Of a stretch of 64,000 nt of DNA, positions 1 through 64,000 are shown piece after piece. Position 1 is the stretch's first letter; every line of letters begins with the position of its first letter. The position numbers were made by a program, and so were the translations under genes. The notes beneath the pieces are model-generated. The model ran no database searches and was not told the origin of the DNA. It worked only from the letters and a program-made list of their open reading frames with translations. Source of the DNA: Candidatus Omnitrophota bacterium (lineage in GTDB: Bacteria > Omnitrophota > Gorgyraeia > Duberdicusellales > 4484-171); contig JAIPHU010000002.1 of NCBI GenBank assembly GCA_021735045.1, forward strand, positions 10,120 through 74,119. Direction: 5' to 3'.

Positions 1-318
1 TTTCGCTATCAGGCGACTTTAAATTTTAATTTATCTGATAAAAAAAGAGGTGCTGCTGAGACTATTGATATCTCTAAGGGCGGTTTGTGTTTTAAAAATG
101 GCAAAAAACTTAAAAAAGGAGATAAAATAGAGGTGGAGCTTATGGTTTTGAATAAAAAAGAAAGGTTGAACCTTGTGGGTCAAGTAGCTTGGGTTGCACG
201 AGCTGAAGAAGACAGCAAGGGTTTTGCAAGATATTATAAGATAGGAATTGAGTTTTCTAAACTTAATCAGAAGGAAAGAAAAATTATTACCCAAGCAATT
301 GAAGATATAGCAAAATAA
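1..318 (+). CDS. PilZ-domain protein, 5'-truncated by window edge (frame open from nt 1)
   Basis: No stop codon from nt 1 in the frame of the 85..318 ORF. C-terminal pattern VAWVARAEE..GFARYYKIGIEF is typical of the PilZ C-terminal beta-barrel. Paralogous to the PilZ tail of the GT2 synthase at 6044..7876. Confidence 0.55.
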   Translation, partial: FRYQATLNFNLSDKKRGAAETIDISKGGLCFKNGKKLKKGDKIEVELMVLNKKERLNLVGQVAWVARAEEDSKGFARYYKIGIEFSKLNQKERKIITQAIEDIAK

Positions 319-402
319 AAAATAGATATTTGAATCTTTTTTGATCTTATAGTATGATAACATATATTGATTCGATAAAACGATTAAAGTTGAAAGATAA
401 AA

Positions 403-642
403 ATGATTAGAAAAGATAAATTATTAGTTAAATTAGATAAACTACAAGAGCTAGAAGGTAGGTTGATTCCTTTGTTGGATAAGCATCTTTCGGCTTCTCT
501 AGACTTTAGTCAGTTGCCAAAAGAGGAAAGGGATAAGACCATGGAATTTTTAAAAAGTAGGGTAAATATACAGAAAAAACACACTGAATCGATTAAAAGT
601 ATCAAAGAAGAATTAACCGAATCCGAAAAAAATGTTTACTAA
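403..642 (+). CDS. small helical protein 'A1' of unknown function; paralog of 8822..9046
   Basis: 79 aa. Shares IP(L/I)..KHL(S/D)(A/S) and a distal conserved His with the 8822..9046 protein (about 30% identity by eye). Stop overlaps the start of the next ORF, suggesting translational coupling. Confidence 0.5.
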   Translation: MIRKDKLLVKLDKLQELEGRLIPLLDKHLSASLDFSQLPKEERDKTMEFLKSRVNIQKKHTESIKSIKEELTESEKNVY

Positions 643-826
643 AGAAGATTACTTAACTTATTTTGATCAATTAGCAGATATTTATAAAGATTCTATTAAT
701 CTCTACACTGATTTGCTAAATGGTTTACAAGATAAAGCAATCCGAAATAAGTTACTAGCAGTTGCTTCAGAAAATATGGAAGCTTTTCGTTTTATAAAAG
801 AAGAAAAGACAAAATTTAATAAATAA
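632..826 (+). CDS. small helical protein 'B1' of unknown function; paralog of 9046..9249
   Basis: 64 aa. N-terminus M(F/L)(T/S)KEDY and a DK(A/E)I(R/K)N block are shared with the 9046..9249 protein. Overlaps the A1 stop by 11 nt. Confidence 0.5.
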   Translation: MFTKEDYLTYFDQLADIYKDSINLYTDLLNGLQDKAIRNKLLAVASENMEAFRFIKEEKTKFNK

Positions 827-837
827 AAGGAGAAGTT

Positions 838-1209
838 ATGCCTGCCAACAAAAAAATACTTATTGCTGATGATGAACCAGATTTTGTGGAACTTATATCC
901 ATGCGTCTTGAAGTTAACGGCTATGATGTGGTTTCGGCTAAAGATGGCCAAGAGGCAATTGATAAAACTAAAAGTGAAAAGCCGGATTTATTGATTTTAG
1001 ACTTAATGATGCCCAAAGTTGATGGGTTTGAGGTTTGCCGGATGCTAAAGTTTGACGATAATTTTAAGGATTTGCCGATAATAGTACTTTCTGCTCTTGA
1101 TCAGCAACAAGATCGGGAAAAGGCCGTTGAGGCTGGAGCCGATGAATACTTTATCAAACCTTTTGATTTAAGCTTACTTTTAACTAAGATTCAAGAACTT
1201 ACTGGATAA
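838..1209 (+). CDS. CheY-like response regulator, receiver domain only
   Basis: Has the DDEPD acidic pocket, the phospho-acceptor context LILDLMMP, and a KPFD C-terminus. RBS aaggag lies upstream. Close paralog of 12183..12545. Confidence 0.9.
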   Translation: MPANKKILIADDEPDFVELISMRLEVNGYDVVSAKDGQEAIDKTKSEKPDLLILDLMMPKVDGFEVCRMLKFDDNFKDLPIIVLSALDQQQDREKAVEAGADEYFIKPFDLSLLLTKIQELTG

Positions 1210-1216
1210 AAAAAGC

Positions 1217-1244
1217 TTGCATTATTTATTTTATTTATTAAAAT
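1217..1244 (+). promoter_or_regulatory. sigma70-like promoter TTGCAT-16-TAAAAT upstream of the EF-G gene
   Basis: Read directly: -35 TTGCAT at 1217..1222 and -10 TAAAAT at 1239..1244, about 75 nt upstream of the ATG at 1319. Confidence 0.45.
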
Positions 1245-1318
1245 AAGTACTTCATTGCTTGCCTTCCTGTTTTTTGTTTGGATAATAAATAATAATTTGT
1301 AAAAGTGAGGAAGATAAA

Positions 1319-3421
1319 ATGGCACGAAGAATCAGTTTAGAAAAAGTACGTAATATTGGAATTATGGCTCATATTGATGCCGGTAAGACAACACTTACCG
1401 AACGCATTCTTTTTTATACCGGGCGGTCGCATAAAATGGGGGAAGTCCATGATGGAGCTGCGGTAATGGATTGGATGAAACAAGAGCAAGAAAGAGGTAT
1501 AACCATAACTTCAGCGGCAACTACTTGTAGTTGGTTGGATCACAGAATAAATATAATCGATACTCCTGGCCACGTTGATTTTACTGTTGAAGTTGAACGT
1601 TCTTTGCGAGTTTTAGATGGATCAATTGCTGTATTTTGTGCTGTAGGTGGGGTGGAACCTCAGGCAGAAAAGGTATGGCATCAATCTGATAAATATGAAG
1701 TGCCAAAAATCGCTTTTGTAAATAAGATGGATAGGGCTGGAGCAAACTTTTTTGAAGTAGTCAAAGACATTGAAGAAGAGCTGGGGGCAAATGTTATCCC
1801 TTTACAAGTTCCTATTGGGGCTGAAGATAATTTTAGAGGAATAATCGATCTAATGGATATGAAAGCTTATATCTACGACGATGAGTCTTTAGGTAAAAAC
1901 TTTCACATTGAAGATATACCCACAGACTATCAAGATAAAGCTAAAGAGCATCATCATATAATGGTTGAAAAAGCTGTTGAACTAGATGATTCTTTAATGG
2001 AGAAGTATCTTGAGTCCGAAGATTCTATTTCAAAAGAGGAGCTGGTTAAAGCTATAAGAAGAGGCGTTATAGCCAATAAAATTGTTCCGGCAATGTGTGG
2101 TTCTGCCTTTAAGAATAAAGGGGTCCAGCGCCTTCTTGATGCGATAACTCTTTATCTTCCTTCTCCTCTGAATTTACCACCAGCTGAAGGAACAGATCCA
2201 AACGATCCTGAGAAAATAATTAAAAGAGAGCCTAAAGATGATGCACCTTTTTCAGCTTTGGCGTTTAAAGTACAAGCTGATCCTCATATGGGAAAACTGA
2301 TTTATTTTAGAGCTTACTCAGGCAAACTTGAGGCAGGCTCATATATTCAAAATGTAACCAAAGGAAAAAAAGAAAGAGTAGGGAGAATCTTACAGATGCA
2401 TGCAAATCAACGTGAAAGCCGCCCGGATATATATGCTGGTGATATTGCTGCAGCAGTAGGGCTTGATAATACTACAACAGGAGATACTTTAACTTCAGTT
2501 GAAGATCAAGTGTTGCTTGAGGCTATGGAGTTTCCCGCACCGGTTATGGCAATAAGTATTAAGCCAGAAAGTAATGCCGATCAAGATAAAATCTCAAAAG
2601 GCTTAAGCCGTTTAGCTGAAGAGGATCCCACTTTTACAGTTAAGACCGATAAAGAAACTGATGAAACTATTATATCAGGAATGGGGGAGCTACACCTTGA
2701 TGTTATTGTTGACCGCCTTAAGCGTGAGTTTGGTGTTTCAGCAAAAGTTGGAGCTCCTAAAGTTGCTTATCGGGAAACTATTTTAGGGACTACAAAAGAA
2801 GACTATAAGTATGCAAAACAAACTGGTGGCCGCGGCCAATACGGCCATGTTGTCTTAGAGCTATCACCATCTAAGTCTTCGGAAGGTTTTGATTTTATCA
2901 ATAGCATTAAAGGAGGGGCAATACCTCGTGAATATATTCCGGCTGTGGAAAAAGGGGTAATCGAGGTAATGAAAAAAGGTATTTATGCAGGGTTTCCGGT
3001 AGTTGATGTGAAGGTAAACTTAGTAGATGGTTCTTATCATGATGTGGATTCATCAGAATTTGCTTTTAAAATGACCGGAGGCGAGTGTTTTAAGAAAGCT
3101 TTTAATAAGTGTGAGCCAGTTTTATTAGAGCCTTCTATGTCAATTGAGATTACAACTCCGGAAGATTATGTGGGCGGAGTTGTGGGCGATATCTGTTCGC
3201 GTCGCGGTAAAGTTATAAATATAGATTCAAAAGGTAAACAACAACTAATTTCAGCAGAAGCCCCTTTAGCTGAAATGTTTGGCTATGCTAGTACTTTACG
3301 TTCTTTAAGTAGTGGGCGAGCAAATTATTCAATGCATTTTGAAAAATACGTACAAGTTCCTTATCAGATAGCAGAAAACATTATCGAAGAAAAGCAAAAA
3401 GAAAAGGAAGCAAAAAAATAA
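1319..3421 (+). CDS. fusA: translation elongation factor G (EF-G), probably a paralog located outside the str operon
   Basis: 700 aa. G1 motif AHIDAGKTT. Near-canonical N-terminus [42 protein letters not shown]. Domains IV/V are recognisable. No rpsL, rpsG or tuf neighbours. Confidence 0.95.
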
Positions 3422-3589
3422 TCAATAAATTTTTAATTGCGCTGATTGATTTAACCTCTAAGCAGGAATCTAACTTCTTGCGCCGTAAAAACTTACCTAC
3501 TAATTATTTTCTTCTTTTTGTAATTTTTTATTTTTTAAACTAAGATATTTGTTATAATAGTTCTAAACTCAAATGTTTTAGTTTATATA

Positions 3590-6031
3590 ATGAAGAAAAT
3601 AATCAATCTTGTCTTTAGTTTAATTGTAGTTGCCGGATTAACTTCATTTCTATACCATTACACCCAGCAAGCAGAAATAAATTATTATCAGGGGCACCGC
3701 TTATTTTTAAATGGTAACTATAGCAAAGCCATTCCTTACTACAAAAACTCTCTTAAAGCTGACCACAGACAATTTAAGGCAAAAAAAGAGTTAGCTTATT
3801 CTTATTTTTGGACTGATAATCCAAAAAAATCTATACCCCTTTTTGAAGATATTTCTAAAAAAAATCCAAAGAATCAAGAATTAAAACTATATCTGGCTAA
3901 GGCCTATTCTCGAACTGGTAGCCGTAACAAGGCGCTATCGATTATGGGTAAGATTGAGACTAAGGACAAACAACTAGATATAAAAATGACCTTAGCAGAA
4001 ATTTATATCTGGAACAATCAGTTAACTAAAGCCAGAGAGTTGCTTAGAGAAGTTCTAGCTCAGAATCCTAGTAATAATAAGGCAAAGTTTCTTTTAGCTA
4101 AAACTTTTTATTATGATCAAAAAAGTAAAAAAGCTTCAAAAATCTTAGAAAATTTACTAGAGGAAGGAAAAGAACTGCCTGAGAATGTTAAAGAAAAAGA
4201 AGTAAGAGGGCTTTTAGCTCAAACTTATATATCAAGCAATCAGAGTCAAAGGGCGGTTGAGCTTTATCAGCAGTTGGTTGATCAGAATCCTAACGATATA
4301 GATTTAAAAATGAAATTAGCTGAACTCTTAAGCTGGACTAAAGAACTAGAAAGATCAGAAGATTTGTATCGAAAAATAATTAAAAAATCCTCCCGGAAAA
4401 GAGAAGCCTATCTAGGCCTAGCTAAGGTATTAATTGGGCAAAACCGGTATAAAGAAGCTATCAGTATAATTGATAAGATCGGAAAAATAAAAGGAACTAA
4501 AAATGCAAAGCTGATGTATGGAAAAGCATTGTTATATTCAGGAAAACCAAAATTAGCGCGGGATATTTTTGCTAAACTATTAAAAGATTATCCTCAGGAT
4601 TTAGAAACTAAAGAATTATTGGCAGATGCTTACGCCTATAGTAAAAAATATAAAAAAGCGATTTTATTATATCGGAAAATTCTAGTTAAAACAGATCGTC
4701 GCAAAACAAAAAAAGGTTTGGCAGCAGTTTTAAGTTGGAATCAGCAATACCAAAAATCAATTAAATTATACGATCAATTACTTGCCGAGGAGTACGATCC
4801 AGAGGTTAAACGGCAAAAAGCTCGCGTATTAGGCTGGAGCAAGAACTACCAGAAAGCTTTAGCTGAATATAAGGATTTACTGGATAAGGAAAAAAGTTCA
4901 GCGATTAGGCTGGAGATGGAGGCAAAACAAGCTTATTGGCAGGGAGAAGTTAAGAGTGCAATCAACAATTACCAAAAGCTCTTGATTGCAGAGCCAGATA
5001 ACGTTGAAGCTGCCTTTGATCTCAGCCAGCTTTACTCTTATCAGGATATGTGGGAGGAGGCGATCAACCAATATGAAAATATCTTAAAAGTACAACCACT
5101 GCATTCCAGAGCCAGAGAAGGCTTAGAAAAAGCAAAAATTTTTTATAAAAAAGTTAAAACCAGGCTAGATTATCTATTTTTTGAAGCTGATTCTCCCGAC
5201 AGAACTACAGACATTAAAAAACACCAAGTTTTAAAATCAGCATCTTTTTTTATTGCTAAAAATAAAAAAATAAAGATTTCTTCTGACTTTGCCCAGAGAA
5301 GTTTTTCTGATTTTTCTTCGATTTCAGAAAGTAAGACCCAGCTCGAAATTAGCTACCAAAATAATCCCGATTGGAATTTAAGCGCTTATTACGGTTTAGT
5401 TAATTACTACAAGCACCTCGATGAGTTATTCCATCTATTTGGAGCATCTTTTTACCATCGTTTTTTTGATCGGGGGATGTTTAACTTTAATTACCAACGC
5501 CAAAGGCTGACCGACAACAGCCAGTTGATTAGAGATTACGCTTACCGGCATAGTTTTGAAAATAAAATTGATTTTGATTTAACGTCGAAACTTAAAATGG
5601 GCCTTGACTGTAGATTAGCCTATTATTTTGATGCAAATTTTTTAGTTGAACCAGGAATTGATTTTACCTATTATTTTTCTAAAGAGCCCAGGCAATTTTA
5701 TCTTACCTATAGGTACTTTTTTAAAGAATTTAGAAAAGAAAGTTCTGATTATTGGACACCGCGGGGGTTTTCTACCAATAAATTAACTTTAGCTTGGCGT
5801 CATTACCTAAATTCAGACCAATTATTTTTTGGGGCAGATCAGCTTTATTATCAGCTAAAGTATGAAGTTTCCTTAGATTCAACAGACATTTTAATTCATA
5901 AATTTATTGGCCAATTTAACTGGGATATTAATAAGAGTCTGAATATCCACTTTGGTGGTTCTTTTGCCGATACAACTTCCAATGTTTATCAGGAAAAAAG
6001 AATTACGGCGGGGTTAAGCTATTATTTTTAA
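3590..6031 (+). CDS. TPR-repeat protein with C-terminal outer-membrane beta-barrel (BcsC/PgaA/PelB-like exopolysaccharide export porin)
   Basis: Signal/anchor peptide at the N-terminus. About 500 aa of TPR-like repeats. C-terminal ~300 aa has alternating aromatic/hydrophobic strands and ends ...LSYYF (terminal Phe, the BAM signature). Followed 12 nt later by the GT2 synthase. Confidence 0.75.
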   Translation: MKKIINLVFSLIVVAGLTSFLYHYTQQAEINYYQGHRLFLNGNYSKAIPYYKNSLKADHRQFKAKKELAYSYFWTDNPKKSIPLFEDISKKNPKNQELKLYLAKAYSRTGSRNKALSIMGKIETKDKQLDIKMTLAEIYIWNNQLTKARELLREVLAQNPSNNKAKFLLAKTFYYDQKSKKASKILENLLEEGKELPENVKEKEVRGLLAQTYISSNQSQRAVELYQQLVDQNPNDIDLKMKLAELLSWTKELERSEDLYRKIIKKSSRKREAYLGLAKVLIGQNRYKEAISIIDKIGKIKGTKNAKLMYGKALLYSGKPKLARDIFAKLLKDYPQDLETKELLADAYAYSKKYKKAILLYRKILVKTDRRKTKKGLAAVLSWNQQYQKSIKLYDQLLAEEYDPEVKRQKARVLGWSKNYQKALAEYKDLLDKEKSSAIRLEMEAKQAYWQGEVKSAINNYQKLLIAEPDNVEAAFDLSQLYSYQDMWEEAINQYENILKVQPLHSRAREGLEKAKIFYKKVKTRLDYLFFEADSPDRTTDIKKHQVLKSASFFIAKNKKIKISSDFAQRSFSDFSSISESKTQLEISYQNNPDWNLSAYYGLVNYYKHLDELFHLFGASFYHRFFDRGMFNFNYQRQRLTDNSQLIRDYAYRHSFENKIDFDLTSKLKMGLDCRLAYYFDANFLVEPGIDFTYYFSKEPRQFYLTYRYFFKEFRKESSDYWTPRGFSTNKLTLAWRHYLNSDQLFFGADQLYYQLKYEVSLDSTDILIHKFIGQFNWDINKSLNIHFGGSFADTTSNVYQEKRITAGLSYYF

Positions 6032-6043
6032 ATTTAAATTATA

Positions 6044-7876
6044 ATGAATAAGAAAAAATTAATTGATTCTTTGATTTTATTTACTTTGGTTGCAGTGATG
6101 GTCTATGTTGTAACCAGGGCGGTTTTAGTTGGTTATGCTGATTATACTGGCTGGGATCGTTTTAGTGCTATCGGTTTGTTGCTGGCAGAGTTGTTTGTAG
6201 TTTTTCATGGCGTAGGTTATACCTTAAACATCTATCGGGCTTATAGGTATAGTGGTGGAAAAGAAAAGATGCAAGAGGTAGCAAATAAACCTTTGCCAGA
6301 GGAACCATCGGTTGCGATATTTGTTGCTGCGCGCCATGAACCAAAAGAAGTTTTAGAGGAAACTTTTATTAGCATCAAAAACTTAAAATATAAAAATAAG
6401 AGTATTTATTTCCTTGATGATAGCTCTAAAAGCACTTATAAAAAAGAAGCAGATCAATTAGCAAAAGATCTAGATTTAAAGATTTTTCGACGCAAGGATC
6501 GCCACGGAGCAAAGGCAGGAATCATTAATGATTGTCTAAAGACAATTAATTCTAAGTATTTAGTTGTTTTTGATGCAGATCAGAATCCGCTACCTGAGTT
6601 TTTAAATCGTGTGGTGGCGTTGATGGAGTCGGACCAAAGACTTGCTTTTGTCCAAACCCCTCAATTTTATAGTAATGTGGAAGGTTCACAAATTGCCAAA
6701 GCGGCGGCTTTTCAGCAAGCGGTATTTTATGAATATATCTGTGAAGGAAAAAGTAGCCAGGATGCGATGTTTTGTTGCGGAACAAATATTATTTTTCGCA
6801 AAAAAGCCTTAGATCAAGTAGGTGGCCTAGATGAAAGTACAGTTACCGAAGATTTTGCCACTTCTTTTAAATTTCACCAAAAAGGCTGGAACTCTTTATA
6901 TTACAATCATGTCTATGCTTTTGGGATGGGGCCGGAAGATTTAGTCGGTTATTTTAAGCAGCAATACCGTTGGGCCAACGGCACGATCACTGTTTTTAAG
7001 AAAGTGTTAAAGAATTTAATATTGCACCCATTTTCTTTAAAAATTAAACAATGGGTAGAGTATTTACTTTCCAGCAGTTACTATCTAGTTGGTTTTGCCT
7101 TATTTGGCTTGATGCTTTTTCCGATCTTTTATCTTTTATTTGACATCCCTTCTTTCTTTGCTAAGCCACAAGTTTATTTTTTAGTTTTTTTACCTTATAT
7201 AACTCTTTCTTTAAGTATATTTTATTTCGTGTTAAAAGAAAGGAACTATACTGCCGGAGATCTTTTTAAAGGCCAGCTGGCCGGGTTTATAAGCTTTCCG
7301 ATCTATTTGCAAGCCGCTGTTTCTTCCTTTTTTGGCAGAAAGGCTACTTTCGGGATAACCTCAAAAGCAAAGGGGAAGTTTGTATCTTATTTTAGATTGT
7401 GGCCGCAAATTGTACTTTTATTCCTAAATTATATTGCGATTGTCTGGGGAATGAATCGATTCATCTATCAACGTGATCCGGCGGTAGTAATTAATGTTTT
7501 TTGGGCCTTTTATCATTTTTTGCTGTTAGCTTCTATTTTTTATTTTAACGAAAGGATTATTCCTAAGGCTTTTTTAAAAAAAATTGCGAAAGAGAGAATA
7601 GTTGACTATCAAGTTCTCGAGAGAAATCGCCCCAAACCTGAATTAAACTCTAGGAATTGGCCGGTTTGTTTTGCGACCAAGTTGCCGGATCGATTAAAAG
7701 AGGGAACACTGTTGATGGCAAAAGTAAAAAGCAGAGGAGGAAAGCAGCTAATCTTTGACGCAGAAGTTACCTGGGCGAGTCCCAGAAAGCGGTTTGGCGG
7801 TTATGCTACTGGCTTTGGAGTTGCCAAGGCTTCACCGGAAATTATTACCCAATTAAGGAAATTAGTAAAAAAATGA
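6044..7876 (+). CDS. processive GT2 glycosyltransferase with C-terminal PilZ domain (BcsA-like c-di-GMP-dependent polysaccharide synthase)
   Basis: Motifs FLDDSS, VFDADQ, TVTEDF (TED), FCCGTN (FFCGS-like) and QQYRWANG (QxxRW). Multiple TM helices. C-terminal RNRPKPELNSR...GGKQLIF...VTWASP resembles a PilZ domain. Confidence 0.85.
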   Translation: MNKKKLIDSLILFTLVAVMVYVVTRAVLVGYADYTGWDRFSAIGLLLAELFVVFHGVGYTLNIYRAYRYSGGKEKMQEVANKPLPEEPSVAIFVAARHEPKEVLEETFISIKNLKYKNKSIYFLDDSSKSTYKKEADQLAKDLDLKIFRRKDRHGAKAGIINDCLKTINSKYLVVFDADQNPLPEFLNRVVALMESDQRLAFVQTPQFYSNVEGSQIAKAAAFQQAVFYEYICEGKSSQDAMFCCGTNIIFRKKALDQVGGLDESTVTEDFATSFKFHQKGWNSLYYNHVYAFGMGPEDLVGYFKQQYRWANGTITVFKKVLKNLILHPFSLKIKQWVEYLLSSSYYLVGFALFGLMLFPIFYLLFDIPSFFAKPQVYFLVFLPYITLSLSIFYFVLKERNYTAGDLFKGQLAGFISFPIYLQAAVSSFFGRKATFGITSKAKGKFVSYFRLWPQIVLLFLNYIAIVWGMNRFIYQRDPAVVINVFWAFYHFLLLASIFYFNERIIPKAFLKKIAKERIVDYQVLERNRPKPELNSRNWPVCFATKLPDRLKEGTLLMAKVKSRGGKQLIFDAEVTWASPRKRFGGYATGFGVAKASPEIITQLRKLVKK

Positions 7877-8829
7877 TTAAAAAAATTAAATTAATAGTGA
7901 TTATTTTTATTATTATTTTGTTTTCTTTTTTTTATTTTGCATACATAAAGCAAATCGGTAAAAACGATTATTGTTTAACGGGTGCTTTTTTGGCGGACCG
8001 GCCAACTAGAAAAGAGATAAAAGAATTTCAAAACAACTATGGTAAAAAGCCATATTTGGTGATGGTTTTTATTGATTGGGAAAACTTTATTGAAAGAAGT
8101 GTCTATCAAGATATTTTTGCTGCCGGTTCAGTTCCTTTTGTTACCTGGGAGCCTTGGCAGGCCGAAACTAAAGAAGGAATTGATTTTGACCAAATCTTAA
8201 GCGGAGAGTATGATCAGTATATAACTAATTTTATAGAGAGGATCACTAAATTTAAAAAGCCAGTTTTTTTACGCTTTGCTCATGAAGCTAATGGCAACTG
8301 GTATCCTTGGGCCGGGAAAAAAGTGGGAGCTGCGAAGTTAATCGCTGTGCAAAGATATCTCAAGGATTTGGCAGAGAGGCAAGGCCCCAATCAGATCAAG
8401 TGGGTGTTTTCGGTTAATTGGCAAGATATACCGGCAGATAAAGATAATTTTTTTATGAACTACTATCCGGGCAAAGACTACGTTGATTATTTTGGCATTG
8501 ATGGTTATAATTGGGGTGATACGCAAGAATGGAGTCATTGGATGGAATTTGCAGAGATTTTTAAAGATCCCTATCAGATTATAACCTCAGAGACAAATAA
8601 ACCGGTTATAATTTCTGAATTTGGCTCGGCTCAATCCGGTGGAGATAAAGCTGAATGGATAAAAAATACTTTTAAAACTATAAAGAAAATGAAAAGAGTT
8701 AAAGGTTTTGTTTTGTTTAATCTGGATAAGGAAGCAGCTTGGCGGTTTCGGCCCCAAAGTGCAGCTGGTAAGCAACTCAAAAAAGGATTAAACAACTCAT
8801 ATTTTAAGGAGAGCCTGAAAGGTGAATAA
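7873..8829 (+). CDS. membrane-anchored glycoside hydrolase, GH26-like (mannanase/lichenase family)
   Basis: N-terminal TM anchor. LRFAHEANGNWYPWAG matches the GH26 acid/base motif (R.xHEMNg.W.W). VIISEFGS is a candidate nucleophile motif. Start overlaps the GT2 stop (ATGA). Confidence 0.6.
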   Translation: MIKKIKLIVIIFIIILFSFFYFAYIKQIGKNDYCLTGAFLADRPTRKEIKEFQNNYGKKPYLVMVFIDWENFIERSVYQDIFAAGSVPFVTWEPWQAETKEGIDFDQILSGEYDQYITNFIERITKFKKPVFLRFAHEANGNWYPWAGKKVGAAKLIAVQRYLKDLAERQGPNQIKWVFSVNWQDIPADKDNFFMNYYPGKDYVDYFGIDGYNWGDTQEWSHWMEFAEIFKDPYQIITSETNKPVIISEFGSAQSGGDKAEWIKNTFKTIKKMKRVKGFVLFNLDKEAAWRFRPQSAAGKQLKKGLNNSYFKESLKGE

Positions 8830-9046
8830 AAAAGAAATTATCAAGCATCTTAAAGAAGCCTTAATTGCAGAAGAAAAATCAATTCCAATTTATACTAAGC
8901 ATCTTGATTCAGCTGTTTTTTGGACTGGGCTAGGAAAAGAAAAAGCTGAGGAAATTAGAGAGATTCTTTCCGAATTAGCGCGAGGTTCAATGATCCATAA
9001 ACAAATTATTGAAAATTTGATCAAAAAACTAGAAGGGGAAACTTAA
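8822..9046 (+). CDS. small helical protein 'A2' (paralog of 403..642), GTG start overlapping the GH stop
   Basis: 74 aa. IPIYTKHLDSA and SMIHKQII align with A1. Translationally coupled to both flanking genes. Confidence 0.5.
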   Translation: MNKKEIIKHLKEALIAEEKSIPIYTKHLDSAVFWTGLGKEKAEEIREILSELARGSMIHKQIIENLIKKLEGET

Positions 9047-9249
9047 TGCTATCCAAAGAAGACTACCAAGAACATCTTAATCAGATGCTGGAGTTAGAAG
9101 AAAACATGGAAAAAATGTATGAAAATCTAGCCAAGAGGGTTGAAGATAAAGAAATAAAAAATATTTTTAGAAAAATTAGAGATGATGAACAAAAACATGC
9201 CGCTTTGGTGCGAAAAATGAAAAAAATGATTACCGAAGAAAGCAATTAA
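9046..9249 (+). CDS. small helical protein 'B2' (paralog of 632..826); possible half-ferritin-like two-helix protein
   Basis: 67 aa. MLSKEDY... and DDEQKHAAL (an ExxH-like motif). Start is the ATG in TAATG overlapping the A2 stop. Confidence 0.5.
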   Translation: MLSKEDYQEHLNQMLELEENMEKMYENLAKRVEDKEIKNIFRKIRDDEQKHAALVRKMKKMITEESN

Positions 9250-9264
9250 AACTGGTGCAGTAAA

Positions 9265-12168
9265 ATGAGATATAGATTAAGCATTAAAATTTTATTTTGG
9301 TTTTCCTTGTTTATTATAGCAATTGTCGTAGTAAATTTGGCTTCTATTTATCAACTGCAGCGAATGGAAAAGCCCCTAAAAGAAGAGCTAACCCAAGATA
9401 TCCAAAACATCAAAGAAAACGAAATATTAGATCATCTAGCTGAATTGATAAGATACTACGATGAAGTTTTAACTCAATCGGTGCGAAATTATGCTTTTAC
9501 CGGTAACTTAGAGTGGAAGAAGCGCTATCAAAATATTGAACCAAAATTAGATCAGGCGATCAAAGAAGCAATATCTCGTGGAAACAGACAGGATAAAAAA
9601 TTTTTTAAAACAGTTGATCAAGCCAATGAAATTTTGGTCAACCTTGAACATCAAGCTCTAGACTTAGTTGACCAAGGTAATCAAGATCAGGCGATTGCGA
9701 TTTTAGAAAGTAAAAAATATAGAGCCAATAAAAATCAATACTATTCTGGCTTTAGTAGCTACTTACAACGGAGAATGTCTGAGCACGAAAAAGCGATAAC
9801 TTTCTCCAGCAAAGATTTAGAAGAAACAATAAGTATATTAAATGAAATTACAAAACAAAATTATTATTTTTTTATCGCTTCCTTAGCTTTTATCTTGTTG
9901 GTCTCATTCTTGTTTGGCTTATTTTTACGTTTTAATGTTTCTCAGCCGTTAACTCGATTGGTAAAATTAATCAAAGCTTCCGGTAAAAAGGGAGGAAGGA
10001 AAGATCTCGTTAACAATAATTTTGGCTTGATGAAACGAAAAGATGAGATTGGAGAGTTGGCAACAACTTACAACCAAATCTGGCAAGATCTAGAAGAAAC
10101 TACAGTTTCTCGCGAAAAACTAGTAAAAGAAGTTGAGCTGCATAAGGAATCAAAACAAAAGATTAGCCGCCTAAATATGATCTTACGGTCAATCTCAGAA
10201 ATAAACCAAATGCTAATTAATGTTGATAACCGAAAAAGTTTAATTGAAAAAACCTGTCGAGAGCTGATTAATATTAGGGGTTATAAAAGTGCCTGGATTG
10301 TTCTATTTGATCCTCAAGGTGATTTTTTAGATGCTGCATCTTTCGGGCTAGGCGATAAATTTAATTTATTTAAAAATGATATTAAAGTAGGAAGCATCCC
10401 CCGCTGTTTAAGTAAAATATGCAAGGAAAAGAAGCTATTTCAAGTTGATGAGCCGCATCAAATGTGCAAAGATTGCTCCTTATATAAATACCACCAAGGA
10501 GTTAAAACTATTGTTACTTGCCTGCAGCTAGAGGGGGTTGTATATGGGGCCTTAACGGTAGCTATTCCTGAGAGTATTGAAATTGATCAGCAAGAGTTAT
10601 CTTTGCTTAAGGAAATTAGCGGAGATATTTCTTTGGGGCTGCATCACTTAGAAGTTGAAAAAAAACGTCGGTTAACTGAAAATAAGTTAAAAGAAAGAGT
10701 AAAAGAATTTGGTTGTTTGTCAAATTTGGCAAAAATTGTCGAGGAGCCCGGTATTAGCTTAGAAGGAATATTAGCTAAAACAGTGGAGATAATACCTTTT
10801 GCCTTGCAATATCCCAGTAGTGCTTCGGCTCGATTAAGGTATGCAGAAAATGAGTATAATACTAAGGGTTTTAAGGAAACCAATTGTAAATTAAAAGAGG
10901 ATATTTATGTTGATTTAAAAAAGGTTGGTTTTATCGAAGCTTGTTATTCTTTAAGTATACAGGATGAAAAAGGGGAGTGTCCTTTTTTAGAAGAAGAAAA
11001 TACTTTATTTAGATTGATAGCGGAACGGCTAGGCAGAATTATCGAACGAAAAAAAGCCGAAGAGTTTTTAGAAGAAGCTAAAAATAAATTCAGTAGTTTA
11101 GTGGACAATGTTCCCGGGGCTATCTATCGATGTGCCAATGATTCAAAATGGACTATGAATTATATTAGTGATGAAATTGAGAAAATATCTGGTTATCCGG
11201 CTAGTGATTTTATTAAAAATAAGGTAAGAACTTATGAAAGTATAATTTACAAAGAAGACAAGGATTTGGTCAATAAAAAGATTCAAGAAGCTATAGAAAA
11301 AGGAAAATCTTATAATATTGAATACAGAATAGTTAATAAAAATGATAAGGTTGTATGGGTGGGCGAGAAAGGGAAAGGTGTATTCAATAAAGAGGAAAAA
11401 TTGATTTGGCTTGACGGTGTTATCTTTGATATTACTTTACAGAAGAAAGCAGAAGATAAATTAGAAAAAGCAATAAAAATGAAGTCAGATTTTTTATCCA
11501 CAGTTTCTCATGAGTTGCGTACTCCACTGGCTGCAATCAAAGAAGGGATAAATATAGTTTATGACCAATCCGCCGGTAAAATTAACAAAGAGCAGAAAGA
11601 ATTTTTGACGATATCAAAAAGAAATGTAGACCGCTTGGCTCGTTTGATCAACGATGTCTTAGATATCCAGAAATTAGAATCAGGCAAAGCGGAGTTTAAT
11701 TTTAAAAAAGAGAATATCAATGACATAATTAAAGAAGTTTTTGAGACGATGCAGCCCCATGCAGCTAAAAAGCAATTACAGTTAAAATTAAATCTAGATA
11801 GTAATATTTCGAAGATAAAAGTTGATCGGGATAAGATCATTCAAGTTATCACCAATTTGATGAGTAATGCAATTAAATTTACTGAACAAGGGAAAGTAGT
11901 TATAAAAAGCTTGTTAGAGCAAAATGCGATAAAGGTTATAGTCTCTGACACAGGGCCGGGGATAAAAAAGGAAGATTTGTCAAAATTATTTAAGACATTT
12001 CAACAACTTCAAACTGGAAAAGGACGGAAAACCGGGGGGACTGGCCTAGGATTGGCAATCTGTAAGGATATAATCAACAAACACCGTGGGAAAATATGGG
12101 CAGAGTCAGAACTAGACAAAGGCTCAAAATTTATTTTTTTGCTGCCGATTAAGGAAAGGCGAGCTTAA
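9265..12168 (+). CDS. large sensor histidine kinase (periplasmic sensor, TM, HAMP-like linker, GAF, PAS, HisKA, HATPase_c)
   Basis: Two TM segments flank a ~180-aa extracytoplasmic region. H-box SHELRTPL. N, G1 and G2 boxes (NLMSNAIKFT, DTGPGI, GGTGLGL). A Cys-rich GAF-like segment. Confidence 0.9.
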   Translation: MRYRLSIKILFWFSLFIIAIVVVNLASIYQLQRMEKPLKEELTQDIQNIKENEILDHLAELIRYYDEVLTQSVRNYAFTGNLEWKKRYQNIEPKLDQAIKEAISRGNRQDKKFFKTVDQANEILVNLEHQALDLVDQGNQDQAIAILESKKYRANKNQYYSGFSSYLQRRMSEHEKAITFSSKDLEETISILNEITKQNYYFFIASLAFILLVSFLFGLFLRFNVSQPLTRLVKLIKASGKKGGRKDLVNNNFGLMKRKDEIGELATTYNQIWQDLEETTVSREKLVKEVELHKESKQKISRLNMILRSISEINQMLINVDNRKSLIEKTCRELINIRGYKSAWIVLFDPQGDFLDAASFGLGDKFNLFKNDIKVGSIPRCLSKICKEKKLFQVDEPHQMCKDCSLYKYHQGVKTIVTCLQLEGVVYGALTVAIPESIEIDQQELSLLKEISGDISLGLHHLEVEKKRRLTENKLKERVKEFGCLSNLAKIVEEPGISLEGILAKTVEIIPFALQYPSSASARLRYAENEYNTKGFKETNCKLKEDIYVDLKKVGFIEACYSLSIQDEKGECPFLEEENTLFRLIAERLGRIIERKKAEEFLEEAKNKFSSLVDNVPGAIYRCANDSKWTMNYISDEIEKISGYPASDFIKNKVRTYESIIYKEDKDLVNKKIQEAIEKGKSYNIEYRIVNKNDKVVWVGEKGKGVFNKEEKLIWLDGVIFDITLQKKAEDKLEKAIKMKSDFLSTVSHELRTPLAAIKEGINIVYDQSAGKINKEQKEFLTISKRNVDRLARLINDVLDIQKLESGKAEFNFKKENINDIIKEVFETMQPHAAKKQLQLKLNLDSNISKIKVDRDKIIQVITNLMSNAIKFTEQGKVVIKSLLEQNAIKVIVSDTGPGIKKEDLSKLFKTFQQLQTGKGRKTGGTGLGLAICKDIINKHRGKIWAESELDKGSKFIFLLPIKERRA

Positions 12169-12182
12169 AGATAGGGGTAAAG

Positions 12183-12545
12183 ATGAGTAAAAAGATTTTA
12201 ATTGTAGATGATGAGCCAGATATTTTAAAAATTGTAATTTTTCGGCTCAAGAATAAGGGCTATCAAACAATCAGTGCAACCAGTGGAGAAGAAGCGTTTC
12301 AGTTGTTAGGAGAGGATAAACCGGACCTTATCATTTTAGATTTACGAATGCCGGGTATCAATGGGGATGAGGTTTGCCGCAGGATTAAAGCAGACAATAA
12401 TTTAAATAAGATACCGGTAATCTTGTTAACCGCATCTACCGGCCATGATATTGCAGGATTAGCAAAAGATATAGGAGCGGTTGATTTCATTCGAAAACCC
12501 TTTGATAGTCAACATTTTATCAATAAAATAGAGAATGTTCTCTAA
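12183..12545 (+). CDS. CheY-like response regulator, receiver only
   Basis: DDEPD, LIILDLRMP and KPFD motifs. 15 nt downstream of the kinase. Paralog of 838..1209. Confidence 0.9.
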   Translation: MSKKILIVDDEPDILKIVIFRLKNKGYQTISATSGEEAFQLLGEDKPDLIILDLRMPGINGDEVCRRIKADNNLNKIPVILLTASTGHDIAGLAKDIGAVDFIRKPFDSQHFINKIENVL

Positions 12546-12675
12546 AAAAATAGTATTATTTCTTTTAAGAAAGTTCTTTACAATTGTCTTAAAGAAGGTA
12601 CAATTAAGTTAGTATTAAATTGATCATTGACACAGAGAGAGAAAAAGAGGATCGGAAAGCAAGGAGAAAGAAAGT

Positions 12676-12972
12676 ATGGAAGAAAACAAGAAAATTTACG
12701 TTGGCAATCTGAACTATGACACTACAAAAGAAGATTTGCAGAAAGCAATTGAAGAAGCTGGTGCCACACCTACAGATGTAACCATTATTAGTGACAAATA
12801 CACCGGCAGATCAAAGGGGTTCGGCTTTGCAGAGTTTGAGACAGAAGAAGATACTCAGAAAGTGATTGAAGCCTTAGAAGGAAAAGAATTAGCAGGAAGA
12901 AACTTAAAAGTAAACAAAGCTCGGCCAAGAAAACCAAGAAATGATAATTTTGGTTCTGGCCGTCGCTTCTAA
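12676..12972 (+). CDS. RRM-type RNA-binding protein (glycine-rich tail)
   Basis: RNP2 KIYVGNL and RNP1 KGFGFAEF. Long purine-rich leader with RBS aaggag. Confidence 0.85.
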   Translation: MEENKKIYVGNLNYDTTKEDLQKAIEEAGATPTDVTIISDKYTGRSKGFGFAEFETEEDTQKVIEALEGKELAGRNLKVNKARPRKPRNDNFGSGRRF

Positions 12973-13020
12973 CAAGTAAACAAAAGAAAATAGATCCGAT
13001 ACTCTCGTAAGTGTTTCATA

Positions 13021-13055
13021 AGAGGCAGTAGATTGTTCTACTGCCTCTTTTTTTA
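13021..13055 (+). terminator. rho-independent terminator after the RRM gene
   Basis: AGAGGCAGTAG-attgtt-CTACTGCCTCT forms a 10-bp stem, followed by T7. Confidence 0.8.
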
Positions 13056-13093
13056 TATCTAGAACTAAAAAACAGTTGTTTTAAGCTTTTATA

Positions 13094-13122
13094 TTGACTT
13101 GAGTTGCTATTTTTATTAGAAT
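13094..13122 (+). promoter_or_regulatory. sigma70-like promoter TTGACT-17-TAGAAT
   Basis: Read directly; positioned upstream of 13193. Confidence 0.5.
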
Positions 13123-13192
13123 GTAGGTACAGAAGTTGATCCAGTTTTCTAAACTGGTATATATAAATAACCTAGTTAAAAGGAGGTGTCAT

Positions 13193-13864
13193 ATGGATTG
13201 GAAAGAGCTTGTTGCCGAACCTGGCAAAGAAATGCTGAGAAAGATTGGGGAGTATATTCCAGCTGTGTTGGGTGCTTTGGTTATTTTGATTCTTGGTTGG
13301 ATTATTGCAAAGGTTATCCAAAAGCTTGCCCGTAAATTTCTGGATTTAGTTAGATTTGAAAAATTTGCTGAAAAAGCTGGGATATCAGAGGCATTATCTA
13401 AAGGAAATATTAAGAATAATGCTACTCAATTATTAAGTGCATTGGTATATTGGTTCATTATGATTTTAGTTTTGGTGATGGTAGTCAATGCTTTAGGTTT
13501 AACTGTGGCATCACAGTTGCTTGACGGGCTGCTTGGCTATATCCCTAATGTTATTGCAGCTGTTTTTGTGCTGGTTTTAGGTTTATTTTTAGCTAATTTG
13601 GTTTCAGGAATTGTGAGAACTGCTGCTAGTAACGCAAAACTACCTAAACCGGAAGTATTAGCTGGATTAAGCCAGTGGGCTATAGTAATTTTTGCCGTAA
13701 CTGCATCCTTGCGCCAGTTGGGAATAGCGCCATTTTTAGTATCTACTACTTTTTATATTCTCTTTGGAGGGATTTGCTTGGCCTTGTCCTTAGCTTTTGG
13801 GCTAGGTGGAAAAGATGTGGCTGCAAAATTATTAGAAGATTTCCGGAGCAAATATATAAAGTAA
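13193..13864 (+). CDS. integral membrane protein with repeated TM helices (conserved TM-helix-repeat / MscS-like N-terminal type)
   Basis: Start chosen at the ATG preceded by aaaggaggtgtcat. The ORF track starts earlier, at 13136, without an RBS. 4 to 6 hydrophobic helices. Confidence 0.55.
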   Translation: MDWKELVAEPGKEMLRKIGEYIPAVLGALVILILGWIIAKVIQKLARKFLDLVRFEKFAEKAGISEALSKGNIKNNATQLLSALVYWFIMILVLVMVVNALGLTVASQLLDGLLGYIPNVIAAVFVLVLGLFLANLVSGIVRTAASNAKLPKPEVLAGLSQWAIVIFAVTASLRQLGIAPFLVSTTFYILFGGICLALSLAFGLGGKDVAAKLLEDFRSKYIK

Positions 13865-13980
13865 GCAGTTGTTGAAAAAACAATAATCCTTCGTTTCCGA
13901 AAAAAGGAGGCGAAGGATTTTTAAATTTAAGAATAAATTAGATGGTTTTATGGTAAAATATTTACAAAATAAAAACTATT

Positions 13981-14229
13981 ATGAAAAGGCCAGATATAGA
14001 ATATCCTTGTGATTGGGGCTATAAGATTATCGGAGAAGACCAAGAGCTGCTTAAAGATACTGCTGCCAAGATAATAAATGATAGAGACTATACTATTAGT
14101 GTCTCTGGCAAAAGCAGAACCGGAAAGTATACCTCTTTAGATATAAAAACTAGAGTTTTAGATCAATCTGACCGGAATAAAATATTTTCTGATTTTAGCA
14201 ATCATCCGAGTGTAAAAAAGGTATTATAA
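13981..14229 (+). CDS. YbeD/DUF493-like small protein
   Basis: 82 aa. DIEYPCDWGYKIIG is typical of the UPF0250 N-terminus. Confidence 0.5.
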   Translation: MKRPDIEYPCDWGYKIIGEDQELLKDTAAKIINDRDYTISVSGKSRTGKYTSLDIKTRVLDQSDRNKIFSDFSNHPSVKKVL

Positions 14230-14230
14230 A

Positions 14231-14701
14231 ATGTTAACTAAAGAGGCTCTTAATTTTTTAAAAGGGAAAAGTTTTATTAACGTAGCGACCTGTGGAGAAG
14301 GCTTGCGTCCTAATGTTGCCCCAAAGTTTTTATTAAAAATTGAAAATAATTATATATATTTGATTGATTATGTAAGAAATACTACTTTAAAGAATATAGA
14401 GATAAATTCTAAAGTATCAATTTCTTCAATTAATTTGGATACATTAAAAGGGTATCAAGTTAATGGTTTGGCTGAAATAATAAAAAAAGAGAGGAAAAGT
14501 ATCTATAAGGCTTTGTTAGAAGAATATGAGCAAAAACAAATAGATCTATCCACCAGACGTCTTATTGAAGCTTTGCATGATCAGAAAAAATCAAGTAACT
14601 ATGAAGCAGAATTTCCTAAACGGGTGGCGATCATAAAAATCAAGGTTACCGAAGCTGTGGGGATAAGTTTGCAAGGGAATCTAGAGCGAGAAAATTTTTA
14701 A
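14231..14701 (+). CDS. hypothetical protein, possibly FMN-binding split-barrel (PNPOx-like)
   Basis: Size and pattern only. Weak call. Confidence 0.3.
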   Translation: MLTKEALNFLKGKSFINVATCGEGLRPNVAPKFLLKIENNYIYLIDYVRNTTLKNIEINSKVSISSINLDTLKGYQVNGLAEIIKKERKSIYKALLEEYEQKQIDLSTRRLIEALHDQKKSSNYEAEFPKRVAIIKIKVTEAVGISLQGNLERENF

Positions 14702-14714
14702 AAAAAGGGTTACG

Positions 14715-16157
14715 ATGAAAGAAAAAATAGCTGTTGTTGGTGCTGGAGTTGGGGGGTTGGCGACTGCAGCAAGGCTTAGTTACCTCGGTTATGAGGTAGA
14801 AGTCTATGAAAAACTTTCTGAGTGTGGGGGAAGGGCTCATCTAATTGAAGATAGAGGGTTTAAGTTTGATACAGGGCCTTCTTTTGTGCTGATGCCAGAT
14901 TTTTTTAAAGAAGTTTTTGATTTTTGTAAAAAGGATATATCTGATTATCTTAATCTCGTTACCCTAGATACTAATTATAAAATATTTTACCCAACTGGAA
15001 AAACTTTAACTATTTACCAAGATAAAGCTAAAACGGAAGCAGAGCTAGAAAAAATAGAACCAGGTGCGAGTTTTGGCTATAATCAGTTCCTTCAAGATAC
15101 AAGAAAAATTTATCAAGCTGTTAAACCTTTACTTTATCATTGCTTCTCTAAGGCTGACCTGTTTAAACCTTCTACTTGGGCTCTTATCAAAAAGTTAGAT
15201 ATCGGTAAAACTTATTGGCAACTTGCTAATAAATATTTTAAGAGTCCGGAGCTTTGTTATGCTTTTACCTTTGAAGCTATGTTTATTGGAGTCTCTCCTT
15301 TTTCTACACCATCTTTTTATAGTGTTATCACTTATTCGGATCATGTAGAAAAAATACGTCACCCGATTGGAGGAATGTATCAAATACCTCTAGCTTTAGA
15401 AAAAATGGCTAAGGAGTTTGGAGCAAAGTTCCATTACAATTTCAAAGTAGATGAAATAAAAAAAGAAAATAGATTTTTGATTATGTCTGGAGAAAAAAAA
15501 GAGGCAGCAGACAAAGTTGTGGTTAACACAGATTGGTCATATACTCAGCAAAATATTTTAAAAAGGAAAATACCCAAGTTGAAATACTCGTGTTCAGTTT
15601 ATCTGATTTATCTTGGTCTTACTAAAAAGGTAGAAGCGCTAGAACACCATAATTTATTTTTTGCAAAAGACTTACCTAAAAATCTTGCTGATATTTTTAC
15701 CAACTCGAATATACCCGAGGACCCTTCATTTTATATCCATGTACCAACTCGTACTGATTCAAGCCTGGCCCCGGAAGCAAAAGATATTGCTTATATTTTG
15801 GTGCCCGTACCAAATTTAGAAAAAAAGTATTGTTTTAAAGATCATGAACAAAAGGTTAGAGATATAATATTTAATATTGTAAAAGATAAACTAGGCATAG
15901 ATCTTAGAGATTTAATTGAAATAGAGCATCGTTTTTATCCAGATGATTTTATCGAAAAATATAATATTTTAAATGCAGCTACTTTTGGCCTTTCGCATAA
16001 TTTTCTTCAAAGCGCATTTTTTAGGCCCACTAATTTTGACTCAAAATATAAGGGACTTTATCATGTGGGGGCAAGTACTCAACCAGGCGGAGGGCTTCCT
16101 ACTGTTTTAGCTAGCTCTAAGATTGTAACTGATTTGATAGCTTCTGGCCGGCCTTAA
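14715..16157 (+). CDS. FAD-dependent phytoene/squalene desaturase family oxidoreductase (CrtI/HpnE-like)
   Basis: N-terminal Rossmann motif VVGAGVGGLATA. C-terminal GASTQPGGGLPTV is typical of CrtI-family amine-oxidase folds. Confidence 0.8.
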   Translation: MKEKIAVVGAGVGGLATAARLSYLGYEVEVYEKLSECGGRAHLIEDRGFKFDTGPSFVLMPDFFKEVFDFCKKDISDYLNLVTLDTNYKIFYPTGKTLTIYQDKAKTEAELEKIEPGASFGYNQFLQDTRKIYQAVKPLLYHCFSKADLFKPSTWALIKKLDIGKTYWQLANKYFKSPELCYAFTFEAMFIGVSPFSTPSFYSVITYSDHVEKIRHPIGGMYQIPLALEKMAKEFGAKFHYNFKVDEIKKENRFLIMSGEKKEAADKVVVNTDWSYTQQNILKRKIPKLKYSCSVYLIYLGLTKKVEALEHHNLFFAKDLPKNLADIFTNSNIPEDPSFYIHVPTRTDSSLAPEAKDIAYILVPVPNLEKKYCFKDHEQKVRDIIFNIVKDKLGIDLRDLIEIEHRFYPDDFIEKYNILNAATFGLSHNFLQSAFFRPTNFDSKYKGLYHVGASTQPGGGLPTVLASSKIVTDLIASGRP

Positions 16158-16993
16158 CCAATATTTTTAATTTTTTTAACAACAGATTTTATGATATTTT
16201 CTGGAGTGGAGGCTCCTGCTGTTATCCCCACTGACTTTATATTTTTAAACCAATGTGGGCTAATTTTTTTCTCATTTTCTATCCAATAAGTCTTGGGGTT
16301 TATTTTCCTAGATATCTGATAAAGTCGTTTAGTGTTAGCGCTTGCTTTTGAGCCAATGATTAAGACCAATTCATTCTGATAAGACATTGTTTTTATCTCA
16401 TTTTGTTTTTGACGAGTTGGTTTACAGATTGTATCTATAAATTTTAAATGAGGGATATATTTTTTTATTTTGTAAACAATATTTTTTACTTCATCGATAT
16501 TTTGAGTTGATTGACTAATCACAACAGCTTTTTTTAAACCTTTTAGCATTTTTTTTTCTATCTTAACTTTTGGGTTAAATACTAGCGGTTCTTTATCTAG
16601 TTGTCCCACTATACCCTGTACTTCGTCGTGTTTTTTATCTCCAATGATAATTATTTTATAACCTTTGTTTTGGTATTGTTTAGCAATTTGATGGATTTCT
16701 TTTACCATCGGGCAAGTTGCATCAATAATCTTATAGCCGAGTTTTTTCGCCTTTCTATAAGTTGATTTTGGTGCTCCATGGGCCCGGATCAGGAGGGTTT
16801 TATCTTTTCCGTTAGTTAACTTATTGATTTTTTTAATCCCCATTTTTTTGATTTGCTTGACAACTTCTTCGTTGTGGACTATATCGCCAAGCATATCAAT
16901 TTTGGCACAATTTTTTACAGCTTCATCAGCAATGATTAAAGCTTGTTTTACCCCCAAACAAAAACCCGCGGATTTTGCAATGTTTATTTTCAT
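16154..16993 (-). CDS. ispH: 4-hydroxy-3-methylbut-2-enyl diphosphate reductase
   Basis: 279 aa. GFCLGVKQA, HNEEVV and three conserved Cys regions. 4-nt overlap with the upstream crtB-like gene. Confidence 0.85.
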   Translation of the reverse strand: MKINIAKSAGFCLGVKQALIIADEAVKNCAKIDMLGDIVHNEEVVKQIKKMGIKKINKLTNGKDKTLLIRAHGAPKSTYRKAKKLGYKIIDATCPMVKEIHQIAKQYQNKGYKIIIIGDKKHDEVQGIVGQLDKEPLVFNPKVKIEKKMLKGLKKAVVISQSTQNIDEVKNIVYKIKKYIPHLKFIDTICKPTRQKQNEIKTMSYQNELVLIIGSKASANTKRLYQISRKINPKTYWIENEKKISPHWFKNIKSVGITAGASTPENIIKSVVKKIKNIG

Positions 16994-17853
16994 AAGTATT
17001 TAAAATTAAGTACAGTCGATAAACTAATTAATATTTTATCTGAAATAGTAGTATAGGCTCGTTTTTTAAAAATATTATATTGATTTTGTTCAATTTTATC
17101 AAGTATAGCTGCATAAATATTTTTCATAAGATATATTGTTAATCGGCAACGGCATCCAGTTATAAACTTTATTCCTTTTTCTGATTCTTGGTAAAGCTTC
17201 CGGGCTTTGTTTATTTGAAATTTCATAAAATTGACAAAATTGTCATCTACTATTTCTTTCTTCAAGTTGTTTTGGCTGATATTAAATTTTTTGAGGTCGT
17301 CTTTTGGCAAATAGATCCGGCCTCGCTTAAAGTCTTCTTTTATATCCCGTAAGATATTTGTTAGTTGCATAGCGACTCCAAGGTCTATCGCATATTTTTT
17401 AGCGCTCTTGTTTTTAAAGCCAAAGATATAGAGCATAATTAATCCTACAACTCCAGCTACTCTGTAACAATATTTGTAAAGTTGATCATAGTTTGTGTAG
17501 GTATTTTTTTCTAAATCCATCTGCATGCCTTCGTTTAGATGGTCAAAATATTCTTTTGGTATATTATAGGAGTTGATAGTTTTTCTAAATGCAGAAAGTA
17601 AACTTGAGTTTGGTGGTTGAGATAAATAGGCAGCATCAATATTATTTTTTATTTGCTCTAATTTTTTTCGATTTCCTAGGCTGTTATCTACGCTATCGTC
17701 GCTAATTCTACAAATGGCATAGATAGCATAAGCGCTTTTTTTCTTTTGAAAGTTAAGTAGAATAGAGGCGAAGTAGAAGGATTTTGCATTTTTTTTAGTT
17801 ATTTTCTTTGCTAATTTAAATCCTTGGTCAATCTTTGTATTTTTTTTTAACAT
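16990..17853 (-). CDS. squalene/phytoene synthase family (CrtB/HpnD-like)
   Basis: YCYRVAGVVG, two Asp-rich regions and NILRDIKED. Confidence 0.8.
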   Translation of the reverse strand: MLKKNTKIDQGFKLAKKITKKNAKSFYFASILLNFQKKKSAYAIYAICRISDDSVDNSLGNRKKLEQIKNNIDAAYLSQPPNSSLLSAFRKTINSYNIPKEYFDHLNEGMQMDLEKNTYTNYDQLYKYCYRVAGVVGLIMLYIFGFKNKSAKKYAIDLGVAMQLTNILRDIKEDFKRGRIYLPKDDLKKFNISQNNLKKEIVDDNFVNFMKFQINKARKLYQESEKGIKFITGCRCRLTIYLMKNIYAAILDKIEQNQYNIFKKRAYTTISDKILISLSTVLNFKYL

Positions 17854-17956
17854 GTCTTTATTTTAAGATTAAGGGCAATATATGCAAGTAAAATAACTAT
17901 CGTCTTAATCAGCAGAGAAAGGTTGATTTTGTTATTAATTGGTTTAAAATATTTGT

Positions 17957-18265
17957 ATGTCTGAATATGCATTAATCCTGTTTTTTTCTTTAGTTTTGCC
18001 CCTTTTTTTGAGTTTTTATCGGCCGCTTAAATTTTACCAAAAGATTAAGCCACTTTTTCTCTCGATATTTTTTATTCTGATTATCTTTGGCGGTTGGGAT
18101 ATCTGGGCGACTTATCGGGGCCATTGGTATTTTAACTCTCAATATATTTGGAGCCCAAAAATATTTAATTTACCTTTAGAAGAAGTTCTTTTTTTTATAG
18201 TTGTACCATTTTGTTCTATCTTTAGCTGGGAAGTAATTTTATTTTTTAAAAGAAAATTAAGATGA
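17957..18265 (+). CDS. small polytopic membrane protein, candidate lycopene-cyclase-domain subunit (CrtYc-like)
   Basis: 102 aa with 3 TM helices. Paired with a second ~100-aa membrane protein (4-nt overlap). Sits inside the carotenoid gene context. Confidence 0.4.
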   Translation: MSEYALILFFSLVLPLFLSFYRPLKFYQKIKPLFLSIFFILIIFGGWDIWATYRGHWYFNSQYIWSPKIFNLPLEEVLFFIVVPFCSIFSWEVILFFKRKLR

Positions 18266-18576
18266 AAGAATATACATTAATTAGCTTGGGTTCGATAGTT
18301 ATCACTTTTTTATTAGAAAAACTGCTAAAAACTGGTTTATTTAAAAAAATTGAATATTATATTTATTTAATTTTTATTATGGCTGCTGAGTTAATAGTTA
18401 ATGGGTTGATTACCTCAAAAGGAATTGTAAAATATAATTCTGATTTTTATCTTGGTATCAAAGTTGGTAGTATTCCTGTGGAAGATTTTTTCTTTGGGTT
18501 TAGCATGGTGACAACCACGATAATGTTTTGGGAATTTTTTAAAAGGCGCCTTAAGCAGGAGAGAAGCTATGAATAG
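18262..18576 (+). CDS. small polytopic membrane protein, candidate lycopene-cyclase-domain subunit (CrtYd-like)
   Basis: 104 aa, membrane protein. Translationally coupled to the preceding gene. Confidence 0.4.
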   Translation: MKEYTLISLGSIVITFLLEKLLKTGLFKKIEYYIYLIFIMAAELIVNGLITSKGIVKYNSDFYLGIKVGSIPVEDFFFGFSMVTTTIMFWEFFKRRLKQERSYE

Positions 18577-19450
18577 GATTAGCCAAGTATTTTTGTTTGT
18601 TTTTATCGGCATAGTTACCTTTAATTTATGTTTTGGCCTAAATTGGATAAATTTACATAACCAAGCCGATAAAATAAATTTAGAGCAAGCAAAGGAGGAG
18701 GTTTTAGCAAGTTCTGATTCTATACCAGAACTATATACTTTAGCTTTGGCCTATCTCAATCAATATGAAGCAAAAAAGGCAAAAAAAAGTTTTGAAAAAA
18801 TTCTTAATTTAGATTCATCTAATCTGATGGCAAAGTGGGGTCAAATTGAATCTTTACGACGTTTGCATCAGTGCAGTAGTTGCATAAAAGAGCTAGAAAA
18901 TATTATTAAAAAAAAGCCAAGTTTTGCTCCTGCCTATATTACCCTTGCTTATCTCTACTATACAAATATGGATTTTGAAACAACTTCAAGGCTTTGCTAT
19001 AAGGTAATAAAGATGGGTAAAGATAAGGTAGACACATCTAACTATTTAAGAGCCTTAGGCCTTTTTGCTGGAGCAAAAGGGATGATTGCTCATTACGGAG
19101 GGCCTTTATCTAAAGTTATTAATGGCCGTTCTGTAATGCCTTATTTACAAAAAGCAAAAAAAATGGATCCAGATTCACCGATTGTTTATTTTGGTTTAGG
19201 TAGTTATTATATGCTTATTCCTCCTATCTTTGGGAGAAACTTGGAAAAGTCCCAATATTACCTCCAGAAAGCAATTGATTCTGACCCAAAGTTTGCTGAT
19301 ATTTATGTAAGGCTGGCTCAAGTTTATCGCGCTCAAGGCAATATGGATAAGTATGATCAATATCTAAATAAAGCTTTAGATATAGATCCAAAAAATGAAC
19401 TTGCCTTAGATATAAAAACACGAAAATGTGATTTTATTTGTATTGATTAG
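18569..19450 (+). CDS. secreted/anchored TPR-repeat protein
   Basis: Signal/anchor peptide and TPR-like repeats. 8-nt overlap with the upstream gene. Confidence 0.6.
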   Translation: MNRISQVFLFVFIGIVTFNLCFGLNWINLHNQADKINLEQAKEEVLASSDSIPELYTLALAYLNQYEAKKAKKSFEKILNLDSSNLMAKWGQIESLRRLHQCSSCIKELENIIKKKPSFAPAYITLAYLYYTNMDFETTSRLCYKVIKMGKDKVDTSNYLRALGLFAGAKGMIAHYGGPLSKVINGRSVMPYLQKAKKMDPDSPIVYFGLGSYYMLIPPIFGRNLEKSQYYLQKAIDSDPKFADIYVRLAQVYRAQGNMDKYDQYLNKALDIDPKNELALDIKTRKCDFICID

Positions 19451-19454
19451 AAAG

Positions 19455-20498
19455 TTATTCTTGAGTCAGTAGGGGCAGAAAATAATTGTTTAATGCTTTC
19501 TTGTAAGATTTTTTCATTGCTAGTTGATCAAGTATTTTTTGGCTTTTTTTGATCAAGTTTTGAATGTCTTTTTTAGCCAAGTTAAGGGAGTTTGACTGAA
19601 GGATAAGTTTTTGGATTAAGGCGAGATCCTTTTTGTTAATTTGTTCTTTTAAGAGTAAATCTTTAATTTTAACCTGTTGTTTTTTCCGGCTTTTATTGTA
19701 AGCATAAAATATAAGTAAGGTCTTTTTTGCTTCTTGCAGATCAGAGGTTTGCGATTTTCCTGTTTTTTTCTCATCGCCAAAAATTCCCAAAATATCATCT
19801 TTTATTTGAAAAGCTCTTCCTAAACATTTTCCGTAAGCATTTATCTTATCTATTTCTTTTTTATTGACTCCTGCTAAAATTGCTCCGGTTGAAAGAGGAC
19901 AGGAAAAAGTATAGAAAGCTGTTTTGTAGTCATATATTTTATAGATATCAGATTTTTTCAGTTTATTTAGGGGCTTAATCCCATTGATCAGTTCAATGAA
20001 TTCACCGGATCCAGTAAATATGGCTGCTTTAACAAAGTTACGCAAAGCTTTTTCTTTTCGTCCAAAATTTTCTTTAATTGACAAGAAAGCATTGATTGCC
20101 AGCGCATAAACAATATCTCCAACTACAATTCCCAGATCATTACCGTTAAATTTTGCTTTTTTGTTTTTAGCTAAATAATTATCAAACATTGCATGCATCG
20201 AGGGTTTGCCACGGCGGGTTTCTGACTTATCAATTATATCATCATGGATTAGCATAAAGTTGTGAAGTAGTTCTATCGAAAGCGCACTTTGGTAAAGTCC
20301 GGCTGCGGATTTATTTTTATAGCCTTGGTAACCAACTATAAATAAGATAGGTCGGATTCTTTTTCCCTTGCGGAGGCTAAAATCTTTAATTTTATTAAAA
20401 AGAATCGGTGAGATAGAAGATAAAGAGTAGTCTTTATCTAGTTTGGCGAGGAAACCAGAAAGATTCTTATCAATTTTCTTTTTTATTTTTAAAAACAT
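19455..20498 (-). CDS. polyprenyl diphosphate synthase (GGPP synthase-like)
   Basis: First Asp-rich motif LIHDDIIDKSETRRG and second Asp-rich motif FQIKDDILG. Confidence 0.85.
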   Translation of the reverse strand: MFLKIKKKIDKNLSGFLAKLDKDYSLSSISPILFNKIKDFSLRKGKRIRPILFIVGYQGYKNKSAAGLYQSALSIELLHNFMLIHDDIIDKSETRRGKPSMHAMFDNYLAKNKKAKFNGNDLGIVVGDIVYALAINAFLSIKENFGRKEKALRNFVKAAIFTGSGEFIELINGIKPLNKLKKSDIYKIYDYKTAFYTFSCPLSTGAILAGVNKKEIDKINAYGKCLGRAFQIKDDILGIFGDEKKTGKSQTSDLQEAKKTLLIFYAYNKSRKKQQVKIKDLLLKEQINKKDLALIQKLILQSNSLNLAKKDIQNLIKKSQKILDQLAMKKSYKKALNNYFLPLLTQE

Positions 20499-20670
20499 TA
20501 ATTTATGATAGCATATAAAAAAATAAAAACAATTATTTTGAAAAATTATTATAAAAAAAAGATTATTAGTATTTATTTGCTAAAATTAAAATAATTAAAT
20601 AAATTTGCAAAACCTATCTTGATTGCGGTAGAATAAATGTCCAAAATAAGTAGCTGGATAAGGTATTACT

Positions 20671-21414
20671 ATGGAAACTATACTAAAAATTAGAAATTTA
20701 ACAGTCGAGGTTGAAGGTAAGGCTATTTTGCGTAACCTGGACCTTGATATTGCAAAAAATCAAAACCTTATTCTGTTTGGCCCGAATGGTTCTGGAAAAT
20801 CAACTTTAATTGGGGCGATTATGGGGTTTGAAAACTATAAAGTAACTTCAGGGACTATTGAGTTTTCCGGTAAAAATATTATCGGTTTAACTCCTGACCA
20901 GCGAGCAAGGCTGGGGATTGGGGTTATGTTTCAACATCCTCCTAAAATTAGAGGCATTCAGCTCAAGCAATTTATCGAGCTACTTTCTGATAAAAGTAAC
21001 AATAGCAAAGAAAAAGATAGTTTAGTTGAAACTTTAAATTTAAGCTATTTACTCGATCGGGATCTAAATGTAGATCTATCTGGAGGCGAGATTAAACGTT
21101 CTGAGTTGTTCCAAGTTTTGGTTCAAAGGCCTAAGTTATTGCTTTTAGACGAACCAGAATCAGGAGTTGATTTAGAAAACATTGCGCTGATGGGTAAAGC
21201 ATTGAATTCTTATCTTAAACGCCATAAACTTTCTGCATTAATTATAAGTCACACTGGCTATATTTTAGAATATATAAAAACTAAGTATGCTTGTGTGATG
21301 CTTGAAGGTAAAGTTTGCTGTCATGACAATCCTACCAAAATTTTCTCTGAAATTAAAAGTGTAGGTTATGAGAGATGTAAAGATTGTCGATGTAGAAGTG
21401 GAATTAAAAAATAA
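20671..21414 (+). CDS. sufC: Fe-S cluster assembly ATPase SufC
   Basis: Walker A GPNGSGKST, ABC signature LSGGE and Walker B LLLLDEPESG. No transmembrane partner. Followed by sufB/D. Confidence 0.85.
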   Translation: METILKIRNLTVEVEGKAILRNLDLDIAKNQNLILFGPNGSGKSTLIGAIMGFENYKVTSGTIEFSGKNIIGLTPDQRARLGIGVMFQHPPKIRGIQLKQFIELLSDKSNNSKEKDSLVETLNLSYLLDRDLNVDLSGGEIKRSELFQVLVQRPKLLLLDEPESGVDLENIALMGKALNSYLKRHKLSALIISHTGYILEYIKTKYACVMLEGKVCCHDNPTKIFSEIKSVGYERCKDCRCRSGIKK

Positions 21415-21416
21415 TT

Positions 21417-22517
21417 ATGACTAAAAAAATTAATCATAATTTCAATCAAGAAGATCAAGACAAAATTAAAAAAACTGGGCTTGATTTTTCGCAAAAAACT
21501 CGTTCAGCTTCTTTTATTCAACAAGATAATGATATTTTGTTCAATAAATCATTGCTTGACGGTATTGAAATTGAACCAATTGAGGCAGCTTTGAATAAAT
21601 ATCCTCAGATAAAAGAAAAATATTACGGAAAAGCTTTTAAGGAACTAAATAAAGAATATCCTAAAGAGACAGTTGGTGGTTATTTTATCAGAATAAAAAA
21701 AGGCAAAAAAGTCGAATTTCCAATTCAATCTTGTTTGTTTTTAAAAAATAAAAAATTTAAACAAAAAGTTCATAATATAATTGTTGCTGAAGAAGGTGCT
21801 CAGGCTCATATCATAACCGGTTGTGCTTCAGCTAAAGCAGCAGAAGAGGCATATCATTTAGGAATCTCAGAGTTTTTTGTAGAAAAAAATGCTTATCTTA
21901 ACTTCACTATGATTCATCGCTGGGAAAAAGATATTGAAGTAAAGCCGATGAGTGTGGCTATAGTAAGTCAAGGTGGGTCATTTGTCTCAAACTATATTTG
22001 TCTTAATCCGGTTAGAGATATCAAGATGTATCCTACTGCGGTATTAGCTAAAGATTGCAAAGCTACTTTTAGCTCACTTATGGTAGCTTATCCTAACTGC
22101 ATACAAGATATCGGCTCGAGAGTGATATTTAAAGAACCAGGGGCATCAGCTGAAATTATTTCACGTGCCGTTAGTTTAGGTGGAGAAGTTATTGCTCGAG
22201 GAGATCTAGATTCAAAAGCAGCTGGGATAAAAGCTCACCTAGAGTGCCGGGGTTTAATAGTTACCGAAACCGGTAAGATACATGCAATTCCAGAACTTAA
22301 GACAAAATATCGTGATGTTGATATGTCTCATGAGGCTGCAATTGGTAAAATTAGTAAAGATGAGATTAATTACCTAAGAGCAAGGGGGATACCTAAAGAA
22401 GAGGCACAATCTTTAATAATTCGTGGTTTTGTTGATGTAAATATTTTAGCTTTGCCTGAAGAGTTGCGTAAAGAAGTAGATAAATTAGCAGATCAAACTC
22501 TAGAGAGTGGTCTTTAA
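21417..22517 (+). CDS. Fe-S cluster assembly scaffold SufB/SufD family
   Basis: C-terminal UPF0051-like region. Adjacent to sufC. Confidence 0.7.
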   Translation: MTKKINHNFNQEDQDKIKKTGLDFSQKTRSASFIQQDNDILFNKSLLDGIEIEPIEAALNKYPQIKEKYYGKAFKELNKEYPKETVGGYFIRIKKGKKVEFPIQSCLFLKNKKFKQKVHNIIVAEEGAQAHIITGCASAKAAEEAYHLGISEFFVEKNAYLNFTMIHRWEKDIEVKPMSVAIVSQGGSFVSNYICLNPVRDIKMYPTAVLAKDCKATFSSLMVAYPNCIQDIGSRVIFKEPGASAEIISRAVSLGGEVIARGDLDSKAAGIKAHLECRGLIVTETGKIHAIPELKTKYRDVDMSHEAAIGKISKDEINYLRARGIPKEEAQSLIIRGFVDVNILALPEELRKEVDKLADQTLESGL

Positions 22518-22526
22518 TTTTTTTTG

Positions 22527-22554
22527 TTGCAATTTTTAGAAAAAACTATAGAAT
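22527..22554 (+). promoter_or_regulatory. sigma70-like promoter TTGCAA-16-TAGAAT upstream of fbaB
   Basis: Read directly. Confidence 0.45.
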
Positions 22555-22607
22555 AAAGATTCTCTTACCAAGAATAAATAATATATTCAGTCAAAGAAGG
22601 AGGAATA

Positions 22608-23660
22608 ATGAGCGATAAGATTAAACAAATCTTAGGGGATGATGCAAAAGATTTATTAGAACACAGTTGCCAAACTATCTCTAAGGATGACCTGCATCTA
22701 CCAGGGTCTGATTTTGTGGATAAGATTCATGCTGGTTCTGATCGGCCCAACAACGTGTTAAGAAATTTACAGGAAACTCTTAATCACGGAAGGTTAGGCG
22801 GAACCGGTTATTTGTCGGTTCTACCGGTTGACCAGGGTATCGAACACACTGCCGGTGCATCATTTGCGCCAAATCCGATCTATTTTGATCCAGAGAATAT
22901 TGTAAAGTTAGCGATAGAAGGTGGTTGCAATGCAGTAGCCTCAACTCTGGGAGTATTAGGCATCGTTTCCCGGAAATATTGTCATAAAATACCTTTTATT
23001 GTAAAAATTAATCATAATGAGCTTCTAACCTATCCTAACTCATATGATCAAAGATTGTTTGCCAACGTGGAACAAGCATTTGAAATGGGAGCAACTGGAG
23101 TGGGTGCGACTATTTATTTTGGTTCAGCACAGTCTCGGCGTCAAATTGAAGAAATATCGGAAGCTTTTGCTCGTGCCCATGAGTTAGGAATGTATACAGT
23201 ATTATGGTGTTACTTGCGTAATTCAGATTTTAAAAAAGATGGTAAAGACTATCATACGGCTGCTGATTTAACCGGGCAGGCAAATCATCTTGGGGTAACT
23301 ATTGAAGCTGATATTATTAAGCAGAAACAACCTACTCTAAATGGTGGTTTTGATGCAATTGGTTTTGGTAAGACTCATCCTTTGATGTATGAAAAATTAA
23401 GTTCAAATCATCCTATTGATTTAACTCGTTATCAAGTTGCAAATTGTTATATGGGAAGAGCCGGTTTGATTAACTCCGGTGGAGCATCTGGGAAAAACGA
23501 TATGCAACAAGCGGTAAAGACTGCAGTAATTAACAAACGAGCTGGAGGAATGGGTTTAATTTCAGGAAGAAAGGCTTTTCAGAAACCAATGGAAGAAGGA
23601 GTTGAAATTCTTAACGCTATCCAAGATGTTTATCTTGATCAAGAAATAACTATTGCCTAG
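22608..23660 (+). CDS. fbaB: class I fructose-bisphosphate aldolase, DhnA/FbaB type
   Basis: 350 aa. Colinear with E. coli FbaB as I recall it: GTGYLS(V/I)LPVDQG(I/V)[21 protein letters not shown] and KRAGGMGLI. Confidence 0.9.
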
Positions 23661-23667
23661 GTGTAGT

Positions 23668-23692
23668 AAGGTATTCGCTAAATAGTTGCATT
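23668..23692 (+). repeat. partial copy of the dnaK-leader motif AAGGTATTCGCTAAATA(G)TTGCATT
   Basis: Matches the first ~25 nt of the motifs at 23743 and 52892. Confidence 0.5.
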
Positions 23693-23742
23693 AAGTATAA
23701 GACACTACGCCGAGTAATTCGGCTTAAGTGTCATTAAAAATA

Positions 23743-23786
23743 AAGGTATCCGCTAAATAATTGCATTTTTAATGAGGAGGTGGAAG
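23743..23786 (+). promoter_or_regulatory. duplicate of the grpE-dnaK intergenic RBS cassette (about 36 of 43 nt identical to 52892..52933), driving a 28-codon ORF
   Basis: aaggtatccgctaaataattgcatttttaatgaggaggtggaag + ATG, compared with aaggtattcgctaaataataacatttttaatggaggtagaag + ATG(dnaK). Confidence 0.5.
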
Positions 23787-23873
23787 ATGTGTTCAATCTT
23801 TGCGAAGCAAAGCGGTCCGAAGGACAAATTGAACCCATCGGTTTTAGTAATAGCAATTTTTCTTAAGAGATAA
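23787..23873 (+). CDS. 28-codon small ORF / possible leader peptide (MCSIFAKQSGPKDKLNPSVLVIAIFLKR) behind the duplicated dnaK RBS cassette
   Basis: Strong RBS GGAGG 7 nt upstream. Contains the palindromic segments ctttgcgaagcaaag and ttcaat...attgaa. Coding status unproven. Confidence 0.25.
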   Translation: MCSIFAKQSGPKDKLNPSVLVIAIFLKR

Positions 23874-23914
23874 AGGATTTGCAAATTAGGAGATAAAAGC
23901 ATAGGAGGTAAGAG

Positions 23915-24103
23915 ATGAAGGTAAAAGTTGATCCAGAAAAATGTATCGGTTGTCAAATGTGTGTGCAGGTTGCACCTGATCTATTTGAGATGAAAGAAGA
24001 TAAAGCTGAAGCAAAGGTTGAAGAAGTGCCTGAAGACAAACAGGATGAAGCTAAACAATCCTCAGAACAATGTCCTGTAGATGCAATCTCGATTGAAGAG
24101 TAA
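23915..24103 (+). CDS. small single-cluster ferredoxin
   Basis: CIGCQMCVQVAP...CPVDAI (CxxCxxC...CP). RBS ggaggt. Confidence 0.8.
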   Translation: MKVKVDPEKCIGCQMCVQVAPDLFEMKEDKAEAKVEEVPEDKQDEAKQSSEQCPVDAISIEE

Positions 24104-24126
24104 AAAAAGAATAATTTAATAAATTC

Positions 24127-24157
24127 GGCCCCGAAATCGTTTGGTTTCGGGGTTTTT
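24127..24157 (+). terminator. rho-independent terminator after the ferredoxin gene
   Basis: CCCCGAAA-tcgtttgg-TTTCGGGG followed by T5. Confidence 0.7.
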
Positions 24158-24163
24158 AATATC

Positions 24164-24192
24164 TTGCATGCTTATTTATTTTAAGATACAAT
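24164..24192 (+). promoter_or_regulatory. sigma70-like promoter TTGCAT-17-TACAAT immediately upstream of the (AACCAATT)n leader
   Basis: Read directly. The predicted TSS falls at the first repeat unit. Confidence 0.5.
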
Positions 24193-24194
24193 TT

Positions 24195-24271
24195 AATTAA
24201 CCAATTAACCAATTAACCAATTAACCAATTAACCAATTAACCAATTAACCAATTAACCAATTAACCAATTA
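24195..24271 (+). repeat. about 9.6 perfect tandem copies of the octamer AATTAACC (CCAATTAA register) running directly into the ATG at 24272
   Basis: Counted directly: 9 full units, and the 10th unit is converted into the start codon (aattaATG). There is no Shine-Dalgarno sequence. Confidence 0.95.
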
Positions 24272-24985
24272 ATGCCTTACTCAATCCTTTTAGTTGATGA
24301 TGACAAAGTATTTCAGCAAGAATTCATAGCTTCTTTCGATGATTATTCAATCGTTCCTGCCTGTTCAGGAGAAGAAGCGCTAAAGATATTAAGCAAACCG
24401 CATGAAATCGATTTGGTTTTACTGGATGTGATGCTGCCTGGCCAACGGGGGACTAAAATCCTAAAAAAGTTAAAAAAAACCAAACCAGAGTTGAAAGTAA
24501 TAATTTTAACTGGTTACAGCAACAAAGATATTGCCATTGAGGCCTTAAAGGCTGATGCTGATGATTATCTGGAAAAGCCCCTTGATTTAGAAAAGGCAGC
24601 GGCTATCTTTGAACAATACTTAAAGTATGGAACCAAAAGGAGTAATTTAGGCGCAAGTAGTATTGAAGAAAAAATTGCCAGGGTAAAAGAGTATATCCAG
24701 CGCAACTACCATACCCAAGTTTCTTTAAATGATGCTGCAAAAATAGTTTTTTTAAGCCCGAAATACTTAAGCCGGGTTTTTGCAAAGGTAACCGGTCAAG
24801 GGTTTAATCAATTTAAGCTTTCTTGTAAGATTGACAAAGCCAAAGAGCTGCTTCAGAAAAGTTCCTTAACTATTGAACAGATTTCTTATCAATTAGGTTA
24901 TCAAAATATCGAATCTTTTGTCCGGATTTTTAAAAAGTTTACTGGTAAAAGACCGACTCAATTTCGTAAAAAAAAGAAAAAATGA
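24272..24985 (+). CDS. response regulator, REC + AraC-type HTH
   Basis: LLVDDD, LVLLDVMLPG and C-terminal AraC helix-turn-helix signatures (LSPKYLSRVF, SFVRIFKKFTG). Confidence 0.85.
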   Translation: MPYSILLVDDDKVFQQEFIASFDDYSIVPACSGEEALKILSKPHEIDLVLLDVMLPGQRGTKILKKLKKTKPELKVIILTGYSNKDIAIEALKADADDYLEKPLDLEKAAAIFEQYLKYGTKRSNLGASSIEEKIARVKEYIQRNYHTQVSLNDAAKIVFLSPKYLSRVFAKVTGQGFNQFKLSCKIDKAKELLQKSSLTIEQISYQLGYQNIESFVRIFKKFTGKRPTQFRKKKKK

Positions 24986-26502
24986 AACAAAATTTAATTT
25001 TATCTCAGTGTCGGCTTGCTAAATTAATTGATGAGCCAGTGATCACCTGTGATTTAGATAATAAAATTTTGCTTTGGAATCAGGGAGCCGAGAAAAAATA
25101 CGGTTGGACAAAAGAAGAAGCACTAAATAAAGATGAAAATCAACTGCTAAAAACAAAAGCCAATCAAGATTTTCGCCAAATTAAAAAAGAAATTAAAAAG
25201 AAGGGGAAATGGGAAGGTGAGTTAGTTCAGGAAAAAAGTGATGGTAGAAAAATTATTGCCTGGAGCAAATGGGTTTATGATCGAGATCAAGCCGGAAATC
25301 CGATCGCAATAATTAAAATTAACAATGAAATCACTCACCAAAAAAGAATGGAAAGTGCCCTAGAGAACGCTTATCAGGAATCAGAAAAAACTGCAATTAA
25401 ACGTACGATAGAGCTGCAAGAAGCAAATGAACTTTTGGCCCGAATATTTTCGTCAACTTATGTTCTTTTTGCTTATCTGGATATCAACTTTAATTTTATC
25501 ACTGTGAATAAAGCTTATGCTGATGCAGAAGGAAAATCGATCGATTATTTTCCCGGCAAAAATCATTTCGATCTTTATCCTAATCAAGAAAATTTAGAAA
25601 TATTTAAAAAAGTGCTGGCAACCGGAAAAACCTATCTTTGTTACGAAAAACCCTTTATTTATCCAGATCAGCCGCAAAAAGTCACTTATTGGGACTGGAC
25701 TCTGGAGCCGATTAAAGATCCTTTTGGCGAGGTGGAAGGGTTACTTTTATGTTTAGTAGATGTAACCGAAAGAAAACTGCAACAAAAAGAACTGATTGAG
25801 ACCGAGAAAGAATTGTCTGGTGCTCAGCGTTTATCCAGTCTAGGAACATTGTCGGCAAGTATCGCTCATCAATTGCGCACTCCTTTAGCGGTGATTAAAA
25901 TGGCTACCTTTAATATTAAAAGAAAAAGCAAGAATCCCGAAATTGCAAAACATATTGAAAATATTGAGAAAAAAATATCAGAAAGCAGCCATACGATCAC
26001 CAACCTCTTAGCTTATTCTCGCCTGAAGCAACCGGATTTTGAAGAAGTTTATCTGGATCAGTTGTTGACTGATTGCATCAAAACTCACCAAAAACTATTT
26101 TCGAAAAAAAAGATTAGAATCAAAAGAGATTTAAAAAGTTTAAAAAAAGTTTTATTTAAATTAGATTCCTATCAAGCCCAAGAAATTTTTAATAATATTC
26201 TCACCAATGCTTGTCAAGCTTCGGCTGAAAAGAGCACGGTTGAAGTCAAAGCCGAAAAAGGAAGCGACTTTAAATTTTTAATTAAAATTTCCGACCAAGG
26301 TTTGGGGATTAATAAAGAAAATATAAAAAGAATCTTTGAGCCGTTTTTCTCCCGCAAAAAAACAGGCACCGGCCTCGGTTTAAGTTTGGTTAAAGAGTTA
26401 GTGGACCTAAATCGGGGAAAAATCAATATAGAGAGCAAAGAAGGAAGAGGAACCACAGTTACTCTAGAATTTTCCGCCGAAAGCATACCTGCCCGTACTT
26501 AA
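24982..26502 (+). CDS. cytoplasmic PAS-PAS sensor histidine kinase
   Basis: H-box SIAHQLRTPL, N-box NNILTNACQAS, G-boxes DQGLGI and TGTGLGL. No TM segment. 4-nt overlap with the upstream regulator gene. Confidence 0.85.
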   Translation: MKQNLILSQCRLAKLIDEPVITCDLDNKILLWNQGAEKKYGWTKEEALNKDENQLLKTKANQDFRQIKKEIKKKGKWEGELVQEKSDGRKIIAWSKWVYDRDQAGNPIAIIKINNEITHQKRMESALENAYQESEKTAIKRTIELQEANELLARIFSSTYVLFAYLDINFNFITVNKAYADAEGKSIDYFPGKNHFDLYPNQENLEIFKKVLATGKTYLCYEKPFIYPDQPQKVTYWDWTLEPIKDPFGEVEGLLLCLVDVTERKLQQKELIETEKELSGAQRLSSLGTLSASIAHQLRTPLAVIKMATFNIKRKSKNPEIAKHIENIEKKISESSHTITNLLAYSRLKQPDFEEVYLDQLLTDCIKTHQKLFSKKKIRIKRDLKSLKKVLFKLDSYQAQEIFNNILTNACQASAEKSTVEVKAEKGSDFKFLIKISDQGLGINKENIKRIFEPFFSRKKTGTGLGLSLVKELVDLNRGKINIESKEGRGTTVTLEFSAESIPART

Positions 26503-26681
26503 TCTAATTTTTTTACAGTATTTTTTATTTTTTTCAATCACTACAATCGTATTTTAATCACTGTAATCTCTGTATAAATTAGTAGAAAAAAGTCAAAAAA
26601 AGGGAGAAACTCCCAGTTTCTTTATTGTTTAGATTAGTTAATATATAGTTAACTAAAGAATATAAAACAAGGGAGCATCCT

Positions 26682-28403
26682 GTGCCAATCCATAATAATA
26701 AAATAGCAGATATTTTTTCCGAAATTGCCGATCTTTTGGATATCCAAGACGAGAACCAATTTCGGATTAGGTCCTACCGTAATGCTGCTCGCACTATTGA
26801 CGGTTTAAGCCAGAGTGTGGCTGAAATGGTTAAAGAAGGGAAAGATTTATCCAAGCTTTCCGGTATTGGTAAAGATCTTGCCCAAAAGATTGAAACTATT
26901 GTCAAAAAAGGGAGTTTGCCGCAGTTGAAGAAATTACGCAAAAAGACTCCCCAGAGTTTAAGTACGATCATGAAAGTAGCGGGCCTAGGGCCCAAAAAAG
27001 TGAAAGCAATGAATAAGAAATTAAATATAAAAGCCTTAAAAGATTTAAAGAGAGCTGCCAAAGCGGGAAAAGTTAGTCAATTAGAAGGTTTTGGTAAAAA
27101 GACCGAGAAAAATATTTTAGAAAATATTGGTCAAATTGAAAGCGGAGAAAAACGGAAAAAGATATTGGCGGTAAAACAGTTAGCCGAGCCTTTAATTGCT
27201 TATTTAAAAAAAGATCAGAGCCTAAAGGATATATCCACCGCTGGAAGTTACCGGCGCAAAAAAGAAACCGTAAAAGACTTAGATATTTTGGTTACCCACA
27301 AGAGTAAGTCAAAAATTATGGATCACTTTACAAAATATGAAGATGTAAAAAAGGTAATAGCTAAAGGAAATACCAAATCAACCGTTAAGTTGCGTTCTGA
27401 TTTCAATGTTGATCTACGTTCGGTAGCCAAATCAAATTATGGCGCGGCTCTTTTATACTTTACCGGTTCTAAAGCGCACAATATTGCAATTAGAAAAATC
27501 GCGGTAGCAAAAAAGTATAAGTTGAATGAATACGGCTTATTTAAGGGAAAAAAAAGAGTTGCCGGAAAAACTGAAGCAGAGGTTTATCACAAATTAGGGC
27601 TTAAATATATTGCGCCGGAACTACGCGAAAACCGAGGTGAGGTAGAAGCGGCAAAGAAGAATAAACTGCCGAAATTAGTGAAGCTCAAAGATATAAAAGG
27701 AGACTTTCATGCACACAGCAAAAGCACCGACGGTAAAAATACAATTGAAGAGATGGCCAAAGCGGCCAAAAAAATCGGTTATAAATACCTGGCAATTACC
27801 GATCATACTAAGAATGTAACGGTAGCCGGTGGCCTGGATGAGAAAGCTTTTAAAAAACAGATAAAAAATATTGATCAGGCAAACAAAAAAATAAAAGGGA
27901 TTACCCTGCTTAAAGGCGCAGAGGTGGACATTTTAAAAGATGGCTCGCTTGATTTGCCAGATTCGGTATTAAAAAAATTAGATGTAGTAGTTTGTGCAGT
28001 TCACTACAACCGCAATCTTTCCAAGCAAAAACAGACTAAAAGAGCGCTCAAAGCGATGGATAATCCTTATTTTCAGATTTTCGCTCATCCTTCCGGGCGA
28101 TTAATCAATGAGCGCAAGCCTTACGAAATTGATCTGGAAAAAGTGATGCAGAAAGCAAAGCAAAAGAATATAATTTTAGAATTAAATGCTCATCCCAAAC
28201 GGCTTGATTTAAATGATGCAGATGTAAAAAGAGCCAAAGAAATGGGGATAAAAATAGCTATTGCTACAGACGGCCATTCAACCGATGACCTAAAGCTTAT
28301 GGGGTATGGCCTCGGTCAAGCCCGACGGGGCTGGTTGGCTAAAAAAGATGTGATAAATAGTTATAGTTTAAGCCAGCTTAAGGACGTATTAAGAAAAAAG
28401 TAA
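26682..28403 (+). CDS. polX: family X DNA polymerase with C-terminal PHP phosphoesterase domain (PolX), GTG start
   Basis: N-terminal helix-hairpin-helix and pol-beta-like domains. PHP motifs GDFHAHSKSTDG, HYN and ATDGH. RBS aagggag. Confidence 0.9.
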   Translation: MPIHNNKIADIFSEIADLLDIQDENQFRIRSYRNAARTIDGLSQSVAEMVKEGKDLSKLSGIGKDLAQKIETIVKKGSLPQLKKLRKKTPQSLSTIMKVAGLGPKKVKAMNKKLNIKALKDLKRAAKAGKVSQLEGFGKKTEKNILENIGQIESGEKRKKILAVKQLAEPLIAYLKKDQSLKDISTAGSYRRKKETVKDLDILVTHKSKSKIMDHFTKYEDVKKVIAKGNTKSTVKLRSDFNVDLRSVAKSNYGAALLYFTGSKAHNIAIRKIAVAKKYKLNEYGLFKGKKRVAGKTEAEVYHKLGLKYIAPELRENRGEVEAAKKNKLPKLVKLKDIKGDFHAHSKSTDGKNTIEEMAKAAKKIGYKYLAITDHTKNVTVAGGLDEKAFKKQIKNIDQANKKIKGITLLKGAEVDILKDGSLDLPDSVLKKLDVVVCAVHYNRNLSKQKQTKRALKAMDNPYFQIFAHPSGRLINERKPYEIDLEKVMQKAKQKNIILELNAHPKRLDLNDADVKRAKEMGIKIAIATDGHSTDDLKLMGYGLGQARRGWLAKKDVINSYSLSQLKDVLRKK

Positions 28404-28418
28404 AAGAAGGAGGTAGTA

Positions 28419-28655
28419 ATGACAAAAGAAGTTTTAGTCTATAGCACAGCAACTTGTCCTTATTGTCAAAAGCTAAAAGAGTATCTAAAAAAAAATAATC
28501 TTAATTTTACTAATTATGACGTCTCTAGTGATCAAGAAAAACTAGAAGAGATGAAGGAGAAATCTGGACAAATGGGAGTGCCGGTTATTGATATTGATGG
28601 TGAAATCATTAAAGGGTTCGATCAAGAAAGGTTAAATCAGGTTTTAGGAATTTGA
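28419..28655 (+). CDS. glutaredoxin-like protein (NrdH/YruB-type)
   Basis: 78 aa, CPYC active site, RBS ggaggt. Confidence 0.8.
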   Translation: MTKEVLVYSTATCPYCQKLKEYLKKNNLNFTNYDVSSDQEKLEEMKEKSGQMGVPVIDIDGEIIKGFDQERLNQVLGI

Positions 28656-28678
28656 TAATTTTGGTTTAAAGAGGCAAG

Positions 28679-29068
28679 ATGGATATGGCCAAGAAGAAAA
28701 AAAATATTATGATTGTTGATGATGATGACGATTTACGCAATGAGTTATCAGAAATCATGCGTGAGGAAAATTATGAAGTAGAAGCTTTTTCAGACGGTAG
28801 GGAAGCTTTGGCTAAAATTACAGAGCTTCATCCCCATGTTTTACTTCTCGATATTAGAATGCCGAAAATAAATGGAATTCAAATGTTGGATAGGTTAAGA
28901 AGCAGGAACGCGATTGACGGGACAAAGGTCATCTTAATTACCGGATTTTATGATCAACAGAAATGCAAAAGAATATTGCAGATATACGATGCAGATTCAT
29001 ATTTATTAAAACCTTTTGACCCGGAGGATCTGATAAAGAGAGTTGAAACAATCACTAAAGAGAATTAA
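28679..29068 (+). CDS. stand-alone receiver-domain response regulator
   Basis: VDDDDD, LLLDIRMP and KPFD. Confidence 0.85.
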   Translation: MDMAKKKKNIMIVDDDDDLRNELSEIMREENYEVEAFSDGREALAKITELHPHVLLLDIRMPKINGIQMLDRLRSRNAIDGTKVILITGFYDQQKCKRILQIYDADSYLLKPFDPEDLIKRVETITKEN

Positions 29069-29112
29069 TAATTAGAGTTTAAAATAAGTTAAAAATTTTA
29101 TTAGGAGGAGAA

Positions 29113-30015
29113 ATGGAAGAAGTTGTAATCGTGGGAGCAGGGATCTCCGGCCTTACTGCTGCAATTTATGCAAAGCGGAAAAAAATGGATTTTGTTCTGT
29201 TGGGGGAAAATTTTGGCGGTCAATTTCTCGAATCGGGGAAAATCAATAACTATCCCGCAATTACAGAGATTAACGGTACAGAATTGAGCAAAATGTTTGA
29301 AAAGCAACTTAAATTTAATCAAATTGAACCAAAAATCGGGGAAAAAATTACTAAAATTAGCAAGATTGATTCTGGTTTTAAGCTAGAAGGTAAAAAGGAT
29401 AACTATCAAGCCAAAACGGTAATTATTGCCACGGGTTCTCATCCGAAAAAACTGAGCATCAAGGGTGAAGAAGAATTTGCGAACAAAGGTTTAACTTATT
29501 GTTCAATTTGTGACGGCCCTTTATTCTCTGGTAAAACTATTGCTGTAATTGGCGGAGGTAATTCTGCCTTAGAAGGAGTTGATTTTACGCATAAGGTTGC
29601 GAAAAAAATTTATTTAATTAATATTGACCAAAAATTTAACGCTCATCAGGAATTAATTGATAAAGCTACTGCTTACGATAATGTTGAAGTGGTTAATGAA
29701 GCAGAAACTGAAGAAATCTCGGGAGAGAAAATGGTAACTGGCCTTAAATACAAAAAAGACGGAAAAATGCATGAGTTAGCTGTTGACGGAGTAATTGTTG
29801 AAATCGGCAGAACTCCGAATACGGATTTTTTAGAAGGTTTTCTTCAATTAAATAACAAAAAACATATCCAGATAGATTGTCAGTCTAGGACTTCCGTAGA
29901 AGGGGTGTTTGCTGCCGGAGATTGTGCCTCGGGTAATGAATACCAGTATGCGATTGCTGCCGGCCAAGGCTGCATAGCTTTACTGAAAGCTGCCCGCTAT
30001 CTAGCCGGCAGATAA
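29113..30015 (+). CDS. thioredoxin-disulfide reductase-like flavoprotein
   Basis: GAGISG FAD site, redox CSICDG, and GGGNSA NADPH site. 300 aa. Confidence 0.8.
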   Translation: MEEVVIVGAGISGLTAAIYAKRKKMDFVLLGENFGGQFLESGKINNYPAITEINGTELSKMFEKQLKFNQIEPKIGEKITKISKIDSGFKLEGKKDNYQAKTVIIATGSHPKKLSIKGEEEFANKGLTYCSICDGPLFSGKTIAVIGGGNSALEGVDFTHKVAKKIYLINIDQKFNAHQELIDKATAYDNVEVVNEAETEEISGEKMVTGLKYKKDGKMHELAVDGVIVEIGRTPNTDFLEGFLQLNNKKHIQIDCQSRTSVEGVFAAGDCASGNEYQYAIAAGQGCIALLKAARYLAGR

Positions 30016-30076
30016 CCATGGTACCACTGTGCACACCCGGTGTGCATATAAATAGGACAAGAATGAGGAGGTAGAA

Positions 30077-30643
30077 ATGAGCAGTGAAAGAAAGTATAAG
30101 GTGCAGCCAGCTGGCCCTTTAATGAAGGAGCACCGAGTAATTGAAAAAATGGTATCTTTACTTGAAAATGAAAGAAAAACTTTAGAAAAAAGTGATGTTG
30201 ATGTTTGCTTTCTAAAAATTGCAGTAGATTTTTTCCGGTTTTATGCAGATCATTGCCATCATGGTAAAGAGGAAGATATTTTATTTTCCAGATTGGAAAA
30301 CAAGGAAATAAGCAAAGAGCATCAAGAGATTATGGAAGAATTATTTGCTGACCATAAAAAGGGGCGTAAGTTGACCAAAGAGTTAGATCAATTGGCGGAT
30401 AAAGCAAAAGAAGCAGGTACTAAAGACAGGGTTGTAAATATTTTAGATGAGTTAGTTTCTTTGTACCGCCAACATATCCAAAAGGAAGATCAGCAATTTT
30501 TTTTACCGGTTATGGATTATTTTGATAATGTCGAAAAGGATGCAATGATCGATAAGTTTTTTGATTTTGATAAAGATTTAATTCACAAGAGATATAGTAA
30601 TATAGTTTCTGAATTAGAAGAAGAAAAAAATGGTGAGAAATAG
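30077..30643 (+). CDS. hemerythrin-like (HHE cation-binding) domain protein
   Basis: HCHHGKEEDILF and further H/E ligands. RBS ggaggt. Confidence 0.75.
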   Translation: MSSERKYKVQPAGPLMKEHRVIEKMVSLLENERKTLEKSDVDVCFLKIAVDFFRFYADHCHHGKEEDILFSRLENKEISKEHQEIMEELFADHKKGRKLTKELDQLADKAKEAGTKDRVVNILDELVSLYRQHIQKEDQQFFLPVMDYFDNVEKDAMIDKFFDFDKDLIHKRYSNIVSELEEEKNGEK

Positions 30644-30670
30644 TTATGGTTAACAAAAGAGGAGATTTAT

Positions 30671-31255
30671 ATGGATAAAGCATTATTGATAATTGATTTA
30701 CAAAATGATTTTTGTCCGGGAGGAAAATTACCAGTTCCCGAAGGAGACAAGATAGTTGAACCTTTAAACAACTATATTCAGATTTTTCAAGCAAAAGATT
30801 TACCGATTTTTGCTTCCCGTGATTGGCATCCGGAGAAGACCAAACACTTTAAACAGTTTGGGGGCAGGTGGCCTAAACATTGCATCCAAAACACAAAAGG
30901 AGCAGAATTCCATCCGGAGTTAAATTTACCTGAATCAGCAGTAGTTTTATCCGCCGGGATGGACCCGGAATCTGAAGGTTATTCCGTTTTTGAAGGAAGA
31001 AGCCAGAATCAGAAAAGATTCCAGGGGCTGTTGGAGGAGCAAAATATCCAAGAGCTTTATATTGGTGGATTGGCTACCGAATTTTGCGTCAAGCATACTG
31101 TGTTGGAAGCATTGGAAAGGGGGTTTAAGGTCTGGCTTTTAGTCGATGCGGTATTGGGGATTGATTCAGAAGAGGCAAAGAAGGCTAAAGAGGAAATGAC
31201 CGCCAAAGGCGCAAAAACGATAACCCTCAAACGTTTGTCCAAAGTTAAAAAGTAG
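30671..31255 (+). CDS. isochorismatase-family hydrolase (nicotinamidase/pyrazinamidase-like)
   Basis: ALLIIDLQNDF. Catalytic Cys in ELYIGGLATEFCV. Confidence 0.8.
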   Translation: MDKALLIIDLQNDFCPGGKLPVPEGDKIVEPLNNYIQIFQAKDLPIFASRDWHPEKTKHFKQFGGRWPKHCIQNTKGAEFHPELNLPESAVVLSAGMDPESEGYSVFEGRSQNQKRFQGLLEEQNIQELYIGGLATEFCVKHTVLEALERGFKVWLLVDAVLGIDSEEAKKAKEEMTAKGAKTITLKRLSKVKK

Positions 31256-31332
31256 ATAAAAGTCAAAAAATGTGCGAAAATACCAGTTGTATTTGTTAGC
31301 TATTGTAATATCATAAAACAAAAGGAGGTAAA

Positions 31333-31728
31333 ATGGCAGAGCTTGAAAAATTATATCAATCTGCGGATTGGAAACAAGAGAAGCATGTTCCGGTAATCGA
31401 TGCACCGGAGAGCGTAAAAAAAGGAGAATTTTTTTCAATTGAGGTAACTATCGGTAAAGAAGTCGCTCATCCAAACAAAACCGAGCATCATATTGCTTGG
31501 GTAGATGTTTATTTTCAACCGGAAGGGTCAAAATTCCCTTATCAGATTGGAAAGACTGAATTTAGTTCCCACGGGGCATCAACAGAAGGGCCGGATACTA
31601 GCTCTGTTTACACTCATCACAGGACATCGTTAAGTTTTAAAACAGATAAAGCCGGCACGCTTTTTGCATCGAGTTATTGCAATATTCACGGCCTCTGGGA
31701 AAACTCAAAAAAAATATCTGTTAAATGA
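31333..31728 (+). CDS. superoxide reductase (neelaredoxin/desulfoferrodoxin centre-II type)
   Basis: EKHVPV, HP..E..HHI.W and C-terminal CNIHGLW iron ligands. No N-terminal CxxC desulforedoxin domain. Confidence 0.85.
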   Translation: MAELEKLYQSADWKQEKHVPVIDAPESVKKGEFFSIEVTIGKEVAHPNKTEHHIAWVDVYFQPEGSKFPYQIGKTEFSSHGASTEGPDTSSVYTHHRTSLSFKTDKAGTLFASSYCNIHGLWENSKKISVK

Positions 31729-31753
31729 CAATTTAATTAAATAAGGAGGTTTT

Positions 31754-32044
31754 ATGAATGAAGATTTAAAAAAAGCTTATCAGGAAAAGACTGAAGCCAA
31801 GCTCAAAGAGTGGTCGGCTAAACTTACCGAATTAAAAGGAAAAACAGCCGGCCTAGGAGAAGAGGCAAAAGCTAATGCAAATAAAAACATTCAAGAACTA
31901 CAAGGAAAAATCGAACAAGGAAAAGAAAAGTTAGCTGAACTTCGCCAACAAGGTCAAGCCAATTGGCAGGAGACAAAAACTAAGATAGAAGGAATATCTG
32001 AAGGGATAAAAAATATGATTGATGAGCTTAAATCAAAAAATTAA
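31754..32044 (+). CDS. small coiled-coil protein of unknown function
   Basis: Strong RBS aaggaggt. Heptad-rich KEK sequence. Followed by a terminator. Confidence 0.5.
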   Translation: MNEDLKKAYQEKTEAKLKEWSAKLTELKGKTAGLGEEAKANANKNIQELQGKIEQGKEKLAELRQQGQANWQETKTKIEGISEGIKNMIDELKSKN

Positions 32045-32066
32045 TTTTTAGTTGGAAATAAAAATT

Positions 32067-32094
32067 GCCCGGGGCTTTGTCCCGGGTTTTTTTT
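32067..32094 (+). terminator. rho-independent terminator
   Basis: CCCGGG-gctttgt-CCCGGG followed by T8. Confidence 0.8.
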
Positions 32095-32154
32095 ATTTCA
32101 GAAAGACTGACAACAAAACTTGCAAATTGATAAGCTAAACTATAAAATAAAACT

Positions 32155-33297
32155 ATGTTAAGTAAGGAGCTTATTTTAAAACTTTATGAAGCTGCAAGTA
32201 TGCGGCGCTGGAACGACCAGATTCGGCCAGTTGAATTGACTGAGCTTGATAAACAGGCTCATAAGATGATTATTGCTTATGTTTTAGCAAAGATCGAAGA
32301 AGATAAGGGTAATAAAGATATTGATTGGCTTGAAATAATTGAAGCGGGTATCTTTGAGTATTTACAAAGAACAGAGCTAACAGATCTTAAGCCGCCCCTT
32401 TTCCATAGAATTAAAGAAAACCAACAAAAGTATATTCGTCTTAACCAGTGGGCTTATGACCGCTTAAAACCGGTTATTTCTGCAGCCGGAAAAAAATTTT
32501 GTTTACGTTTCAAAAATTATCTTTTCACTAAAGAGCGAAATCTAAACAGAAGGATTATAAGTGCTGCTCATTTTTACGCAACAAAGTGGGAGTTTAATAT
32601 TATCAAAAGGGCTAATCCCCAAGGCCATCTAATCAATGAAATTGAAAAAGATATAAAAGAAAAGCAAGAGAAATATCATGATTTGGCGAGTATGCAAACT
32701 TTGCTTCAATCACAAAATTTATGTGATTTTATTCACATTTGCGGGCAGCTTCGATTTCAAATTCGCTGGAGTCATATTCACCGGGTTCCTAAAACCTCGG
32801 TTTTAGGTCATATGTTGATTGTAGCGATGTTTAGCTATTTGTGTTCTGTTGATAAATGCATTGAACAAAAGAGGCTTATAAATAACTATCTTACCGGACT
32901 TTTTCATGATTTACCTGAAGTTTTGACTAGAGATGTTATTAATCCAGTAAAGCGTTCAGTCGAAGGTATAGGCGATATTATAAAAGATTATGAAAAAGAC
33001 CAGATGCAAAGAAGAATTTATAAAATTTTACCTTCAAACTGGCATCAGCAGATGAAGAGGTATACCGAGGAAGAGTTTTCTGATTTAAGAATCGATAAAG
33101 AAACAATAGTTAGAGACGGTGAGCTGGTGAAAGCTTGTGATAGATTAGCAGCTTTTATCGAAGTCTATTTATCCTTACAAAATGGAGTGTCGAATCGAGA
33201 TTTGGAAAAAGCAAAAGAAGATATCTTTACTCAGTATCAGGGAAAAATGATTTCTGGTATAAATTTTGAAAATATTTATAAGGATTTTAAAGATTAA
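32155..33297 (+). CDS. tandem HD-domain protein: degenerate N-terminal YfbR-like domain + intact C-terminal YfbR-like 5'-deoxynucleotidase domain
   Basis: C-terminal half has RW...R...SV.GH.LIVAMFSY ... LFHDLPEVLTRDVINPVK (the YfbR H / HD / D pattern). N-terminal half repeats RW..R..E.TEL..AHKMIIAYVLA, but the HD dyad is replaced by FE. Confidence 0.65.
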   Translation: MLSKELILKLYEAASMRRWNDQIRPVELTELDKQAHKMIIAYVLAKIEEDKGNKDIDWLEIIEAGIFEYLQRTELTDLKPPLFHRIKENQQKYIRLNQWAYDRLKPVISAAGKKFCLRFKNYLFTKERNLNRRIISAAHFYATKWEFNIIKRANPQGHLINEIEKDIKEKQEKYHDLASMQTLLQSQNLCDFIHICGQLRFQIRWSHIHRVPKTSVLGHMLIVAMFSYLCSVDKCIEQKRLINNYLTGLFHDLPEVLTRDVINPVKRSVEGIGDIIKDYEKDQMQRRIYKILPSNWHQQMKRYTEEEFSDLRIDKETIVRDGELVKACDRLAAFIEVYLSLQNGVSNRDLEKAKEDIFTQYQGKMISGINFENIYKDFKD

Positions 33298-33503
33298 TGA
33301 AATTTATTTATATTTTCTTTCGAATTTTATTTTTCTATTTTTTGTTTGTTATTGCTTTTAGGTTGGTGTTTTTTTTAATTAGGTATTTTTTTAAAAATAA
33401 AAGAAAAAGTACCCACTATCGGGCTAAGAGACAGAGTTCAAGAAAAGACGGTTCTTCTAAGAAAGAAAGTATTATTGATGCTGAATATGAAGAAATTGAA
33501 TAA
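33297..33503 (+). CDS. 68-aa single-TM protein with basic/acidic tail
   Basis: Start overlaps the HD gene stop (TAATG). Coding status uncertain. Confidence 0.3.
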   Translation: MKFIYIFFRILFFYFLFVIAFRLVFFLIRYFFKNKRKSTHYRAKRQSSRKDGSSKKESIIDAEYEEIE

Positions 33504-33504
33504 T

Positions 33505-33861
33505 TTATTTTCTGGCGAGATCTTTAGCTATAATTTTCTTTATAACATCTAAACTATTTTTTTTTATTTTATAGAATTCAATGCCTGTATCATAATAAAA
33601 AAGATCTTTGCTTTGTATGTTTTTGCGGCTAAAAACCCACAAAATTTTACCTTGGCAAAGGATAGGCTTTCTTTTGATTGTATAAATTTTAAGATTAACT
33701 ATTGAGCCAGAGCTGAATTTATGTTTTATTATTATGCGCAAGCCACCGGCGCTGATGTTTCTAGTTTTTGCTGATATGTTGTTAGGCGATCCAGATAGAT
33801 AAATTTTAAGGGGCAGGCTTATTCGGACAAATTGTCTTCGTTCATGGCTATCCCAACTCAT
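33505..33861 (-). CDS. stand-alone PilZ-domain protein (c-di-GMP receptor)
   Basis: RRQFVR (RxxxR) and NISAGG (D/NxSxGG). Minus-strand promoter TTGACT-18-TTATAAT at 33886..33916. Confidence 0.7.
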   Translation of the reverse strand: MSWDSHERRQFVRISLPLKIYLSGSPNNISAKTRNISAGGLRIIIKHKFSSGSIVNLKIYTIKRKPILCQGKILWVFSRKNIQSKDLFYYDTGIEFYKIKKNSLDVIKKIIAKDLARK

Positions 33862-33992
33862 TCTACTTAAAATATACCATTTAAAATTATAAGTTACAAT
33901 AGTGGAAAAAAGTCAAAATAAAGTAGATAGAGCCAGTTGTTTATTGGCCTAATTTGTAACAAAATAAAACTACAATTAAGAGTTTAATAAAT

Positions 33993-34121
33993 ATGGAGGT
34001 TTTTAATTTAGAAAACGGGAAAGCAAAAATTATTGTTGATCAAGTTCCCAAAGAAGTTGAAGTCAAGTGCAAAGAGGCTACAGCAAATTGCCCGGTTGAT
34101 GCAATTACAATAGAAAAATAA
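33993..34121 (+). CDS. 42-aa ferredoxin-like remnant (retains only C..ANCPVDAI)
   Basis: RBS ggaggt. C-terminus is nearly identical in pattern to the ferredoxin at 23915 (CPVDAI(T/S)IE), but the CxxCxxC triad is missing. Confidence 0.3.
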   Translation: MEVFNLENGKAKIIVDQVPKEVEVKCKEATANCPVDAITIEK

Positions 34122-34152
34122 CAATCTTTTAAAAATAAGGCTCAGGTTATAA

Positions 34153-35622
34153 TTGAGGAAGTTTATGCAGATTATAAATAAATTAGAAAAAATTTCTGAA
34201 GCGGTTTGGGAGATTCCTAAAACTTACCAAAAAGGAATGCTTGTTCCGGCCCGGTTTTATGGCACTGAAAAAATAATTGAAGCTATCGAAGGCGGGGTAT
34301 TACAGCAAATTGCTAATGTTGCTACTTTACCTGGGATTGTAAAAAATGCAATATGTATGCCGGATGGCCACCGGGGTTATGGTTTCCCGATTGGAGGGGT
34401 TGCTGCTATGGATTCTGAAGTAGGGGTGATTTCTCCGGGAGGAATAGGTTTTGATATTAATTGTGGAATGCGGCTCCTCAACACTAACTTAAGCTACGAT
34501 CAAGTTAAGCCGTATATAAACAAGTTGATTAACAAGTTATTTCAAAAAATTCCTGCTGGGGTTGGAAAAAAAGGATTTATTAAAATAAGCCAATCCGAGT
34601 TTAGGAAATTAGTTGAGCAAGGTTCTCGCTGGTGTATCGATAATGGATTTGGCTGGCCCCAAGATTTAGAAAGAACCGAAGAAGGAGGAAGGTTTCCCGG
34701 TGCAGATTCGAATTGCGTAAGCAGAAAAGCGATTGAAAGAGGCTATAGGCAGGTAGGTACACTGGGTTCAGGAAATCATTACCTAGAAGTTCAGGTTGTA
34801 AAACCAGAAAATATTGCTGATAAAGAACTGGCTAAACAGCTCGGTATTAAAGTTCCTAATCAGGTGGTGGTGATGTTTCATTGTGGTAGCCGTGGCTTTG
34901 GCCATCAAATTGGCACTGATTATCTGCAAAGTTTTTTAAAAGTTATGCAATCAAAGTATGGAATGAAAATTAGAGATAAAGAGTTAGCCAGCGCTCCTTT
35001 TAAGTCCAGGGAGGGGCAAAACTATTATCGGGCGATGCAGTGTGCAGTAAATATGGCTTTTGCTAATCGCCAAGTGATTTTACATAGAATAAGAGAGGTG
35101 TTTGCCGAAGTTTTTAATAAATCAGCAAAAGATTTAGGGATGAACCAAGTTTATGACGTAGCGCATAATACTGCTAAATTAGAAAAACATCAAATCGAAG
35201 GTAAGACAAAAGAGCTTTTGGTGCACCGAAAAGGTGCAACCCGAGCTTATCCGCCGGGTTCAGAAGATCTGCCTTCTTTCTATAAAGAAACCGGCCAGCC
35301 GGTTATAATTGGCGGGAGCATGGAAACCGGCTCATATCTTTTGGTGGGTTGTAGTTCGGGTAAAGATACTTTCTATACTACTGCTCATGGAAGTGGTAGA
35401 ATTATGAGTCGAACTAAAGCAAGAAAAAAATTTCGCGGAAAAAGTTTATTAGCGAAATTGAAAGAAAAAGGGATTTACGTTAATGCAGCTTCTTTATCAG
35501 GTTTGGCTGAAGAAGCAGGTGGTGCTTATAAAGATATTGATGAAGTGGCAAAATCAATTCAGTTAGCCGGAATCAGCAAGCCGGTAGCAAAACTTGTTCC
35601 GATAGGAAACATAAAAGGGTAA
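34153..35622 (+). CDS. rtcB: RNA 3'-phosphate / 2',3'-cyclic phosphate ligase
   Basis: 489 aa. GHRGYGFPIGG, DINCGMRL, HCGSRGFGHQ and HGSGR metal/GMP-His motifs. Confidence 0.95.
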   Translation: MRKFMQIINKLEKISEAVWEIPKTYQKGMLVPARFYGTEKIIEAIEGGVLQQIANVATLPGIVKNAICMPDGHRGYGFPIGGVAAMDSEVGVISPGGIGFDINCGMRLLNTNLSYDQVKPYINKLINKLFQKIPAGVGKKGFIKISQSEFRKLVEQGSRWCIDNGFGWPQDLERTEEGGRFPGADSNCVSRKAIERGYRQVGTLGSGNHYLEVQVVKPENIADKELAKQLGIKVPNQVVVMFHCGSRGFGHQIGTDYLQSFLKVMQSKYGMKIRDKELASAPFKSREGQNYYRAMQCAVNMAFANRQVILHRIREVFAEVFNKSAKDLGMNQVYDVAHNTAKLEKHQIEGKTKELLVHRKGATRAYPPGSEDLPSFYKETGQPVIIGGSMETGSYLLVGCSSGKDTFYTTAHGSGRIMSRTKARKKFRGKSLLAKLKEKGIYVNAASLSGLAEEAGGAYKDIDEVAKSIQLAGISKPVAKLVPIGNIKG

Positions 35623-35624
35623 TT

Positions 35625-36800
35625 ATGATAAAAAGGGCAAAAGATCCAGTTTGTGGAATGAGCGTGGATAGGAACAAGGCATACAAGTTGGATTATCAAG
35701 AAGGAACATATTATTTTTGTAGCAAGCGATGCCTTAATCGCTTTAGAGAAAAAAATAAAGTTAAACTGGGGGAAACTAAAAGTTGTCAGTCTTGCAAGAA
35801 AGCGCCATTTTATAAAAATAAGGTTTTTCGGGTAGCCAGTATTTTAATGTTGCTGGTAGTGCTTTCATATTTTTTTCCACTGTTAGTTCCTTTTCGGAAA
35901 TCGTTATGGGATTATTTTAAAATTATTTGGTGGGCGGTGTTATTGGGATTTTTGATCGGGGGGATTATAGATCATTATGTACCTAGAAAATATATATCTC
36001 AAGTTCTTGCTCGTTCTGGTAAGCGGACGATTTTTTACGCAGTTTTTGTAGGATTTTTAATGAGTGCATGCTCGCATGGAATACTTGCATTATCTATTCA
36101 GCTTTATAAAAAAGGAGCATCTGTTGCTTCGGTAGTAGCTTTTCTTTTAGCTTCTCCCTGGGCCAATTTGCCACTTACAATAATTATAATTGGATTTTTT
36201 GGTCTTAAAGCTTTATTTATAATAATTTCTGCGATAGTAATTGCAATAATTACCGGTTTAATTTTTCAATTTCTTGACAAAAAGAGTTTAATTGAGAAAA
36301 ATCCTAATTCGGTTGATTTTGATAAAAATTTTTCAATATTTAAAGATATTAAAAAAAGATTTAAAGAATATAAATTTTCACTTTCAAGTTTTGCCATAGA
36401 TGCAAAAGGTATCTTTGAGGGTGCTGTCTCATTAGCAAATATGGTTTTGTGGTGGATTTTAATTGGGGTGGGTCTTGCAAGTTTAGCCTCAGCTTATTTA
36501 CCTAAAGATTTATTTCAGCAATACATGGGGCCAACCATAGCCGGACTACTTATTACTTTATTGGTCGCTACTGTAGTTGAAGTGTGTTCGGAAGGTTCGG
36601 CTCCGATGGCATTTGAAATTTTTCGGCAAACTAAGGCTTTAGGTAATAGTTTTGTTTTTTTGATGGCAGGGGTAGCTACTGACTATACTGAAATCGGCCT
36701 TATTTGGACAAATATTGGTAAAAAAACAGCTATTTGGTTGCCAGTTATAACAGTTCCACAAGTTATATTATTAGGTTTTGTTGCGAATTCAATATTTTAG
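35625..36800 (+). CDS. YHS/TRASH metal-binding domain fused to a DUF318-type permease
   Basis: N-terminus DPVCGMSVD...YYFCSKRC matches the YHS domain. Then 8 to 10 TM helices including SACSHG. Confidence 0.7.
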   Translation: MIKRAKDPVCGMSVDRNKAYKLDYQEGTYYFCSKRCLNRFREKNKVKLGETKSCQSCKKAPFYKNKVFRVASILMLLVVLSYFFPLLVPFRKSLWDYFKIIWWAVLLGFLIGGIIDHYVPRKYISQVLARSGKRTIFYAVFVGFLMSACSHGILALSIQLYKKGASVASVVAFLLASPWANLPLTIIIIGFFGLKALFIIISAIVIAIITGLIFQFLDKKSLIEKNPNSVDFDKNFSIFKDIKKRFKEYKFSLSSFAIDAKGIFEGAVSLANMVLWWILIGVGLASLASAYLPKDLFQQYMGPTIAGLLITLLVATVVEVCSEGSAPMAFEIFRQTKALGNSFVFLMAGVATDYTEIGLIWTNIGKKTAIWLPVITVPQVILLGFVANSIF

Positions 36801-36833
36801 ATCTAAAGATAGTTTCTGGCAAAGGAGGAATTT

Positions 36834-38153
36834 ATGTTGTCAAAATTACTAAAATTTATTAAGCATGACATTTGGCGGATGCGCTTAAAAGATCTTGATC
36901 GATCTAAGTCACTTTTAATAAAACCACTTAGAATTTTACTTTTAGCTTTGCGTGGGTTTAATGAAGATAAATGTCAACTAAGAGCATCTGCCTTAACTTT
37001 TTATTCTCTTTTATCTATTGTGCCTGTGGTAGCCATGGCCTTTGGGGTTGCTAAAGGTTTTGGGTTCCAAGAAACGCTTCAAGATCAACTTTTAAATAAA
37101 ATCCCTGGCCAGGAAGAAGTGATGCTAAAAATAGTTAACTTTGCTCATTCTTTATTGGCTAATACACGTGGCGGGCTTGTAGCTGGAATTGGTGTTGCTA
37201 TTTTATTTTGGACGGTGATCAAGGTATTGGGTAATATCGAGAAATCTTTTAATGACATCTGGGGGGTTAAGCAACAACGTTCTATAGGCCGTAAATTTAG
37301 TGATTATTTATCGATAATGCTAATTTGCCCAATCCTTATAATTGCCTCAAGTAGCGCAACTGTTTTCTTAACTACTCAAATAAAAGTTATTATAACTAAG
37401 GTAGAATTTCTTGGTGCATTTTCACCGTTAATTTTGTCAACATTAAAAATATTACCTTATTGTATAATCTGGTTAGTTTTTAGTTTTATCTACATCTTTA
37501 TGCCAAACAGTAAAGTTAATCTTAAATCCGGGATAATAGCGGGTATAGTAGCCGGTACTATTTATCAATTAGTGCAGTGGGGGTACGTCAACTTTCAAGT
37601 CGGGGTATCTAAGTTTAATGCTATTTATGGTAGCTTTGCGGCTTTACCCTTATTTTTGGTTTGGTTGCAAATCAGTTGGTTAATTGTTCTTTTGGGCGCA
37701 GAAATATCTTTTGCTGATCAAAATGTTGATACTTATGAGTTTGAACCAGATTGCCTAAATATAAGCTATTCTTTTAAGAGGCTGCTTACCCTTGAGGTAA
37801 TGAATCTATTGGTGGTTAATTTTTCTAAATGCAGGCCAACTATGACCGCTGATCAGATTTCACATAGTTTAGACATACCAATCCGTTTAGTTCGTGAGAT
37901 AATTTTTGAACTAAGTAAAAGCGGGATGATTTCTGGGGTTCAAACTGCTGAATATAAAGAAATTGCTTATCAGCCTGCCTGTGATATCAATAAGCTCACT
38001 ATAAAACGGGTAATCAATTCTTTAGAAGATACAGGAGTTGATGATATTCCGGTGGCTAAGACTAGACAGCTAGAGGTTATCTCAAAGAAGCTTGAGGTTT
38101 TTGATAAGGCATTAGAAAATTCATCCAGCAATACACTTTTAAAAGATATATAA
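36834..38153 (+). CDS. YihY/BrkB-family membrane protein with C-terminal cytoplasmic extension
   Basis: Six TM core typical of the YihY (misnamed RNase BN) family. Confidence 0.75.
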   Translation: MLSKLLKFIKHDIWRMRLKDLDRSKSLLIKPLRILLLALRGFNEDKCQLRASALTFYSLLSIVPVVAMAFGVAKGFGFQETLQDQLLNKIPGQEEVMLKIVNFAHSLLANTRGGLVAGIGVAILFWTVIKVLGNIEKSFNDIWGVKQQRSIGRKFSDYLSIMLICPILIIASSSATVFLTTQIKVIITKVEFLGAFSPLILSTLKILPYCIIWLVFSFIYIFMPNSKVNLKSGIIAGIVAGTIYQLVQWGYVNFQVGVSKFNAIYGSFAALPLFLVWLQISWLIVLLGAEISFADQNVDTYEFEPDCLNISYSFKRLLTLEVMNLLVVNFSKCRPTMTADQISHSLDIPIRLVREIIFELSKSGMISGVQTAEYKEIAYQPACDINKLTIKRVINSLEDTGVDDIPVAKTRQLEVISKKLEVFDKALENSSSNTLLKDI

Positions 38154-38186
38154 TTAAATATGTTTTTAAAATTAATTAAACTATCC

Positions 38187-38214
38187 TTGCATCTTAGTTT
38201 ATCTTTAGTATCAT
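38187..38214 (+). promoter_or_regulatory. promoter TTGCAT-16-TATCAT ending 6 nt before the ATG, so the transcript is predicted leaderless or near-leaderless
   Basis: Read directly. Confidence 0.4.
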
Positions 38215-38220
38215 ATTATT

Positions 38221-38661
38221 ATGGCTATTGAATTATTTAAAAATTTATTTGGGAAAACTAAAAAAACTGCTAAAAAAGCAACAGTAAAAAAGAAAGTTAA
38301 AAAGAAAAAGTCTGCAAAAAAGAAAGTTAAAAAGAAAAAGTCTGCAAAAAAGAAAACAACTCCGAAAAAAAAGAAGAAAAAAGCAACTAAAAAGAAAAGC
38401 ATTAAAAAAGCCCAAGAAAAAGAAATAGGCGTAGTTACTCATTATTTTGGAAAGATTTCAGTAGGTATTATTAAGTTAAAAAGCAGTTTGAGCCTTGGAG
38501 ATAAAATAAAAATAAAAGGTGCTCACGTTGATTTTAACCAATCAATCAAATCGATGCAAATAAACCATAAGGATGTAGCTTCTGCGCGAAAAGGGGCTGA
38601 GGTGGGTGTTAAAGTAAAAAAGCGCGTTCATCCTAAAGATAAGGTATATAGGAAAATCTAA
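38221..38661 (+). CDS. lysine-rich histone H1-like DNA-binding protein with C-terminal beta-rich domain
   Basis: N-terminal 60 aa is about 60% Lys with KKKVKKKKSAKK repeated twice. Globular C-terminal tail of about 80 aa. Confidence 0.6.
   Translation: MAIELFKNLFGKTKKTAKKATVKKKVKKKKSAKKKVKKKKSAKKKTTPKKKKKKATKKKSIKKAQEKEIGVVTHYFGKISVGIIKLKSSLSLGDKIKIKGAHVDFNQSIKSMQINHKDVASARKGAEVGVKVKKRVHPKDKVYRKI
38291..38350 (+). repeat. perfect 30-nt tandem duplication (agaaagttaaaaagaaaaagtctgcaaaaa x2) inside the lysine-rich gene
   Basis: Counted directly. Confidence 0.95.
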
Positions 38662-38744
38662 CTAACTCCTCTCTAAGCAGTTCTTATCTATTGCTAATAA
38701 CTTATTAAAAAATACCTAAATCAGCTTGTGTAATTATTTTTACT

Positions 38745-40316
38745 ATGAGGATCTTAGATAAAAAAAGATATCGTTTAAGGATTGTTATTCCAGCCTTTCC
38801 AACCTTTAACATTTATTCAAGTGTTGCTAAGAGGACTACGGCTTTGGGGCCGATATCTGTTGCCAGTGTGGTTAAAGAGATACCCGGATGGGACGTTGAG
38901 GTAATTGATGAGAATAATCTTAGATTATATGGGCCCAAAGACCCAGAGAAAGGAGCTGACCATGAATTCCTTCAAGCAGAGCGGCCGGCTGATGTAGTAG
39001 GTTTCTACGGTGGGTTGACCAGTACAATTCCCCGCCTTTACCAGTTAGCTAGCTTCTATAAGAAAAAAGGCGTTACAACTATTGCCGGTGGACAGCATTT
39101 TGTTGGTAAAAATATCAAAGAGGCCCTTAATTCAGATATTGATCTGGTAGTGCGAGGCGAGTCCGAGGTAACAATCAAAGAACTACTAACTTCCTTAGTC
39201 AGGCAAGAGCGACTCGATCAAATTAAAGGTATTGCTTATAAAGATAAAGATAAAATTATCAAAACAAAAGAACGTGAGCCAATCGAAGATTTTGAAAGCT
39301 TGCCTAACCCGGATTTTTCTTTAGTTCGTTATGCTAAGATAAAAATGTATCCGGTAAGTAGGATTCGAGGTTGCGGAATGGACTGTGAGTTTTGTACGGT
39401 AAAGGGCAGGCCCCGTTATGCTAGTTCAAAGAAACTGTTAGATACTATAGAAAATCTTTTAGAGACTAAAGATGCTAGGCATTTTTTTATTGTTGATGAT
39501 CTGTTTGGCCAACAAAGAAATGAAACTATCCACTTTTGTAAAATGCTTGCAGATTATCAACAGAGAGTTAATAAGCGTCTTGATTTTACTGTCCAGATTC
39601 GGCTAGATAAGGCTAAAGATACAGAACTTCTTTTTGCAATGCGTGAGGCTGGCATTAATACAGTTGCAATTGGGTTTGAATCACCAATTAAAGAAGAGCT
39701 TGAAGCAATGAAAAAACACATTAAACCTCAAGATATGATTGAGTTGTCACGGATTTATCGTAAATTTGGTTTTTTAATTCATGGGATGTTTATATTTGGA
39801 TATCCGCAAAAAGGTAATACAAAGATAAATCTCTCAATCAAAGAACGAATCAAAAGATTTAGGATTTTTATAAAAAAGGCTAAAATTGATACCATTCAAA
39901 TTCTTCTTCCTGTGCCTTTACCCGGAACTGAGTTGAGAAATCGCTTAGAAAAAGAAGGTAGAGTTTATTCAATTGAAGATATCGGCTGGCAGTATTATGA
40001 TGGTAACTTTCCTCTTTTTGAACCAGATGATCCTTTGACAGCTCAAGATTTACAAAGTTCAATACATAAGATTATGGGTAAATTTTATAAGTTCAAATAT
40101 GTTTTTATGCTTGGTTATCATATCTTTTCGTTTCCAGCTCTAGTTTTCTTTCTACATAATATCAGAAAGGGTTGGAAGATTTGGTATAGGTCTTGGCGGA
40201 ATGCTTTAGTCCGTTTTGGCGGCTGGGCCGTATTGAGAGGCTGGACAAAATCGTTTAGAGCTGGTAGCTTTTCGGATCAGTTAAAAAAAGCTCAAAAACA
40301 TATCCAACACGATTGA
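38745..40316 (+). CDS. B12-binding radical SAM protein (COG1032 type) with C-terminal TM segment
   Basis: Cobalamin-binding N-domain (VVGFYGGLTSTIP, GGQHF). Radical SAM cluster CGMDCEFC. Hydrophobic helix near the C-terminus. Confidence 0.8.
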   Translation: MRILDKKRYRLRIVIPAFPTFNIYSSVAKRTTALGPISVASVVKEIPGWDVEVIDENNLRLYGPKDPEKGADHEFLQAERPADVVGFYGGLTSTIPRLYQLASFYKKKGVTTIAGGQHFVGKNIKEALNSDIDLVVRGESEVTIKELLTSLVRQERLDQIKGIAYKDKDKIIKTKEREPIEDFESLPNPDFSLVRYAKIKMYPVSRIRGCGMDCEFCTVKGRPRYASSKKLLDTIENLLETKDARHFFIVDDLFGQQRNETIHFCKMLADYQQRVNKRLDFTVQIRLDKAKDTELLFAMREAGINTVAIGFESPIKEELEAMKKHIKPQDMIELSRIYRKFGFLIHGMFIFGYPQKGNTKINLSIKERIKRFRIFIKKAKIDTIQILLPVPLPGTELRNRLEKEGRVYSIEDIGWQYYDGNFPLFEPDDPLTAQDLQSSIHKIMGKFYKFKYVFMLGYHIFSFPALVFFLHNIRKGWKIWYRSWRNALVRFGGWAVLRGWTKSFRAGSFSDQLKKAQKHIQHD

Positions 40317-40416
40317 TTAGAGGTTTTGTAAAAAAATTTCCCAAAATATTTAATTCTGATATAATCTCAATTTAATAACTTGATATTTTAAACTATTTAA
40401 ACAAAAGGAGACTATT

Positions 40417-41631
40417 ATGTTGATGAGTTTGGGTGATTATATTGATGTAGTAGGGGCAGAAGAAATTTCAAAAATTTATAAAAAAGCCAATAAACTATAC
40501 ACAAAGCATATCGCTAATGTTAATGCGACTTTTTTAGGTGGAGGGGTAGCGGAAATTTTAGGCCGAATGGTTCCTTTGATGAACGATGCGGGCCTGGATG
40601 CAGAATGGAGAACAATCCATGGTAGCCCGGGTTTTTTTGATATAACTAAAAGTTTTCACAATGGGCTACAAGGTGGAGATATCGAGCTTTCGGATATGAC
40701 TAAATCAGTGTATATGAATATAAACCAGGAATATGCAAATTTTTCCCATCTCAATATTTATGATTCAATTATCGTCCATGACCCTCAACCGCTTCCTTTG
40801 ATTAAGTTTTACCGAAAGCAGCAACCTTGGATTTGGCGTTGTCATATCGATATAACTGACCCTAATCCTGAGCTTTGGAATTTCCTAAAGAAGTTTATGA
40901 TTAGATATGACGTAATTGTGGTATCCAGCGAAAAGTATAAAAAGGACGATTTGCCGGTTCCCCAAAAAGTAATCCCTCCTGCTATAGACCCTTTAGCTTT
41001 AAAAAATAAGGAGTTGTCAGAAGAAGCTATAATTAACTATATTAAAAGTGTTAACATACCGACCGATAAGCCGATAATGGCTCAAGTATCGCGTATGGAT
41101 CCTTGGAAAGACCCGGAAGGTGTATTAGAAGTTTTTCGCAAAGTTAAAGAAAAAGTAGATTGCCGTCTTCTTTATTGTTATAACCTTGCTACCGATGACC
41201 CGGAAGGGATGAAAATATACAAAAAAGTTTATGAAAAGGTAGAAAAAGATGTTAAAAATGGTGATGTATTGTTTGTGGTCGGAAATAACGACTTGTTAGT
41301 TAATGCTGTACAAAGGTTTGCCGACGTGATTGTTCAAAAATCTACTCGGGAAGGGTTTGCTTTAACCGTAACCGAAGCTTTATGGAAAGGCAAGCCGGTT
41401 GTAGCCAGTAATATCGGCGGAATCCCTTCGCAGATTACCGACGGAAAGAATGGATTTTTAGTTGATCCTCAAGATCACAAAACTTGTGCTGACCGGATAA
41501 TTAAAATTTTAAAAGATCCCAAATTGGCTAAAAAATTAGGGACTAACGCCAAAGAATCGGTACGGAAAAATTTTCTTACTACTAGATTAGTTTCTGATTA
41601 TCTTGATCTTTTAACTGAAGTTTTAGCTTAA
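40417..41631 (+). CDS. GT4-family glycosyltransferase, trehalose-synthase-like architecture
   Basis: C-terminal EGFALTVTEALWKGKPVV...GG (the GT-B E-x7-E region). Confidence 0.7.
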   Translation: MLMSLGDYIDVVGAEEISKIYKKANKLYTKHIANVNATFLGGGVAEILGRMVPLMNDAGLDAEWRTIHGSPGFFDITKSFHNGLQGGDIELSDMTKSVYMNINQEYANFSHLNIYDSIIVHDPQPLPLIKFYRKQQPWIWRCHIDITDPNPELWNFLKKFMIRYDVIVVSSEKYKKDDLPVPQKVIPPAIDPLALKNKELSEEAIINYIKSVNIPTDKPIMAQVSRMDPWKDPEGVLEVFRKVKEKVDCRLLYCYNLATDDPEGMKIYKKVYEKVEKDVKNGDVLFVVGNNDLLVNAVQRFADVIVQKSTREGFALTVTEALWKGKPVVASNIGGIPSQITDGKNGFLVDPQDHKTCADRIIKILKDPKLAKKLGTNAKESVRKNFLTTRLVSDYLDLLTEVLA

Positions 41632-41737
41632 AAGAAGTAGTTATTTTAGAAGAAGGGCTTTTGCTTATAATTGTTTGACAATTTATTTAATAAATGATAA
41701 AGTTATAAGTAACTGACTTAAGAGTAGACGCATAAAG

Positions 41738-41771
41738 CCGCAAAGATATTTTTAGCTTTGCGGTTTTTTTT
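41738..41771 (+). terminator. rho-independent terminator
   Basis: CCGCAAAG-atatttttag-CTTTGCGG followed by T8. Confidence 0.75.
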
Positions 41772-41804
41772 ACAATATTAATTATAAGAAAGGGAGAAGA
41801 GAAA

Positions 41805-42308
41805 ATGAAAAAAAGTTTTTTGTTCTTTGTCTGTTTAATTTCAGTAATGGCTATAGGAGCCGTAAAAGTAAAGGGAGATGATAGTATGACTATTGAAAAA
41901 GGGAAAAAAGTAGCTTTTGATTACACCTTAACCGTTGATGGCCAAGTGGTCGATTCTTCTAAAGAGAGAGGGCCTCTGACTTATACTCACGGAGAAGGAA
42001 AAATTATACCTGGGCTTGCTACAGAGCTCAAAGGCATGAAAGCTGGAGAACAGGCTACTGTAAAGGTCGAACCTAAGGAAGCTTATGGACAAAAAAATCC
42101 AGAAGCTTTGAAAGAAGTACCGAAAAGTTCTTTGCCCAAAGATCTAGAACCAAAGGTAGGGATGATGCTTCAGATGCAAGGCCCACAAGGACAAGCTGTA
42201 CCGGTTAAAGTTGCTGAAGTTAAAGATGAAGTGGTAGTGCTTGATCTTAACCATCCTTTGGCTGGTAAAACTTTGAATTTTGATGTGACTGTAGTTTCGG
42301 TAGAGTAG
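41805..42308 (+). CDS. secreted FKBP-type peptidyl-prolyl isomerase
   Basis: Signal peptide. VAFDYTLTVDGQVVDSS...YTHGEGKIIPGL FKBP core. Confidence 0.85.
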   Translation: MKKSFLFFVCLISVMAIGAVKVKGDDSMTIEKGKKVAFDYTLTVDGQVVDSSKERGPLTYTHGEGKIIPGLATELKGMKAGEQATVKVEPKEAYGQKNPEALKEVPKSSLPKDLEPKVGMMLQMQGPQGQAVPVKVAEVKDEVVVLDLNHPLAGKTLNFDVTVVSVE

Positions 42309-42324
42309 TTGAAAAAAATAATTT

Positions 42325-42354
42325 GGCTCTGTACTGTTTAAATCATACAGAGCC
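42325..42354. terminator. hairpin GGCTCTGTA-12-TACAGAGCC, possibly a bidirectional terminator
   Basis: 9-bp stem. A T-run is present only on the minus-strand side. Confidence 0.45.
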
Positions 42355-42486
42355 AAAGCCTTTCCTTGAATTCAAAATCTCTCCTAATATTAAATGAATT
42401 TGCTATAATAATATAATCATTACTATTTTTTTTTGGCTTTGATGGCGGCAGCAATCAGCGATACTATGAAATAGGAGTTAAATTTT

Positions 42487-42918
42487 ATGAAAAAGAAAGT
42501 ATTGTTTGTCTGTATCCATAATTCAGCTCGCAGCCAGATGGCGGAGGCGTTTTTGAATCAACTGGCTAGAGATAAGTTTGAAGCTGAAAGCGCGGGATTA
42601 GAGCCGGGTAAACTTAATCCGCTTGTGGTTAAGGTGATGCAAGAAGTTGGTATTGATATTTCCGCTAATAAAACAAAAAGTGTTTTTGATTTTTACAAGC
42701 AAGGTAAGTTGTATGATTATGTGATAACTGTTTGCGATGAATCTCAATCAGAACGCTGTCCGGTATTTCCCGGTGTAGCAAAAAAACTTCATTGGGGTTT
42801 TTCTGACCCGTCAAGTTTTTCCGGCACTGATCAAGAAAAATTAGAAAAAACCAGAAAGGTTAGAGATGAAATCAAAATGACCTTAGAAGAATGGTTTAAA
42901 ACCCATTGCACGGAATAA
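42487..42918 (+). CDS. arsC: thioredoxin-coupled arsenate reductase / LMW phosphatase family
   Basis: P-loop CIHNSARS (CX5R). Downstream Cys pair C..CP at about positions 84 and 92. Confidence 0.75.
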
Positions 42919-42928
42919 TTAATATTGT

Positions 42929-42952
42929 AGGGGCACATTGCAATGTGCCCCT
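42929..42952. repeat. perfect 24-nt palindrome AGGGGCACATTGCAATGTGCCCCT
   Basis: Read directly. Lies 10 nt after the arsC stop, with no T-run. Confidence 0.9.
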
Positions 42953-43004
42953 AGATGATCGTATGGAAAAATTTGGTTGTTCAATATCAAATTCTAAAAA
43001 TTTC

Positions 43005-43032
43005 TTACACAATCCTGTCTTTTTGTTATAAT
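43005..43032 (+). promoter_or_regulatory. promoter TTACAC-16-TATAAT ending 8 nt before the miaB-like ATG (predicted leaderless mRNA)
   Basis: Read directly. No Shine-Dalgarno sequence before the ATG at 43041. Confidence 0.45.
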
Positions 43033-43040
43033 GCCTTGCC

Positions 43041-44315
43041 ATGGGTAAAATTTACATTAAAACATTCGGCTGTCAGATGAATGATCGTGATTCGGAGGCT
43101 CTGCTCGGGCTTTTTTTACAGAAGGGGTATATTCAGGCAAAGTCCGAGAAAGATGCTGAGGTTATTTTGGTTAACACCTGCTCGGTACGTGATCATGCTG
43201 AAAACCGTGCCCTGTCGTTGTTGGGAACCTACAAGAAATTCAAGCAAGGTACCGAAGGACGATGGACGAAGGACGAGGGACAAAAGATGAAATCGTCTAA
43301 CGTCCGAGCGAAGCGGTCATCCATCGCCTCTCGGAAAGTTATTGGCCTCATTGGATGCATGGCGAAAAATAAGGGGGATGAAATTTTTAGTAAGATGCCG
43401 TATATTGATTTAATTTGTGGCCCTTCTGCCTTTTTTAAAATTCCGGAATATGTGGAAAGAATTAAGCGAAGTAAACGAAGTGAACGGAGTCCTGAGCGAC
43501 TGAAGGAAGTCCTGAGCGAAGCCGAAGGGCGACCGAAGGGAGTCGAAGGAGATAAAGGTTTAAGGATAAAGGATCTAGAGGATAGAGATAGAGACGAAAG
43601 TTTTTATGACAGTGTTTACCGTAAAGAGCCAGATCATGCCCAAGTAGTTATTTCCACCGGTTGTTCCAATTTTTGTGCCTACTGTATTGTGCCTCATACT
43701 CGCGGCAGACTTCGGCCGAGAAATCCGGATAAGATAATCGCTGAGATAAAGGAGAATATAAAACAAGACAGGAGAAAGATTACTTTATTGGGCCAAAACG
43801 TCAATGACTATCATTTTAAGTCACAAGTTATTAATTTTGTGGAATTATTGAGAAAAATCGATAAAATTGAGGGGTTGGAAGAGTTGGATTTTGTAACTAG
43901 CCATCCCAAAAACACCTGCCAAGAACTATTTAAAGTAATGGCTGAATCTGATAAAATTAAAAAACATCTTCACCTGCCTTTTCAATCCGGCTCAAACCGG
44001 ATTTTAAAGTTAATGAGGAGGGGCTACAGTAGAGAAGAATATATTGAACTCACTAATCAATATAAACAAATAACCGGCGGGACTTTGGGAACAGATATTA
44101 TCATTGGGTTTCCCAGTGAAACCGAAGAAGATTTTAATCAAACTAAAAGTTTGGTAGAAGAAGTAGGTTTTAAGTATGCTTTTATCTTTAAGTACTCTCC
44201 GCGCTTAAAAACTAAAGCAGCAGAAATGGTAGATGATGTTTTAGAAAAAGTTAAAAGCAGACGTCACAAGAAACTTCTTGATTTACAAAAAGAAATTTCT
44301 GCTTCAATAAAATGA
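43041..44315 (+). CDS. miaB: MiaB-like methylthiotransferase (MTTase N-domain + radical SAM) lacking a TRAM domain, with two charged in-frame insertions
   Basis: IYIKTFGCQMNDRDSE start. Radical SAM motif CSNFCAYCIVPHTRG. Insertions at about aa 70-100 and 150-205. Ends right after the radical SAM core. Confidence 0.8.
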   Translation: MGKIYIKTFGCQMNDRDSEALLGLFLQKGYIQAKSEKDAEVILVNTCSVRDHAENRALSLLGTYKKFKQGTEGRWTKDEGQKMKSSNVRAKRSSIASRKVIGLIGCMAKNKGDEIFSKMPYIDLICGPSAFFKIPEYVERIKRSKRSERSPERLKEVLSEAEGRPKGVEGDKGLRIKDLEDRDRDESFYDSVYRKEPDHAQVVISTGCSNFCAYCIVPHTRGRLRPRNPDKIIAEIKENIKQDRRKITLLGQNVNDYHFKSQVINFVELLRKIDKIEGLEELDFVTSHPKNTCQELFKVMAESDKIKKHLHLPFQSGSNRILKLMRRGYSREEYIELTNQYKQITGGTLGTDIIIGFPSETEEDFNQTKSLVEEVGFKYAFIFKYSPRLKTKAAEMVDDVLEKVKSRRHKKLLDLQKEISASIK

Positions 44316-45067
44316 CAAATAAAAAAACAATTAGTATATACTTACTTAGTTTGTCTTTTATCCTTTATTTTTTATCCTTTCCTGCTTATCCAGCTTCTCT
44401 AGAAGATGCACAGCGCCAGTATTTGTTTGGTAATTTAGATAAAGCCGTTAGGTTAGCAAAAAGATTAAGAAGTAGTGCCCAAAATATTTATTTTTTAGGG
44501 CTTGTATATATTAAGAAAAAAGAATACAGAAAAGCTCGCTATTACTTTAAAAAAATAATTGATAATTATCAAAATTCTTATTTTTATCAAAAAAGTCAAA
44601 TCAAACTAGCAGATAGTTATTTTTTTGAAGGTAGCTATCAAAAAGCCAATCAGCTATTCACTAATATTTTAAATAAGAAAAACCAGAAAAACGATGAACC
44701 TTTGATTTTGCTTCGCTTGGCCCAAGTTGCGGCCAAACAGGGAAAGTGGGCCGATAAAGAAAAGTATTCAACTGTTTTAAAAAATAGATATCCCAATTCT
44801 TTAGAAATTAAATATATTAAGATTCTTGATTCTTACGGAAGTTTTTTCACTGTACAAATTGGTGCTTTTAGCGATAAAAGCAACGCTTTAAATCTATATA
44901 ATCAAATCTCGAAAGATTTTGATGACCATGTTTTTATTGTTGAAAAAAAGAACCAGGACTTTCCTATCTACAAGGTAAGAGTAGGGAAGTTTAAAGATCG
45001 TTATTCGGTAGAAAAATTGGCGGAAAAATTACAAAATCAAGGTTACCCAACCAGAATTTATCCCTAA
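44312..45067 (+). CDS. TPR + SPOR-domain protein
   Basis: Signal/anchor peptide. C-terminal SPOR fold pattern FTVQIGAFSDKSNA...YKVRVGKF. Confidence 0.65.
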   Translation: MTNKKTISIYLLSLSFILYFLSFPAYPASLEDAQRQYLFGNLDKAVRLAKRLRSSAQNIYFLGLVYIKKKEYRKARYYFKKIIDNYQNSYFYQKSQIKLADSYFFEGSYQKANQLFTNILNKKNQKNDEPLILLRLAQVAAKQGKWADKEKYSTVLKNRYPNSLEIKYIKILDSYGSFFTVQIGAFSDKSNALNLYNQISKDFDDHVFIVEKKNQDFPIYKVRVGKFKDRYSVEKLAEKLQNQGYPTRIYP

Positions 45068-46026
45068 TGTCTAAAATTATATTTATTGTAGGGCCGACGG
45101 CTACGGGAAAAAGTGATGTTGCCTATCTTTTGGCAAAAAGGCTCAAGGCAGAAATTATTTCCTGTGATTCGATGTTAGTCTATAAGGAGCCAAAGATAAT
45201 TACAGCAAAACCTGCAAAAAAAATGTTATCAGATATTCCGCATCATTTTATAAATTTAATTTCAGTTACTGAGAAATACAGCGTTTATGATTATTATCAA
45301 AAAGCAACCAAAAAAATAAAAGAACTTTATAACCAGAATATTCCGGCAGTTGTCTGTGGTGGAACCGGCCTTTATTTTAAGGTGCTTTTAGATGGGATTT
45401 TTTTACAATCAAAAAAGGATGACAGCCTACGAAAAAAACTTTATCAACAGGCTAAAGAGGGAGGGCTTGGAGTTCTATATAAAAAGTTGAGCCGGGTTGA
45501 TCCCAAAACTAGCGAAAAGATTTCCGAAAACGACCAAAAAAGAATTATAAGAGCCTTAGAGGTATATTACCTTACTGGCAAGCCTATATCTTCTAAGAAA
45601 AAAGAAGCCAAAGGTCTTTGGGGTAAAACCCCGATTAAGGTCTTTGGCCTAAAGTTAGATCGAGGTAAGTTGTATGAGAGAATAGAGCAAAGGGTAGATG
45701 ACATGTTTAGCCAAGGAGCTATAGACGAGGTCAAGGGTTTATTAGATAAAAAACTGAGTTTAACTGCTGAAAAAATTATCGGCATCAATGAAATAAAAGA
45801 TTATTTGAAAAATAAAGGGGACAGTCTCCATACAGGGACAGTTCCCCTAGTTGGGGAAGCAAAAGAAAAGATAAAACAAAATACGCGCCGGTTTGCAAAA
45901 AGGCAAATCACTTGGTTTAAAAAAGACCCGCGGATAGAATGGATTGACGCCGAAGGTATGGCTGCTGAAGAAGTAGCAAATATGATAAGATGCAAGATGC
46001 AGGGAGCAAAAGGAGATAAACAATAA
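45067..46026 (+). CDS. miaA: tRNA dimethylallyltransferase
   Basis: P-loop GPTATGKS. Typical MiaA length of 319 aa. Confidence 0.9.
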   Translation: MSKIIFIVGPTATGKSDVAYLLAKRLKAEIISCDSMLVYKEPKIITAKPAKKMLSDIPHHFINLISVTEKYSVYDYYQKATKKIKELYNQNIPAVVCGGTGLYFKVLLDGIFLQSKKDDSLRKKLYQQAKEGGLGVLYKKLSRVDPKTSEKISENDQKRIIRALEVYYLTGKPISSKKKEAKGLWGKTPIKVFGLKLDRGKLYERIEQRVDDMFSQGAIDEVKGLLDKKLSLTAEKIIGINEIKDYLKNKGDSLHTGTVPLVGEAKEKIKQNTRRFAKRQITWFKKDPRIEWIDAEGMAAEEVANMIRCKMQGAKGDKQ

Positions 46027-46214
46027 ACAAATAACAAATTCCAAACAAATCCCAAATTACAATAAATAATAAAAGGGAAATATTAAAAAATCCAAATAGT
46101 TTTTAATTTGTATATTGTCTATTAGGTATTGTTTGTGATTTGGGATTTGTATATTGTAATTTATTCGCATCTTGTATTTTGGTTATTGATTATTTCACTG
46201 CGAAAAGTTAAACC

Positions 46215-47486
46215 ATGATTGAAACTCGCAAAAAAGAAAAAGCACTTTTAGTAGTAGCTAAAACTAAAGAAGAAAGCTGGAGTCGGAAAATGCTGTCTTC
46301 AGAGTTTAAGGCTTTGGTTCTTTCAACCGGGATTGAAGTGGTAAAGGTAGTTGATTTTAATCTAAATCAGCCGAATGCTTCGCTTTATATTGGCAAAGGA
46401 AAGGCCCAAGAGTTAAAAGAAGTTGTGGAGGAAAAAGATATCAACGTTGTTATCTTTAATAGCAACCTAAACTATAGCCAACAAAGAAACTTAGAAGATC
46501 TCCTAGGATTAAAAACTTTAGATCGAACTCAGCTGATTTTAGATATTTTTGCAAAACATGCTAAAACTAAAGAAGGTAGCTTGCAAGTTGAACTAGCCCA
46601 GCTTCAATATCTATTGCCCAGGTTAAGGGGTAGAGGGGTAATGTTATCTCGTTTAGGTGGGGGGATTGGAACTGTTGGCCCGGGAGAAACTAAGCTAGAG
46701 GTAGACAGAAGAAAGATATCAGAAAGGATCACTAGATTAAAAAACGAGATAAAACAGATAAGCCAACATCGAGATGTTGCTCGGAAAAAACGTCAGCGTC
46801 AAAAGATTCCAATTTGTTCACTGGTAGGCTATACCAATGCTGGAAAGACCACGCTCTTTAACCTTTTGACTGAGAATAACCAAAAAACATCAGCCAACTT
46901 ATTTACTACCTTAGATACAGTAACCAGAAAAACTAAAATCGAAGAAGGGATGGATGCTATTATTTCTGATACGGTTGGTTTTATCCATAGGTTGCCACCA
47001 AACCTAATAGAGGCTTTTAAAGCTACTTTAGAAGAGCTAAATTATTCAGACCTTTTACTTCATGTTATTGACGCCAGTGCAGCCAATATAAAACAGATAA
47101 GAAGATCTGTTGAGCAAGTTTTAACAGAGTTGGATCTTAAAGACAAAGATAAAATTGTTATTTTTAATAAAATAGATAGTTTAGACCAGATAACCTTAGA
47201 GAAGATGGAAAGGGCTTATCCGGACAGTATTTTTATCTCAGCATCAACTGGCCAAGGTATCGCTAAGATGAAAGAAGAAATCTATAAGTATCTTTCCAAT
47301 AATTTTCTTGAACTGGTGGTAAAAATTCCTATTTCCAGAATGGATATCATGAATTTTTTTTACAGAAACAGTCAAGTGCTAAAAACAAAATATGATAAAG
47401 ATAATATTTCTTGTTGGATAAGAATTTCAAGATCTAAACTACCTTTTTTAAAAAAAGAAAATCTTGAAATGGAAAACCTTCCTTAA
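46215..47486 (+). CDS. hflX: GTPase HflX
   Basis: HflX N-domain followed by G-domain: GYTNAGKTT, DTVGF and NKID. Confidence 0.9.
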   Translation: MIETRKKEKALLVVAKTKEESWSRKMLSSEFKALVLSTGIEVVKVVDFNLNQPNASLYIGKGKAQELKEVVEEKDINVVIFNSNLNYSQQRNLEDLLGLKTLDRTQLILDIFAKHAKTKEGSLQVELAQLQYLLPRLRGRGVMLSRLGGGIGTVGPGETKLEVDRRKISERITRLKNEIKQISQHRDVARKKRQRQKIPICSLVGYTNAGKTTLFNLLTENNQKTSANLFTTLDTVTRKTKIEEGMDAIISDTVGFIHRLPPNLIEAFKATLEELNYSDLLLHVIDASAANIKQIRRSVEQVLTELDLKDKDKIVIFNKIDSLDQITLEKMERAYPDSIFISASTGQGIAKMKEEIYKYLSNNFLELVVKIPISRMDIMNFFYRNSQVLKTKYDKDNISCWIRISRSKLPFLKKENLEMENLP

Positions 47487-47495
47487 TACTAACCT

Positions 47496-47516
47496 ATTCC
47501 GTTCCCGCAACGGAAT
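47496..47516 (+). terminator. hairpin ATTCCGTT-cccgc-AACGGAAT after hflX
   Basis: Perfect 8-bp stem. Modest T content follows. Confidence 0.55.
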
Positions 47517-47592
47517 GAAATTGGTTGATTTTATTTGGTTTTGAGAATTTAAATATATTTAAAAAATAATTTAAAAGTTTTTGAAAAATAAC

Positions 47593-47621
47593 TTGACAAA
47601 ATTGTAAATATATTGTATAAA
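47593..47621 (+). promoter_or_regulatory. sigma70 promoter TTGACA-17-TATAAA
   Basis: Read directly, 25 nt before the ATG at 47646. Confidence 0.6.
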
Positions 47622-47645
47622 TGAGTTGTAAAAAGGGAAAAAGCA

Positions 47646-47924
47646 ATGAAGTGGAAAGATTTAGAAGAAAATTTTGATTTAGATATTCCCGTAGAGGAGC
47701 CGATCTTTCCGGTGAATATAGTTTGTAAGCTGCTTGATATCCAGTATTATCTGCTCCATGAGGTTGTAAAAGAGGGGATTTTAGATAAGAAGAAAAAACA
47801 AAAGAAGAAACTGTTTTCACTAAAGGATATAAAGCAACTAAAATACATAAAATATCTAGTAGAAGATCAAGGCGTGAATATTAAGGGGGTAAGAGTAATT
47901 TTAGAGATAAAAGAAAAGGAGTGA
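47646..47924 (+). CDS. MerR-family HTH regulator, HspR-like by context
   Basis: 92 aa. HTH segment FPVNIVCKLLDIQYYLLHEVVKEG. Located immediately upstream of hsp20-clpB. Confidence 0.55.
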   Translation: MKWKDLEENFDLDIPVEEPIFPVNIVCKLLDIQYYLLHEVVKEGILDKKKKQKKKLFSLKDIKQLKYIKYLVEDQGVNIKGVRVILEIKEKE

Positions 47925-47942
47925 TTTTTTTTTGGGTTATTC

Positions 47943-47969
47943 TTAGCACTCTTGGCTTGGGAGTGCTAA
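47943..47969 (+). promoter_or_regulatory. CIRCE operator (HrcA site) TTAGCACTC-N9-GAGTGCTAA
   Basis: Perfect consensus read directly, 21 nt upstream of the hsp20 ATG. Confidence 0.9.
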
Positions 47970-47990
47970 GAATAAAAAAGGAGGTAAATT

Positions 47991-48437
47991 ATGAAACTTG
48001 CACCTTATCATCAAGACGATCCTTTTAGGTTGTTACGTGATTTTGGTAAAGAGATTGATAGCTTTTTTGAATCACCATTTAAAGGCATTACTAAAAAAGA
48101 TGCTGATTTTGCTTTGCCATCTTTAGATATTTCCGAAGATAAGGATAATATCTATGTTGATGCGGATTTGCCAGGTTTTGAGCAAAAGGATGTTAAAGTA
48201 AAGATGAAAAAAGATAGCTTAGTTATTAGTGCTAGTAAAGATGATAAAAGTGAAGAAAAAAAGAAAAATTATTATCATTGTGAACGGTATCAGGGAAGTT
48301 TCTATCGGGAAGTAGCTCTTCCTCAAGCCATAAATGATAAAAACATAAAAGCTAGCTACAAAAACGGTGTATTGAAAGTAACTCTCCCCAAAAGTAAAGA
48401 AGAAAAAGAAAAAGAGATTTCAATTGATGTTAAATAA
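47991..48437 (+). CDS. small heat-shock protein, Hsp20/alpha-crystallin family
   Basis: 148 aa with alpha-crystallin domain pattern. RBS aaggaggt. Confidence 0.9.
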   Translation: MKLAPYHQDDPFRLLRDFGKEIDSFFESPFKGITKKDADFALPSLDISEDKDNIYVDADLPGFEQKDVKVKMKKDSLVISASKDDKSEEKKKNYYHCERYQGSFYREVALPQAINDKNIKASYKNGVLKVTLPKSKEEKEKEISIDVK

Positions 48438-48474
48438 ATTGTTTGCACTCCCAAGCCTAAGGTGTTATTTTGTT

Positions 48475-48498
48475 ACCAATTAACCAATTAACCAAATT
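48475..48498 (+). repeat. 2.5 copies of CCAATTAA abutting the clpB ATG (same octamer as at 24195..24271)
   Basis: ccaattaaccaattaaccaaatt + ATG. No Shine-Dalgarno sequence. Confidence 0.9.
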
Positions 48499-51108
48499 AT
48501 GAATTTAGAAAAATTTACCATTAAAGCTCAAGAAGTAATAGTTGCGGCATTAGAGGTGGCGCGTAAATTTAAGCACCAAGCTTTAATTCCCGAGCATATT
48601 CTTTATTCTTTGCTTAAAGACAAAAAAAATATTGCTTATAAGATTTTGGCTAAGCTGGGGGTAAATCCAGATGATGTTTTAAAAACAGCCCAAGATCATC
48701 TTTCTTCACTGCAAAAAGTTTTAGGGCAATCAGATCAAGTTTATGCCTCTCAAGCTACTGCACAGCTGTTAAGCCAAGCAAAAGAAGTTGCTAGTAAGTG
48801 GGGTGATCAATATGTAAGTTCAGAGTTGTTGCTTTACCTTCTTGGGGTTGATAAGAACTCATTGCTAGCCAATTACCTCACTAAACAAGGGGTTAATTCT
48901 AAGGATATAGTCCGAGTTATAAAAGAAGTTCGCGGAACTCATAAAGTAGATACTCAGGCTGCTGAAAGTACTTACCAAGCTCTGGAAAAATTTGGCCGTG
49001 ATTTAACTGAGATGGCAAAGAAAGGAAAACTGGATCCGGTGATTGGTCGAGACAATGAGATCAGACGGTTAATGCAGGTTTTATCACGCCGCACCAAAAA
49101 TAATCCGGTTTTAATCGGTGATCCGGGGGTGGGGAAAACAGCAATTGCCGAAGGCCTAGCCCAGCGGATTGCTCAGCAGGATGTACCTGAGGGTTTAAAA
49201 AATAAAAGAATAATTGCTCTTGACTTAGGGTTGATGGTTGCGGGAGCAAAATTTCGTGGTGAATTTGAACAACGGCTAAAAGGGGTTCTCAAAGAGATTG
49301 AAGCAAAACAAGGTGAAATTATTCTTTTTATTGACGAACTACATACAGTAGTTGGGGCTGGTTCGGCTGAAGGAGCAGTGGATGCTGCAAACATGTTAAA
49401 ACCAGCTTTAGCCCGAGGTACTTTACGTTGTATTGGCGCAACTACTTTAGATGAATACAGAAAACATATTGAAAAAGATGCGGCTCTGGAGCGAAGATTT
49501 CAGCAAATAATTGTTGAAGAGCCAACAGCTGAACAAACTATTGCAATTTTACGGGGATTAAAAGAAAAATATGAAGTGCATCATGGAGTGAGATTGAAAG
49601 ACTCTGCTTTAATTGCGGCAGCTATGCTTTCAGACCGTTATATAACGGGAAGATTTTTGCCGGATAAGGCAGTGGATTTAATTGATGAAGCTGCATCCCA
49701 CTTGCGGATTGAAATTGACAGTAAGCCGGAAGAGATTGATCGGCTGGAGAGAAAGATCTTAGAACTTCAAATTCAAAGACAGGCTTTAAAGAAGGAAAAA
49801 AGCAAACAAACTGAAAAGGAACTTAATCAAGTGGAGAAACAGATTAAAAGCTTAGAAAAAGAGTTGGATTTAAAGAAAAAACATTGGGAAAAAGAAAAAG
49901 AGATCATTACTCAAATCCGCAACAAGAAAGAAGAGATCGATAAATTAAAAAATCAAACAGTTGAATTAGAAAAGGAGGGTAAATTAGATAAAGTCGCTGA
50001 AATTAGATATGGAAGAATTCCAGAACTTTCTGCTCAAGTCGAAGATTTTAACAAAAAGTTAATTAAATTACAAAAAAATGAAAAGATGTTAAAAGAAGAG
50101 GTTGATCAAGAAGATATTGCTCAGATTGTATCCCGTTGGACCCATATTCCAGTTTCTCGTTTGATGGAAGAAGAAGTTAAAAAATTGCTCCATATGGAAG
50201 AGGAGATTGAAAAAAGAGTAGTGGGTCAAAATCAGGCGGTAACTTTGATATCTGATTGTGTGCGCCGGGCTCGTTCTGGCCTAGCAGATCCCAACAAACC
50301 ATTAGGCTCGTTTATTTTTGCCGGGCCAACCGGTGTAGGTAAGACCGAACTGGCGAAGGCTTTAGCGGAGTTTTTATTTGATACAGAAGATGCATTGATT
50401 ACCTTAGATATGAGTGAATATATGGAGAAGTTTGCGGTTTCTCGTTTGGTGGGAGCTCCTCCTGGTTATGTCGGCTACCAACAAGGGGGACAGTTAACCG
50501 AGAAAGTAAGAAGACAACCTTATTCGGTAATATTATTTGACGAGATAGAAAAAGCCCATCCGGATGTATTTAACATTCTTTTACAAATTTTAGATGAAGG
50601 CCGGCTTACTGATTCACAAGGCCGAATTGTAAACTTTAAAAATACTTTAATTATCATGACTTCTAACGTTGGAAATCAGTTCTTTAACGATCCTCAAGTA
50701 AAAAAAGAGATAATTGAAAGAAACTTAAGACAGGAGTTAAAGAAACACTTTCGCCCGGAACTGTTAAACCGCCTAGATAGTATTGTTGTTTTTAACAGCC
50801 TTGAGCTCTCTGAGATCAAAAAAATAGTAGATATTCAAATGCAAACCATCAAGAAGAGATTGGCAGATAAAAATATAAAGGTCGAGCTCACACCTCTAGT
50901 CCGTGATTTTTTGGCAGAAAGAGGATTTTCGCCTGAATATGGTGCAAGGCCCTTGAAACGGGTAATTCAGCGGTTGGTAGTTAATCCTTTAAGCGTTGAT
51001 TTGATAAAGGGGAGATTTATGCCAGGAGATAAAATAAAGGTTAAAAAGGAAGATAAGCAGATATTTTTTGTAAAACTAAAACAAGATAAAAAAAAGGAGG
51101 ATAAGTGA
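48499..51108 (+). CDS. clpB: chaperone ClpB (AAA+ disaggregase)
   Basis: 869 aa. Two Walker A motifs (GDPGVGKT and GPTGVGKT) and a long coiled-coil middle domain. Confidence 0.95.
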
Positions 51109-51440
51109 AGGTAGAAATTTCATTTAAATATTTAAAAAAGAGCAGTTTTGTTAATAGTGTTTTAGACAGTGATATAGAAAAAATAAAACGTAAACTGCAG
51201 ATATTTAAAAAAGATGATCCAGTTCATCTTTCAGTACATATTGAGAAAAATCCTCACAAGGAAGAGTATTATTGCCGGTCTCATATTTACCTGCCTAAAG
51301 CTAAAACAATTGTGGCTAATGAAAAAAGTAGGAATGTAACCGCAGCAATCAACAAGAGCTTTCGGGGTTTAAGTAGGCAGCTGGCTAAGGTTAAGACCAA
51401 GCTGGAGAAACATCTCCAAAAAAAAAGAACTCGAAGATAA
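51105..51440 (+). CDS. hpf: ribosome hibernation promoting factor (short HPF/YfiA type)
   Basis: 111 aa, sigma-54-modulation-protein fold pattern. 4-nt overlap with clpB. Confidence 0.75.
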   Translation: MKVEISFKYLKKSSFVNSVLDSDIEKIKRKLQIFKKDDPVHLSVHIEKNPHKEEYYCRSHIYLPKAKTIVANEKSRNVTAAINKSFRGLSRQLAKVKTKLEKHLQKKRTRR

Positions 51441-51453
51441 TTTAGATAAGAGC

Positions 51454-51481
51454 TTGACACAAAAGTTTTGTATGCTAACAT
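51454..51481 (+). promoter_or_regulatory. sigma70 promoter TTGACA-16-TAACAT abutting CIRCE
   Basis: Read directly. Confidence 0.5.
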
Positions 51482-51482
51482 A

Positions 51483-51509
51483 TTAGCACTCCCCGATTCA
51501 GAGTGCTAA
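51483..51509 (+). promoter_or_regulatory. CIRCE operator TTAGCACTC-N9-GAGTGCTAA upstream of hrcA
   Basis: Perfect consensus read directly. Confidence 0.9.
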
Positions 51510-51533
51510 ACTAAATTAAAAAGTAGTTAAACT

Positions 51534-52268
51534 ATGGGAAAAACTATTAATAAAAAAGAAAGAGAAGCGGAAATCCTTGAGCTAATAATTAGCAGTTATA
51601 TCCGGGAATCTAAGCCGATTAGTTCTAGTTACCTTTGTTCTGAATATGATCTTGACTATTCTTCGGCTACTGTCCGTAGTGTAATGCATAATCTAGAGGA
51701 AAAAGGGTTGATTGCACATATTCATACTTCTAGCGGAAGAGTTCCGACCAAAGAAGGGTTTAAGTATTATGTAGCAACTTTGAATCCAGAACGTTTTGGT
51801 ACCTTTTACAATGTAGAGTTAGATTTTTCTTCTCTAACCAGTTTACATCAGATAATGCAATATAGTTTGGATAGTCTGTCTTCTGCCAGCGGCTACACAT
51901 CTCTTTTAGGGATAAATGCTAAAGATAGCCGATTTTCTTTTCGGGGCACCAGATGTATTCTAAATCAGCCGGAGTTTGAAGATATAAAGGTTCTAAGAAA
52001 TATTTTTTACGCGCTGGAAGTAAAGATTGATAAACTACAAAAAATTCTCTTTAATTTTATGAGTGAAAAAGTAAGGGTTTTAATCGGCAATGATATAGAT
52101 TTTTCTGAAATATCTGAATGTTCCCTTGTCTTGTCTGGTTTTAAAGATGAAGATATTTCATTAGTCTTAGCGCTGCTGGGCCCGGTAAGGATGAACTATC
52201 TTAGGGCTGCTTCTTGTTTGTATTCGGTTAAAAACCAGCTTAAAGATTCAGTGCATAATTTTGTTTAG
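51534..52268 (+). CDS. hrcA: heat-inducible transcription repressor HrcA
   Basis: Winged-helix N-terminus and HrcA pattern. Sits upstream of grpE-dnaK with CIRCE. Confidence 0.8.
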   Translation: MGKTINKKEREAEILELIISSYIRESKPISSSYLCSEYDLDYSSATVRSVMHNLEEKGLIAHIHTSSGRVPTKEGFKYYVATLNPERFGTFYNVELDFSSLTSLHQIMQYSLDSLSSASGYTSLLGINAKDSRFSFRGTRCILNQPEFEDIKVLRNIFYALEVKIDKLQKILFNFMSEKVRVLIGNDIDFSEISECSLVLSGFKDEDISLVLALLGPVRMNYLRAASCLYSVKNQLKDSVHNFV

Positions 52269-52892
52269 GTGGAGGTAGAGATGAGTAAGAAAAAAAATAA
52301 ACAAGATAAAAAAACAGAACAAACAGATAACCAAAAAGATAAGGAACAAAATTTAAAATCTAAAGAAACAGAGGCAGAGATGATTGCCAAGCAAAAACAA
52401 GAGTATCAAGATTTGTGGAACAGGTATCTTAGGCTCCAAGCAGAATTTGATAATTACCGCAAAAGATCTTTGCAAGAAAAGGCAGAGTTTATTAAATTTG
52501 CCAATCAGGGCCTTATCTCAGAATTAATCGGTATTTTAGATAATTTTGAGTTAAGTGTTAAATACGCTGATAAAAAAGATGATTTTAAGTTGATGCATCA
52601 AGGTGTGGATATGATTATAAAACAGCTTCATACTCTTCTTAAGTCCAAGGGGCTGGAGAAAATAAAAACGGTGGGAGAAAAATTTGATCCTCATAAACAC
52701 GATGCTTTAACTACGGTTGAAGACCAAGGCCTAGATAGTGATACAGTAGTTGAAGAGTTACAAACTGGATATTTACTTTCGGGCAGAATTTTACGTCCCG
52801 CTAAGGTAAAAGTGGCAAAACCAAAAAAAAGTTCTCAAGAAGAGGGGAGAAGCAAAGAGCAACCAGAAGATAATAAAGAAGAAAAAAAATAA
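52269..52892 (+). CDS. grpE: nucleotide exchange factor GrpE
   Basis: Acidic/K-rich N-terminus. RLQAEFDNYRKR GrpE signature. Confidence 0.9.
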   Translation: MEVEMSKKKNKQDKKTEQTDNQKDKEQNLKSKETEAEMIAKQKQEYQDLWNRYLRLQAEFDNYRKRSLQEKAEFIKFANQGLISELIGILDNFELSVKYADKKDDFKLMHQGVDMIIKQLHTLLKSKGLEKIKTVGEKFDPHKHDALTTVEDQGLDSDTVVEELQTGYLLSGRILRPAKVKVAKPKKSSQEEGRSKEQPEDNKEEKK

Positions 52893-52933
52893 AGGTATTC
52901 GCTAAATAATAACATTTTTAATGGAGGTAGAAG
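52892..52933 (+). promoter_or_regulatory. grpE-dnaK intergenic RBS cassette (original copy of the motif duplicated at 23743..23786)
   Basis: aaggtattcgctaaataataacatttttaatggaggtagaag + ATG. Contains UCGCU about 20 nt 5' of the GGAGG, a ROSE-like arrangement. Confidence 0.5.
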
Positions 52934-54853
52934 ATGGCAAAAATAATTGGAATTGATTTAGGTACATCGAACTCATCAGCAGCTATAATGGAAGGTGGAA
53001 GACCTTCAATAATTCCTTCGGCTGAAGGCGCTGGAGTTGCAAGTGGAAAAGCTTTTCCTTCAGTAGTTGCTTTTACTAAAGACGGGCAAAAATTGGTAGG
53101 CGAACCGGCTCGCAGGCAAGCTTCGGTCAATCCGGAAGGAACTATAAGCGGGGCAAAAAGAAAAATGGGGACGCAGTTTAAATTTAAAGTTTACGATAAA
53201 GAGTATACCCCGCAACAAATTTCTGCTTTTGTTTTACAAAAAATAAAAGCAGATGCCCAAAGTTATTTAGGTGGTGAAATAAAAGATGCAGTTGTGACTG
53301 TACCGGCTTATTTTAACGATAATCAGAGGCAAGCAACAAAAGATGCAGGTACTATTGCTGGTTTGAATATAAAAAGAATTATCAATGAACCTACTGCAGC
53401 TTGTCTTGCTTATGGCTTAAATAAAGTTGGCAAGGAACTTAAGATCATGGTTTTTGATTTTGGTGGAGGAACCTTAGATGTAACTATTATGGAGATGTGG
53501 GAAGAGGGCGGTTTTAAAGTCCTTTCTACCCATGGTGATACAAACTTAGGTGGACGGGATATGGATCAAGCTTTAGTTGACTATATCGCAGAAGATTTTA
53601 AAAAAGAAACTGGTATTGACCTACGCAAAGATAAGATGGCAGATCAACGTTTGAGAGAGGCGGCAGAAAAAGCTAAAATTGAATTATCCAGCACTCTAAC
53701 TACCGAGATTAATCTTCCCTTTATTACAGCTGATCAATCTGGCCCTAAGCATCTTACTAAAACAATCAATAGAGCAAAATTAGAAGATTTAGTAAAGTCT
53801 ATTGTAGAAAAGACTGAAGGGCCAATTAAGCAAGCAGTAAATGATGCAAAGCTTACTACCAAAGATATTGATAAAATTATTATGGTAGGGGGGCCGACTC
53901 GGATGCCGCTTGTGCAAAAAACAGTCGAAGATTTCGTAGGAACAAAGATTGAAAGAGGGATTGATCCTATGGAATGTGTATCAATGGGCGCTGCAATTCA
54001 AGGTTCTATTATCACCGGAGAGACTAAAGATGTCCTCTTGCTTGATGTTACACCCTTATCATTAGGCCTGGAAACATTAGGAGGAGTTTTTACTAAACTC
54101 ATTCCTAGAAACACTACGATACCTACTAAAAAAAGCCAAATTTTTTCAACTGCAGAAGATAATCAAACTGCAGTAACTATTAGAGTCTTGCAAGGTGAAA
54201 GAGAGATGGCTAAAGGAAATACTGAGTTAGGTAGGTTTGATCTTGTTGGTATTCCTCCTGCACCTCGAGGTGTCCCTCAGATTGAAGTTACTTTTGATAT
54301 TGATTCTAATGGAATTGTCCATGTATCGGCTAAAGACAAAGGTACTGGCAAAGAACAGTCAATAAGGATAACTGCTCCGCAAAAACTTTCAGATGAGGAT
54401 ATTGATAAAATGGTTAAGGAAGCAGAAAAACATGCCGAAGAAGACAAAAAACAAAAAGAATTGATTGAAGTTAAAAATAAAGCAGATTCAGTAGTTTATA
54501 CTACAGAAAAATCACTAAAAGATTATGGAGACAAGATCTCTGATCAAGAAAAGAAAACAATAGAAGAAAAGGTTAATAATTTAAAAGAAATTTTGAAAAA
54601 ATCTGATAGTACCAAAGAACAAATTGAAAAGGCTATGGAAGAGGCTACACAAGCTTCTCACAAGCTGGCTGAACAGATGTATAAAGCTCAAGGCGCACAA
54701 CAACAGCAAAAACAAGCTGGAACCGGTGGGCCGGGCCAAGAAGGAGCTCAAAGTTCAGAGGATCAGCAGCAACAAGCTCAGCAGCAAAGCAAAGGAGAAG
54801 AAGACGTAGTTGATGCTGAATATAAGGAAGAAGACAACAAAGACAATAAATAG
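52934..54853 (+). CDS. dnaK: chaperone DnaK (Hsp70)
   Basis: [18 protein letters not shown] and the rest of the canonical Hsp70 sequence. Acidic/Q-rich C-terminus. Confidence 0.97.
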
Positions 54854-54863
54854 ATTATAACTT

Positions 54864-54896
54864 ATAGCTCATAGCTCTTAGCTCATGGCTCATAGT
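54864..54896 (+). repeat. imperfect tandem heptamers (AGCTCAT)x4 immediately after dnaK
   Basis: tatAGCTCATAGCTCTTAGCTCATGGCTCATag. Reverse-complementary to the array at 54932..54958. Confidence 0.85.
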
Positions 54897-54931
54897 TTTA
54901 CAGGACATTTAATTTTTTCGGTAAACTATTA

Positions 54932-54958
54932 GCGATGAGCCATCAGCCATGAGCCAAG
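54932..54958 (+). repeat. tandem heptamers (ATGAGCC-like x3), the inverse complement of the 54864 array, overlapping candidate dnaJ start codons
   Basis: gcgATGAGCCATCAGCCATGAGCCaag. Confidence 0.85.
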
Positions 54959-54966
54959 AACTAATT

Positions 54967-56076
54967 ATGAATACACAAAGAGATTACTACGAAGTTTTGG
55001 GTTTACAGAAAGGCGCCTCGATAGAGGAAGTAAAAAAGGCTTATCGTAAGCTTGCGATGAAGCATCATCCGGATCGAGTTTCTGAAGACAAGAAAAAAGA
55101 AGCTGAAGAGAAGTTTAAAGAGATTTCGGAGAGTTATGCTGTTTTAAGTGATCCTAAGAAAAAACAGCTTTATGATCAGTATGGGCATGCCGGGGTAGAT
55201 TCACGCTACAGCCAGGAAGATATTTTTAGAGGAGCTAACTTCTCTGATATTTTTGGTGGTGGTGGAGGTGCTGGATTTGAAGATATTTTTGGCAGTATTT
55301 TTTCTGATTTTGGCTTTGATATGTTTGGTGGAGGCGGCCGAGGCAGAAGAGGTGGTTTTAAGCAGTCTTCTGGTGAAAGTATTCAAGCCCGAATCAAGAT
55401 TAGCCTAGAGGAAGCTGCATTTGGCGCAGAGAAGGAAATAAGCTACTATAGATTTGATCCCTGCCCGAGGTGTTCAGGTACGGGAGTTAAACCTGGTTCT
55501 TCTAAGGTTACCTGTTCTCTTTGTAAAGGTACAGGGACAGTTAGAAGTGGGATGGGTTTTATCAGTGTTTCCCAGACTTGCCCGAACTGTCGGGGCCGGG
55601 GAAAAGTTATTAAAGATCGCTGCCGTCAATGTTCTGGAGAAGGACGAGTAAAAAAGCAACACCGGATGAAGGTAAAGATTCCTAAAGGTGTAAAAGATGG
55701 TTCAATTTTACGTCTTAATAAAGAAGGTAGTTTTTCCGGCCAGGCGCGGGGCGATCTCTATCTTCATATTACAATATCCTCTCATCCGCAATTTAGGCGT
55801 GAAGGTAAGAATCTACGTTGCCATATAGGGGTTGATGCTTTAGATGTTATTTTAGGAACTGAGATTAAAGTACCTACATTAAATGGGAAAGTAAAAATGA
55901 AAATTCCTGCCGGGACACAACCAGACACAGTATTTAGGCTAAAAAATAAAGGTATGCCAGAACTAAACTCAAGTCGGTTTGGTGATGAATTAGTTGAAGT
56001 AGGAATTAGAATTCCAAAAAAGGTTTCAAAAAAGGAGAAAAAACTTTTTGAAGAAATAGCTAAAATGCGCAAGTAA
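54967..56076 (+). CDS. dnaJ: co-chaperone DnaJ
   Basis: Start chosen at [13 protein letters not shown], the canonical J-domain N-terminus. The ORF is also open from the ATG at 54949. J-domain HPD motif, G/F-rich linker, four CxxCxGxG zinc fingers. Confidence 0.9.
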
Positions 56077-56103
56077 AAGCTCAGAATTAAAAAGGAGTAA
56101 AAA

Positions 56104-56367
56104 ATGCCTACCTATGATTATCGATGCCTAAAATGCGGAAAAGTATTTGAAGCTTTTCAAAAGATAAGTGATAAACCTTTAGAAAAATGTATTTACTGTA
56201 AGGGTAAAGTTGAGCGATTGATTAGTTCTGGATCAGGAATTATTTTTAAAGGTAGCGGTTTTTATGAGACAGACTATAAGCAAAAAAACCGTAGAACTAC
56301 TTCTGGCAACGACCAGCAATGCAAAAAATGCTCAGATAACAACTGCGACCTAAAAAAGGATAAGTGA
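56104..56367 (+). CDS. FmdB-family zinc-ribbon protein
   Basis: MPTYDYRCLKCG...CIYCKG N-terminal motif and a second C..C pair near the C-terminus. Confidence 0.7.
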   Translation: MPTYDYRCLKCGKVFEAFQKISDKPLEKCIYCKGKVERLISSGSGIIFKGSGFYETDYKQKNRRTTSGNDQQCKKCSDNNCDLKKDK

Positions 56368-57560
56368 TGGGTCAAACCATTAAACCATTTAAGGCAACGC
56401 ACTACAATCCAAATTTATTTAACGATTTTTTAAAAATAGCTTGTCCTCCCTATGATGTGATTAACAGCAAGAGAGCTGCATTTTTAAAAAAACGCTCTCC
56501 TTATAACTATTGTCGAATTAGTCTTGCTGAAGGCAAAAATTATGATAAACCTGCTTGTAATTTGCAAAAGTGGCTTGACCGAAAAGTTCTAGTTGATGAT
56601 TCGAAAAGAAATTATTATCTGTATCAGCAAGAATTTGTAATAAGGAAAAAGAAAATTTTTCGTTATGGTGTTCTTTGCTTGCTTAATATGAAGAAAAAAG
56701 AAATTTTTCCCCACGAGCATACCTTAGATAAACCTAAAGAAGACCGTAAAAAGATGATAGCAAAACTTAAGGCAAATTTAAGCCCGGTTTTTGTGATTGC
56801 TGGCAATACAGACAGTTCTTTAGATGCTATAGCGAAAAAATATAGAAAAAAAGAGCCATTCATTAAATTTAAAGACGATGAAAATAATTTTAATTGTCTT
56901 TGGAAAATAAGTGAAAAAAAAGATATATCACAAATTTCATCTTCCTTAGAAGGTTCGTATCTGGTTATTGCTGATGGACACCATCGATTTGAAACTTCAT
57001 TTGATTATTTTCAAAAAAATAAGAATAAGTTTAAAGATCTTAACTATATTCTTGCTTATGTCACTATTCCACAACCGGGATTGGTGATACTGCCTACACA
57101 TCGAATCATTTCTTCAACTATAAAAAATCAGGATAATTTCAATAAATTAAAGGAGCTGTTTAAGGTAAAACTAATAGATAAAAAAAATCTGGAGAAAAAA
57201 TTAAATACTATCAAAAAATTTTGTTTTGGAATATATTGGAATAAGAAATATTATCTTGCAACCTTGCAAAATAATAACATTTTAGATACAATATCTCCAC
57301 CGATATATAAAAAATTAGATACTTATGTTTTTCATCAATCTGTTTTATCTAAGATATCTTACAATAAAATAAGTTATACTCATAGTATTGACCAAGCAGA
57401 GAAAAATACTAAAAGTAATCAGATGGCATTTTTATTAAAAGCAACGCCTTTAGATTCAGTTTTTGATATTGCAAAGGCTGGTTATAAGTTACCACAGAAA
57501 TCTACTTATTTTTATCCAAAAATATTTTCTGGTTTAGTCCTGCGGAGATTTAAGAAATGA
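56364..57560 (+). CDS. uncharacterised conserved protein (~400 aa; possibly DUF1015-type)
   Basis: No recognisable catalytic motif. 4-nt overlaps with both neighbouring genes. Confidence 0.5.
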   Translation: MMGQTIKPFKATHYNPNLFNDFLKIACPPYDVINSKRAAFLKKRSPYNYCRISLAEGKNYDKPACNLQKWLDRKVLVDDSKRNYYLYQQEFVIRKKKIFRYGVLCLLNMKKKEIFPHEHTLDKPKEDRKKMIAKLKANLSPVFVIAGNTDSSLDAIAKKYRKKEPFIKFKDDENNFNCLWKISEKKDISQISSSLEGSYLVIADGHHRFETSFDYFQKNKNKFKDLNYILAYVTIPQPGLVILPTHRIISSTIKNQDNFNKLKELFKVKLIDKKNLEKKLNTIKKFCFGIYWNKKYYLATLQNNNILDTISPPIYKKLDTYVFHQSVLSKISYNKISYTHSIDQAEKNTKSNQMAFLLKATPLDSVFDIAKAGYKLPQKSTYFYPKIFSGLVLRRFKK

Positions 57561-58387
57561 ATATTTTTAAAAAGACCTTTGGTTTTGGTAAGAAAAAAAG
57601 AGTGCCGGATGGGCTTTGGAGCAAATGCCCTAACTGTTCCCAACTTATCTTCAATAAGCTTTTAGATGAAAATCTAAAGGTTTGCCCTAAATGCAGTTAT
57701 CATTTTGTTTTAACTTGTCATCAAAGACTTAAGTTATTGGTAGACCAGGGGAGTTTTATAGAGTTTGACAAAGAAATGACCTCGGATGACCCGCTTAATT
57801 TTTCTGGCCCGAAAAGTTATAAAGATAAACTTAACCAAGCAAAAGAAAAGACAAAGTTAAAAGAAGCAGTTATTACTGGTACAGCTGAAATCAATAAAAG
57901 GTTAGTAGCTTTAGCGATTACTGATTCTCGTTTTATTATGGGGTCTATGGGCTCTGCCATGGGAGAAAAGATTACCCGGATGATTGAGCAGGCAATTTTA
58001 AAAAGATTGCCTGTGATTATTACATCTGGATCCGGTGGAGGCGCCAGGATGTATGAGGGGATGTTCTCGTTGATGCAGATGGCAAAAACAAGCGGAGCTT
58101 TATTAAAATTAAAAGAAGCCGGACTGCCTTATTTATCTATCTTGACTCATCCTACTATGGCAGGAGTTTTAGCTTCTTTTGCTGGGTTAGGTGATATAAC
58201 TATTGCAGAACCAGGAGCGCTTATCGGTTTTACTGGCCCTAGAGTAATAAAACAAACTATAAAGCAAGATCTTCCGGAGGGCTTTCAAACCTCTGAGTTT
58301 AATAAAGAACATGGTTTTATCGATTTGATAGTAGAGCGAAAAGAATTAAAAGAAAAAATTACAACTATTTTAGATTATTTAACTTGA
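57557..58387 (+). CDS. accD: acetyl-CoA carboxylase carboxyltransferase beta subunit
   Basis: N-terminal Zn ribbon CPNC...CPKC. Carboxyltransferase G-rich motif SGSGGGARM. Confidence 0.85.
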   Translation: MNIFKKTFGFGKKKRVPDGLWSKCPNCSQLIFNKLLDENLKVCPKCSYHFVLTCHQRLKLLVDQGSFIEFDKEMTSDDPLNFSGPKSYKDKLNQAKEKTKLKEAVITGTAEINKRLVALAITDSRFIMGSMGSAMGEKITRMIEQAILKRLPVIITSGSGGGARMYEGMFSLMQMAKTSGALLKLKEAGLPYLSILTHPTMAGVLASFAGLGDITIAEPGALIGFTGPRVIKQTIKQDLPEGFQTSEFNKEHGFIDLIVERKELKEKITTILDYLT

Positions 58388-58418
58388 CATAGATAGATTT
58401 ATATTTAAAATTTAAGCA

Positions 58419-59525
58419 ATGGCTGAAGTACGATTTAAAAACATAAACAAAGTATTTAATGCAGATATAACAGCAGTTTCGGGCCTAGACCTCGAAATAA
58501 AAGACAAAGAGTTTGTTGTCTTGCTTGGCCCTTCTGGCTGCGGTAAATCAACAAGCTTAAGGATGCTAGCTGGCTTAGAAACCCCTACCTCTGGCGATAT
58601 TTTTGTTGGTGAAAAAAAGGTCAATGATATGCCGGCTAAAGACAGAGATATCGCAATGGTCTTTCAGAATTATGCGCTTTATCCGCATATGGATATTTAT
58701 AACAATTTAGCTTTTGCTCTTAAGTTACGGCGCTATTCGCGTGATGAGATAAAAAAAAGGGTAAAAGAAGCCGCAGATATTTTAGGTATTGGCCATCTTC
58801 TTGACCGAAAGCCCAAAGAAATTTCTGGAGGTGAGAGGCAAAGAGTGGCTGTAGGTAGAGCCATTGTCAGAAAGCCTCAAGCATTTCTTTTTGATGAACC
58901 ACTTAGTAATTTGGATGCAAAGCTTCGTGTTCAGATGAGGACAGAGATTAAAAAACTCCATATAAAGATAAAATCTACAATGATCTATGTTACTCACGAT
59001 CAAACCGAGGCTATGACTTTAGGGGACAGAGTAGCAGTCATGAAAAATGGTAAACTTTTGCAAGTTGATACCCCTTTAGATGTCTATGATCAACCGGCTA
59101 ATAAATTTGTAGCTGGGTTTATTGGATCTCCACCCATGAATTTTGTAGAAGGAATTTTGCGAAAAAAAGATAGTTCGCTCTATTTCTTAGAAAAAGATGG
59201 ATTCCAGATAAAGGTTCCTGAACAGATGCAGCAAAGATTAGAAAATTATATTGAAAAAGAAGTTATTTTGGGGATTCGTCCCGAGAATTTATATGATAAA
59301 CTTTTTGCATCTTATGCAACAGTTGATAATACTATTGATGTTACCTGCGATGTGATAGAGACAATGGGTTCTCAAAATCACCTGTATCTTACAACTAAAA
59401 AACATACAATAATTGCTGTGGTCGATGCTTCTAACAAACCTGCTGTAGGTAGTAGGGTTGAAATAGTATTTGATACTAAAAAAATCCATTTTTTCGACCC
59501 GTCTACAGAAGATACCATTGTATAA
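58419..59525 (+). CDS. MalK/UgpC-type ABC transporter ATPase with C-terminal regulatory (TOBE-like) domain; no cognate permease adjacent
   Basis: Walker A GPSGCGKST, Q-loop, ABC signature ISGGERQRV and Walker B FLFDEPLSNLD. Confidence 0.85.
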   Translation: MAEVRFKNINKVFNADITAVSGLDLEIKDKEFVVLLGPSGCGKSTSLRMLAGLETPTSGDIFVGEKKVNDMPAKDRDIAMVFQNYALYPHMDIYNNLAFALKLRRYSRDEIKKRVKEAADILGIGHLLDRKPKEISGGERQRVAVGRAIVRKPQAFLFDEPLSNLDAKLRVQMRTEIKKLHIKIKSTMIYVTHDQTEAMTLGDRVAVMKNGKLLQVDTPLDVYDQPANKFVAGFIGSPPMNFVEGILRKKDSSLYFLEKDGFQIKVPEQMQQRLENYIEKEVILGIRPENLYDKLFASYATVDNTIDVTCDVIETMGSQNHLYLTTKKHTIIAVVDASNKPAVGSRVEIVFDTKKIHFFDPSTEDTIV

Positions 59526-60777
59526 TTTTTTTGTATATTCAATATTAAATTTCCTTATTATTTCTATCCTTACCCTTATATTTTTAGGTTTAATCTATCC
59601 CTTTTGGGGAATATTTTTCTTATTTATTACCTTAATTTCTTTTTTTGTATTTTATTTTTTTCACAGAAAGTTAATTAGTAAAAATATAAAAATTATTGAT
59701 GATTTAGAAGAAAAAATAAATATATTAGAAGATTCTTTAGCCAAGAAGCATAAAGTCCTAAAATACTTGCCTCTAAAGCAAGAAAAAACTTCTTTTTTAG
59801 TTAAGCTTTCTCAAGAGTTGATTGAACTAGACGATCCTCAAGATATTTTTAATTTTTTACTTGATGCCGTTAAAAAGTTATTTCCTGATTTTACTTTTGT
59901 TTCTTTGTATGAGTTTAACAAAGAAGATCACTCGCTTGAATTGGTTCAATCATTAAAGAAAAAAGAATTGGCGATTAAAGAAAAACAAGGTAGTGAGATT
60001 GAGCGATGGATGATGCGGCAAAATAGTTCTCTTTTAATTGACGATATAAGGAAAGACTTTAGGTTTGACTCTAGTCAGATAGATGGATTTCTTCAACGGG
60101 GATCATTGTCTTTTTTGGCTAGCCCGCTTTCGGTAAAAGGAGATTTTTTTGGAATTATTCGAATTGAAAATAAAGATTCTAATTTTTTTTCCTATGAGGA
60201 TCTAAGATCATTAAGTAATATCTGTGATTTGGGAGCTATTGTGCTCGAACGTGCAAGATTGATAAGAAGAGTTCAAGAGTTGGCCACAACTGACTCACTT
60301 ACTTCTTTATCTTTGCGGAATTATTTTTCCGAACAGGTAAAAGTCGAGTTAAACCGAGCCAAAAACTCTGGATCTAAAGCGGGGCTGATTATGTTTGATG
60401 TAGATGACTTTAAAAATGTAAATGATACACATGGGCATATGGTAGGCGACCTGGTTCTTAAAAAACTTGCAAAAATTTTAAAGAAGCTTGAGAAAAATCC
60501 TCAAACTACTGTTTGTCGTTATGGCGGAGAAGAGTTTATGGTATTAGTTGCTGATACCAACAAGGAAGAACTTTTAAAAATTGCTGAAGGTGTGCGGAGA
60601 GAAGCCTTTAATTCCGTAGTTTCTTATCGGAGGAATAAAGTTAATTTTACAATATCCGGGGGGATAGCTATCTATCCTGATGATGAAAATGATTTTGATA
60701 AAATATTTAATTTGGTTGATAAAACTATGTATCGGGCAAAAAAAGAGGGTAAAAACAAGATATGTTCTTTTTCCTAA
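59470..60777 (+). CDS. membrane-anchored GAF-GGDEF diguanylate cyclase (start uncertain; the annotated ATG overlaps the ABC gene by 56 nt)
   Basis: Two TM helices, a GAF-like region and an active-site RYGGEEF motif. Confidence 0.8.
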   Translation: MILKKSIFSTRLQKIPLYNFFVYSILNFLIISILTLIFLGLIYPFWGIFFLFITLISFFVFYFFHRKLISKNIKIIDDLEEKINILEDSLAKKHKVLKYLPLKQEKTSFLVKLSQELIELDDPQDIFNFLLDAVKKLFPDFTFVSLYEFNKEDHSLELVQSLKKKELAIKEKQGSEIERWMMRQNSSLLIDDIRKDFRFDSSQIDGFLQRGSLSFLASPLSVKGDFFGIIRIENKDSNFFSYEDLRSLSNICDLGAIVLERARLIRRVQELATTDSLTSLSLRNYFSEQVKVELNRAKNSGSKAGLIMFDVDDFKNVNDTHGHMVGDLVLKKLAKILKKLEKNPQTTVCRYGGEEFMVLVADTNKEELLKIAEGVRREAFNSVVSYRRNKVNFTISGGIAIYPDDENDFDKIFNLVDKTMYRAKKEGKNKICSFS

Positions 60778-61724
60778 TTTTAGTTATACTGCTAGGGGTA
60801 TTTTTCTGGATGTTGATCAAGGAATATCAACTTGAAAAAAAACAATTTAAATCGAGTAAAAAAGAGCTAATTGAAAAAGTTGAAAAATTAGAAAAAGGAG
60901 AAGGCGAATTAAAGAAAAAAATTAAAGATTTTGATAAAAAAACTTCTCAGCTTTTTGCATTTTATGATACGGCTCGATTAGTTTCTTCTCTTGTTGATAA
61001 AAAAGAATTAGAATCTGCTTTTATTGATAAGTTAAGTTCTTTAGAAGGTATAGACAAGATAAGTTTATCCAAACTTGAAGGGCCAAACTGTCACCGGTTT
61101 AAGATTAACCAAGATAACAATTACCTGTATTTGGATACTCAATCACCCAATATCTTTGGCCTTTTCCCGCTTTTTGCAAAACTATTTACTGTATCCTTAG
61201 AAAGGTTAGAACTTTATAACCGCCTTCAGGAGTTATCAATACGTGATTATCTTACTGGTGTTTATAATCGCCGTTTTTTTAATCAGAGAGTAGAAGAAGA
61301 ATTTTTGCGATCAAAAAAATTAAAAAATAAACTGTCTTTTCTAATGATTGACATAGATGATTTTAAAAAAATAAATGATACCTATGGCCATTTAGTAGGT
61401 GATGCTGTTTTAGAAAGGTGTAGTGCTTTGATCTCTGAAGGTGTACGCCAAATTGATTTTGTGGGACGACTCGGCGGGGAAGAGTTTGGTGTATTGCTGA
61501 CTGATACTGACAAAGCGGGTGCGATTATGGTTTCTGAAAGAATATGCTCTCGAATCTCTCAAGAAAAAATAAAAGTGTTTGATGAAAGTTTAAATATGAC
61601 TGTGAGCATAGGCGTAGCTACATATCCTTCAAACACAATTTATATGGATTTATTTACTGAAATTGCCGATAAAGCACTTTACCGGGCTAAAGCCGCTGGC
61701 AAAGATAGAGTTTCTTGGTTCTAA
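60762..61724 (+). CDS. membrane-anchored GGDEF diguanylate cyclase
   Basis: TM helix, coiled coil and active-site RLGGEEF motif. 16-nt overlap with the previous GGDEF gene. Confidence 0.8.
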   Translation: MFFFLILVILLGVFFWMLIKEYQLEKKQFKSSKKELIEKVEKLEKGEGELKKKIKDFDKKTSQLFAFYDTARLVSSLVDKKELESAFIDKLSSLEGIDKISLSKLEGPNCHRFKINQDNNYLYLDTQSPNIFGLFPLFAKLFTVSLERLELYNRLQELSIRDYLTGVYNRRFFNQRVEEEFLRSKKLKNKLSFLMIDIDDFKKINDTYGHLVGDAVLERCSALISEGVRQIDFVGRLGGEEFGVLLTDTDKAGAIMVSERICSRISQEKIKVFDESLNMTVSIGVATYPSNTIYMDLFTEIADKALYRAKAAGKDRVSWF

Positions 61725-61864
61725 TAAAGTCAATAGTCCAGAGTCAATAGATCATAGAATCAGTTTTTGCAACAAGCAGAAAGAAGTGGCTGAGATAAAT
61801 ATTGCAAAATAAAGATAATTATGGATAATGTAGCTTTTATTTTTAAAAAAGGAGTTGGGGTTGC

Positions 61865-63295
61865 ATGGAAAATTTAGAAAGATATTTATTAGAAGCAGCT
61901 GGAAAAGCCAGGGATGAAATTTCGAGTGAAAATCCTTATCGAGAAATAGCTTTTGACGGTGAAAGTCCACGCTTAGGCTGGGTTGAGCCGGTTAATTTTG
62001 GCAAGATTAAATCTCTGCTTGAATCGATTTTGCCGCTTGTTTCTGAAAAAGAAAATTTTATCTTTATTGGCATGGGGGGCTCAATTAACGGAATAAAACC
62101 TCTTTTGTCTGTATTTAAACAAACTAATTTTTTCACTTTAGACAATCTAGATCCAAAAGCGATAAATGATATTTTATCTCAAATTAATAATCCATCTAAA
62201 ACTTTAGTAGTTGCGATTTCAAAGTCAGGTACTACTCCTGAAACTCAGTTGTTAGCCCAGACAGTAAAAAGCTATTTTACTGATCAGTTAGGTTTAGATA
62301 AATGGTCTCAGAATTTTCTTTGGTTAACAGATCCAGAATCATTTGAAAAGCTGAATCGATTCGGTTGGTCTGGTGTAGAAAAGATGCCGATTCAACCGAA
62401 TCAATGCTCTGATATTGGAGGCCGTTTTTCTTCGCCGTTTACGCACATTTTTATCTTACCTTTATTTCTTCTTCTAAACCAAGATTTCAATAAACTCGAG
62501 GAACTTTATTCTCAGTTTATTAATAGTAAAGATAAAATTAGAAAAAGTGCTTATAAAACCATGTTGTCGTTGGGCAGAGATTATGATTTTAATTTTTCTC
62601 CTACTCTTAAAGGAAAATGGGTAAAAAGTTTTATTCCTTGGATAGCACAGTTGTTTCAAGAGTCGTTGGGTTCTAAAAATTTAGAAAAGTCGGTAAAAAC
62701 AATTGTTAATTTTTCTGGGCCTGGTTTTATCAACTTAGAGGCAGATTTCGGTTTTAGTCAACCAGTTTTATCAATTATGGCTCAGATGTATTTTTACCAA
62801 CTTTTTATTGCTTATCTGTCTGGTAGATGGGATATTAACTTTGTAAGTCAAGAATTTGTGGAAAAATATAAGAAAAAAATGCGTTTACTTGAAGAAAAAA
62901 ACGAAACCATGACTGATTTAGCAGAAGGTAATCTAGACGGTTTGATTGCCCAGATTGGTAAAAAAATAAAAAATAGACAGCGTTTTATAGAACTAGTTTT
63001 TTATTTTGTTCCAGATCAAGAATTTAGTTTATCGGTTCAGAGAGGGCTTGAGAGGAAATTTAGCCAAAAAATAGTTCTTACTTTTGTGGGAAGTGACTGG
63101 AACCATCAATGTTATCAAGCTGCTTTTGCTGATAAAAATACTTTTTATGGTTTAATTTGCCTTTCGTCCTACGATCATACTGATTTTGCCTCAAGAGATA
63201 AGATTGATAAAAACGTAAAAACCTTAAGACATATTGCTTTAGCTACATATCAGACATTATCTGATAAGGCCGTTTTATATAATTTTAATAGATAA
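61865..63295 (+). CDS. pgi: glucose-6-phosphate isomerase (SIS-domain PGI)
   Basis: FIGMGGSINGIKPLL and ISKSGTTPETQ resemble the two PGI signature motifs. Somewhat short for a PGI at 476 aa. Confidence 0.55.
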   Translation: MENLERYLLEAAGKARDEISSENPYREIAFDGESPRLGWVEPVNFGKIKSLLESILPLVSEKENFIFIGMGGSINGIKPLLSVFKQTNFFTLDNLDPKAINDILSQINNPSKTLVVAISKSGTTPETQLLAQTVKSYFTDQLGLDKWSQNFLWLTDPESFEKLNRFGWSGVEKMPIQPNQCSDIGGRFSSPFTHIFILPLFLLLNQDFNKLEELYSQFINSKDKIRKSAYKTMLSLGRDYDFNFSPTLKGKWVKSFIPWIAQLFQESLGSKNLEKSVKTIVNFSGPGFINLEADFGFSQPVLSIMAQMYFYQLFIAYLSGRWDINFVSQEFVEKYKKKMRLLEEKNETMTDLAEGNLDGLIAQIGKKIKNRQRFIELVFYFVPDQEFSLSVQRGLERKFSQKIVLTFVGSDWNHQCYQAAFADKNTFYGLICLSSYDHTDFASRDKIDKNVKTLRHIALATYQTLSDKAVLYNFNR

Positions 63296-63313
63296 TTCTT
63301 AGAGGAGGATTAA

Positions 63314-64000
63314 ATGCATAAAATAGTTAAAAATCTAAGAGAGCAAGCCAAAAAAAATCCGCGAAAAATTGTTTTTCCGGAAGCAAATGATGAAAGGATT
63401 ATTGAAGCGGTTGAATATATCAACAAAGAAAAGATAGCTAATGCCTTATTGCTTACTCACGATAATTTAGAAGTTGAAAAACAAGAAAAATATGCAAATA
63501 TTTTCCACGAAAGGAAGAAGGTGAAGGGAATTAGCTTTGAAGAGGCAAGGGAGCTGATGGAGAATCCCTTATACTATGGGGCAATGATGGTAAAGTACGA
63601 TGGTGTAGATGGGTTTGTGGCTGGGGCAAGGTATACTACCTCTTCTGTGATCAAGGCCGCTCTTAACTGTCTTGATCTAGATAAAACTGTTGGGACTATA
63701 TCAAGTTGTTTTATTATTGATGTTCCCAATTGTTTATATGGAGAGGGAGGAACTTTTATCTATGCCGATTGCGGAGTAATACCTTATCCTAGTAGTGAAC
63801 AACTTGCTAATATTTCTATATCTAGTGCGCGCTTTGCCAAAGAAGTTTTGAAAATTATTCCCCGGGTAGCTTTGCTGAGCTTTTCGACCAAAGGGAGTGC
63901 AAAGGGCAGATGGGTTGATAAAATGAAAGATGCAGTAGAAATTGCCAAATCAAAAAATAGCGGTTTTATGATTGACGGTGAGCTTCAGGGAGATAGCGCT
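63314..64000 (+). CDS. pta: phosphate acetyltransferase, 3'-truncated by window edge
   Basis: RBS agaggagg. KIVFPEANDERIIEA Pta N-terminus. ORF remains open to nt 64000. Confidence 0.8.
   Translation, partial: MHKIVKNLREQAKKNPRKIVFPEANDERIIEAVEYINKEKIANALLLTHDNLEVEKQEKYANIFHERKKVKGISFEEARELMENPLYYGAMMVKYDGVDGFVAGARYTTSSVIKAALNCLDLDKTVGTISSCFIIDVPNCLYGEGGTFIYADCGVIPYPSSEQLANISISSARFAKEVLKIIPRVALLSFSTKGSAKGRWVDKMKDAVEIAKSKNSGFMIDGELQGDSA

Follow-up and report, generated by a model that had tools for sequence, protein, structure and literature searches.

Two pairs of small proteins, A1/B1 and A2/B2, are encoded on either side of an exopolysaccharide operon, close to histidine kinases and receiver-only response regulators. 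This arrangement raises the question of what the pairs are and what they do beside a polysaccharide synthase. An earlier note on this DNA proposed an adaptor or phosphotransfer module that links c-di-GMP sensing by PilZ domains to two-component signalling. In the window, by which the whole analysed stretch of 64,000 nucleotides is meant, every ORF was found at the coordinates given there.

Organisation of the locus

The window opens with a PilZ domain (1..318, +; Pfam 4.5e-12) which is truncated by the window edge. The domain is real but not free-standing as had been claimed, since it forms the C-terminal end of the histidine kinase HK1: a contig 100% identical to positions 1..420 that reaches further upstream (L026) encodes HATPase_c and PilZ in one ORF, and the HK1 orthologue of the syntenic relative L003 has a HisKA-HATPase_c-PilZ architecture. 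The canonical DxSxxG motif of this PilZ domain is present (DISKGG) and its RxxxR motif (RRSKR) is located 15 nt upstream of the first window position, while the linker of about 150 aa between HATPase and PilZ has no Pfam match and no detected receiver. A1 (403..642, +, 79 aa), B1 (632..826, +, 64 aa) and the receiver-only regulator REC1 (838..1209, +), with a canonical DD/D/S/K active site, come next. The housekeeping gene fusA (1319..3421) separates REC1 from the polysaccharide operon.

This operon begins with a TPR-rich outer-membrane export protein (3590..6031, +), analogous to BcsC/PgaA/NfrA. Its NCBIfam matches (PrsT, PgaA, BcsC) cover TPR parts only and are all under cut-off, and its C-terminal region, ending in ...GLSYYF, would form a β-barrel judging by its sequence. 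The cellulose-synthase-like GT2 polysaccharide synthase follows in its long form (6044..7876, +; Pfam Glyco_trans_2_3 and Cellulose_synt), then a GH26 glycoside hydrolase (7873..8829, +; Pfam Glyco_hydro_26 1.7e-10) whose N-terminal membrane anchor or signal marks it as periplasmic. A2 (8822..9046, +, 74 aa), which starts at a GTG with the ribosome-binding site AAGGAG and has an exact counterpart (100% identity) in MCF7873338.1 of a Candidatus Omnitrophica MAG, is followed by B2 (9046..9249, +, 67 aa), the membrane sensor histidine kinase HK2 (9265..12168, +, 967 aa) and a second receiver-only regulator, REC2 (12183..12545, +). In HK2, described before as a GAF/PAS kinase, Pfam recognises PAS, HisKA and HATPase_c and no receiver domain, but the HAMP and GAF (GAF_2) matches are weak and sub-threshold. 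Both regulators are canonical (Pfam Response_reg 2e-30 for REC1 and 2.1e-29 for REC2); at 42% identity they are far from the near-identical copies they had been taken for. Two GGDEF genes are also present in the window.

A split ferritin-like bundle

The proposed paralogy of the pairs is borne out, with 34% identity over 29 aa between A1 and A2 (E 2e-5) and 31% over 39 aa between B1 and B2 (E 5e-8). With HMMs built from homologues, the window yields two A copies, two B copies and no more, at E 1e-24 to 1e-32 (A1 1e-27, B1 2e-24, A2 4e-32). The reported stop/start overlaps are likewise present, with 11 nt (ATGTTTACTAA) shared by A1 and B1 and 1 nt (TAATG) by A2 and B2; the 11-nt overlap is the usual arrangement and is kept in both pair types. 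All four ORFs are under purifying selection (dN/dS 0.04-0.32 or pN far below pS), which is strong for A1/B1 (dN/dS 0.04-0.11; pN 0.10 vs pS 0.79 for B1). These comparisons indicate that the two pairs are genuine paralogues on which purifying selection is acting.

The pairs had been assigned to no described family, yet they belong to the known ferritin-like/rubrerythrin superfamily. B2 is the only one of the small proteins which by itself passes the Pfam Rubrerythrin threshold (model positions 94-136, 28.4 bits, gathering score 22.8). A2 matches positions 2-59, the N-half of the model, at 19.9 bits, and A2 and B2 joined cover positions 3-136 of 137 (E 4e-10); A1 has no match in Pfam and NCBIfam searches. 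Compared by hhalign, the A and B profiles prove homologous from end to end (93.9%, E 1.6e-7), in a register that pairs E17/E18, Y24/Y25 and H59/H51, and each HMM detects the other family. Matches of the A+B profile include Due Ferri diiron peptides (1.3e-6), 2fzf, bacterioferritin and TM1526, and those of B2 include Due Ferri, 2fzf, TM1526 and NE0167. For A2+B2, AF2 predicts a four-helix bundle (pLDDT 85.9, pTM 0.80), and nearly all top E-value matches of this model in Foldseek are ferritin-like. The Rubrerythrin match of B2, the end-to-end match of the joined pair and the homology of the two profiles identify A and B, at the level of sequence, as the two helix-loop-helix halves of one rubrerythrin-type ferritin-like bundle, the A proteins being of the N-half type and the B proteins of the C-half type.

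Retention and loss of the metal ligands

The ExxH motif is present in B2 and absent from B1, as the earlier note had observed. B2 retains E18, Y25 and E48-x-x-H51 intact, whereas in B1 all three metal ligands are gone (E18 to Y, E48 to N, H51 to A). The same loss is seen in every B1-type member, that is in seven aligned sequences and three more distant ones (L018, L020/21, L022). A2 has E17, Y24, H27 and H59; its metal site may be incomplete in the window because helix 2 reads GSMIH in place of the ESxxH of most homologues. The two conserved His of A hold up family-wide, H59 in 153/154 sequences and H27 in 140/154, and A1 keeps both as H28 and H60. L018 has A1/B1 and lacks A2/B2. In L024/25 (Chlorobiaceae) the second pair is degenerate and has no REC beside it; therefore ligand loss is not always tied to a regulator.

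Gene neighbourhood and the synthase tail

The constant partner of A-B is the cellulose-synthase-like GT2, not PilZ or REC, in a census of about 20 loci, many of them from related Omnitrophota, so that co-occurrence counts are not phylogenetically independent; the loci come from several lineages, with MAG labels that include Omnitrophota, Planctomycetia and Chlorobiaceae. A-B stand after TPR-GT2-GH26/GH8/GH5, or right after GT2, in L001, L003-L012, L014-L016, L018-L025 and L028. Their usual place is 3' of the periplasmic hydrolase of the operon, a slot that is filled in relatives by GH8 (L018-L021 and L024/25) or GH5 (L023), and TPR exporter orthologues are found upstream of GT2 in most loci.

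A1/B1 are seen only where GT2 has an extra C-terminal tail of about 100 aa. The order GT2 (608-612 aa), A1, B1, REC is kept in 8 distinct loci; the long GT2 occurs with A1-B1-REC in 10/10 loci, the short GT2 (501-518 aa) in 0/6. The position upstream of a receiver-only regulator, first noticed in the window, thus recurs in 10/10 loci examined. REC1 (dN/dS 0.03) has orthologues of 63-87% identity directly 3' of B1 in L003, L006, L009, L010, L012 and L015, and a Response_reg gene takes this place in L018-L022. In most relatives A1/B1 lie directly 3' of the GT2 tail, in the window 3' of the PilZ domain of the kinase. By contrast, the supposed link of A2/B2 to a REC does not extend to relatives, which place A2/B2 after the hydrolase at the operon end while kinase and REC2 flank either side or are missing. 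REC2-type orthologues occur in L009, L011 and L015, and HK2 orthologues, with cores 60-63% identical, lie within the operon in L006, L009, L010, L012 and L015. The gene order of A1/B1 is consistent with an adaptor that connects a PilZ-type domain to two-component signalling, and a regulatory adaptor role is plausible for this pair.

The tail of the window GT2 spans residues ~500-610 (nt 7541..7873, +). The NCBIfam CelA match (6.8e-70) stops at 558 of 714 model positions, presumably just before the PilZ domain of BcsA, and we take the C-terminal cytoplasmic domain of the long form to sit where BcsA carries PilZ. What had been called a PilZ tail exists and is weakly PilZ-like, but it stays under the Pfam threshold (E 0.02-0.13, 13-15 bits vs a gathering score of 22.5). 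The tail has degenerate c-di-GMP motifs, hhalign gives 2% probability for PilZ and the AF2 model has a pLDDT of 50. The tail is possibly derived from PilZ.

Proposed role

The explanation to which we lean, with somewhat better than even confidence, is that the split bundle is a synthase accessory and that A1:B1 serves as a pseudo-ferritin adaptor for REC1. A and B would pair as an A:B heterodimer to form one rubrerythrin-type four-helix bundle, and translational coupling via the stop/start overlap would hold the two chains at 1:1. The bundle would act in the cytoplasm as a conserved accessory to a synthase-dependent exopolysaccharide system that comprises the TPR outer-membrane exporter, the cellulose-synthase-like GT2 and the periplasmic hydrolase. 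A2/B2 would represent the ancestral type, retaining the Glu/ExxH/Tyr residues of a putative dimetal site, and would most likely serve the synthase as a subunit or regulator that depends on metal or redox state. A1/B1, the duplicate without metal ligands, may have arisen along with the GT2 tail and the receiver-only regulator, and phosphorylated REC1 would gate the synthase post-translationally through A1:B1. In the window the A1-B1-REC1 cassette appears to have moved off from the GT2 gene and now follows a histidine kinase whose PilZ domain is of the canonical c-di-GMP type, so that the kinase would be the entry point for any c-di-GMP input. A1/B1, devoid of metal ligands, together with the CheY-like regulator gene behind them point to an undescribed control of polysaccharide secretion.

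Alternative explanations

The two near-invariant His, the predicted four-helix bundle and the placement of A1-B1 between kinase and REC1 in the window would also suit an Hpt-like protein A which shuttles phosphate between kinases and receiver-only regulators. This is very improbable, as A, B and the joined pairs have no Pfam Hpt match at E <= 1, the HxxKG motif is absent, H59 of A aligns to the ExxH metal-ligand His of B in a pair that fills the Rubrerythrin model end to end, and both His are equally conserved in type I operons without kinase or regulator. HK2 and the short kinases of relatives lack a receiver and none is detected in HK1; therefore a His-Asp-His-Asp relay is not called for. 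The filling of one Pfam domain by two genes that overlap out of frame could in turn suggest a single rubrerythrin gene, either broken by a frameshift (a pseudogene) or rejoined by programmed frameshifting. This idea is effectively refuted. An A-profile search matched 364 cluster representatives, and the best 150 of the 364 are all 72-90 aa long; the offset varies between +1 (11-nt overlap) and -1 (TAATG), the genes are set apart by spacers of 2 nt in L005 and 15 nt in L004, a conserved start of its own (MLSK or MFTK) marks every B, and A and B are both under purifying selection. A and B are separate genes in every member seen.

Two further readings accept the fold and dispute the role. A-B may be a stand-alone mini-rubrerythrin or ferroxidase for oxidative stress or iron handling whose genes merely share the transcript of the polysaccharide operon, at its 3' end; A1/B1 would then be a decaying or neofunctionalised copy, mechanistically unconnected with REC1 or the synthase. 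The top sequence matches are to diiron proteins (rubrerythrin, Due Ferri, EncFtn/EncB, bacterioferritin) and A-B are usually the last gene pair of the operon. Rubrerythrins detoxify peroxide in anaerobes, which would fit the MAG lineages carrying A-B, presumably mostly anaerobic. A2/B2 could be a stress enzyme that is co-transcribed and plays no part in regulation. As a whole this reading is rather unlikely: the linkage to GT2 outlasts changes of hydrolase family and other neighbours, the A-B start codon often overlaps the upstream gene, a rubredoxin or reductase partner gene was not found nearby, and A1/B1 are strongly conserved without metal ligands in a fixed slot between GT2 tail and REC. 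A1:B1 might instead be a phosphatase or inhibitor of REC1~P which tunes signal lifetime and does not couple REC1 to the synthase, since A1 and B1 are small helical hairpins that adjoin REC in all ten loci, and CheZ and Spo0E are also built from helical hairpins. We regard this as quite improbable, given that sequence similarity to CheZ, Spo0E or CheX-type motifs is absent, that A1/B1 co-occur with the GT2 tail, for which a pure phosphatase would have no use, and that they derive from a pair existing without any REC.

Comparison with known systems

Hpt domains (PF01627) resemble A-B as small four-helix bundles with a conserved His near kinases and receivers. They differ in that the A-B bundle would come from two chains without a sequence match to Hpt, and its His has the context of a ferritin-type metal ligand and is kept where two-component genes are missing. 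The closer likeness is to rubrerythrin and ferritin-like proteins (Pfam PF02915; symerythrin, TM1526, PF0695-type): besides the end-to-end match and predicted fold of A2+B2, helices 1 and 3 carry E-x6-Y and helices 2 and 4 carry (E/S)xxH. Unlike rubrerythrin, A-B are encoded by two genes of ~65-80 aa, the A half is marked by a conserved loop particular to the family (KH-L-x-S-A-x-F-W-T-G) and by an ESxxH that is shifted, a rubredoxin domain is missing, the pair is genomically tied to a polysaccharide synthase, and one entire paralogous branch, A1/B1, lacks metal ligands. The encapsulated ferritin EncFtn/EncB (PF22277; PMC5012862) and the designed Due Ferri peptides, the best NCBIfam and PDB matches of B2, are two-helix half-ferritin units with a dimetal site across the dimer interface. 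EncFtn forms homo-oligomers, has a tail that targets it to encapsulin and adjoins an encapsulin gene (PMC5012862), whereas A and B are two diverged partners, presumed to form a heterodimer, that score under the family cut-offs and have no encapsulin.

The operon itself resembles the BcsA(PilZ)-BcsC-BcsZ, Nfr and Bgs operons, which combine a GT2 synthase of the cellulose-synthase type, a TPR-rich outer-membrane exporter and a periplasmic endo-hydrolase (PMC8892547, PMC8669469, PMC5567048); the window operon has all three. The A-B operons differ from Bcs in their hydrolase (GH26, GH8 or GH5), in a GT2 tail without a convincing RxxxR/DxSxxG pair, and in their accessories, which are A-B pairs, receiver-only regulators and kinases and not BcsE/Q/R/G; BcsB was not recognised among the operon genes. 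A precedent for the action proposed for REC1 is the single-domain regulator EpsW of Myxococcus xanthus, which in its phosphorylated form activates the polysaccharide enzyme EpsZ post-translationally, with direct contact suggested by proximity labelling (PMC12802240). For REC1 this is an analogy drawn from gene order alone, and the EpsW pathway is of the Wzx/Wzy type with a phosphoglycosyl transferase and has no ferritin-like partner proteins (PMC12802240).

Gene organization of the region

All genes of window region 1..12545 lie on the + strand. The region opens with the PilZ-domain fragment (1..318) that forms the C-terminus of the kinase HK1, which is cut by the window start, followed by the small proteins A1 (79 aa, 403..642) and B1 (64 aa, 632..826), both assigned with family HMMs, and by the receiver-only regulator REC1 (123 aa, 838..1209). 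Downstream lie a bona fide fusA/EF-G gene (1319..3421; NCBIfam TIGR00484, 1067 bits), a TPR-rich exporter (3590..6031), the cellulose-synthase-like GT2 synthase (6044..7876), a GH26 hydrolase (7873..8829), A2 (8822..9046, with a GTG start after an AAGGAG site), B2 (9046..9249), the 967-aa kinase HK2 (9265..12168; sub-threshold HAMP and GAF, then PAS_3, HisKA and HATPase_c) and the second receiver-only regulator, REC2 (120 aa, 12183..12545). The PilZ fragment, both receivers, the synthase, the hydrolase and the core of HK2 were assigned with Pfam.

Within 12676..13049, a 98-aa ORF follows REC2 and was judged by eye to be a putative RRM-type RNA-binding protein. After it lies the sole strong intrinsic-terminator-like hairpin of the region (13020..13049, a 13-bp stem with a T-run), apart from which the promoter and terminator scan of the region gave nothing informative. 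No terminator-like sites were found by the scan on the + strand from GH26 (7873) to REC2 (12545), and a weak one was placed at 6084..6119, within the start of the GT2 gene.

A and B are two halves of a ferritin-like bundle

B2 alone matches the Pfam Rubrerythrin model PF02915 with 28.4 bits (gathering score 22.8) over the C-terminal half of the model, while A2 alone aligns with the N-terminal half at 19.9 bits, which is under the threshold. Joined, A2 and B2 reach 40.6 bits (E 4e-10) and cover model positions 3-136 of 137. The earlier note knew of no described family for the pair, yet B2 passes the Rubrerythrin model and the joined pair spans it from end to end. A1, B1 and their joined sequence gave no match to PF02915. 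The profiles of A and B are homologous over their full length (hhalign 93.9%, E 1.6e-7), with the helix-1 Glu, a Tyr seven residues on and the helix-2 His all in register. Among PDB sequences, the A+B profile matched the designed Due Ferri diiron helix-loop-helix peptides at 1.3e-6, with further matches to 2fzf, bacterioferritin, TM1526 and EncFtn-type proteins. When joined A2+B2 was modelled with AF2 from a 2-row alignment, the result was a confident four-helix bundle (helices 3-26, 39-70, 78-105 and 109-139; pLDDT 85.9, pTM 0.80), and its best Foldseek matches are nearly all ferritin-like (probability 0.95-1.0, E ~1e-2, TM ~0.41), the low TM-scores being explained by the artificial short linker, which forces a non-native helix connection. 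From the Pfam, profile, PDB and AF2 matches it follows that A and B are the separately encoded halves of a rubrerythrin-type ferritin-like bundle.

No model in Pfam or NCBIfam covers A, and some annotation pipelines name members of its family "rubrerythrin" or "ferritin family protein". A word-indexed protein search with joined A2+B2 returned only 2 proteins; a Candidatus Omnitrophica MAG encodes one that is 100% identical to A2.

Metal-ligand residues divide the pairs into two branches

In the numbering of A2 and B2, the most conserved residues of A are H59 (153/154), H27 (140/154) and E17 (136/154), and a family-specific conserved loop follows H27. A2-type proteins have E17 and H59 with S at -3, and D/E at -4 in 113/154; the A2 of the window has G at the -4 position. 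All B2-type members keep E18, Y25 and E48-x-x-H51. In every B1-type protein the three positions of the ligands are occupied by Y/F, N/D and A, and the helix-1 Glu is gone in most A1-type proteins, which keep both His. The earlier note had seen an ExxH motif in B2 and not in B1, and this distinction extends to the types as a whole, the ligand set being kept in the B2 type and lost in the B1 type. In the A2:B2 type such residues may form a dimetal centre.

A second pair, A'-B', directly follows the first in the Chlorobiaceae MAG (L024 8551..8745 and 9066..9263; the same in L025). Its ligands are degenerate, as A' is without H59 and B' without ExxH, and a REC gene is absent; it may represent an independent origin of a ligand-dead pair.

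Paralogy, selection and the ancient split

The paralogy of A1 with A2 and of B1 with B2, earlier judged by eye, is weak but significant (E 2e-5 and 5e-8, respectively), and HMMs built from homologues find exactly four matches in the 64-kb window, namely A1, B1, A2 and B2. Between the window and its close syntenic relative L003, dN/dS is 0.16 for A2 and 0.25 for B2; pN is 0.19 for A1 and 0.10 for B1, with pS saturated at ~0.8. Between the type II loci L006 and L015, dN/dS is 0.04 for A1 and 0.11 for B1. All four are therefore genes under purifying selection rather than chance ORFs. Synonymous divergence between the window and L003 is uneven, with pS of 0.70-0.82 in A1, B1 and REC1 and 0.21-0.34 in A2 and B2, so that the left cassette (403..1209) and the operon end (8822..9249) may differ in history through recombination or transfer.

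At E <= 1e-3, an exhaustive search with the A profile yielded 364 cluster representatives, of which the best 150 are all 72-90 aa long with none fused, and B is an ORF of its own in every locus examined. The split between A and B is ancient and obligatory. The overlap of stop and start codons, already noticed in both pairs, amounts to 11 nt in A1/B1 and to 1 nt (TAATG) in A2/B2. Most A proteins end in [DN][VA][YF] and B proteins share the conserved start M-[LF]-[ST]-K; as the end of A is the out-of-frame reading of the start of B, the 11-nt overlap ATG(C/T)TT(T/A)CTAA is a hallmark of the family. The frame offset of A2/B2 in the window is unlike that of the 11-nt overlap, and L004 and L005 have short spacers instead of an overlap, which together rule out a frameshift fusion.

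Two operon types and a constant synthase partner

The genomic context was examined in 27 loci from a genome scan, a metagenome scan and eleven contig look-ups; the metagenome scan was seeded with A2-type sequences only, which biases the locus set towards the A2 type, and the contig of L027 ends just upstream of A. Type I operons run from the TPR exporter through a GT2 of 501-516 aa and a hydrolase to A and B, and no two-component genes adjoin them. The hydrolase is GH26 in L001 (Omnitrophota), L004, L007 and L008 (Planctomycetia MAG), L005 and L014, GH8 in L024 and L025 (Chlorobiaceae MAG) and GH5 in the partial locus L023, while L028 has a 518-aa GT2 directly followed by A-B without hydrolase or exporter. 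Two type I loci with no relation to each other, one from Omnitrophota (L001 10430..11218) and one from Planctomycetia (L004 11957..12685), have a calcineurin-like metallophosphoesterase gene just 3' of A-B, and this gene may be another recurrent neighbour of the pair.

Type II operons begin with the TPR exporter, a GT2 of 608-612 aa, A1-type, B1-type and REC genes. Next come a kinase, in some loci another REC, and the hydrolase, in most cases with A2-type and B2-type genes after it. To this type belong L006, L009, L010, L012 and L015 with GH26, L018 and L019 with GH8 and without A2/B2, L020 and L021 with the order GH8-A2-B2-kinase, and L022. At the place expected for A2/B2, L018 has two paralogous Cys/Gly/Ser/Thr-rich ORFs of 79 and 71 aa (11079..11318 and 12427..12642) which start with MKW.KP.L, flank a PAS kinase and are unrelated to A or B; from their composition they look like peptide precursors. 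In L020 and L021, the stretch upstream of the TPR genes (1294..4058) encodes a PilZ protein of 233 aa, a protein with an MshEN domain, another REC and, as a solitary ORF of 59 aa, a half-ferritin that passes the Pfam Rubrerythrin model with 27.6 bits. This operon type is surrounded by a cluster of further c-di-GMP and half-ferritin parts.

The window and L003 have a rearranged type II operon in which A1-B1-REC1 follows the PilZ kinase and the operon ends with A2-B2-HK2-REC2. The two cassettes were described as flanking the polysaccharide operon; fusA separates REC1 from the polysaccharide genes, and in both loci it is part of the same displaced arrangement as A1-B1-REC1. An EF-G 70% identical to the window fusA recurs 4-5 kb 3' of the operon in type II loci (L006 12116..14215; L009 14480..16600; L015 14739..16865). 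With a full-length fusA between REC1 and the TPR gene and EF-G near type II operons, the window order suggests a local rearrangement.

The earlier tie of A-B to receivers and PilZ domains stands in part: a receiver-only regulator always follows A1-B1 within <=25 nt, but type I operons are without two-component genes and the constant partner of A-B across the loci is the cellulose-synthase-like GT2. A1-B1 occurs only alongside the long GT2, in 10/10 distinct loci as against 0/6 with the short GT2, these loci not being phylogenetically independent.

The synthase tail and a possible entry of c-di-GMP

The GT2 matches the CelA model TIGR03030 at 6.8e-70 and 235.9 bits, under the equivalog cut-off of 699. 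The tail of ~100 aa which distinguishes the long form (window 7541..7873) starts where the CelA alignment ends, at position 558 of 714, which is about where the PilZ domain of BcsA begins. This tail had been called a PilZ domain, a label with weak support: the match to Pfam PilZ PF07238 is 13.1 bits (E 0.13), short of the gathering score of 22.5, and of ten long-GT2 tails eight have sub-threshold matches (E 0.02-0.13) and two none. The motif pair is incomplete, with KKIAKER and VKSRGG in the window, RxxxR kept in the tails of five relatives and DxSxxG in none. In hhalign the tail reaches a probability of 2% against the kinase PilZ, a profile search of the PDB came up empty, and a word-indexed search with the tail profile returned only 2 partial close relatives with no precomputed PilZ annotation. 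The AF2 model has five or six strands and a C-terminal helix (pLDDT 50); Foldseek found nothing significant for it, with YcgR and MotI among the best by TM-score. A PilZ origin of the tail is nevertheless probable, and canonical c-di-GMP binding by it is unlikely.

The PilZ domain at 1..318 scores 46.6 bits against PF07238, and the copy in L026 51.6 bits. It had been taken for a free-standing protein, yet L026 (2..1135), 100% identical to window 1..420, has HATPase_c-PilZ in one ORF and the syntenic kinase of L003 (2..1525) is HisKA-HATPase_c-PilZ. Of the two PilZ motifs, DISKGG falls within the window and RRSKR (RxxxR) a little before its start, and by these motifs the kinase would be directly c-di-GMP-responsive. 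The ~150-aa linker between HATPase_c and PilZ has no Pfam match. Two adjacent GGDEF diguanylate-cyclase genes at 59470..60777 and 60762..61724, one of them GAF-GGDEF (Pfam 2.5e-40 and 4.7e-45), indicate that the organism probably makes c-di-GMP. Given these genes and the canonical-PilZ kinase directly 5' of A1-B1-REC1, c-di-GMP may enter via the kinase and not via the synthase tail.

REC1 and REC2 match PF00072 with 105.6 and 102.4 bits (gathering score 30.2), have the active-site motifs DDE, ILDL(M/R)MP, LSA/LTAS and (I/R)KPF, and lack an output domain. They are 42% identical and not near-identical as first supposed.

A proposed role for the pair and its alternatives

Very probably, the A-B pair serves the synthase operon as an accessory of ferritin-like type, split in two. 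A and B would form a cytoplasmic 1:1 heterodimeric four-helix bundle, which their translational coupling fits, and the A2:B2 type would bind a dimetal centre and act as an accessory or regulatory subunit of the synthase that depends on metal or redox state. More tentatively, and somewhat doubtfully, gene order suggests that A1:B1 is a pseudo-ferritin adaptor that co-evolved with the synthase tail and REC1, through which phosphorylated REC1 would gate the synthase post-translationally, with c-di-GMP input possibly at the PilZ kinase rather than at the tail. A precedent for such gating is the activation of EpsZ by EpsW~P (PMC12802240). The statement as a whole, accessory together with adaptor and gating mechanism, lies just on the probable side. 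A more far-reaching combination, in which the half-ferritin heterodimer is a regulatory subunit of the synthase and A2:B2 sensing plus A1:B1 with the tail replaces direct c-di-GMP gating, is unlikely. Under it, A2:B2 would signal the state of redox, oxygen or iron to GT2 or its kinase, and metal-free A1:B1 with the degenerate PilZ-derived tail would allow gating through the phosphorylated receiver.

The sequence matches agree with a co-transcribed mini-rubrerythrin that acts as a stress enzyme, an explanation that is not likely as it leaves unexplained why a ligand-dead A1/B1 is conserved and keeps its fixed place after the GT2 tail and before REC. For a helical-hairpin pair, action as a REC1 phosphatase in the manner of CheZ/Spo0E is conceivable; with no supporting motif, and with the co-occurring GT2 tail unaccounted for, this role for A1:B1 is improbable. 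The suggestion that A is an Hpt-like phosphotransfer protein, which started from its two conserved His, is slightly weaker still: neither A1, A2, B1, B2 nor the joined pairs match PF01627 at E <= 1, the His contexts are KH[LIV]xS and [KR]H and not HxxKG, H59 corresponds to the His ligand of ferritins, kinase-less operons keep the two conserved His as well, and no receiver domain turned up in the kinases. A frameshifted pseudogene is scarcely credible and was rejected because of the separate sizes, varied offsets and purifying selection.

Significance and comparison with known systems

The ferritin fold is thought to derive from duplication and fusion of a helix-loop-helix unit, and the half-ferritins known so far (EncFtn) form homo-oligomers. 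The widespread A-B family, with its two diverged, translationally coupled halves, would be a natural heterodimeric intermediate, and the far-reaching combination, if true, would be both a new type of synthase control and a living instance of the pre-fusion state of the fold. Gating of synthase-dependent polysaccharide systems commonly falls to c-di-GMP receptors, examples being PilZ, PelD, PgaCD, MshEN and the BgsA tail. Here a ferritin-like pair sits in the synthase operon, and one branch adds a ligand-dead copy locked to a receiver and a synthase tail, so that the operon can be tested as a candidate case of polysaccharide secretion under redox or phosphorylation control, in lineages that are poorly studied and largely uncultured so far and that include MAGs labelled Omnitrophota, Planctomycetia and Chlorobiaceae. 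Defining the A family would improve the annotation of hundreds of "hypothetical" small proteins.

With the rubrerythrin/ferritin-like superfamily, A-B shares the sequence match and the predicted four-helix fold; it differs in not being a single chain and, in the A1/B1 branch, in its ligands. It is not an EncFtn, since the scores against encapsulated-ferritin models are below the cut-offs (PF22277 19.4, cut-off 27; NF058679 25.8, cut-off 90; TIGR04535 20.6, cut-off 125), no encapsulin gene is annotated in any A-B neighbourhood examined, and A and B have diverged from each other instead of being identical. No description of the A-B pair or of such an operon type was found in the literature searches. 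The operon resembles the synthase-dependent Bcs, Nfr and Pga systems, and Bcs-type parts in the window are the CelA-like GT2, the TPR exporter and GH26; it differs from them in its accessory genes and in that neither the window region nor the related operons show a recognisable BcsB-like gene. Compared with these systems, A-B would be a naturally split, heterodimeric ferritin-like module that, as gene order suggests, was co-opted by a polysaccharide synthase and gave rise to a derived branch with a link to two-component signalling.

Follow-up and report, generated by a model that had tools for sequence, protein, structure and literature searches.

A probable BcsB-less, synthase-dependent beta-glucan secretion system in Omnitrophota

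The locus described here lies in a 64-kb window of Omnitrophota DNA, the window being the whole stretch that was analysed, and its features are collected in Table 1. The first-pass annotation had described three tightly linked genes with a 12-nt gap and a 4-nt overlap, and the ORF coordinates matched this exactly: 12 nt (6032-6043) separate the barrel gene from the synthase gene, and the synthase and GH26 ORFs overlap by 4 nt (7873-7876). The unbroken run into A2-B2, the kinase and the regulator that it had proposed was likewise borne out, as A2 and the GH26 ORF have 8 nt in common at the GH26 stop, B2 shares 1 nt with A2, the histidine kinase starts 15 nt past B2 and the receiver starts 14 nt past the kinase. 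The hairpin downstream of the RRM gene was the only convincing terminator on the + strand in the region 300-13200 and the first strong one downstream of the cluster. When the ORFs of 82 loci that lie no more than 6 kb from the synthase were clustered, only five families recurred, i.e., the synthase, the TPR-barrel protein, the GH26 hydrolase, A and B. The reading of the locus as a synthase-dependent exopolysaccharide operon was supported, and its three genes are as described; calling it minimal, however, is misleading because A and B are conserved members of the cluster and the recurrent unit comprises five genes. The kinase is lineage-specific, since just 19 of the 82 loci had a kinase at a distance of up to 6 kb from the synthase.

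Table 1. Features of the locus (nucleotide positions refer to the window unless residues are given)
Feature	Position	Strand	Details
Histidine kinase truncated at the window edge (3' end only), canonical PilZ domain with DISKGG	1..318	+	Pfam PilZ 26.5 bits
A1, paralogue of A2	403..642	+	79 aa; HMM E 7.5e-26
B1, paralogue of B2	632..826	+	64 aa; HMM E 3.3e-26
Stand-alone receiver, last gene of the recurrent module PilZ(-like) > A1 > B1 > receiver	838..1209	+	
TPR + beta-barrel outer-membrane export protein (predicted)	3590..6031	+	813 aa ORF
Layout of the exporter from N- to C-terminus: signal-like segment, TPR region (about 480 aa), beta-barrel (about 300 aa)			
BcsA-like inner-membrane processive GT2 synthase (predicted)	6044..7876	+	610 aa ORF
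Divergent PilZ-like beta domain of the synthase	about residues 515-610		C-terminal
Membrane-anchored GH26 hydrolase (predicted)	7873..8829	+	318 aa ORF
A2	8822..9046	+	74 aa, GTG start
B2	9046..9249	+	67 aa
Membrane sensor histidine kinase (periplasmic sensor region, GAF, PAS, HisKA, HATPase)	9265..12168	+	Pfam
Stand-alone CheY-like receiver without output domain	12183..12545	+	Pfam Response_reg E 2e-29
Intrinsic-terminator-like hairpin, 3' of the RRM gene	13020..13049	+	13-bp stem, then T-run

Judging by its motifs and its structure model, the second gene of the trio encodes a BcsA-like processive GT2 beta-glucan synthase. All of the cellulose-synthase motifs that had been reported for it at first (D, DxD, TED, FFCGS-like and QxxRW) are present, namely LDDSS (D125/D126), FDAD (D177, D179), TED (268-270), MFCCGT (242-247) and QQYRW (306-310), together with the gating loop FGITSK (436-441; F436xxT439xK441, of the FxVTxK type), and the catalytic and gating residues were invariant in an alignment of 57 homologues. 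The protein matched the NCBIfam CelA model with an E of 6.8e-70, the match beginning at model position 60, and scored far under the equivalog cut-offs (TIGR03030, 235.9 bits vs 699.1; PRK11498, 162.2 vs 992). A PDB search retrieved BcsA (E 5.5e-44), and the synthase was nearer to the BcsA type than to PgaC (E 6e-45 vs 2e-16), while its identity to E. coli BcsA (28%) and to S. meliloti BgsA (29%) places it equally distant from both. The AF2 model (pLDDT 82.6) combines a GT-A domain with a TM channel, for which the top Foldseek structures were BcsA (9b8v, E 1.8e-28; 4p00, E 2.3e-27). Both this model and the start of the CelA alignment give only two N-terminal TM helices, and therefore the extra N-terminal TM region, whose first helix coils with BcsB in BcsA, would be missing.

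The two flanking proteins also agreed with the first description, which had proposed an outer-membrane TPR-porin ending in ...YYF and a GH26 enzyme in place of the GH8 BcsZ. In the exporter, the TPRs span about residues 28-510 (Pfam TPR_19, E 3.5e-43) and the C-terminus reads ...GLSYYF. The profile of its barrel aligned to the PgaA barrel (PgaA 513-807) with a probability of 91.7%, compared with 1% for the C-terminus of BcsC in hhalign, so that, at the level of sequence profiles, it is PgaA-like and not detectably BcsC-like. The only NCBIfam BcsC match fell in the TPR region (34.6 bits vs a cut-off of 858), as did that of NCBIfam PgaA (TIGR03939; 58.8 bits vs 366.65), and the structure model of the barrel was of low confidence (pLDDT 53). 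The hydrolase, which includes LRFAHEANGNWYPW, matched Pfam GH26 (PF02156) with 41.2 bits against a threshold of 20.2 and no other Pfam family. Its best relative was CtLic26A (PDB 2bv9/2v3g, the GH26 module of Endoglucanase H), with 41% identity over 253 aa and an E of 4e-53, and E138 (HEANG) and E249 (ISEFG) align with the catalytic Glu pair of that enzyme; the best E was 1.3e-8 against the mannanases and 1.3e-5 against a beta-1,3-xylanase in the PDB. Taylor et al. reportedly found in 2005 that CtLic26A is specific for mixed-linkage glucan. GH26 lichenases branch apart from the mannanases (PMC6556568). The hydrolase is predicted to be a membrane-anchored periplasmic endo-beta-glucanase of the lichenase (CtLic26A) type, a CtLic26A-like specificity being an extrapolation at 41% identity. 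Unlike CtLic26A, a secreted cellulosomal catabolic module (of Lic26A-Cel5E/CelH from C. thermocellum), it is a single-domain protein with an N-terminal membrane anchor that is encoded within a biosynthetic operon.

Cellulose synthases of double-membraned bacteria require a helper subunit, and the lack of any inner-membrane co-polymerase had been part of the original claim. A phmmer search with E. coli BcsB against the six-frame ORFs of the window and of 85 loci gave no match at E<=10, and E. coli PgaD gave one chance-level match (E 1.1) in the same set. Around the synthase of the 82 loci, up to a distance of 6 kb, neither an HlyD/Alg44-type or other membrane-fusion-protein gene nor a gene of about 700-800 aa recurred. 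The claim therefore held for BcsB, PgaD and HlyD/Alg44-type proteins but not for partners beyond these, since A and B are conserved. The absence of a BcsB or PgaD gene beside the synthase and in the 64 kb of the window suggests that the synthase may work independently of BcsB.

Parts of this arrangement are found in several described systems. With the Bcs system (BcsA-BcsB-BcsC-BcsZ of E. coli and Cereibacter sphaeroides) the locus shares the D, DxD, TED and QxxRW motifs and the FxVTxK loop, a synthase-formed inner-membrane channel, and the placement of a periplasmic endoglucanase and a TPR-barrel exporter in one operon. It differs in that BcsB is missing, the synthase has two N-terminal TM helices fewer, GH26 stands in for GH8, the barrel is not detectably like that of BcsC, the C-terminal domain is devoid of the PilZ motifs or, in relatives, missing altogether, and A/B are present instead of BcsE/F/G/Q/R. 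Plant CesA and Romboutsia RiGT2 likewise have only two N-terminal TM helices. PgaABCD, which makes PNAG in E. coli, likewise has a compact operon and an outer-membrane protein with N-terminal TPRs and a C-terminal barrel, whereas the synthase of the window is BcsA-like and not PgaC-like, and neither PgaD nor the PgaB deacetylase is present. As regards BcsB-independent enzymes, RiGT2 of Romboutsia ilealis is a GT2-PilZ (1,3;1,4)-beta-glucan synthase whose product is cleaved by lichenase and which has no bcsB gene nearby (PMC10374906). By its published description it resembles our synthase in that it is BcsA-like, has a length of about 600 aa and is devoid of the BcsB-pairing N-terminal helix (PMC10374906). 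Its host, however, is Gram-positive and so has no outer-membrane exporter, GH26 or A/B partners were not reported, and its PilZ-type barrel (about residues 520-595) retains RxxxR and D/NxSxxG, which the window synthase lacks, even though it did not bind c-di-GMP in vitro (PMC10374906). The rhizobial BgsBA (+TolC) system shows that a BcsA-like GT2 can occur without BcsB in a diderm, where it makes a lichenase-sensitive beta-glucan (PMC5567048, PMC13438883). The identity between BgsA and our synthase extends over the GT core, the BLASTP similarity ending at residue 450. BgsA works with an HlyD-family membrane-fusion protein, the gene of which adjoins bgsA, and with TolC instead of a TPR-porin, it binds c-di-GMP via its own non-PilZ C-terminal domain that is dissimilar to the window protein, and no hydrolase gene adjoins the S. 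meliloti bgsBA locus that was examined.

The polymer had initially been suggested to be a mannan or a mixed-linkage beta-glucan, of which only the glucan part appears reasonable because the GH26 enzyme is 41% identical to CtLic26A and only remotely mannanase-like (E 4e-53 for the lichenase vs at best 1e-8 for the mannanases). Although the characterised GH26 enzymes are mostly beta-mannanases (PMC13390465, PMC6556568) and GH26 was the sole Pfam family matched by the hydrolase, the synthase has the full BcsA-type motif set and its best matches were cellulose or beta-glucan synthases, and we consider a beta-mannan or another non-glucose polymer very unlikely. A divergent operon for cellulose (beta-1,4-glucan), in which GH26 took the place of the GH8 BcsZ, the polymer stayed the same and BcsB was lost or is located elsewhere, is a possibility that deserves weight even if we would not bet on it. 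The synthase matches cellulose synthases best, JGI calls its relatives 'cellulose synthase (UDP-forming)', and a BcsZ-like GH8 enzyme (Pfam 1.2e-38) occupies the same slot in a sister clade, which fits cellulose at least there. This substitution, however, was limited to nine related loci of one clade, while a GH26 gene stood directly 3' of the synthase or inside the cluster in 61 loci, and the GH8 and GH26 loci sorted into different synthase clades, so that their products may differ. Moreover, among characterised enzymes a lichenase is closest to the GH26 protein, BcsB was not found in any of the 82 loci, the porin is not BcsC-like and the synthase is as near to the mixed-linkage synthase BgsA as to BcsA. 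Because the predicted specificity of the GH26 enzyme is of the lichenase type, we infer that the likeliest product is a mixed-linkage beta-1,3/1,4-glucan, cellulose coming second. Lichenase-type enzymes are usually catabolic, as is the cellulosomal CtLic26A, and the hydrolase and the TPR-barrel protein might in principle serve the uptake or degradation of environmental beta-glucan with the GT as an incidental neighbour. We give this reading hardly any credence: Omnitrophota, Phycisphaerae and Desulfobacterota have conserved the succession barrel > synthase > hydrolase together with the overlaps of stops and starts, no sugar transporter or catabolic gene recurred nearby in the 82 loci, and BcsZ and PgaB have a similar place in the secretion systems already described.

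The C-terminal domain of the synthase, described initially as a PilZ domain that receives c-di-GMP, can at most be called a divergent PilZ-like barrel. What stood is a beta domain in the position of the PilZ domain of BcsA, with strands at residues 519-595 followed by a terminal helix in the AF2 model (pLDDT about 77-85). The Pfam PilZ score (PF07238; 13.2 bits, E 0.11), however, was under the 22.5-bit threshold, and a profile search of the domain against the PDB gave no match. Weak PilZ matches (E<=1, the best being 8.4e-5) were obtained for the C-terminal domains of 18 of 34 homologues, in which no other family recurred. A c-di-GMP reception is unsupported because the binding motifs RxxxR and (D/N)xSxxG are both absent from the window protein and occur together in none of the 49 long synthases, and because the majority of the family members have no C-terminal PilZ-like domain at all. 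In the linker of the long synthases, [KR]xxx[KR] was found in 45 of 49. We therefore regard as improbable a canonical c-di-GMP-gated synthase with a functional PilZ receptor, for which A/B and the two-component system would be mere unrelated neighbours, in spite of the position and predicted fold of the domain, its weak PilZ matches and the two GGDEF cyclases that are encoded in the same window. The neighbouring PilZ domains that served as controls, i.e., those fused to B and that of the upstream kinase, retain both motifs, A and B go with the cluster in different phyla and their occurrence varies with that of the domain, and the PilZ domain of RiGT2 likewise failed to bind c-di-GMP (PMC10374906).

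A2 and B2 are soluble, helical proteins. A2 matched Pfam Rubrerythrin at positions 2-59 (E 1e-3, 19.9 bits, below the threshold of 22.8) and B2 at positions 94-136 (28.4 bits, above it), and a protein identical to B2 is named 'ferritin-like domain-containing protein' by NCBI. B2 has a conserved ExxH motif (DEQKH) and A2 has E...H plus SxxH, and from their sequences the two look like the N-terminal and C-terminal halves of a rubrerythrin/ferritin-like four-helix bundle. The A family was present in 68 of the 82 loci and the B family in 67, and both were missing from the cultured Desulfobacterota relatives; among 1.84 billion proteins, the A family had only 102 representatives, nearly all of 72-82 aa. 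In 11 loci, B and a canonical PilZ domain formed a single fusion protein. A1 and B1 overlap by 11 nt (B1 start, A1 stop), and B1 has lost the His of ExxH. Genes of the A1 type lie directly 3' of a PilZ-like synthase in at least 16 other loci, and in all lineages other than that of the window A1 > B1 > receiver comes directly after each PilZ-like synthase, the receiver of the long-synthase loci coming after B1, 384-445 nt past the synthase end. In the window, this module instead stands 3' of the kinase with the canonical PilZ domain, a full-length homologue of which (657 aa according to the gene call of the source, locus L001) has RRLKR plus DISKGG. The earlier view of A-B as something into which the operon merely continues does not agree with these observations, as they are conserved cluster members across phyla that co-vary with PilZ domains, and they look like the missing regulatory partners of the synthase. 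The link to PilZ domains is one of association, from which a mechanism can be suggested. Tentatively, and with a rather small chance of being right, A/B may form a PilZ-partner module of a new kind, in which the two half-ferritins, coupled in their translation, would build a heterodimeric four-helix, possibly di-iron bundle that would dock on domains of the PilZ type (that of the synthase, a relic, the one fused to B or that of the kinase) and, with a stand-alone receiver, gate glucan synthesis. If so, the signal would be redox, oxygen, iron or phosphorylation, and A/B would replace or complement c-di-GMP control in these anaerobes and take over the activation for which BcsB or PgaD is responsible elsewhere.

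Overall, we consider it likely that the locus encodes an Omnitrophota synthase-dependent beta-glucan secretion system that lacks BcsB and is under an unusual, cytoplasmic control via PilZ-type domains. By homology, the 610-aa synthase would polymerise UDP-glucose and move the chain across the membrane by way of its own channel, the periplasmic TPR domain would receive the chain and the PgaA-type beta-barrel would serve as its exit. The GH26 enzyme may trim or release the chain, as BcsZ does with cellulose. The C-terminal beta domain of the synthase would be a PilZ relic without the c-di-GMP-binding motifs, and the co-transcribed A/B pair, the stand-alone receivers and the sensor kinase would most likely act on the synthase through PilZ-type domains. 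No description of this architecture was found in the literature, in line with the first-pass annotation, which could not place it in any described system. The cluster is a real, widespread and uncharacterised variant of the synthase-dependent exopolysaccharide systems, and members of its family are found in no fewer than 235 species of Omnitrophota, Phycisphaerae and Desulfobacterota.

The system encoded in the window is of the synthase-dependent secretion type, but it is a mosaic. It combines a BcsA-like catalytic core with an exporter that resembles PgaA; a lichenase-type GH26 hydrolase replaces BcsZ, and BcsB, PgaD, Alg44 and BgsB have no counterpart. The synthase matched the GT2 families and Cellulose_synt in Pfam as well as, over residues 10-497, the NCBIfam CelA model (E 6.8e-70), but the score of 236 bits was below the cut-off of 699 and the protein is therefore not an equivalog. 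The nearest solved structures were BcsA of E. coli (E 5.5e-44) and of Cereibacter (E 6.5e-39), and a Foldseek search with the AlphaFold2 model (pLDDT 82.6) placed BcsA on top (E 1.8e-28), above the plant CesA and the hyaluronan synthases. Across an alignment of 57 homologues, neither the gating loop (FxxTxK) nor any of the motifs D, DxD, TED and QxxRW varied. In the exporter, TPRs span about residues 28-510, and the last ~300 residues had no match in a Pfam search. A profile of this barrel region, built from 51 sequences of the fetched loci, aligned with the E. coli PgaA barrel (probability 91.7%, E 7.9e-7, 256 columns) but not with the BcsC barrel (1%) or with BcsB as a control (0.1%), which argues for a PgaA-like rather than a BcsC-like exporter. 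All 51 sequences end in Phe, 29 of them in YYF. With the barrel domain as the query, only five homologous proteins were retrieved, and the resulting AlphaFold2 model, which was of low confidence, was used just for the call of an outer-membrane beta-barrel and not for family assignment.

The absence of an inner-membrane co-polymerase, which had been proposed in the first-pass annotation, held within the gene-neighbourhood evidence. In a phmmer search of the six-frame ORFs of the 64-kb window and 85 loci, with BcsA, PgaC and BcsZ as the positive controls, the E. coli BcsB gave no matches at E<=10 and the E. coli PgaD a single chance-level one (E 1.1). Moreover, when all ORFs no more than 6 kb away from the synthase were clustered for 82 non-redundant loci, five families in all proved to be recurrent (Table), none of which was BcsB-, HlyD- or Alg44-like. 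In diderm bacteria, BcsB is held to be indispensable for cellulose-synthase activity. The beta-glucan synthases without BcsB that are known from earlier work rely on a membrane-fusion protein and TolC (BgsBA) or are of Gram-positive origin (RiGT2). In the present cluster, the partners of the BcsA-like synthase are directly a TPR-porin of the PgaA type and a GH26 of the lichenase type, and a periplasmic co-polymerase is missing, which makes the system a natural test of the actual role of BcsB; for specialists, a diderm architecture that does without BcsB and occurs in several phyla should come as a moderate surprise. The synthase model has only two long N-terminal helices ahead of the GT domain, and the alignment of the protein to the CelA model begins at model position 60. 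This short N-terminus is of the type found in RiGT2 and CesA; RiGT2 is likewise without the TM helix at the N-terminus that, in BcsA, coils with BcsB (PMC10374906).

The hydrolase scored above the Pfam GH26 threshold. Its match to CtLic26A, which is the GH26 module of Endoglucanase H from C. thermocellum, had an E of 4e-53 and an identity of 41% over 253 aligned residues, with both catalytic glutamates, E138 (HEANG) and E249 (SEFG), retained; as had been supposed, it is thus a GH26 and not a GH8/BcsZ enzyme. CtLic26A is reportedly a lichenase, after the work of Taylor et al. in 2005. The best match to the mannanases was 1e-8 and to a beta-1,3-xylanase 1e-5. The GH26 lichenases form a branch apart from the mannanases (PMC6556568). 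The earlier alternative of a mannan or a mixed-linkage glucan is therefore settled in the direction of a glucan: a mannan, which is very unlikely, was rejected on the difference between 4e-53 and, at best, 1e-8 and on the BcsA-type motifs and matches of the synthase. Because the hydrolase is of the lichenase type, a mixed-linkage beta-1,3/1,4-glucan is our leading, if tentative, candidate for the product, and the cluster is a candidate second bacterial path to this polymer. Cellulose comes next and is possible but rather unlikely. The synthase itself does not discriminate between the two: it is as far from BcsA of E. coli (28% identity over 432 aa) as from BgsA, the mixed-linkage synthase of S. 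meliloti (29% over 373 aa), and a product call from this comparison was given up. As BgsA we took the protein encoded after an HlyD-family gene. In nine related loci, which form a single synthase clade of mostly Phycisphaerae/Sedimentisphaerales and some Omnitrophota, the GH26 slot is occupied by a GH8 BcsZ-like enzyme (Pfam 1.2e-38). This clade may produce cellulose, or it may reflect one enzyme swap. A reading of the cluster as a catabolic locus was also rejected, since the order barrel, synthase, hydrolase is kept among Omnitrophota, Phycisphaerae and Desulfobacterota and genes for sugar transport or catabolism do not recur near the synthase. The N-terminus of the hydrolase is hydrophobic at residues 7-24 and, judged from the sequence, would tether the protein to the inner membrane and place its catalytic domain in the periplasm.

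The arrangement of the three polysaccharide genes, with a 12-nt gap and a 4-nt overlap, was recovered exactly as first described, and the unbroken run of genes on through A2-B2, the histidine kinase and the receiver was also borne out. The genes are tightly packed, and the only convincing terminator on the + strand in 300-13200 lies at 13020-13049, after a gene for an RRM-type RNA-binding protein. Seven genes (3590-12545) are thus plausibly a single transcription unit. An RRM gene is found at the matching position in the related locus L001, and the EF-G gene that separates the A1-B1-receiver module from the polysaccharide genes is in the matching position in L001, L006 and L007. The G+C content is uniform at about 32-37%. 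No promoter is claimed, since a sigma-70 scan performed at chance in this AT-rich DNA (54 found, 42 expected).

Table. Features of the window and of related loci (L-numbers, coordinates within the locus); recurrence is the number of the 82 non-redundant loci in which the family lies no more than 6 kb from the synthase, with the family HMM count in brackets
Feature	Location	Length (aa)	Recurrence	Remarks
EF-G gene (fusA-like)	1319-3421	700		Full-length
TPR-barrel outer-membrane protein	3590-6031	813	71/82 (72)	
BcsA-like synthase	6044-7876	610	80/82	
GH26 hydrolase	7873-8829	318	61/82	
A2 (A-type small protein)	8822-9046	74	55/82 (68)	GTG start; 8-nt overlap with GH26 stop
B2 (B-type small protein)	9046-9249	67	59/82 (67)	1-nt overlap with A2
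Histidine kinase		967		Starts 15 nt after B2
Receiver		120		Starts 14 nt after histidine kinase
RRM-type RNA-binding protein gene	12676-13049	98		After receiver; bears first strong terminator hairpin
Diguanylate cyclase, GAF-GGDEF	59470-60777			GGEEF; Pfam E 2.5e-40
Diguanylate cyclase, GGDEF	60762-61724			GGEEF; Pfam E 4.7e-45; adjoins and overlaps GAF-GGDEF gene
B-PilZ fusions	L024 11688-12215; L028 11657-12148; L036 11640-12113; L042 11630-12166; 7 more			
GH8 in GH26 slot (loci include)	L046 11665-12834; L053, L054, L056, L058, L064, L076			

The C-terminal domain of the synthase (about residues 505-610), which had been proposed to be a PilZ receptor for c-di-GMP, did not sustain that role. 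It scored 13.2 bits against Pfam PilZ (E 0.11, threshold 22.5 bits), and RxxxR and (D/N)xSxxG occurred together in none of the 49 long synthases, i.e., those that carry this domain; binding of c-di-GMP by it is unsupported. The linker has [KR]xxx[KR] in 45 of the 49. LPDRLKEG was considered as a DxSxxG equivalent and dropped, as the Pfam and hhalign registers put the motif position further upstream, and the motif is absent regardless. PilZ was matched at E<=1 in 18 of 34 homologous C-terminal domains (best 8.4e-5) and no other family was recurrent. In the AlphaFold2 model, the place that PilZ takes in BcsA is filled by a small beta domain that ends in a helix. We conclude that the C-terminal domain is at best a divergent PilZ-type barrel. 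A search of the domain profile against PDB sequences gave only a chance match, and an hhalign comparison with the B-PilZ fusions and the E. coli BcsA PilZ was uninformative because its positive control (B-PilZ against BcsA PilZ) failed too. The majority of the relatives have 500-570 aa and end just after the last TM helix, and we conclude that the domain is dispensable across the family as a whole. Two GGDEF genes at 59470-61724 indicate that the organism makes c-di-GMP, though the synthase has no canonical receptor site. DISKGG is retained in the kinase at the left window edge, and its L001 homologue has both RRLKR and DISKGG.

The small proteins A and B are members of the cluster that the first-pass annotation overlooked. 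Both A2 and B2 are soluble and helical. A2 matched the N-terminal half of Pfam Rubrerythrin (positions 2-59) at a sub-threshold E of 1e-3, and B2 the C-terminal half (positions 94-136) above the threshold (28.4 bits), with further matches to DUF2383 and EncFtn-like. A2-type proteins conserve a helix 1 Glu, then a His, and SxxH in helix 2; B2-type proteins conserve a Glu and ExxH, of which the His is lost in the B1-type. The 102 representatives of the A family among 1.84 billion proteins are nearly all 72-82 aa long, which argues that a split protein is the rule here rather than the result of gene breakage. In the window (626-642), the end of A1 and the start of B1 overlap by 11 nt: one frame of GAAAAAAATGTTTACTAA gives ...K N V Y* and the +1 frame gives M F T K; because of this overlap, the ends (D/N)VY* or DAF* co-occur with the starts MFTK or MLSK across the loci. 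Such an overlap was also observed in most of the A/B pairs of the loci L008-L081, and in the window seven A's stand right before the B1 ATG. The A1/B1 overlap suggests translational coupling; a frameshift that joins A and B into a full ferritin-like protein is conceivable.

The pair is tied to PilZ-type domains in three independent ways. Short synthases, without the C-terminal domain, are found in the gene order hydrolase, A2, B2. The long synthases outside of the window lineage (at least 16 loci) are all directly followed by A1, B1 and a stand-alone receiver, with the hydrolase further downstream, often with a second A2-B2 pair. In the window lineage (the window, L001, L006 and L007), the A1-B1-receiver module instead lies 5.3 kb upstream (403-1209), directly after a kinase whose C-terminal end is a canonical PilZ (DISKGG; window 1-1209 in all). 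Finally, 11 loci encode a fusion of B to a PilZ domain that has the canonical RxxxR and (D/N)xSxxG (28.6 bits against Pfam PilZ for the L024 fusion). The fusions come from the fetched loci, as a homologue search with B2 returned only five close relatives, too few for a fusion survey. In a rough neighbour-joining tree, which carries no support values, the long and short synthases were interspersed within the Omnitrophota clade, which suggests repeated joint gain or loss of the PilZ-like domain and the A1-B1-receiver module. The A/B-PilZ association, which is a genomic one only, is the most unexpected element of the system and points to an unstudied, putative regulatory module; no description of a B half-ferritin combined with a PilZ domain was found in the literature. 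The conserved split ferritin-like pair and a PilZ relic, or no PilZ, complete the mosaic, and tests of membership placed the system outside Bcs, Pga and Bgs. Full-text literature searches (GH26 with BcsA, Omnitrophota with cellulose synthase, PilZ with rubrerythrin) returned no description of the system, and the databases name its proteins "glycosyltransferase", "tetratricopeptide repeat protein" and "ferritin-like domain-containing protein".

The closest synthase homologues belong to Candidatus Omnitrophota MAGs (92% and 77% identity), and an NCBI protein from a Ca. Omnitrophica MAG is 100% identical to B2. A scan that took a single genome for each GTDB species yielded relatives in at least 235 species. 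The hosts are from poorly known, mostly uncultured anaerobic phyla: among the best 80 loci, Omnitrophota are the majority, together with Phycisphaerae/Sedimentisphaerales, Desulfobacterota and one Neomarinimicrobiota MAG. Three of these 80 are from cultured strains, Desulfobacter vibrioformis DSM 8776, D. curvatus DSM 3379 and Dethiosulfatarculus sandiegensis, through which the core system is open to experiment. The loci of these Desulfobacterota lack A/B and have extra TPR genes. Two additional small TPR proteins are encoded upstream of the cluster in L079 (3932-6109) and L075 (4524-5875), and in Dethiosulfatarculus (L079) a STAS protein and an anti-sigma-type kinase are also found upstream; this suggests another regulation, of the partner-switching type. 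In a closed Omnitrophota genome (CP070780.1; L005 5317-7772), the TPR genes are immediately preceded by genes for a polysaccharide deacetylase and two acetyltransferases, which hints at a modification of the polymer in that lineage only.

Follow-up and report, generated by a model that had tools for sequence, protein, structure and literature searches.

A dispersed, structured intergenic repeat of Candidatus Omnitrophota and its possible role as a portable promoter and cistron-punctuation cassette

We found that a short interspersed repeat, modular and clade-specific, has a copy in the interval between fbaB and the ferredoxin gene fdx of a Candidatus Omnitrophota bacterium; the repeat is confined to a few related Candidatus Omnitrophota genomes. 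As expected of such a repeat, near-identical copies lie at unrelated sites, orthologous sites are polymorphic for its presence, and its structure is kept by compensatory changes. A dispersed structured repeat, and not an element specific to dnaK, is very probably what we are looking at. For its function, we hypothesize, with the chances evenly balanced in our judgement, that it acts as a portable internal promoter combined with cistron punctuation. The repeat would spread or be copied between intergenic sites, where it would provide the upstream gene with TAA stops in three frames, and uncouple and boost the downstream gene.

In the window, that is, the whole 64-kb stretch of DNA that was analysed, the sequence AAGGTATYCGCTAAATA is present three times, starting at 23668 (copy A), 23743 (copy B) and 52892 (copy C), a number that no shuffle reached. 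A scan of the window with the pattern AAGGTATTCGCTAAATA gave 0, 1 and 0 mismatches at these sites, respectively, compared to a mean of 0.52 matches with three or fewer mismatches in shuffle controls, in which three matches were reached in 0 of 100. The three copies had been placed at the same positions by the first-pass annotation, and its count of 36 identical nucleotides out of 43 between B and C is about right: copies B (23743-23789) and C (52892-52936) are identical in about 41 of 47 alignment columns, including the A/T-rich ATTTTTAAT, GGAGGT and the ATG, and differ by one 2-nt indel and 4 substitutions. The partial copy that it reported at 23668-23692 is confirmed as well, copy A having only the first 25 nt in common with B and C, at 92% identity.

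The element is inserted 3′ of fbaB (22608-23660, plus strand, stop TAG at 23658-23660), which encodes a class I fructose-bisphosphate aldolase of the DeoC/LacD family (Pfam PF01791, E 3.5e-62) with homologues named class I FBA in Omnitrophota MAGs. All modules lie on the plus strand. Core copy A, AAGGTATTCGCTAAATAGTTGCATT (23668-23692), is followed by AAGTATAA (23693-23700) and by a first hairpin, hp1 (23701-23732; GACACT-AC-GCCGA-GTAAT-TCGGC-TTA-AGTGTC; fold z -2.05), an arrangement that we call A-type; the order core-AAGTATAAG-hp1 recurs in locus L008 and, in degenerate form, in L016, L025 and L026. The second hairpin, hp2 (23731-23775), consists of the arms TCATTAAAAAT (23731-23741) and ATTTTTAATGA (23765-23775), complementary at 11 of 11 positions, around a loop that is core copy B, AAGGTATCCGCTAAATAATTGCATT (23743-23767). 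The 32-nt conserved module hp1 between copies A and B and the perfect 11-nt inverted repeat around core B had both escaped the first-pass annotation. The covariance-model score for 23701-23781 is 97.3 bits. An intrinsic terminator was considered for hp1 and rejected: it has no 3′ U-tract, and the genome's own terminators are canonical in this respect, as in the one that the terminator scan placed 3′ of fdx (24127-24154).

Copy C fills the grpE-dnaK junction as a solo core with its 3′ arm AAGGTATTCGCTAAATAATAACATTTTTAAT (52892-52922, plus strand), lacking hp1 and a proper 5′ arm, and scores 34.2 bits with the covariance model. The grpE stop codon TAA (52890-52892) overlaps its 5′ edge, and it is followed 3′ by the Shine-Dalgarno (SD) sequence GGAGG (52923-52927) and the dnaK ATG (52934).

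An exact-pattern scan of 185,579 species genomes returned 16 matches in 5 Omnitrophota MAGs (7, 3, 2, 2 and 2 per genome), and 4 further matches, in two Clostridia, a member of the Synechococcales and Tenacibaculum, which we treat as chance because they have no arms, no hairpin and no SD context. A metagenome-wide pattern scan gave 2 chance matches only and so did not enlarge the family; a search with the covariance model brought up neither additional nor diverged copies, whether in the window (run unfiltered) or in 178 kb of related loci. The distribution of mismatch numbers is bimodal (0-3 and at least 4). In all, about 19 non-redundant copies were found, most of them ascertained via the core pattern itself. 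That the motif extends beyond the fbaB-fdx and grpE-dnaK loci is also an observation missing from the first-pass annotation. Copy density is low, with 2 loci in the 64-kb window and 0 in 63 kb of the related loci L030, L032 and L033. Over 84 nt, copy B shares 96% identity with the copy preceding a glycosyltransferase gene in another species (L013), and the element interrupts assembly, several contigs ending within it.

A solo core measures about 45 nt and a full unit about 80-125 nt, the latter in the order optional first core with AAGTATAA, hp1, hp2, then SD or tRNA. The hp2 consensus has the 5′ arm ATTGAAAAT, a 25-nt invariant-core loop AAAGGTATTCGCTAAATAATTnC and the 3′ arm ATTTTCAAT. Partial and tandem copies occur in the window (A/B), L024 and L008.

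Across 9 full copies, the 21 base pairs of hp1 and hp2 are 99.5% paired and 9 of the 21 show compensatory changes, a level that 0 of 500 shuffles reached; slid controls collapse to 31-45% paired. Compensatory double changes affect 6 of 12 pairs in hp1, and in the hp2 stem, which is 100% paired, 3 of 9 pairs. The same two hairpins were obtained independently by RNAalifold. Furthermore, the A/G versus T/C covariation of hp2 occurs inside a single genome (JAIPHS; L015 and L027 versus L016 and L008), which indicates base pairing and not drift in the specificity of a protein. Such covariation-backed structure and a strand-specific position (16/16 co-directional) are the attributes of a structured cis-regulatory RNA, provided that the copies are transcribed. 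An assignment of the strand from G·U versus C·A pairs was abandoned, since the informative pairs are too few and in conflict: L019 and hp1 pair 14-18 favour the plus strand, and L026 the minus strand.

The placement of the element relative to genes is strict. All 16 Omnitrophota copies (16/16) point the same way as the genes on either side and occupy the space from stop codon to SD. In 5 other genomes, the element stands before at least 10 unrelated genes as well as before 3 tRNA genes; the genes 3′ of copies are dnaK, clpC, clpP, rpoA, rpsF, ribH, purM, dapA, a GT4 gene and an OmpA/Pal-like gene. At the tRNA genes, tRNA-Gly(CCC) twice and tRNA-Ala(GGC) once, the mature tRNA begins exactly 12 nt after AATAAT or TATAAT; in the copies before genes, the distance from this hexamer to the ATG is 22-25 nt. 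The core carries TAA in all three frames, and all three are used as real stops, by grpE in the window, dapF in L019 and the ORF before rpsF in L020.

At the fbaB-fdx site, comparison with relatives shows a recent, lineage-specific insertion of about 200 nt. In L030 and L032, where FbaB is 91-95% identical, the fbaB-fdx spacer is just 31-32 nt long, and this entire spacer corresponds to the native ferredoxin leader in the window (…TTTGCAAATTAGGAG…GGAGGTAAGAG, 23874-23914, plus strand, compared with ACGTTACAATTAGTGCAAATAGGAGGTTGAGG in L030 and GTGACAGTTGATTTAAATAGGAGGTAAAAAA in L032), immediately 5′ of the single-cluster 4Fe-4S ferredoxin gene (fdx, 23915-24103, plus strand; Pfam PF13370 / PF13459). 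In the nearest relative (L031, JAIPHG010000009), the contig stops 4 nt beyond the fbaB stop codon, with the letters …TAAAAGT. The recent duplication suspected in the first-pass annotation is borne out in the form of a duplicative insertion. Against the empty sites of L030 and L032, no terminal inverted repeat (TIR) or target-site duplication (TSD) is visible at the insertion edges, and identification as a MITE was rejected, the inverted repeats being internal (hp1, hp2).

By contrast with this recent copy, the grpE-dnaK copy is an old, conserved solo core. It is also found in L002, L004, L006 and L014, and the element there is 81-97% identical among genomes, whereas the four-fold sites of dnaK are only 44-69% identical. 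It is absent from this junction in L001, which yet has the element at rpsF and at the pal-like gene. As the element-free L001 keeps GGAGGT-N6-ATG at dnaK, the SD belongs to dnaK, with the element stopping directly 5′ of it; the earlier view that the ribosome binding site is part of the copied cassette therefore does not hold at dnaK.

The promoter part of our hypothesis comes from the hexamers in hp2. Copy B has a promoter-like match, with -35 TTAAAA (23734-23739) and -10 AATAAT (23756-23761) separated by 16 nt, and most full copies have TTGAAA as the -35, again 16 nt from AATAAT. Full copies conform to sigma-70 in hexamers and spacing, and solo copies, having no -35, do not. The variant before tRNA-Gly in L024 has a perfect TATAAT in the -10 place. 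As comparators, the genuine hrcA promoter in the window, which lies outside the repeat (TTGACA, 16 nt, TGcTAACAT, with a perfect CIRCE; 51454-51509, plus strand), has a 16-nt spacer too, and in L033, a related genome without the element, tRNA-Ala(GGC) is preceded by TTGACT-17-AAATCT ending 11 nt before the tRNA. In the putative sigma-70-type promoter, the 5′ arm of hp2 would supply the -35 (TTGAAA or TTAAAA) and the loop the -10 AATAAT, with the 16-nt spacer between them. From these hexamer positions, transcripts are predicted to begin within the 3′ arm, which would place their 5′ ends some 15-20 nt ahead of the start codon or, at tRNA genes, 5-6 nt ahead of the mature 5′ end. The distances of 12 nt to the tRNA +1 and 22-25 nt to the ATG are compatible with a sigma-70 start 5-9 nt past the -10. 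In a read-through operon mRNA, both hairpins would form, probably adding a processing or stability function.

Several observations speak against a promoter. Hexamer pairs of this kind are common in this AT-rich DNA, with 8 found versus 6.5 expected in 1.9 kb, so that the -35/-10 match alone is not significant. The conserved solo copies before dnaK (window copy C, L004, L006, L014), clpC (L009) and rpsF (L020) have no -35-like hexamer, and in L008 the hp2 loop has diverged (GAGGAATAACACCTGAATATATTC) such that the clean -10 is lost and the stem kept. A plain sigma-70 promoter explains neither the near-invariant spacer AAGGTATTCGC nor the complementarity between positions +1 to +10 and the -35 region. 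Furthermore, since all copies lie between co-directional genes, every downstream gene can also be reached by read-through, and none strictly needs an internal promoter. The alternative register GGTATT-17-TT(T/C)AAT was rejected because the start would fall within the mature tRNA, and sigma-54, sigma-28, sigma-B/H, ECF-like promoters, CtsR boxes, boxA and IHF sites were discarded on inspection of the sequence for misfits in spacing or consensus.

The main rival to the promoter-and-punctuation reading, somewhat unlikely in our estimation, is an RNA processing or stability element without promoter function. Here the co-transcribed hp1 and hp2, the latter predicted as an 11-bp A/U stem with an internal loop and an apical UAUU-CGCUA-AAUA mini-hairpin, would be the binding or cleavage site of an RNase or RNA-binding protein. 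The polycistronic transcript would be cut, leaving a 5′ hairpin beside the SD or freeing a tRNA precursor, and the element would set the relative stability and the translation of the downstream cistron. The strong covariation in every helix fits this alternative, down to the apical mini-stem, where the L024 variant shows a compensatory replacement of U-A by A-U (pair 52-58), and so do the consensus minimum free energy (MFE) structure, which is hp1 plus hp2, the stability of hp2 alone (-8.6 to -10.5 kcal/mol at 37 °C, stabler at 10 °C), and a loop and internal loop so nearly invariant as is typical of protein-recognised RNA. The intercistronic, co-directional position of every copy, the stem retained in L008 where the -10 is lost, and the plus-strand G·U pair in L019 hp2 and at hp1 pair 14-18 point the same way. 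However, the best conserved among the orthologous copies are the dnaK solo cores, which are unable to form hp2, and the MFE structure of copy B itself does not use hp2. An element abutting mature tRNA 5′ ends, with a stem extendable into tRNA positions 1-2, would also hinder RNase P; the two plus-strand C×A mismatches of L026 are G·U pairs on the other strand; and the element matches no Rfam family. A bolder version, which we consider rather improbable, has a previously undescribed RNA signal, made up of the two hairpins and the invariant 25-nt loop, read by a dedicated RNase or RNA-binding protein of the clade, punctuating transcripts before highly expressed mRNAs and tRNAs. If true, it would be a bacterial analogue of organellar punctuation, spread as a mobile cassette.

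Less probable still is a selfish DNA repeat without host function, a hairpin element of the REP/RAYT or IS200/IS605-derived type, whose hairpins a transposase would recognise as single-stranded DNA. The uniform orientation would then stem from a bias in replication strand, and the conserved sequence from recent spread and from gene conversion among copies. The presence/absence polymorphism at the orthologous grpE-dnaK and fbaB-fdx sites, the 96% identity of copies at different genes of different species, the contig breaks and the partial or tandem copies are all consistent with it. The compensatory changes are all symmetric (GC to AT), and are therefore equally compatible with DNA hairpins. 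On the other hand, the 3′ edge of nearly every copy is flush, with 0-nt slack, against the SD or the tRNA +1, and the solo core at grpE-dnaK has been kept in at least 5 species despite saturated synonymous divergence. The low copy number and the insertion edges at fbaB-fdx, free of visible TIR or TSD, also argue against this alternative, and an unsystematic look through about 300 kb of fragments noticed no transposase beside any copy.

The first-pass annotation had also suggested that the duplication created a leader peptide, and we consider a functional 28-aa leader or uORF regulating the ferredoxin gene very improbable. The ORF MCSIFAKQSGPKDKLNPSVLVIAIFLKR (ATG 23787 to TAA 23873, 28 open codons, in frame with a 33-aa ORF at 23772-23873) does follow a good SD-like GGAGG (23776-23780), 6 nt 5′ of its ATG, and the palindromes described within it are real, forming a Y-shaped fold at 23786-23839 (-18 kcal/mol, z -2.45) that is followed by GGTTTTAG, a combination that could serve as an attenuator. 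But SD-like sequence and ORF together (23776-23873, plus strand) are lineage-specific sequence carried in with the insertion: the ORF region is absent from L030 and L032, the 85 nt 3′ of copy B have no DNA match in the window or in any fetched locus, and a search of 1.84 billion representative proteins returned no homologue other than a spurious RCC1-like repeat match. In addition, the most stable local fold ties up the ATG and the initial codons in base pairs, and fdx retains its own native SD and leader. The ORF is not a conserved gene and does not appear to encode a real peptide.

Finally, a ROSE-like RNA thermometer, or another post-transcriptional control shared by dnaK and the ferredoxin gene, in which UYGCU would pair to the SD, is the least probable reading, and the in silico results refute the thermometer. 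It drew on a UCGCU about 20 nt 5′ of GGAGG, the only trait that the element shares with ROSE families, and the MFE structure of copy B alone does pair UCCGCU with GGUGGA. However, this pairing rests on two B-specific bases missing from the family consensus, which places UUCGCU in the hp2 loop and the SD outside the stem, and no stem of this kind forms in the dnaK copy (-3.9 kcal/mol, z -0.23). No SD-occluding stem is shared in single folds, temperature series or consensus fold: between 25 and 50 °C, the predicted probability of an unpaired SD is 0.71-0.73 in copy C and 0.39-0.49 in copy B. Unlike ROSE, the element shows neither SD sequestration with a conserved bulged G, nor predicted melting, nor a link to small heat-shock gene 5′ UTRs, and Rfam searches at gathering and permissive thresholds (E up to 10) matched it to neither ROSE nor any other family. 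These searches otherwise returned two meaningless miRNA matches in the window and the tRNAs in the loci. As for co-regulation, the same element stands before tRNAs and many unrelated, non-heat-shock genes, and both sites can lack it, dnaK in L001 and fdx in L030 and L032. The first-pass annotation had held that many scattered copies would point to a generic repeat, and this is what was found. A perfect CIRCE operator, TTAGCACTC-N9-GAGTGCTAA (51483-51509), already lies 5′ of hrcA in the dnaK operon, and HrcA, GrpE, HSP70 and DnaJ all have Pfam matches in the window; CIRCE is the expected heat-shock control of hrcA-grpE-dnaK-dnaJ. The repeat core, although likewise associated with the dnaK operon, shows no similarity to CIRCE.

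The element resembles three known classes of repeats in part. Correia elements (CREE/NEMIS) of Neisseria have 26-bp terminal inverted repeats, a TA target duplication and an IHF site, and occur in hundreds of copies in both orientations. Like these, the Omnitrophota repeat is short (about 100-150 bp), multi-copy, intergenic and gene-adjoining, has outward sigma-70-like hexamers and presence/absence polymorphism, and may form hairpins that act on mRNA processing or stability if co-transcribed; unlike them, it has two different internal hairpins, no visible TIR or TSD, few copies, one orientation, and a fixed register to the SD or tRNA 5′ end. Mycobacterial interspersed repetitive units (MIRU) are likewise 40-100 bp long, intercistronic in operons and oriented with transcription, with stop and start signals overlapping or adjoining the genes on either side. 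They are, however, tandem (VNTR) units with small ORFs and translational coupling, and we know of no conserved hairpin pair or described association with tRNA genes among them. REP/BIME elements of enterobacteria and pseudomonads, associated with RAYT transposases, are about 35 nt long, number in the hundreds, are frequently arranged as inverted pairs, and have no fixed link to a downstream ribosome binding site; to our knowledge, they have no promoter-like core or 25-nt invariant loop. What they share with the Omnitrophota repeat is extragenic hairpins with compensatory conservation, located after stop codons inside operons, and transcription with a capacity to stabilise upstream mRNA, which for the Omnitrophota repeat is presumed. 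A survey of REP elements is available (PMC12306157).

Taken together, these results turn what seemed a gene-specific regulatory curiosity into a defined repeat family of an uncultured and little-studied phylum, with covariation-backed structure, a strict register from stop codon through element to SD or tRNA +1, and evidence of recent movement. Such repeats break metagenome assemblies and can mislead annotation, the spurious 28-codon ORF being an example. Such cassettes can rewire operon expression through the internal promoters, processing sites and three-frame stops that they add. Under the promoter reading, the element would provide a first consensus for a strong promoter of Omnitrophota; under the RNA reading, it would be a new cis-acting RNA motif.

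We found that the motif common to the fbaB-fdx (ferredoxin) spacer and the grpE-dnaK junction is a dispersed repeat. A motif scan of the window located AAGGTATTCGCTAAATA at 23668 (copy A) and 52892 (copy C) and, with 1 mismatch, at 23743 (copy B), while shuffled sequences averaged 0.52 hits when up to 3 mismatches were allowed and reached three in none of 100 cases, which upholds the repetition reported by the first-pass annotation. Judged by its GrpE and FbaB homologues, the window comes from a Candidatus Omnitrophota MAG. Copies A and B stand in the order sufC-sufBD-fbaB-element-fdx, and copy C in the order clpB-(S30AE-like ORF, 111 aa)-hrcA-grpE-element-dnaK-dnaJ. Aligned, copies B and C agree in about 41 of 47 columns, including ATTTTTAAT, GGAGGT and the ATG; the likeness of A to either is limited to its first 25 nt. 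That annotation lacked a 32-nt hairpin between A and B (23701-23732) and a perfect 11-nt inverted repeat flanking the core of B (23731-23741 / 23765-23775).

An exact scan for AAGGTATYCGYTAAATARNNNNATT across 185,579 species, each represented by a single genome, returned 20 loci, 16 of them in five Omnitrophota MAGs, one genome carrying seven; the four outside Omnitrophota were taken as chance-like. Only two further matches, both chance, came from metagenome contigs, and a covariance model search of the window and 178 kb of related loci gave no additional copies. The Hamming distance to the core is bimodal (true copies 0-3 mismatches, background at least 4). The approximately 19 non-redundant copies in all were mostly ascertained via the core pattern, in genomes that are all fragmented MAGs, and four contigs break off inside the element (loci L010, L023, L024 and L026), as repeats are expected to cause. 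Four other lineages (L002, L004, L006/L007, L014) have the core at the orthologous grpE-dnaK junction, and in L002 the hairpin of the window's fbaB-fdx spacer stands before it; the L001 junction has no core and reads just ACAGAAAGGAGGTAGAAA. With 16 loci in five MAGs beside many unrelated genes, the element is not specific to dnaK and ferredoxin, contrary to the co-regulation proposed earlier.

The full unit opens with hairpin hp1, GGCACT-TC-GCCGA-GnAAT-TCGGC-TC-AGTGCC, followed by hairpin hp2, made of a 5′ arm ATTGAAAAT, the core AAAGGTATTCGCTAAATAATTnC as loop and a 3′ arm ATTTTCAAT, after which comes the GG of the Shine-Dalgarno (SD) sequence or the first tRNA base. An extra core with AAGTATAA lies 5′ of hp1 in the window (copy A), L008 and L026, and in degenerate form in L016 and L025; solo cores with the 3′ arm only are found in copy C, L004, L006, L009, L014 and L020. 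In nine full copies, the 21 pairs are 99.5% paired and 9 of them have changed on both sides, which 0 of 500 shuffles equalled; sliding the partners lowers pairing to 31-45%. RNAalifold recovered these helices too and added an apical stem of 4 bp with one compensatory change, and the consensus MFE is hp1 plus hp2 (hp2 alone about -9 to -10 kcal/mol at 37 °C). Because the arm variants ATTGAAAAT/ATTTTCAAT and ATTAAAAAT/ATTTTTAAT are both found in one genome, the covariation of the hp2 arms points to base pairing rather than to co-evolving protein specificity. Between two tandem elements 5′ of a tRNA-Gly gene (L024, 56-145) we observed a very stable, structured spacer (-29.2 kcal/mol, z -5.56) with no credible ORF, in which UUCAAU of the first element's 3′ arm pairs with a downstream AUUGA.

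At grpE-dnaK the solo element is 81-97% identical, compared with only 44-69% at four-fold degenerate sites of dnaK in the same genomes. Furthermore, copy B shares 96% identity over 84 nt with a copy 5′ of a glycosyltransferase gene of another species (L013). Such identity would reflect either purifying selection or concerted evolution.

A ROSE-type RNA thermometer, suggested earlier, was rejected on folds, temperature series, consensus and Rfam. The dnaK copy folds at -3.9 kcal/mol (z -0.23), on par with shuffles, and its SD is predicted to be about 72% unpaired throughout 25-50 °C. The UCCGCU:GGUGGA pairing in copy B depends on two B-specific bases and is missing in the family consensus, and Rfam yielded no match, either at the gathering score or with E relaxed to 10. 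The expected heat-shock control of the operon is already in place, as hrcA (short in the window, 244 aa) is preceded at 51454-51509 by a canonical promoter (TTGACA, 16 nt, TGcTAACAT) and then a perfect CIRCE operator (TTAGCACTC-N9-GAGTGCTAA).

Judging from orthologous spacers, the fbaB-fdx copy was inserted recently, in agreement with the duplication suspected earlier. This spacer measures 31-32 nt in L030 and L032 (FbaB 95 and 91% identical) versus 254 nt in the window, whose last ~40 nt it represents, so that ~23668-23872 is lineage-specific. The inserted segment comprises core A, hp1, hp2/core B, the SD-ATG and 85 nt with no match found elsewhere; neither terminal inverted repeats nor a target duplication showed on comparison with the empty sites. 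The 85-nt stretch is predicted to adopt, at 23786-23839, a Y-shaped three-way fold (-18 kcal/mol, z -2.45) in which a GAUG.GUUCAAU / AUUGAAC.CAUC stem encloses two GAA-looped hairpins; the fold is followed by GGUUUUAG and could be a small RNA or attenuator carried in by the insertion. The 28-codon ORF (ATG 23787 to TAA 23873), once read as a leader peptide, is lineage-specific and has its ATG buried in this fold. A search of 1.84 billion representatives gave no homologue of it, the sole match, an RCC1-like repeat protein, being dismissed as spurious; annotation of the ORF as a gene is not warranted.

Several observations concern the same neighbourhood. The contig of the closest FbaB relative (L031, JAIPHG010000009.1; 95%) ends at 7053-7057, 4 nt past the fbaB stop, in TAAAAGT, which is compatible with a AAGTATAA-hp1 module and would place an assembly break at the window's insertion site. 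In the more distant L033 (11054-11600), short, degenerate, purine-rich repeats (AAGCTAAAAGC…, GGAGTAAGGATCTAGGAC…) take up the ~550 nt behind fbaB in place of fdx, and the ORFs called there are all tiny. The start of the fdx leader (23871-23893, ATAAAGGATTTGCAAATTAGGAG; GTGCAAATAGGAGG at the same place in relatives) resembles the core (ATAAAGGTATTCGCTAAATAGT) at about 17 of 21 positions with one gap, a likeness of the native leader that might have guided insertion by recombination. After fdx, L030 and L032 carry other genes than the window, in which a perfect tandem array of about 10 copies of the 8-mer AATTAACC (24195-24270) ends 1 nt 5′ of the ATG (24272) of an AraC-type response regulator, itself followed by a PAS histidine kinase. 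No SD separates array and ATG; a slipped-strand (phase-variable) switch is one possible role of the array, an unusual leader another.

All Omnitrophota copies are co-directional with both neighbours and span the stop codon to the next SD. By Pfam, the mRNA-type genes 3′ of copies are dnaK, clpC, rpsF, a GT4 glycosyltransferase and an OmpA/Pal-like lipoprotein and, with the upstream gene in brackets, clpP (tig), rpoA (rpsD), ribH (ribBA), purM (purF) and dapA (dapF). Three copies lie directly 5′ of tRNA genes (tRNA-Gly-CCC in two genomes, tRNA-Ala-GGC), and all three keep a distance of exactly 12 nt from AATAAT or TATAAT to the mature 5′ end.

On balance we favour, with moderate confidence, a composite cassette, in which three-frame stops would end the upstream gene, hp1 and hp2 would function where transcription reads through, and the downstream gene would be affected mainly by an internal promoter. 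In the first of the two competing readings behind it, the element would carry a sigma-70-like promoter for the gene 3′ of it: full copies have TTGAAA (or TTAAAA), 16 nt and AATAAT, a spacing also seen in the window's own hrcA promoter, and in the corresponding register the L024 variant before tRNA-Gly carries a perfect TATAAT. The tRNA genes require a promoter, and the interval between element and tRNA offers no other candidate; where a related genome lacks the element, TTGACT-17-AAATCT precedes the same tRNA-Ala and ends 11 nt from it. However, such hexamer pairs are about as frequent as chance predicts for DNA this rich in AT (8 found versus 6.5 expected), solo copies miss the -35, and the invariant spacer and the covariation of the -35 region with +1 to +10 are left unexplained. 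In the second reading, the element would act purely as transcribed RNA, in processing, stability or protein binding, which suits the covariation, the unvarying loop and the placement of copies solely between co-directional cistrons; yet hp2 cannot form in the best-conserved orthologous copies and a stem flush with the tRNA +1 is awkward for RNase P. We hold this RNA-only reading to be less likely. A dedicated RNA punctuation signal common to mRNAs and tRNAs is unlikely, and a functionless selfish repeat quite improbable.

In behaviour the element is a bacterial short interspersed repeat like REP/BIME, ERIC, Correia and MIRU, but its architecture matches none of them, given the missing terminal inverted repeats and target duplication, its single orientation, fixed register to SD or tRNA and 25-nt invariant loop, and no description of it was found in the searchable literature or Rfam. 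What is documented for the Correia elements of Neisseria is analogous to the composite proposed here. The core with its 5′ edge holds TAA in three frames (aTAAagg, cgcTAAa, aaaTAAt), each the true stop of some upstream gene, namely grpE in the window (52890-52912), dapF in L019 (6690-6712) and the ORF before rpsF in L020 (about 7832-7852), so that a gene 5′ of an insertion can have its C-terminal codons replaced.
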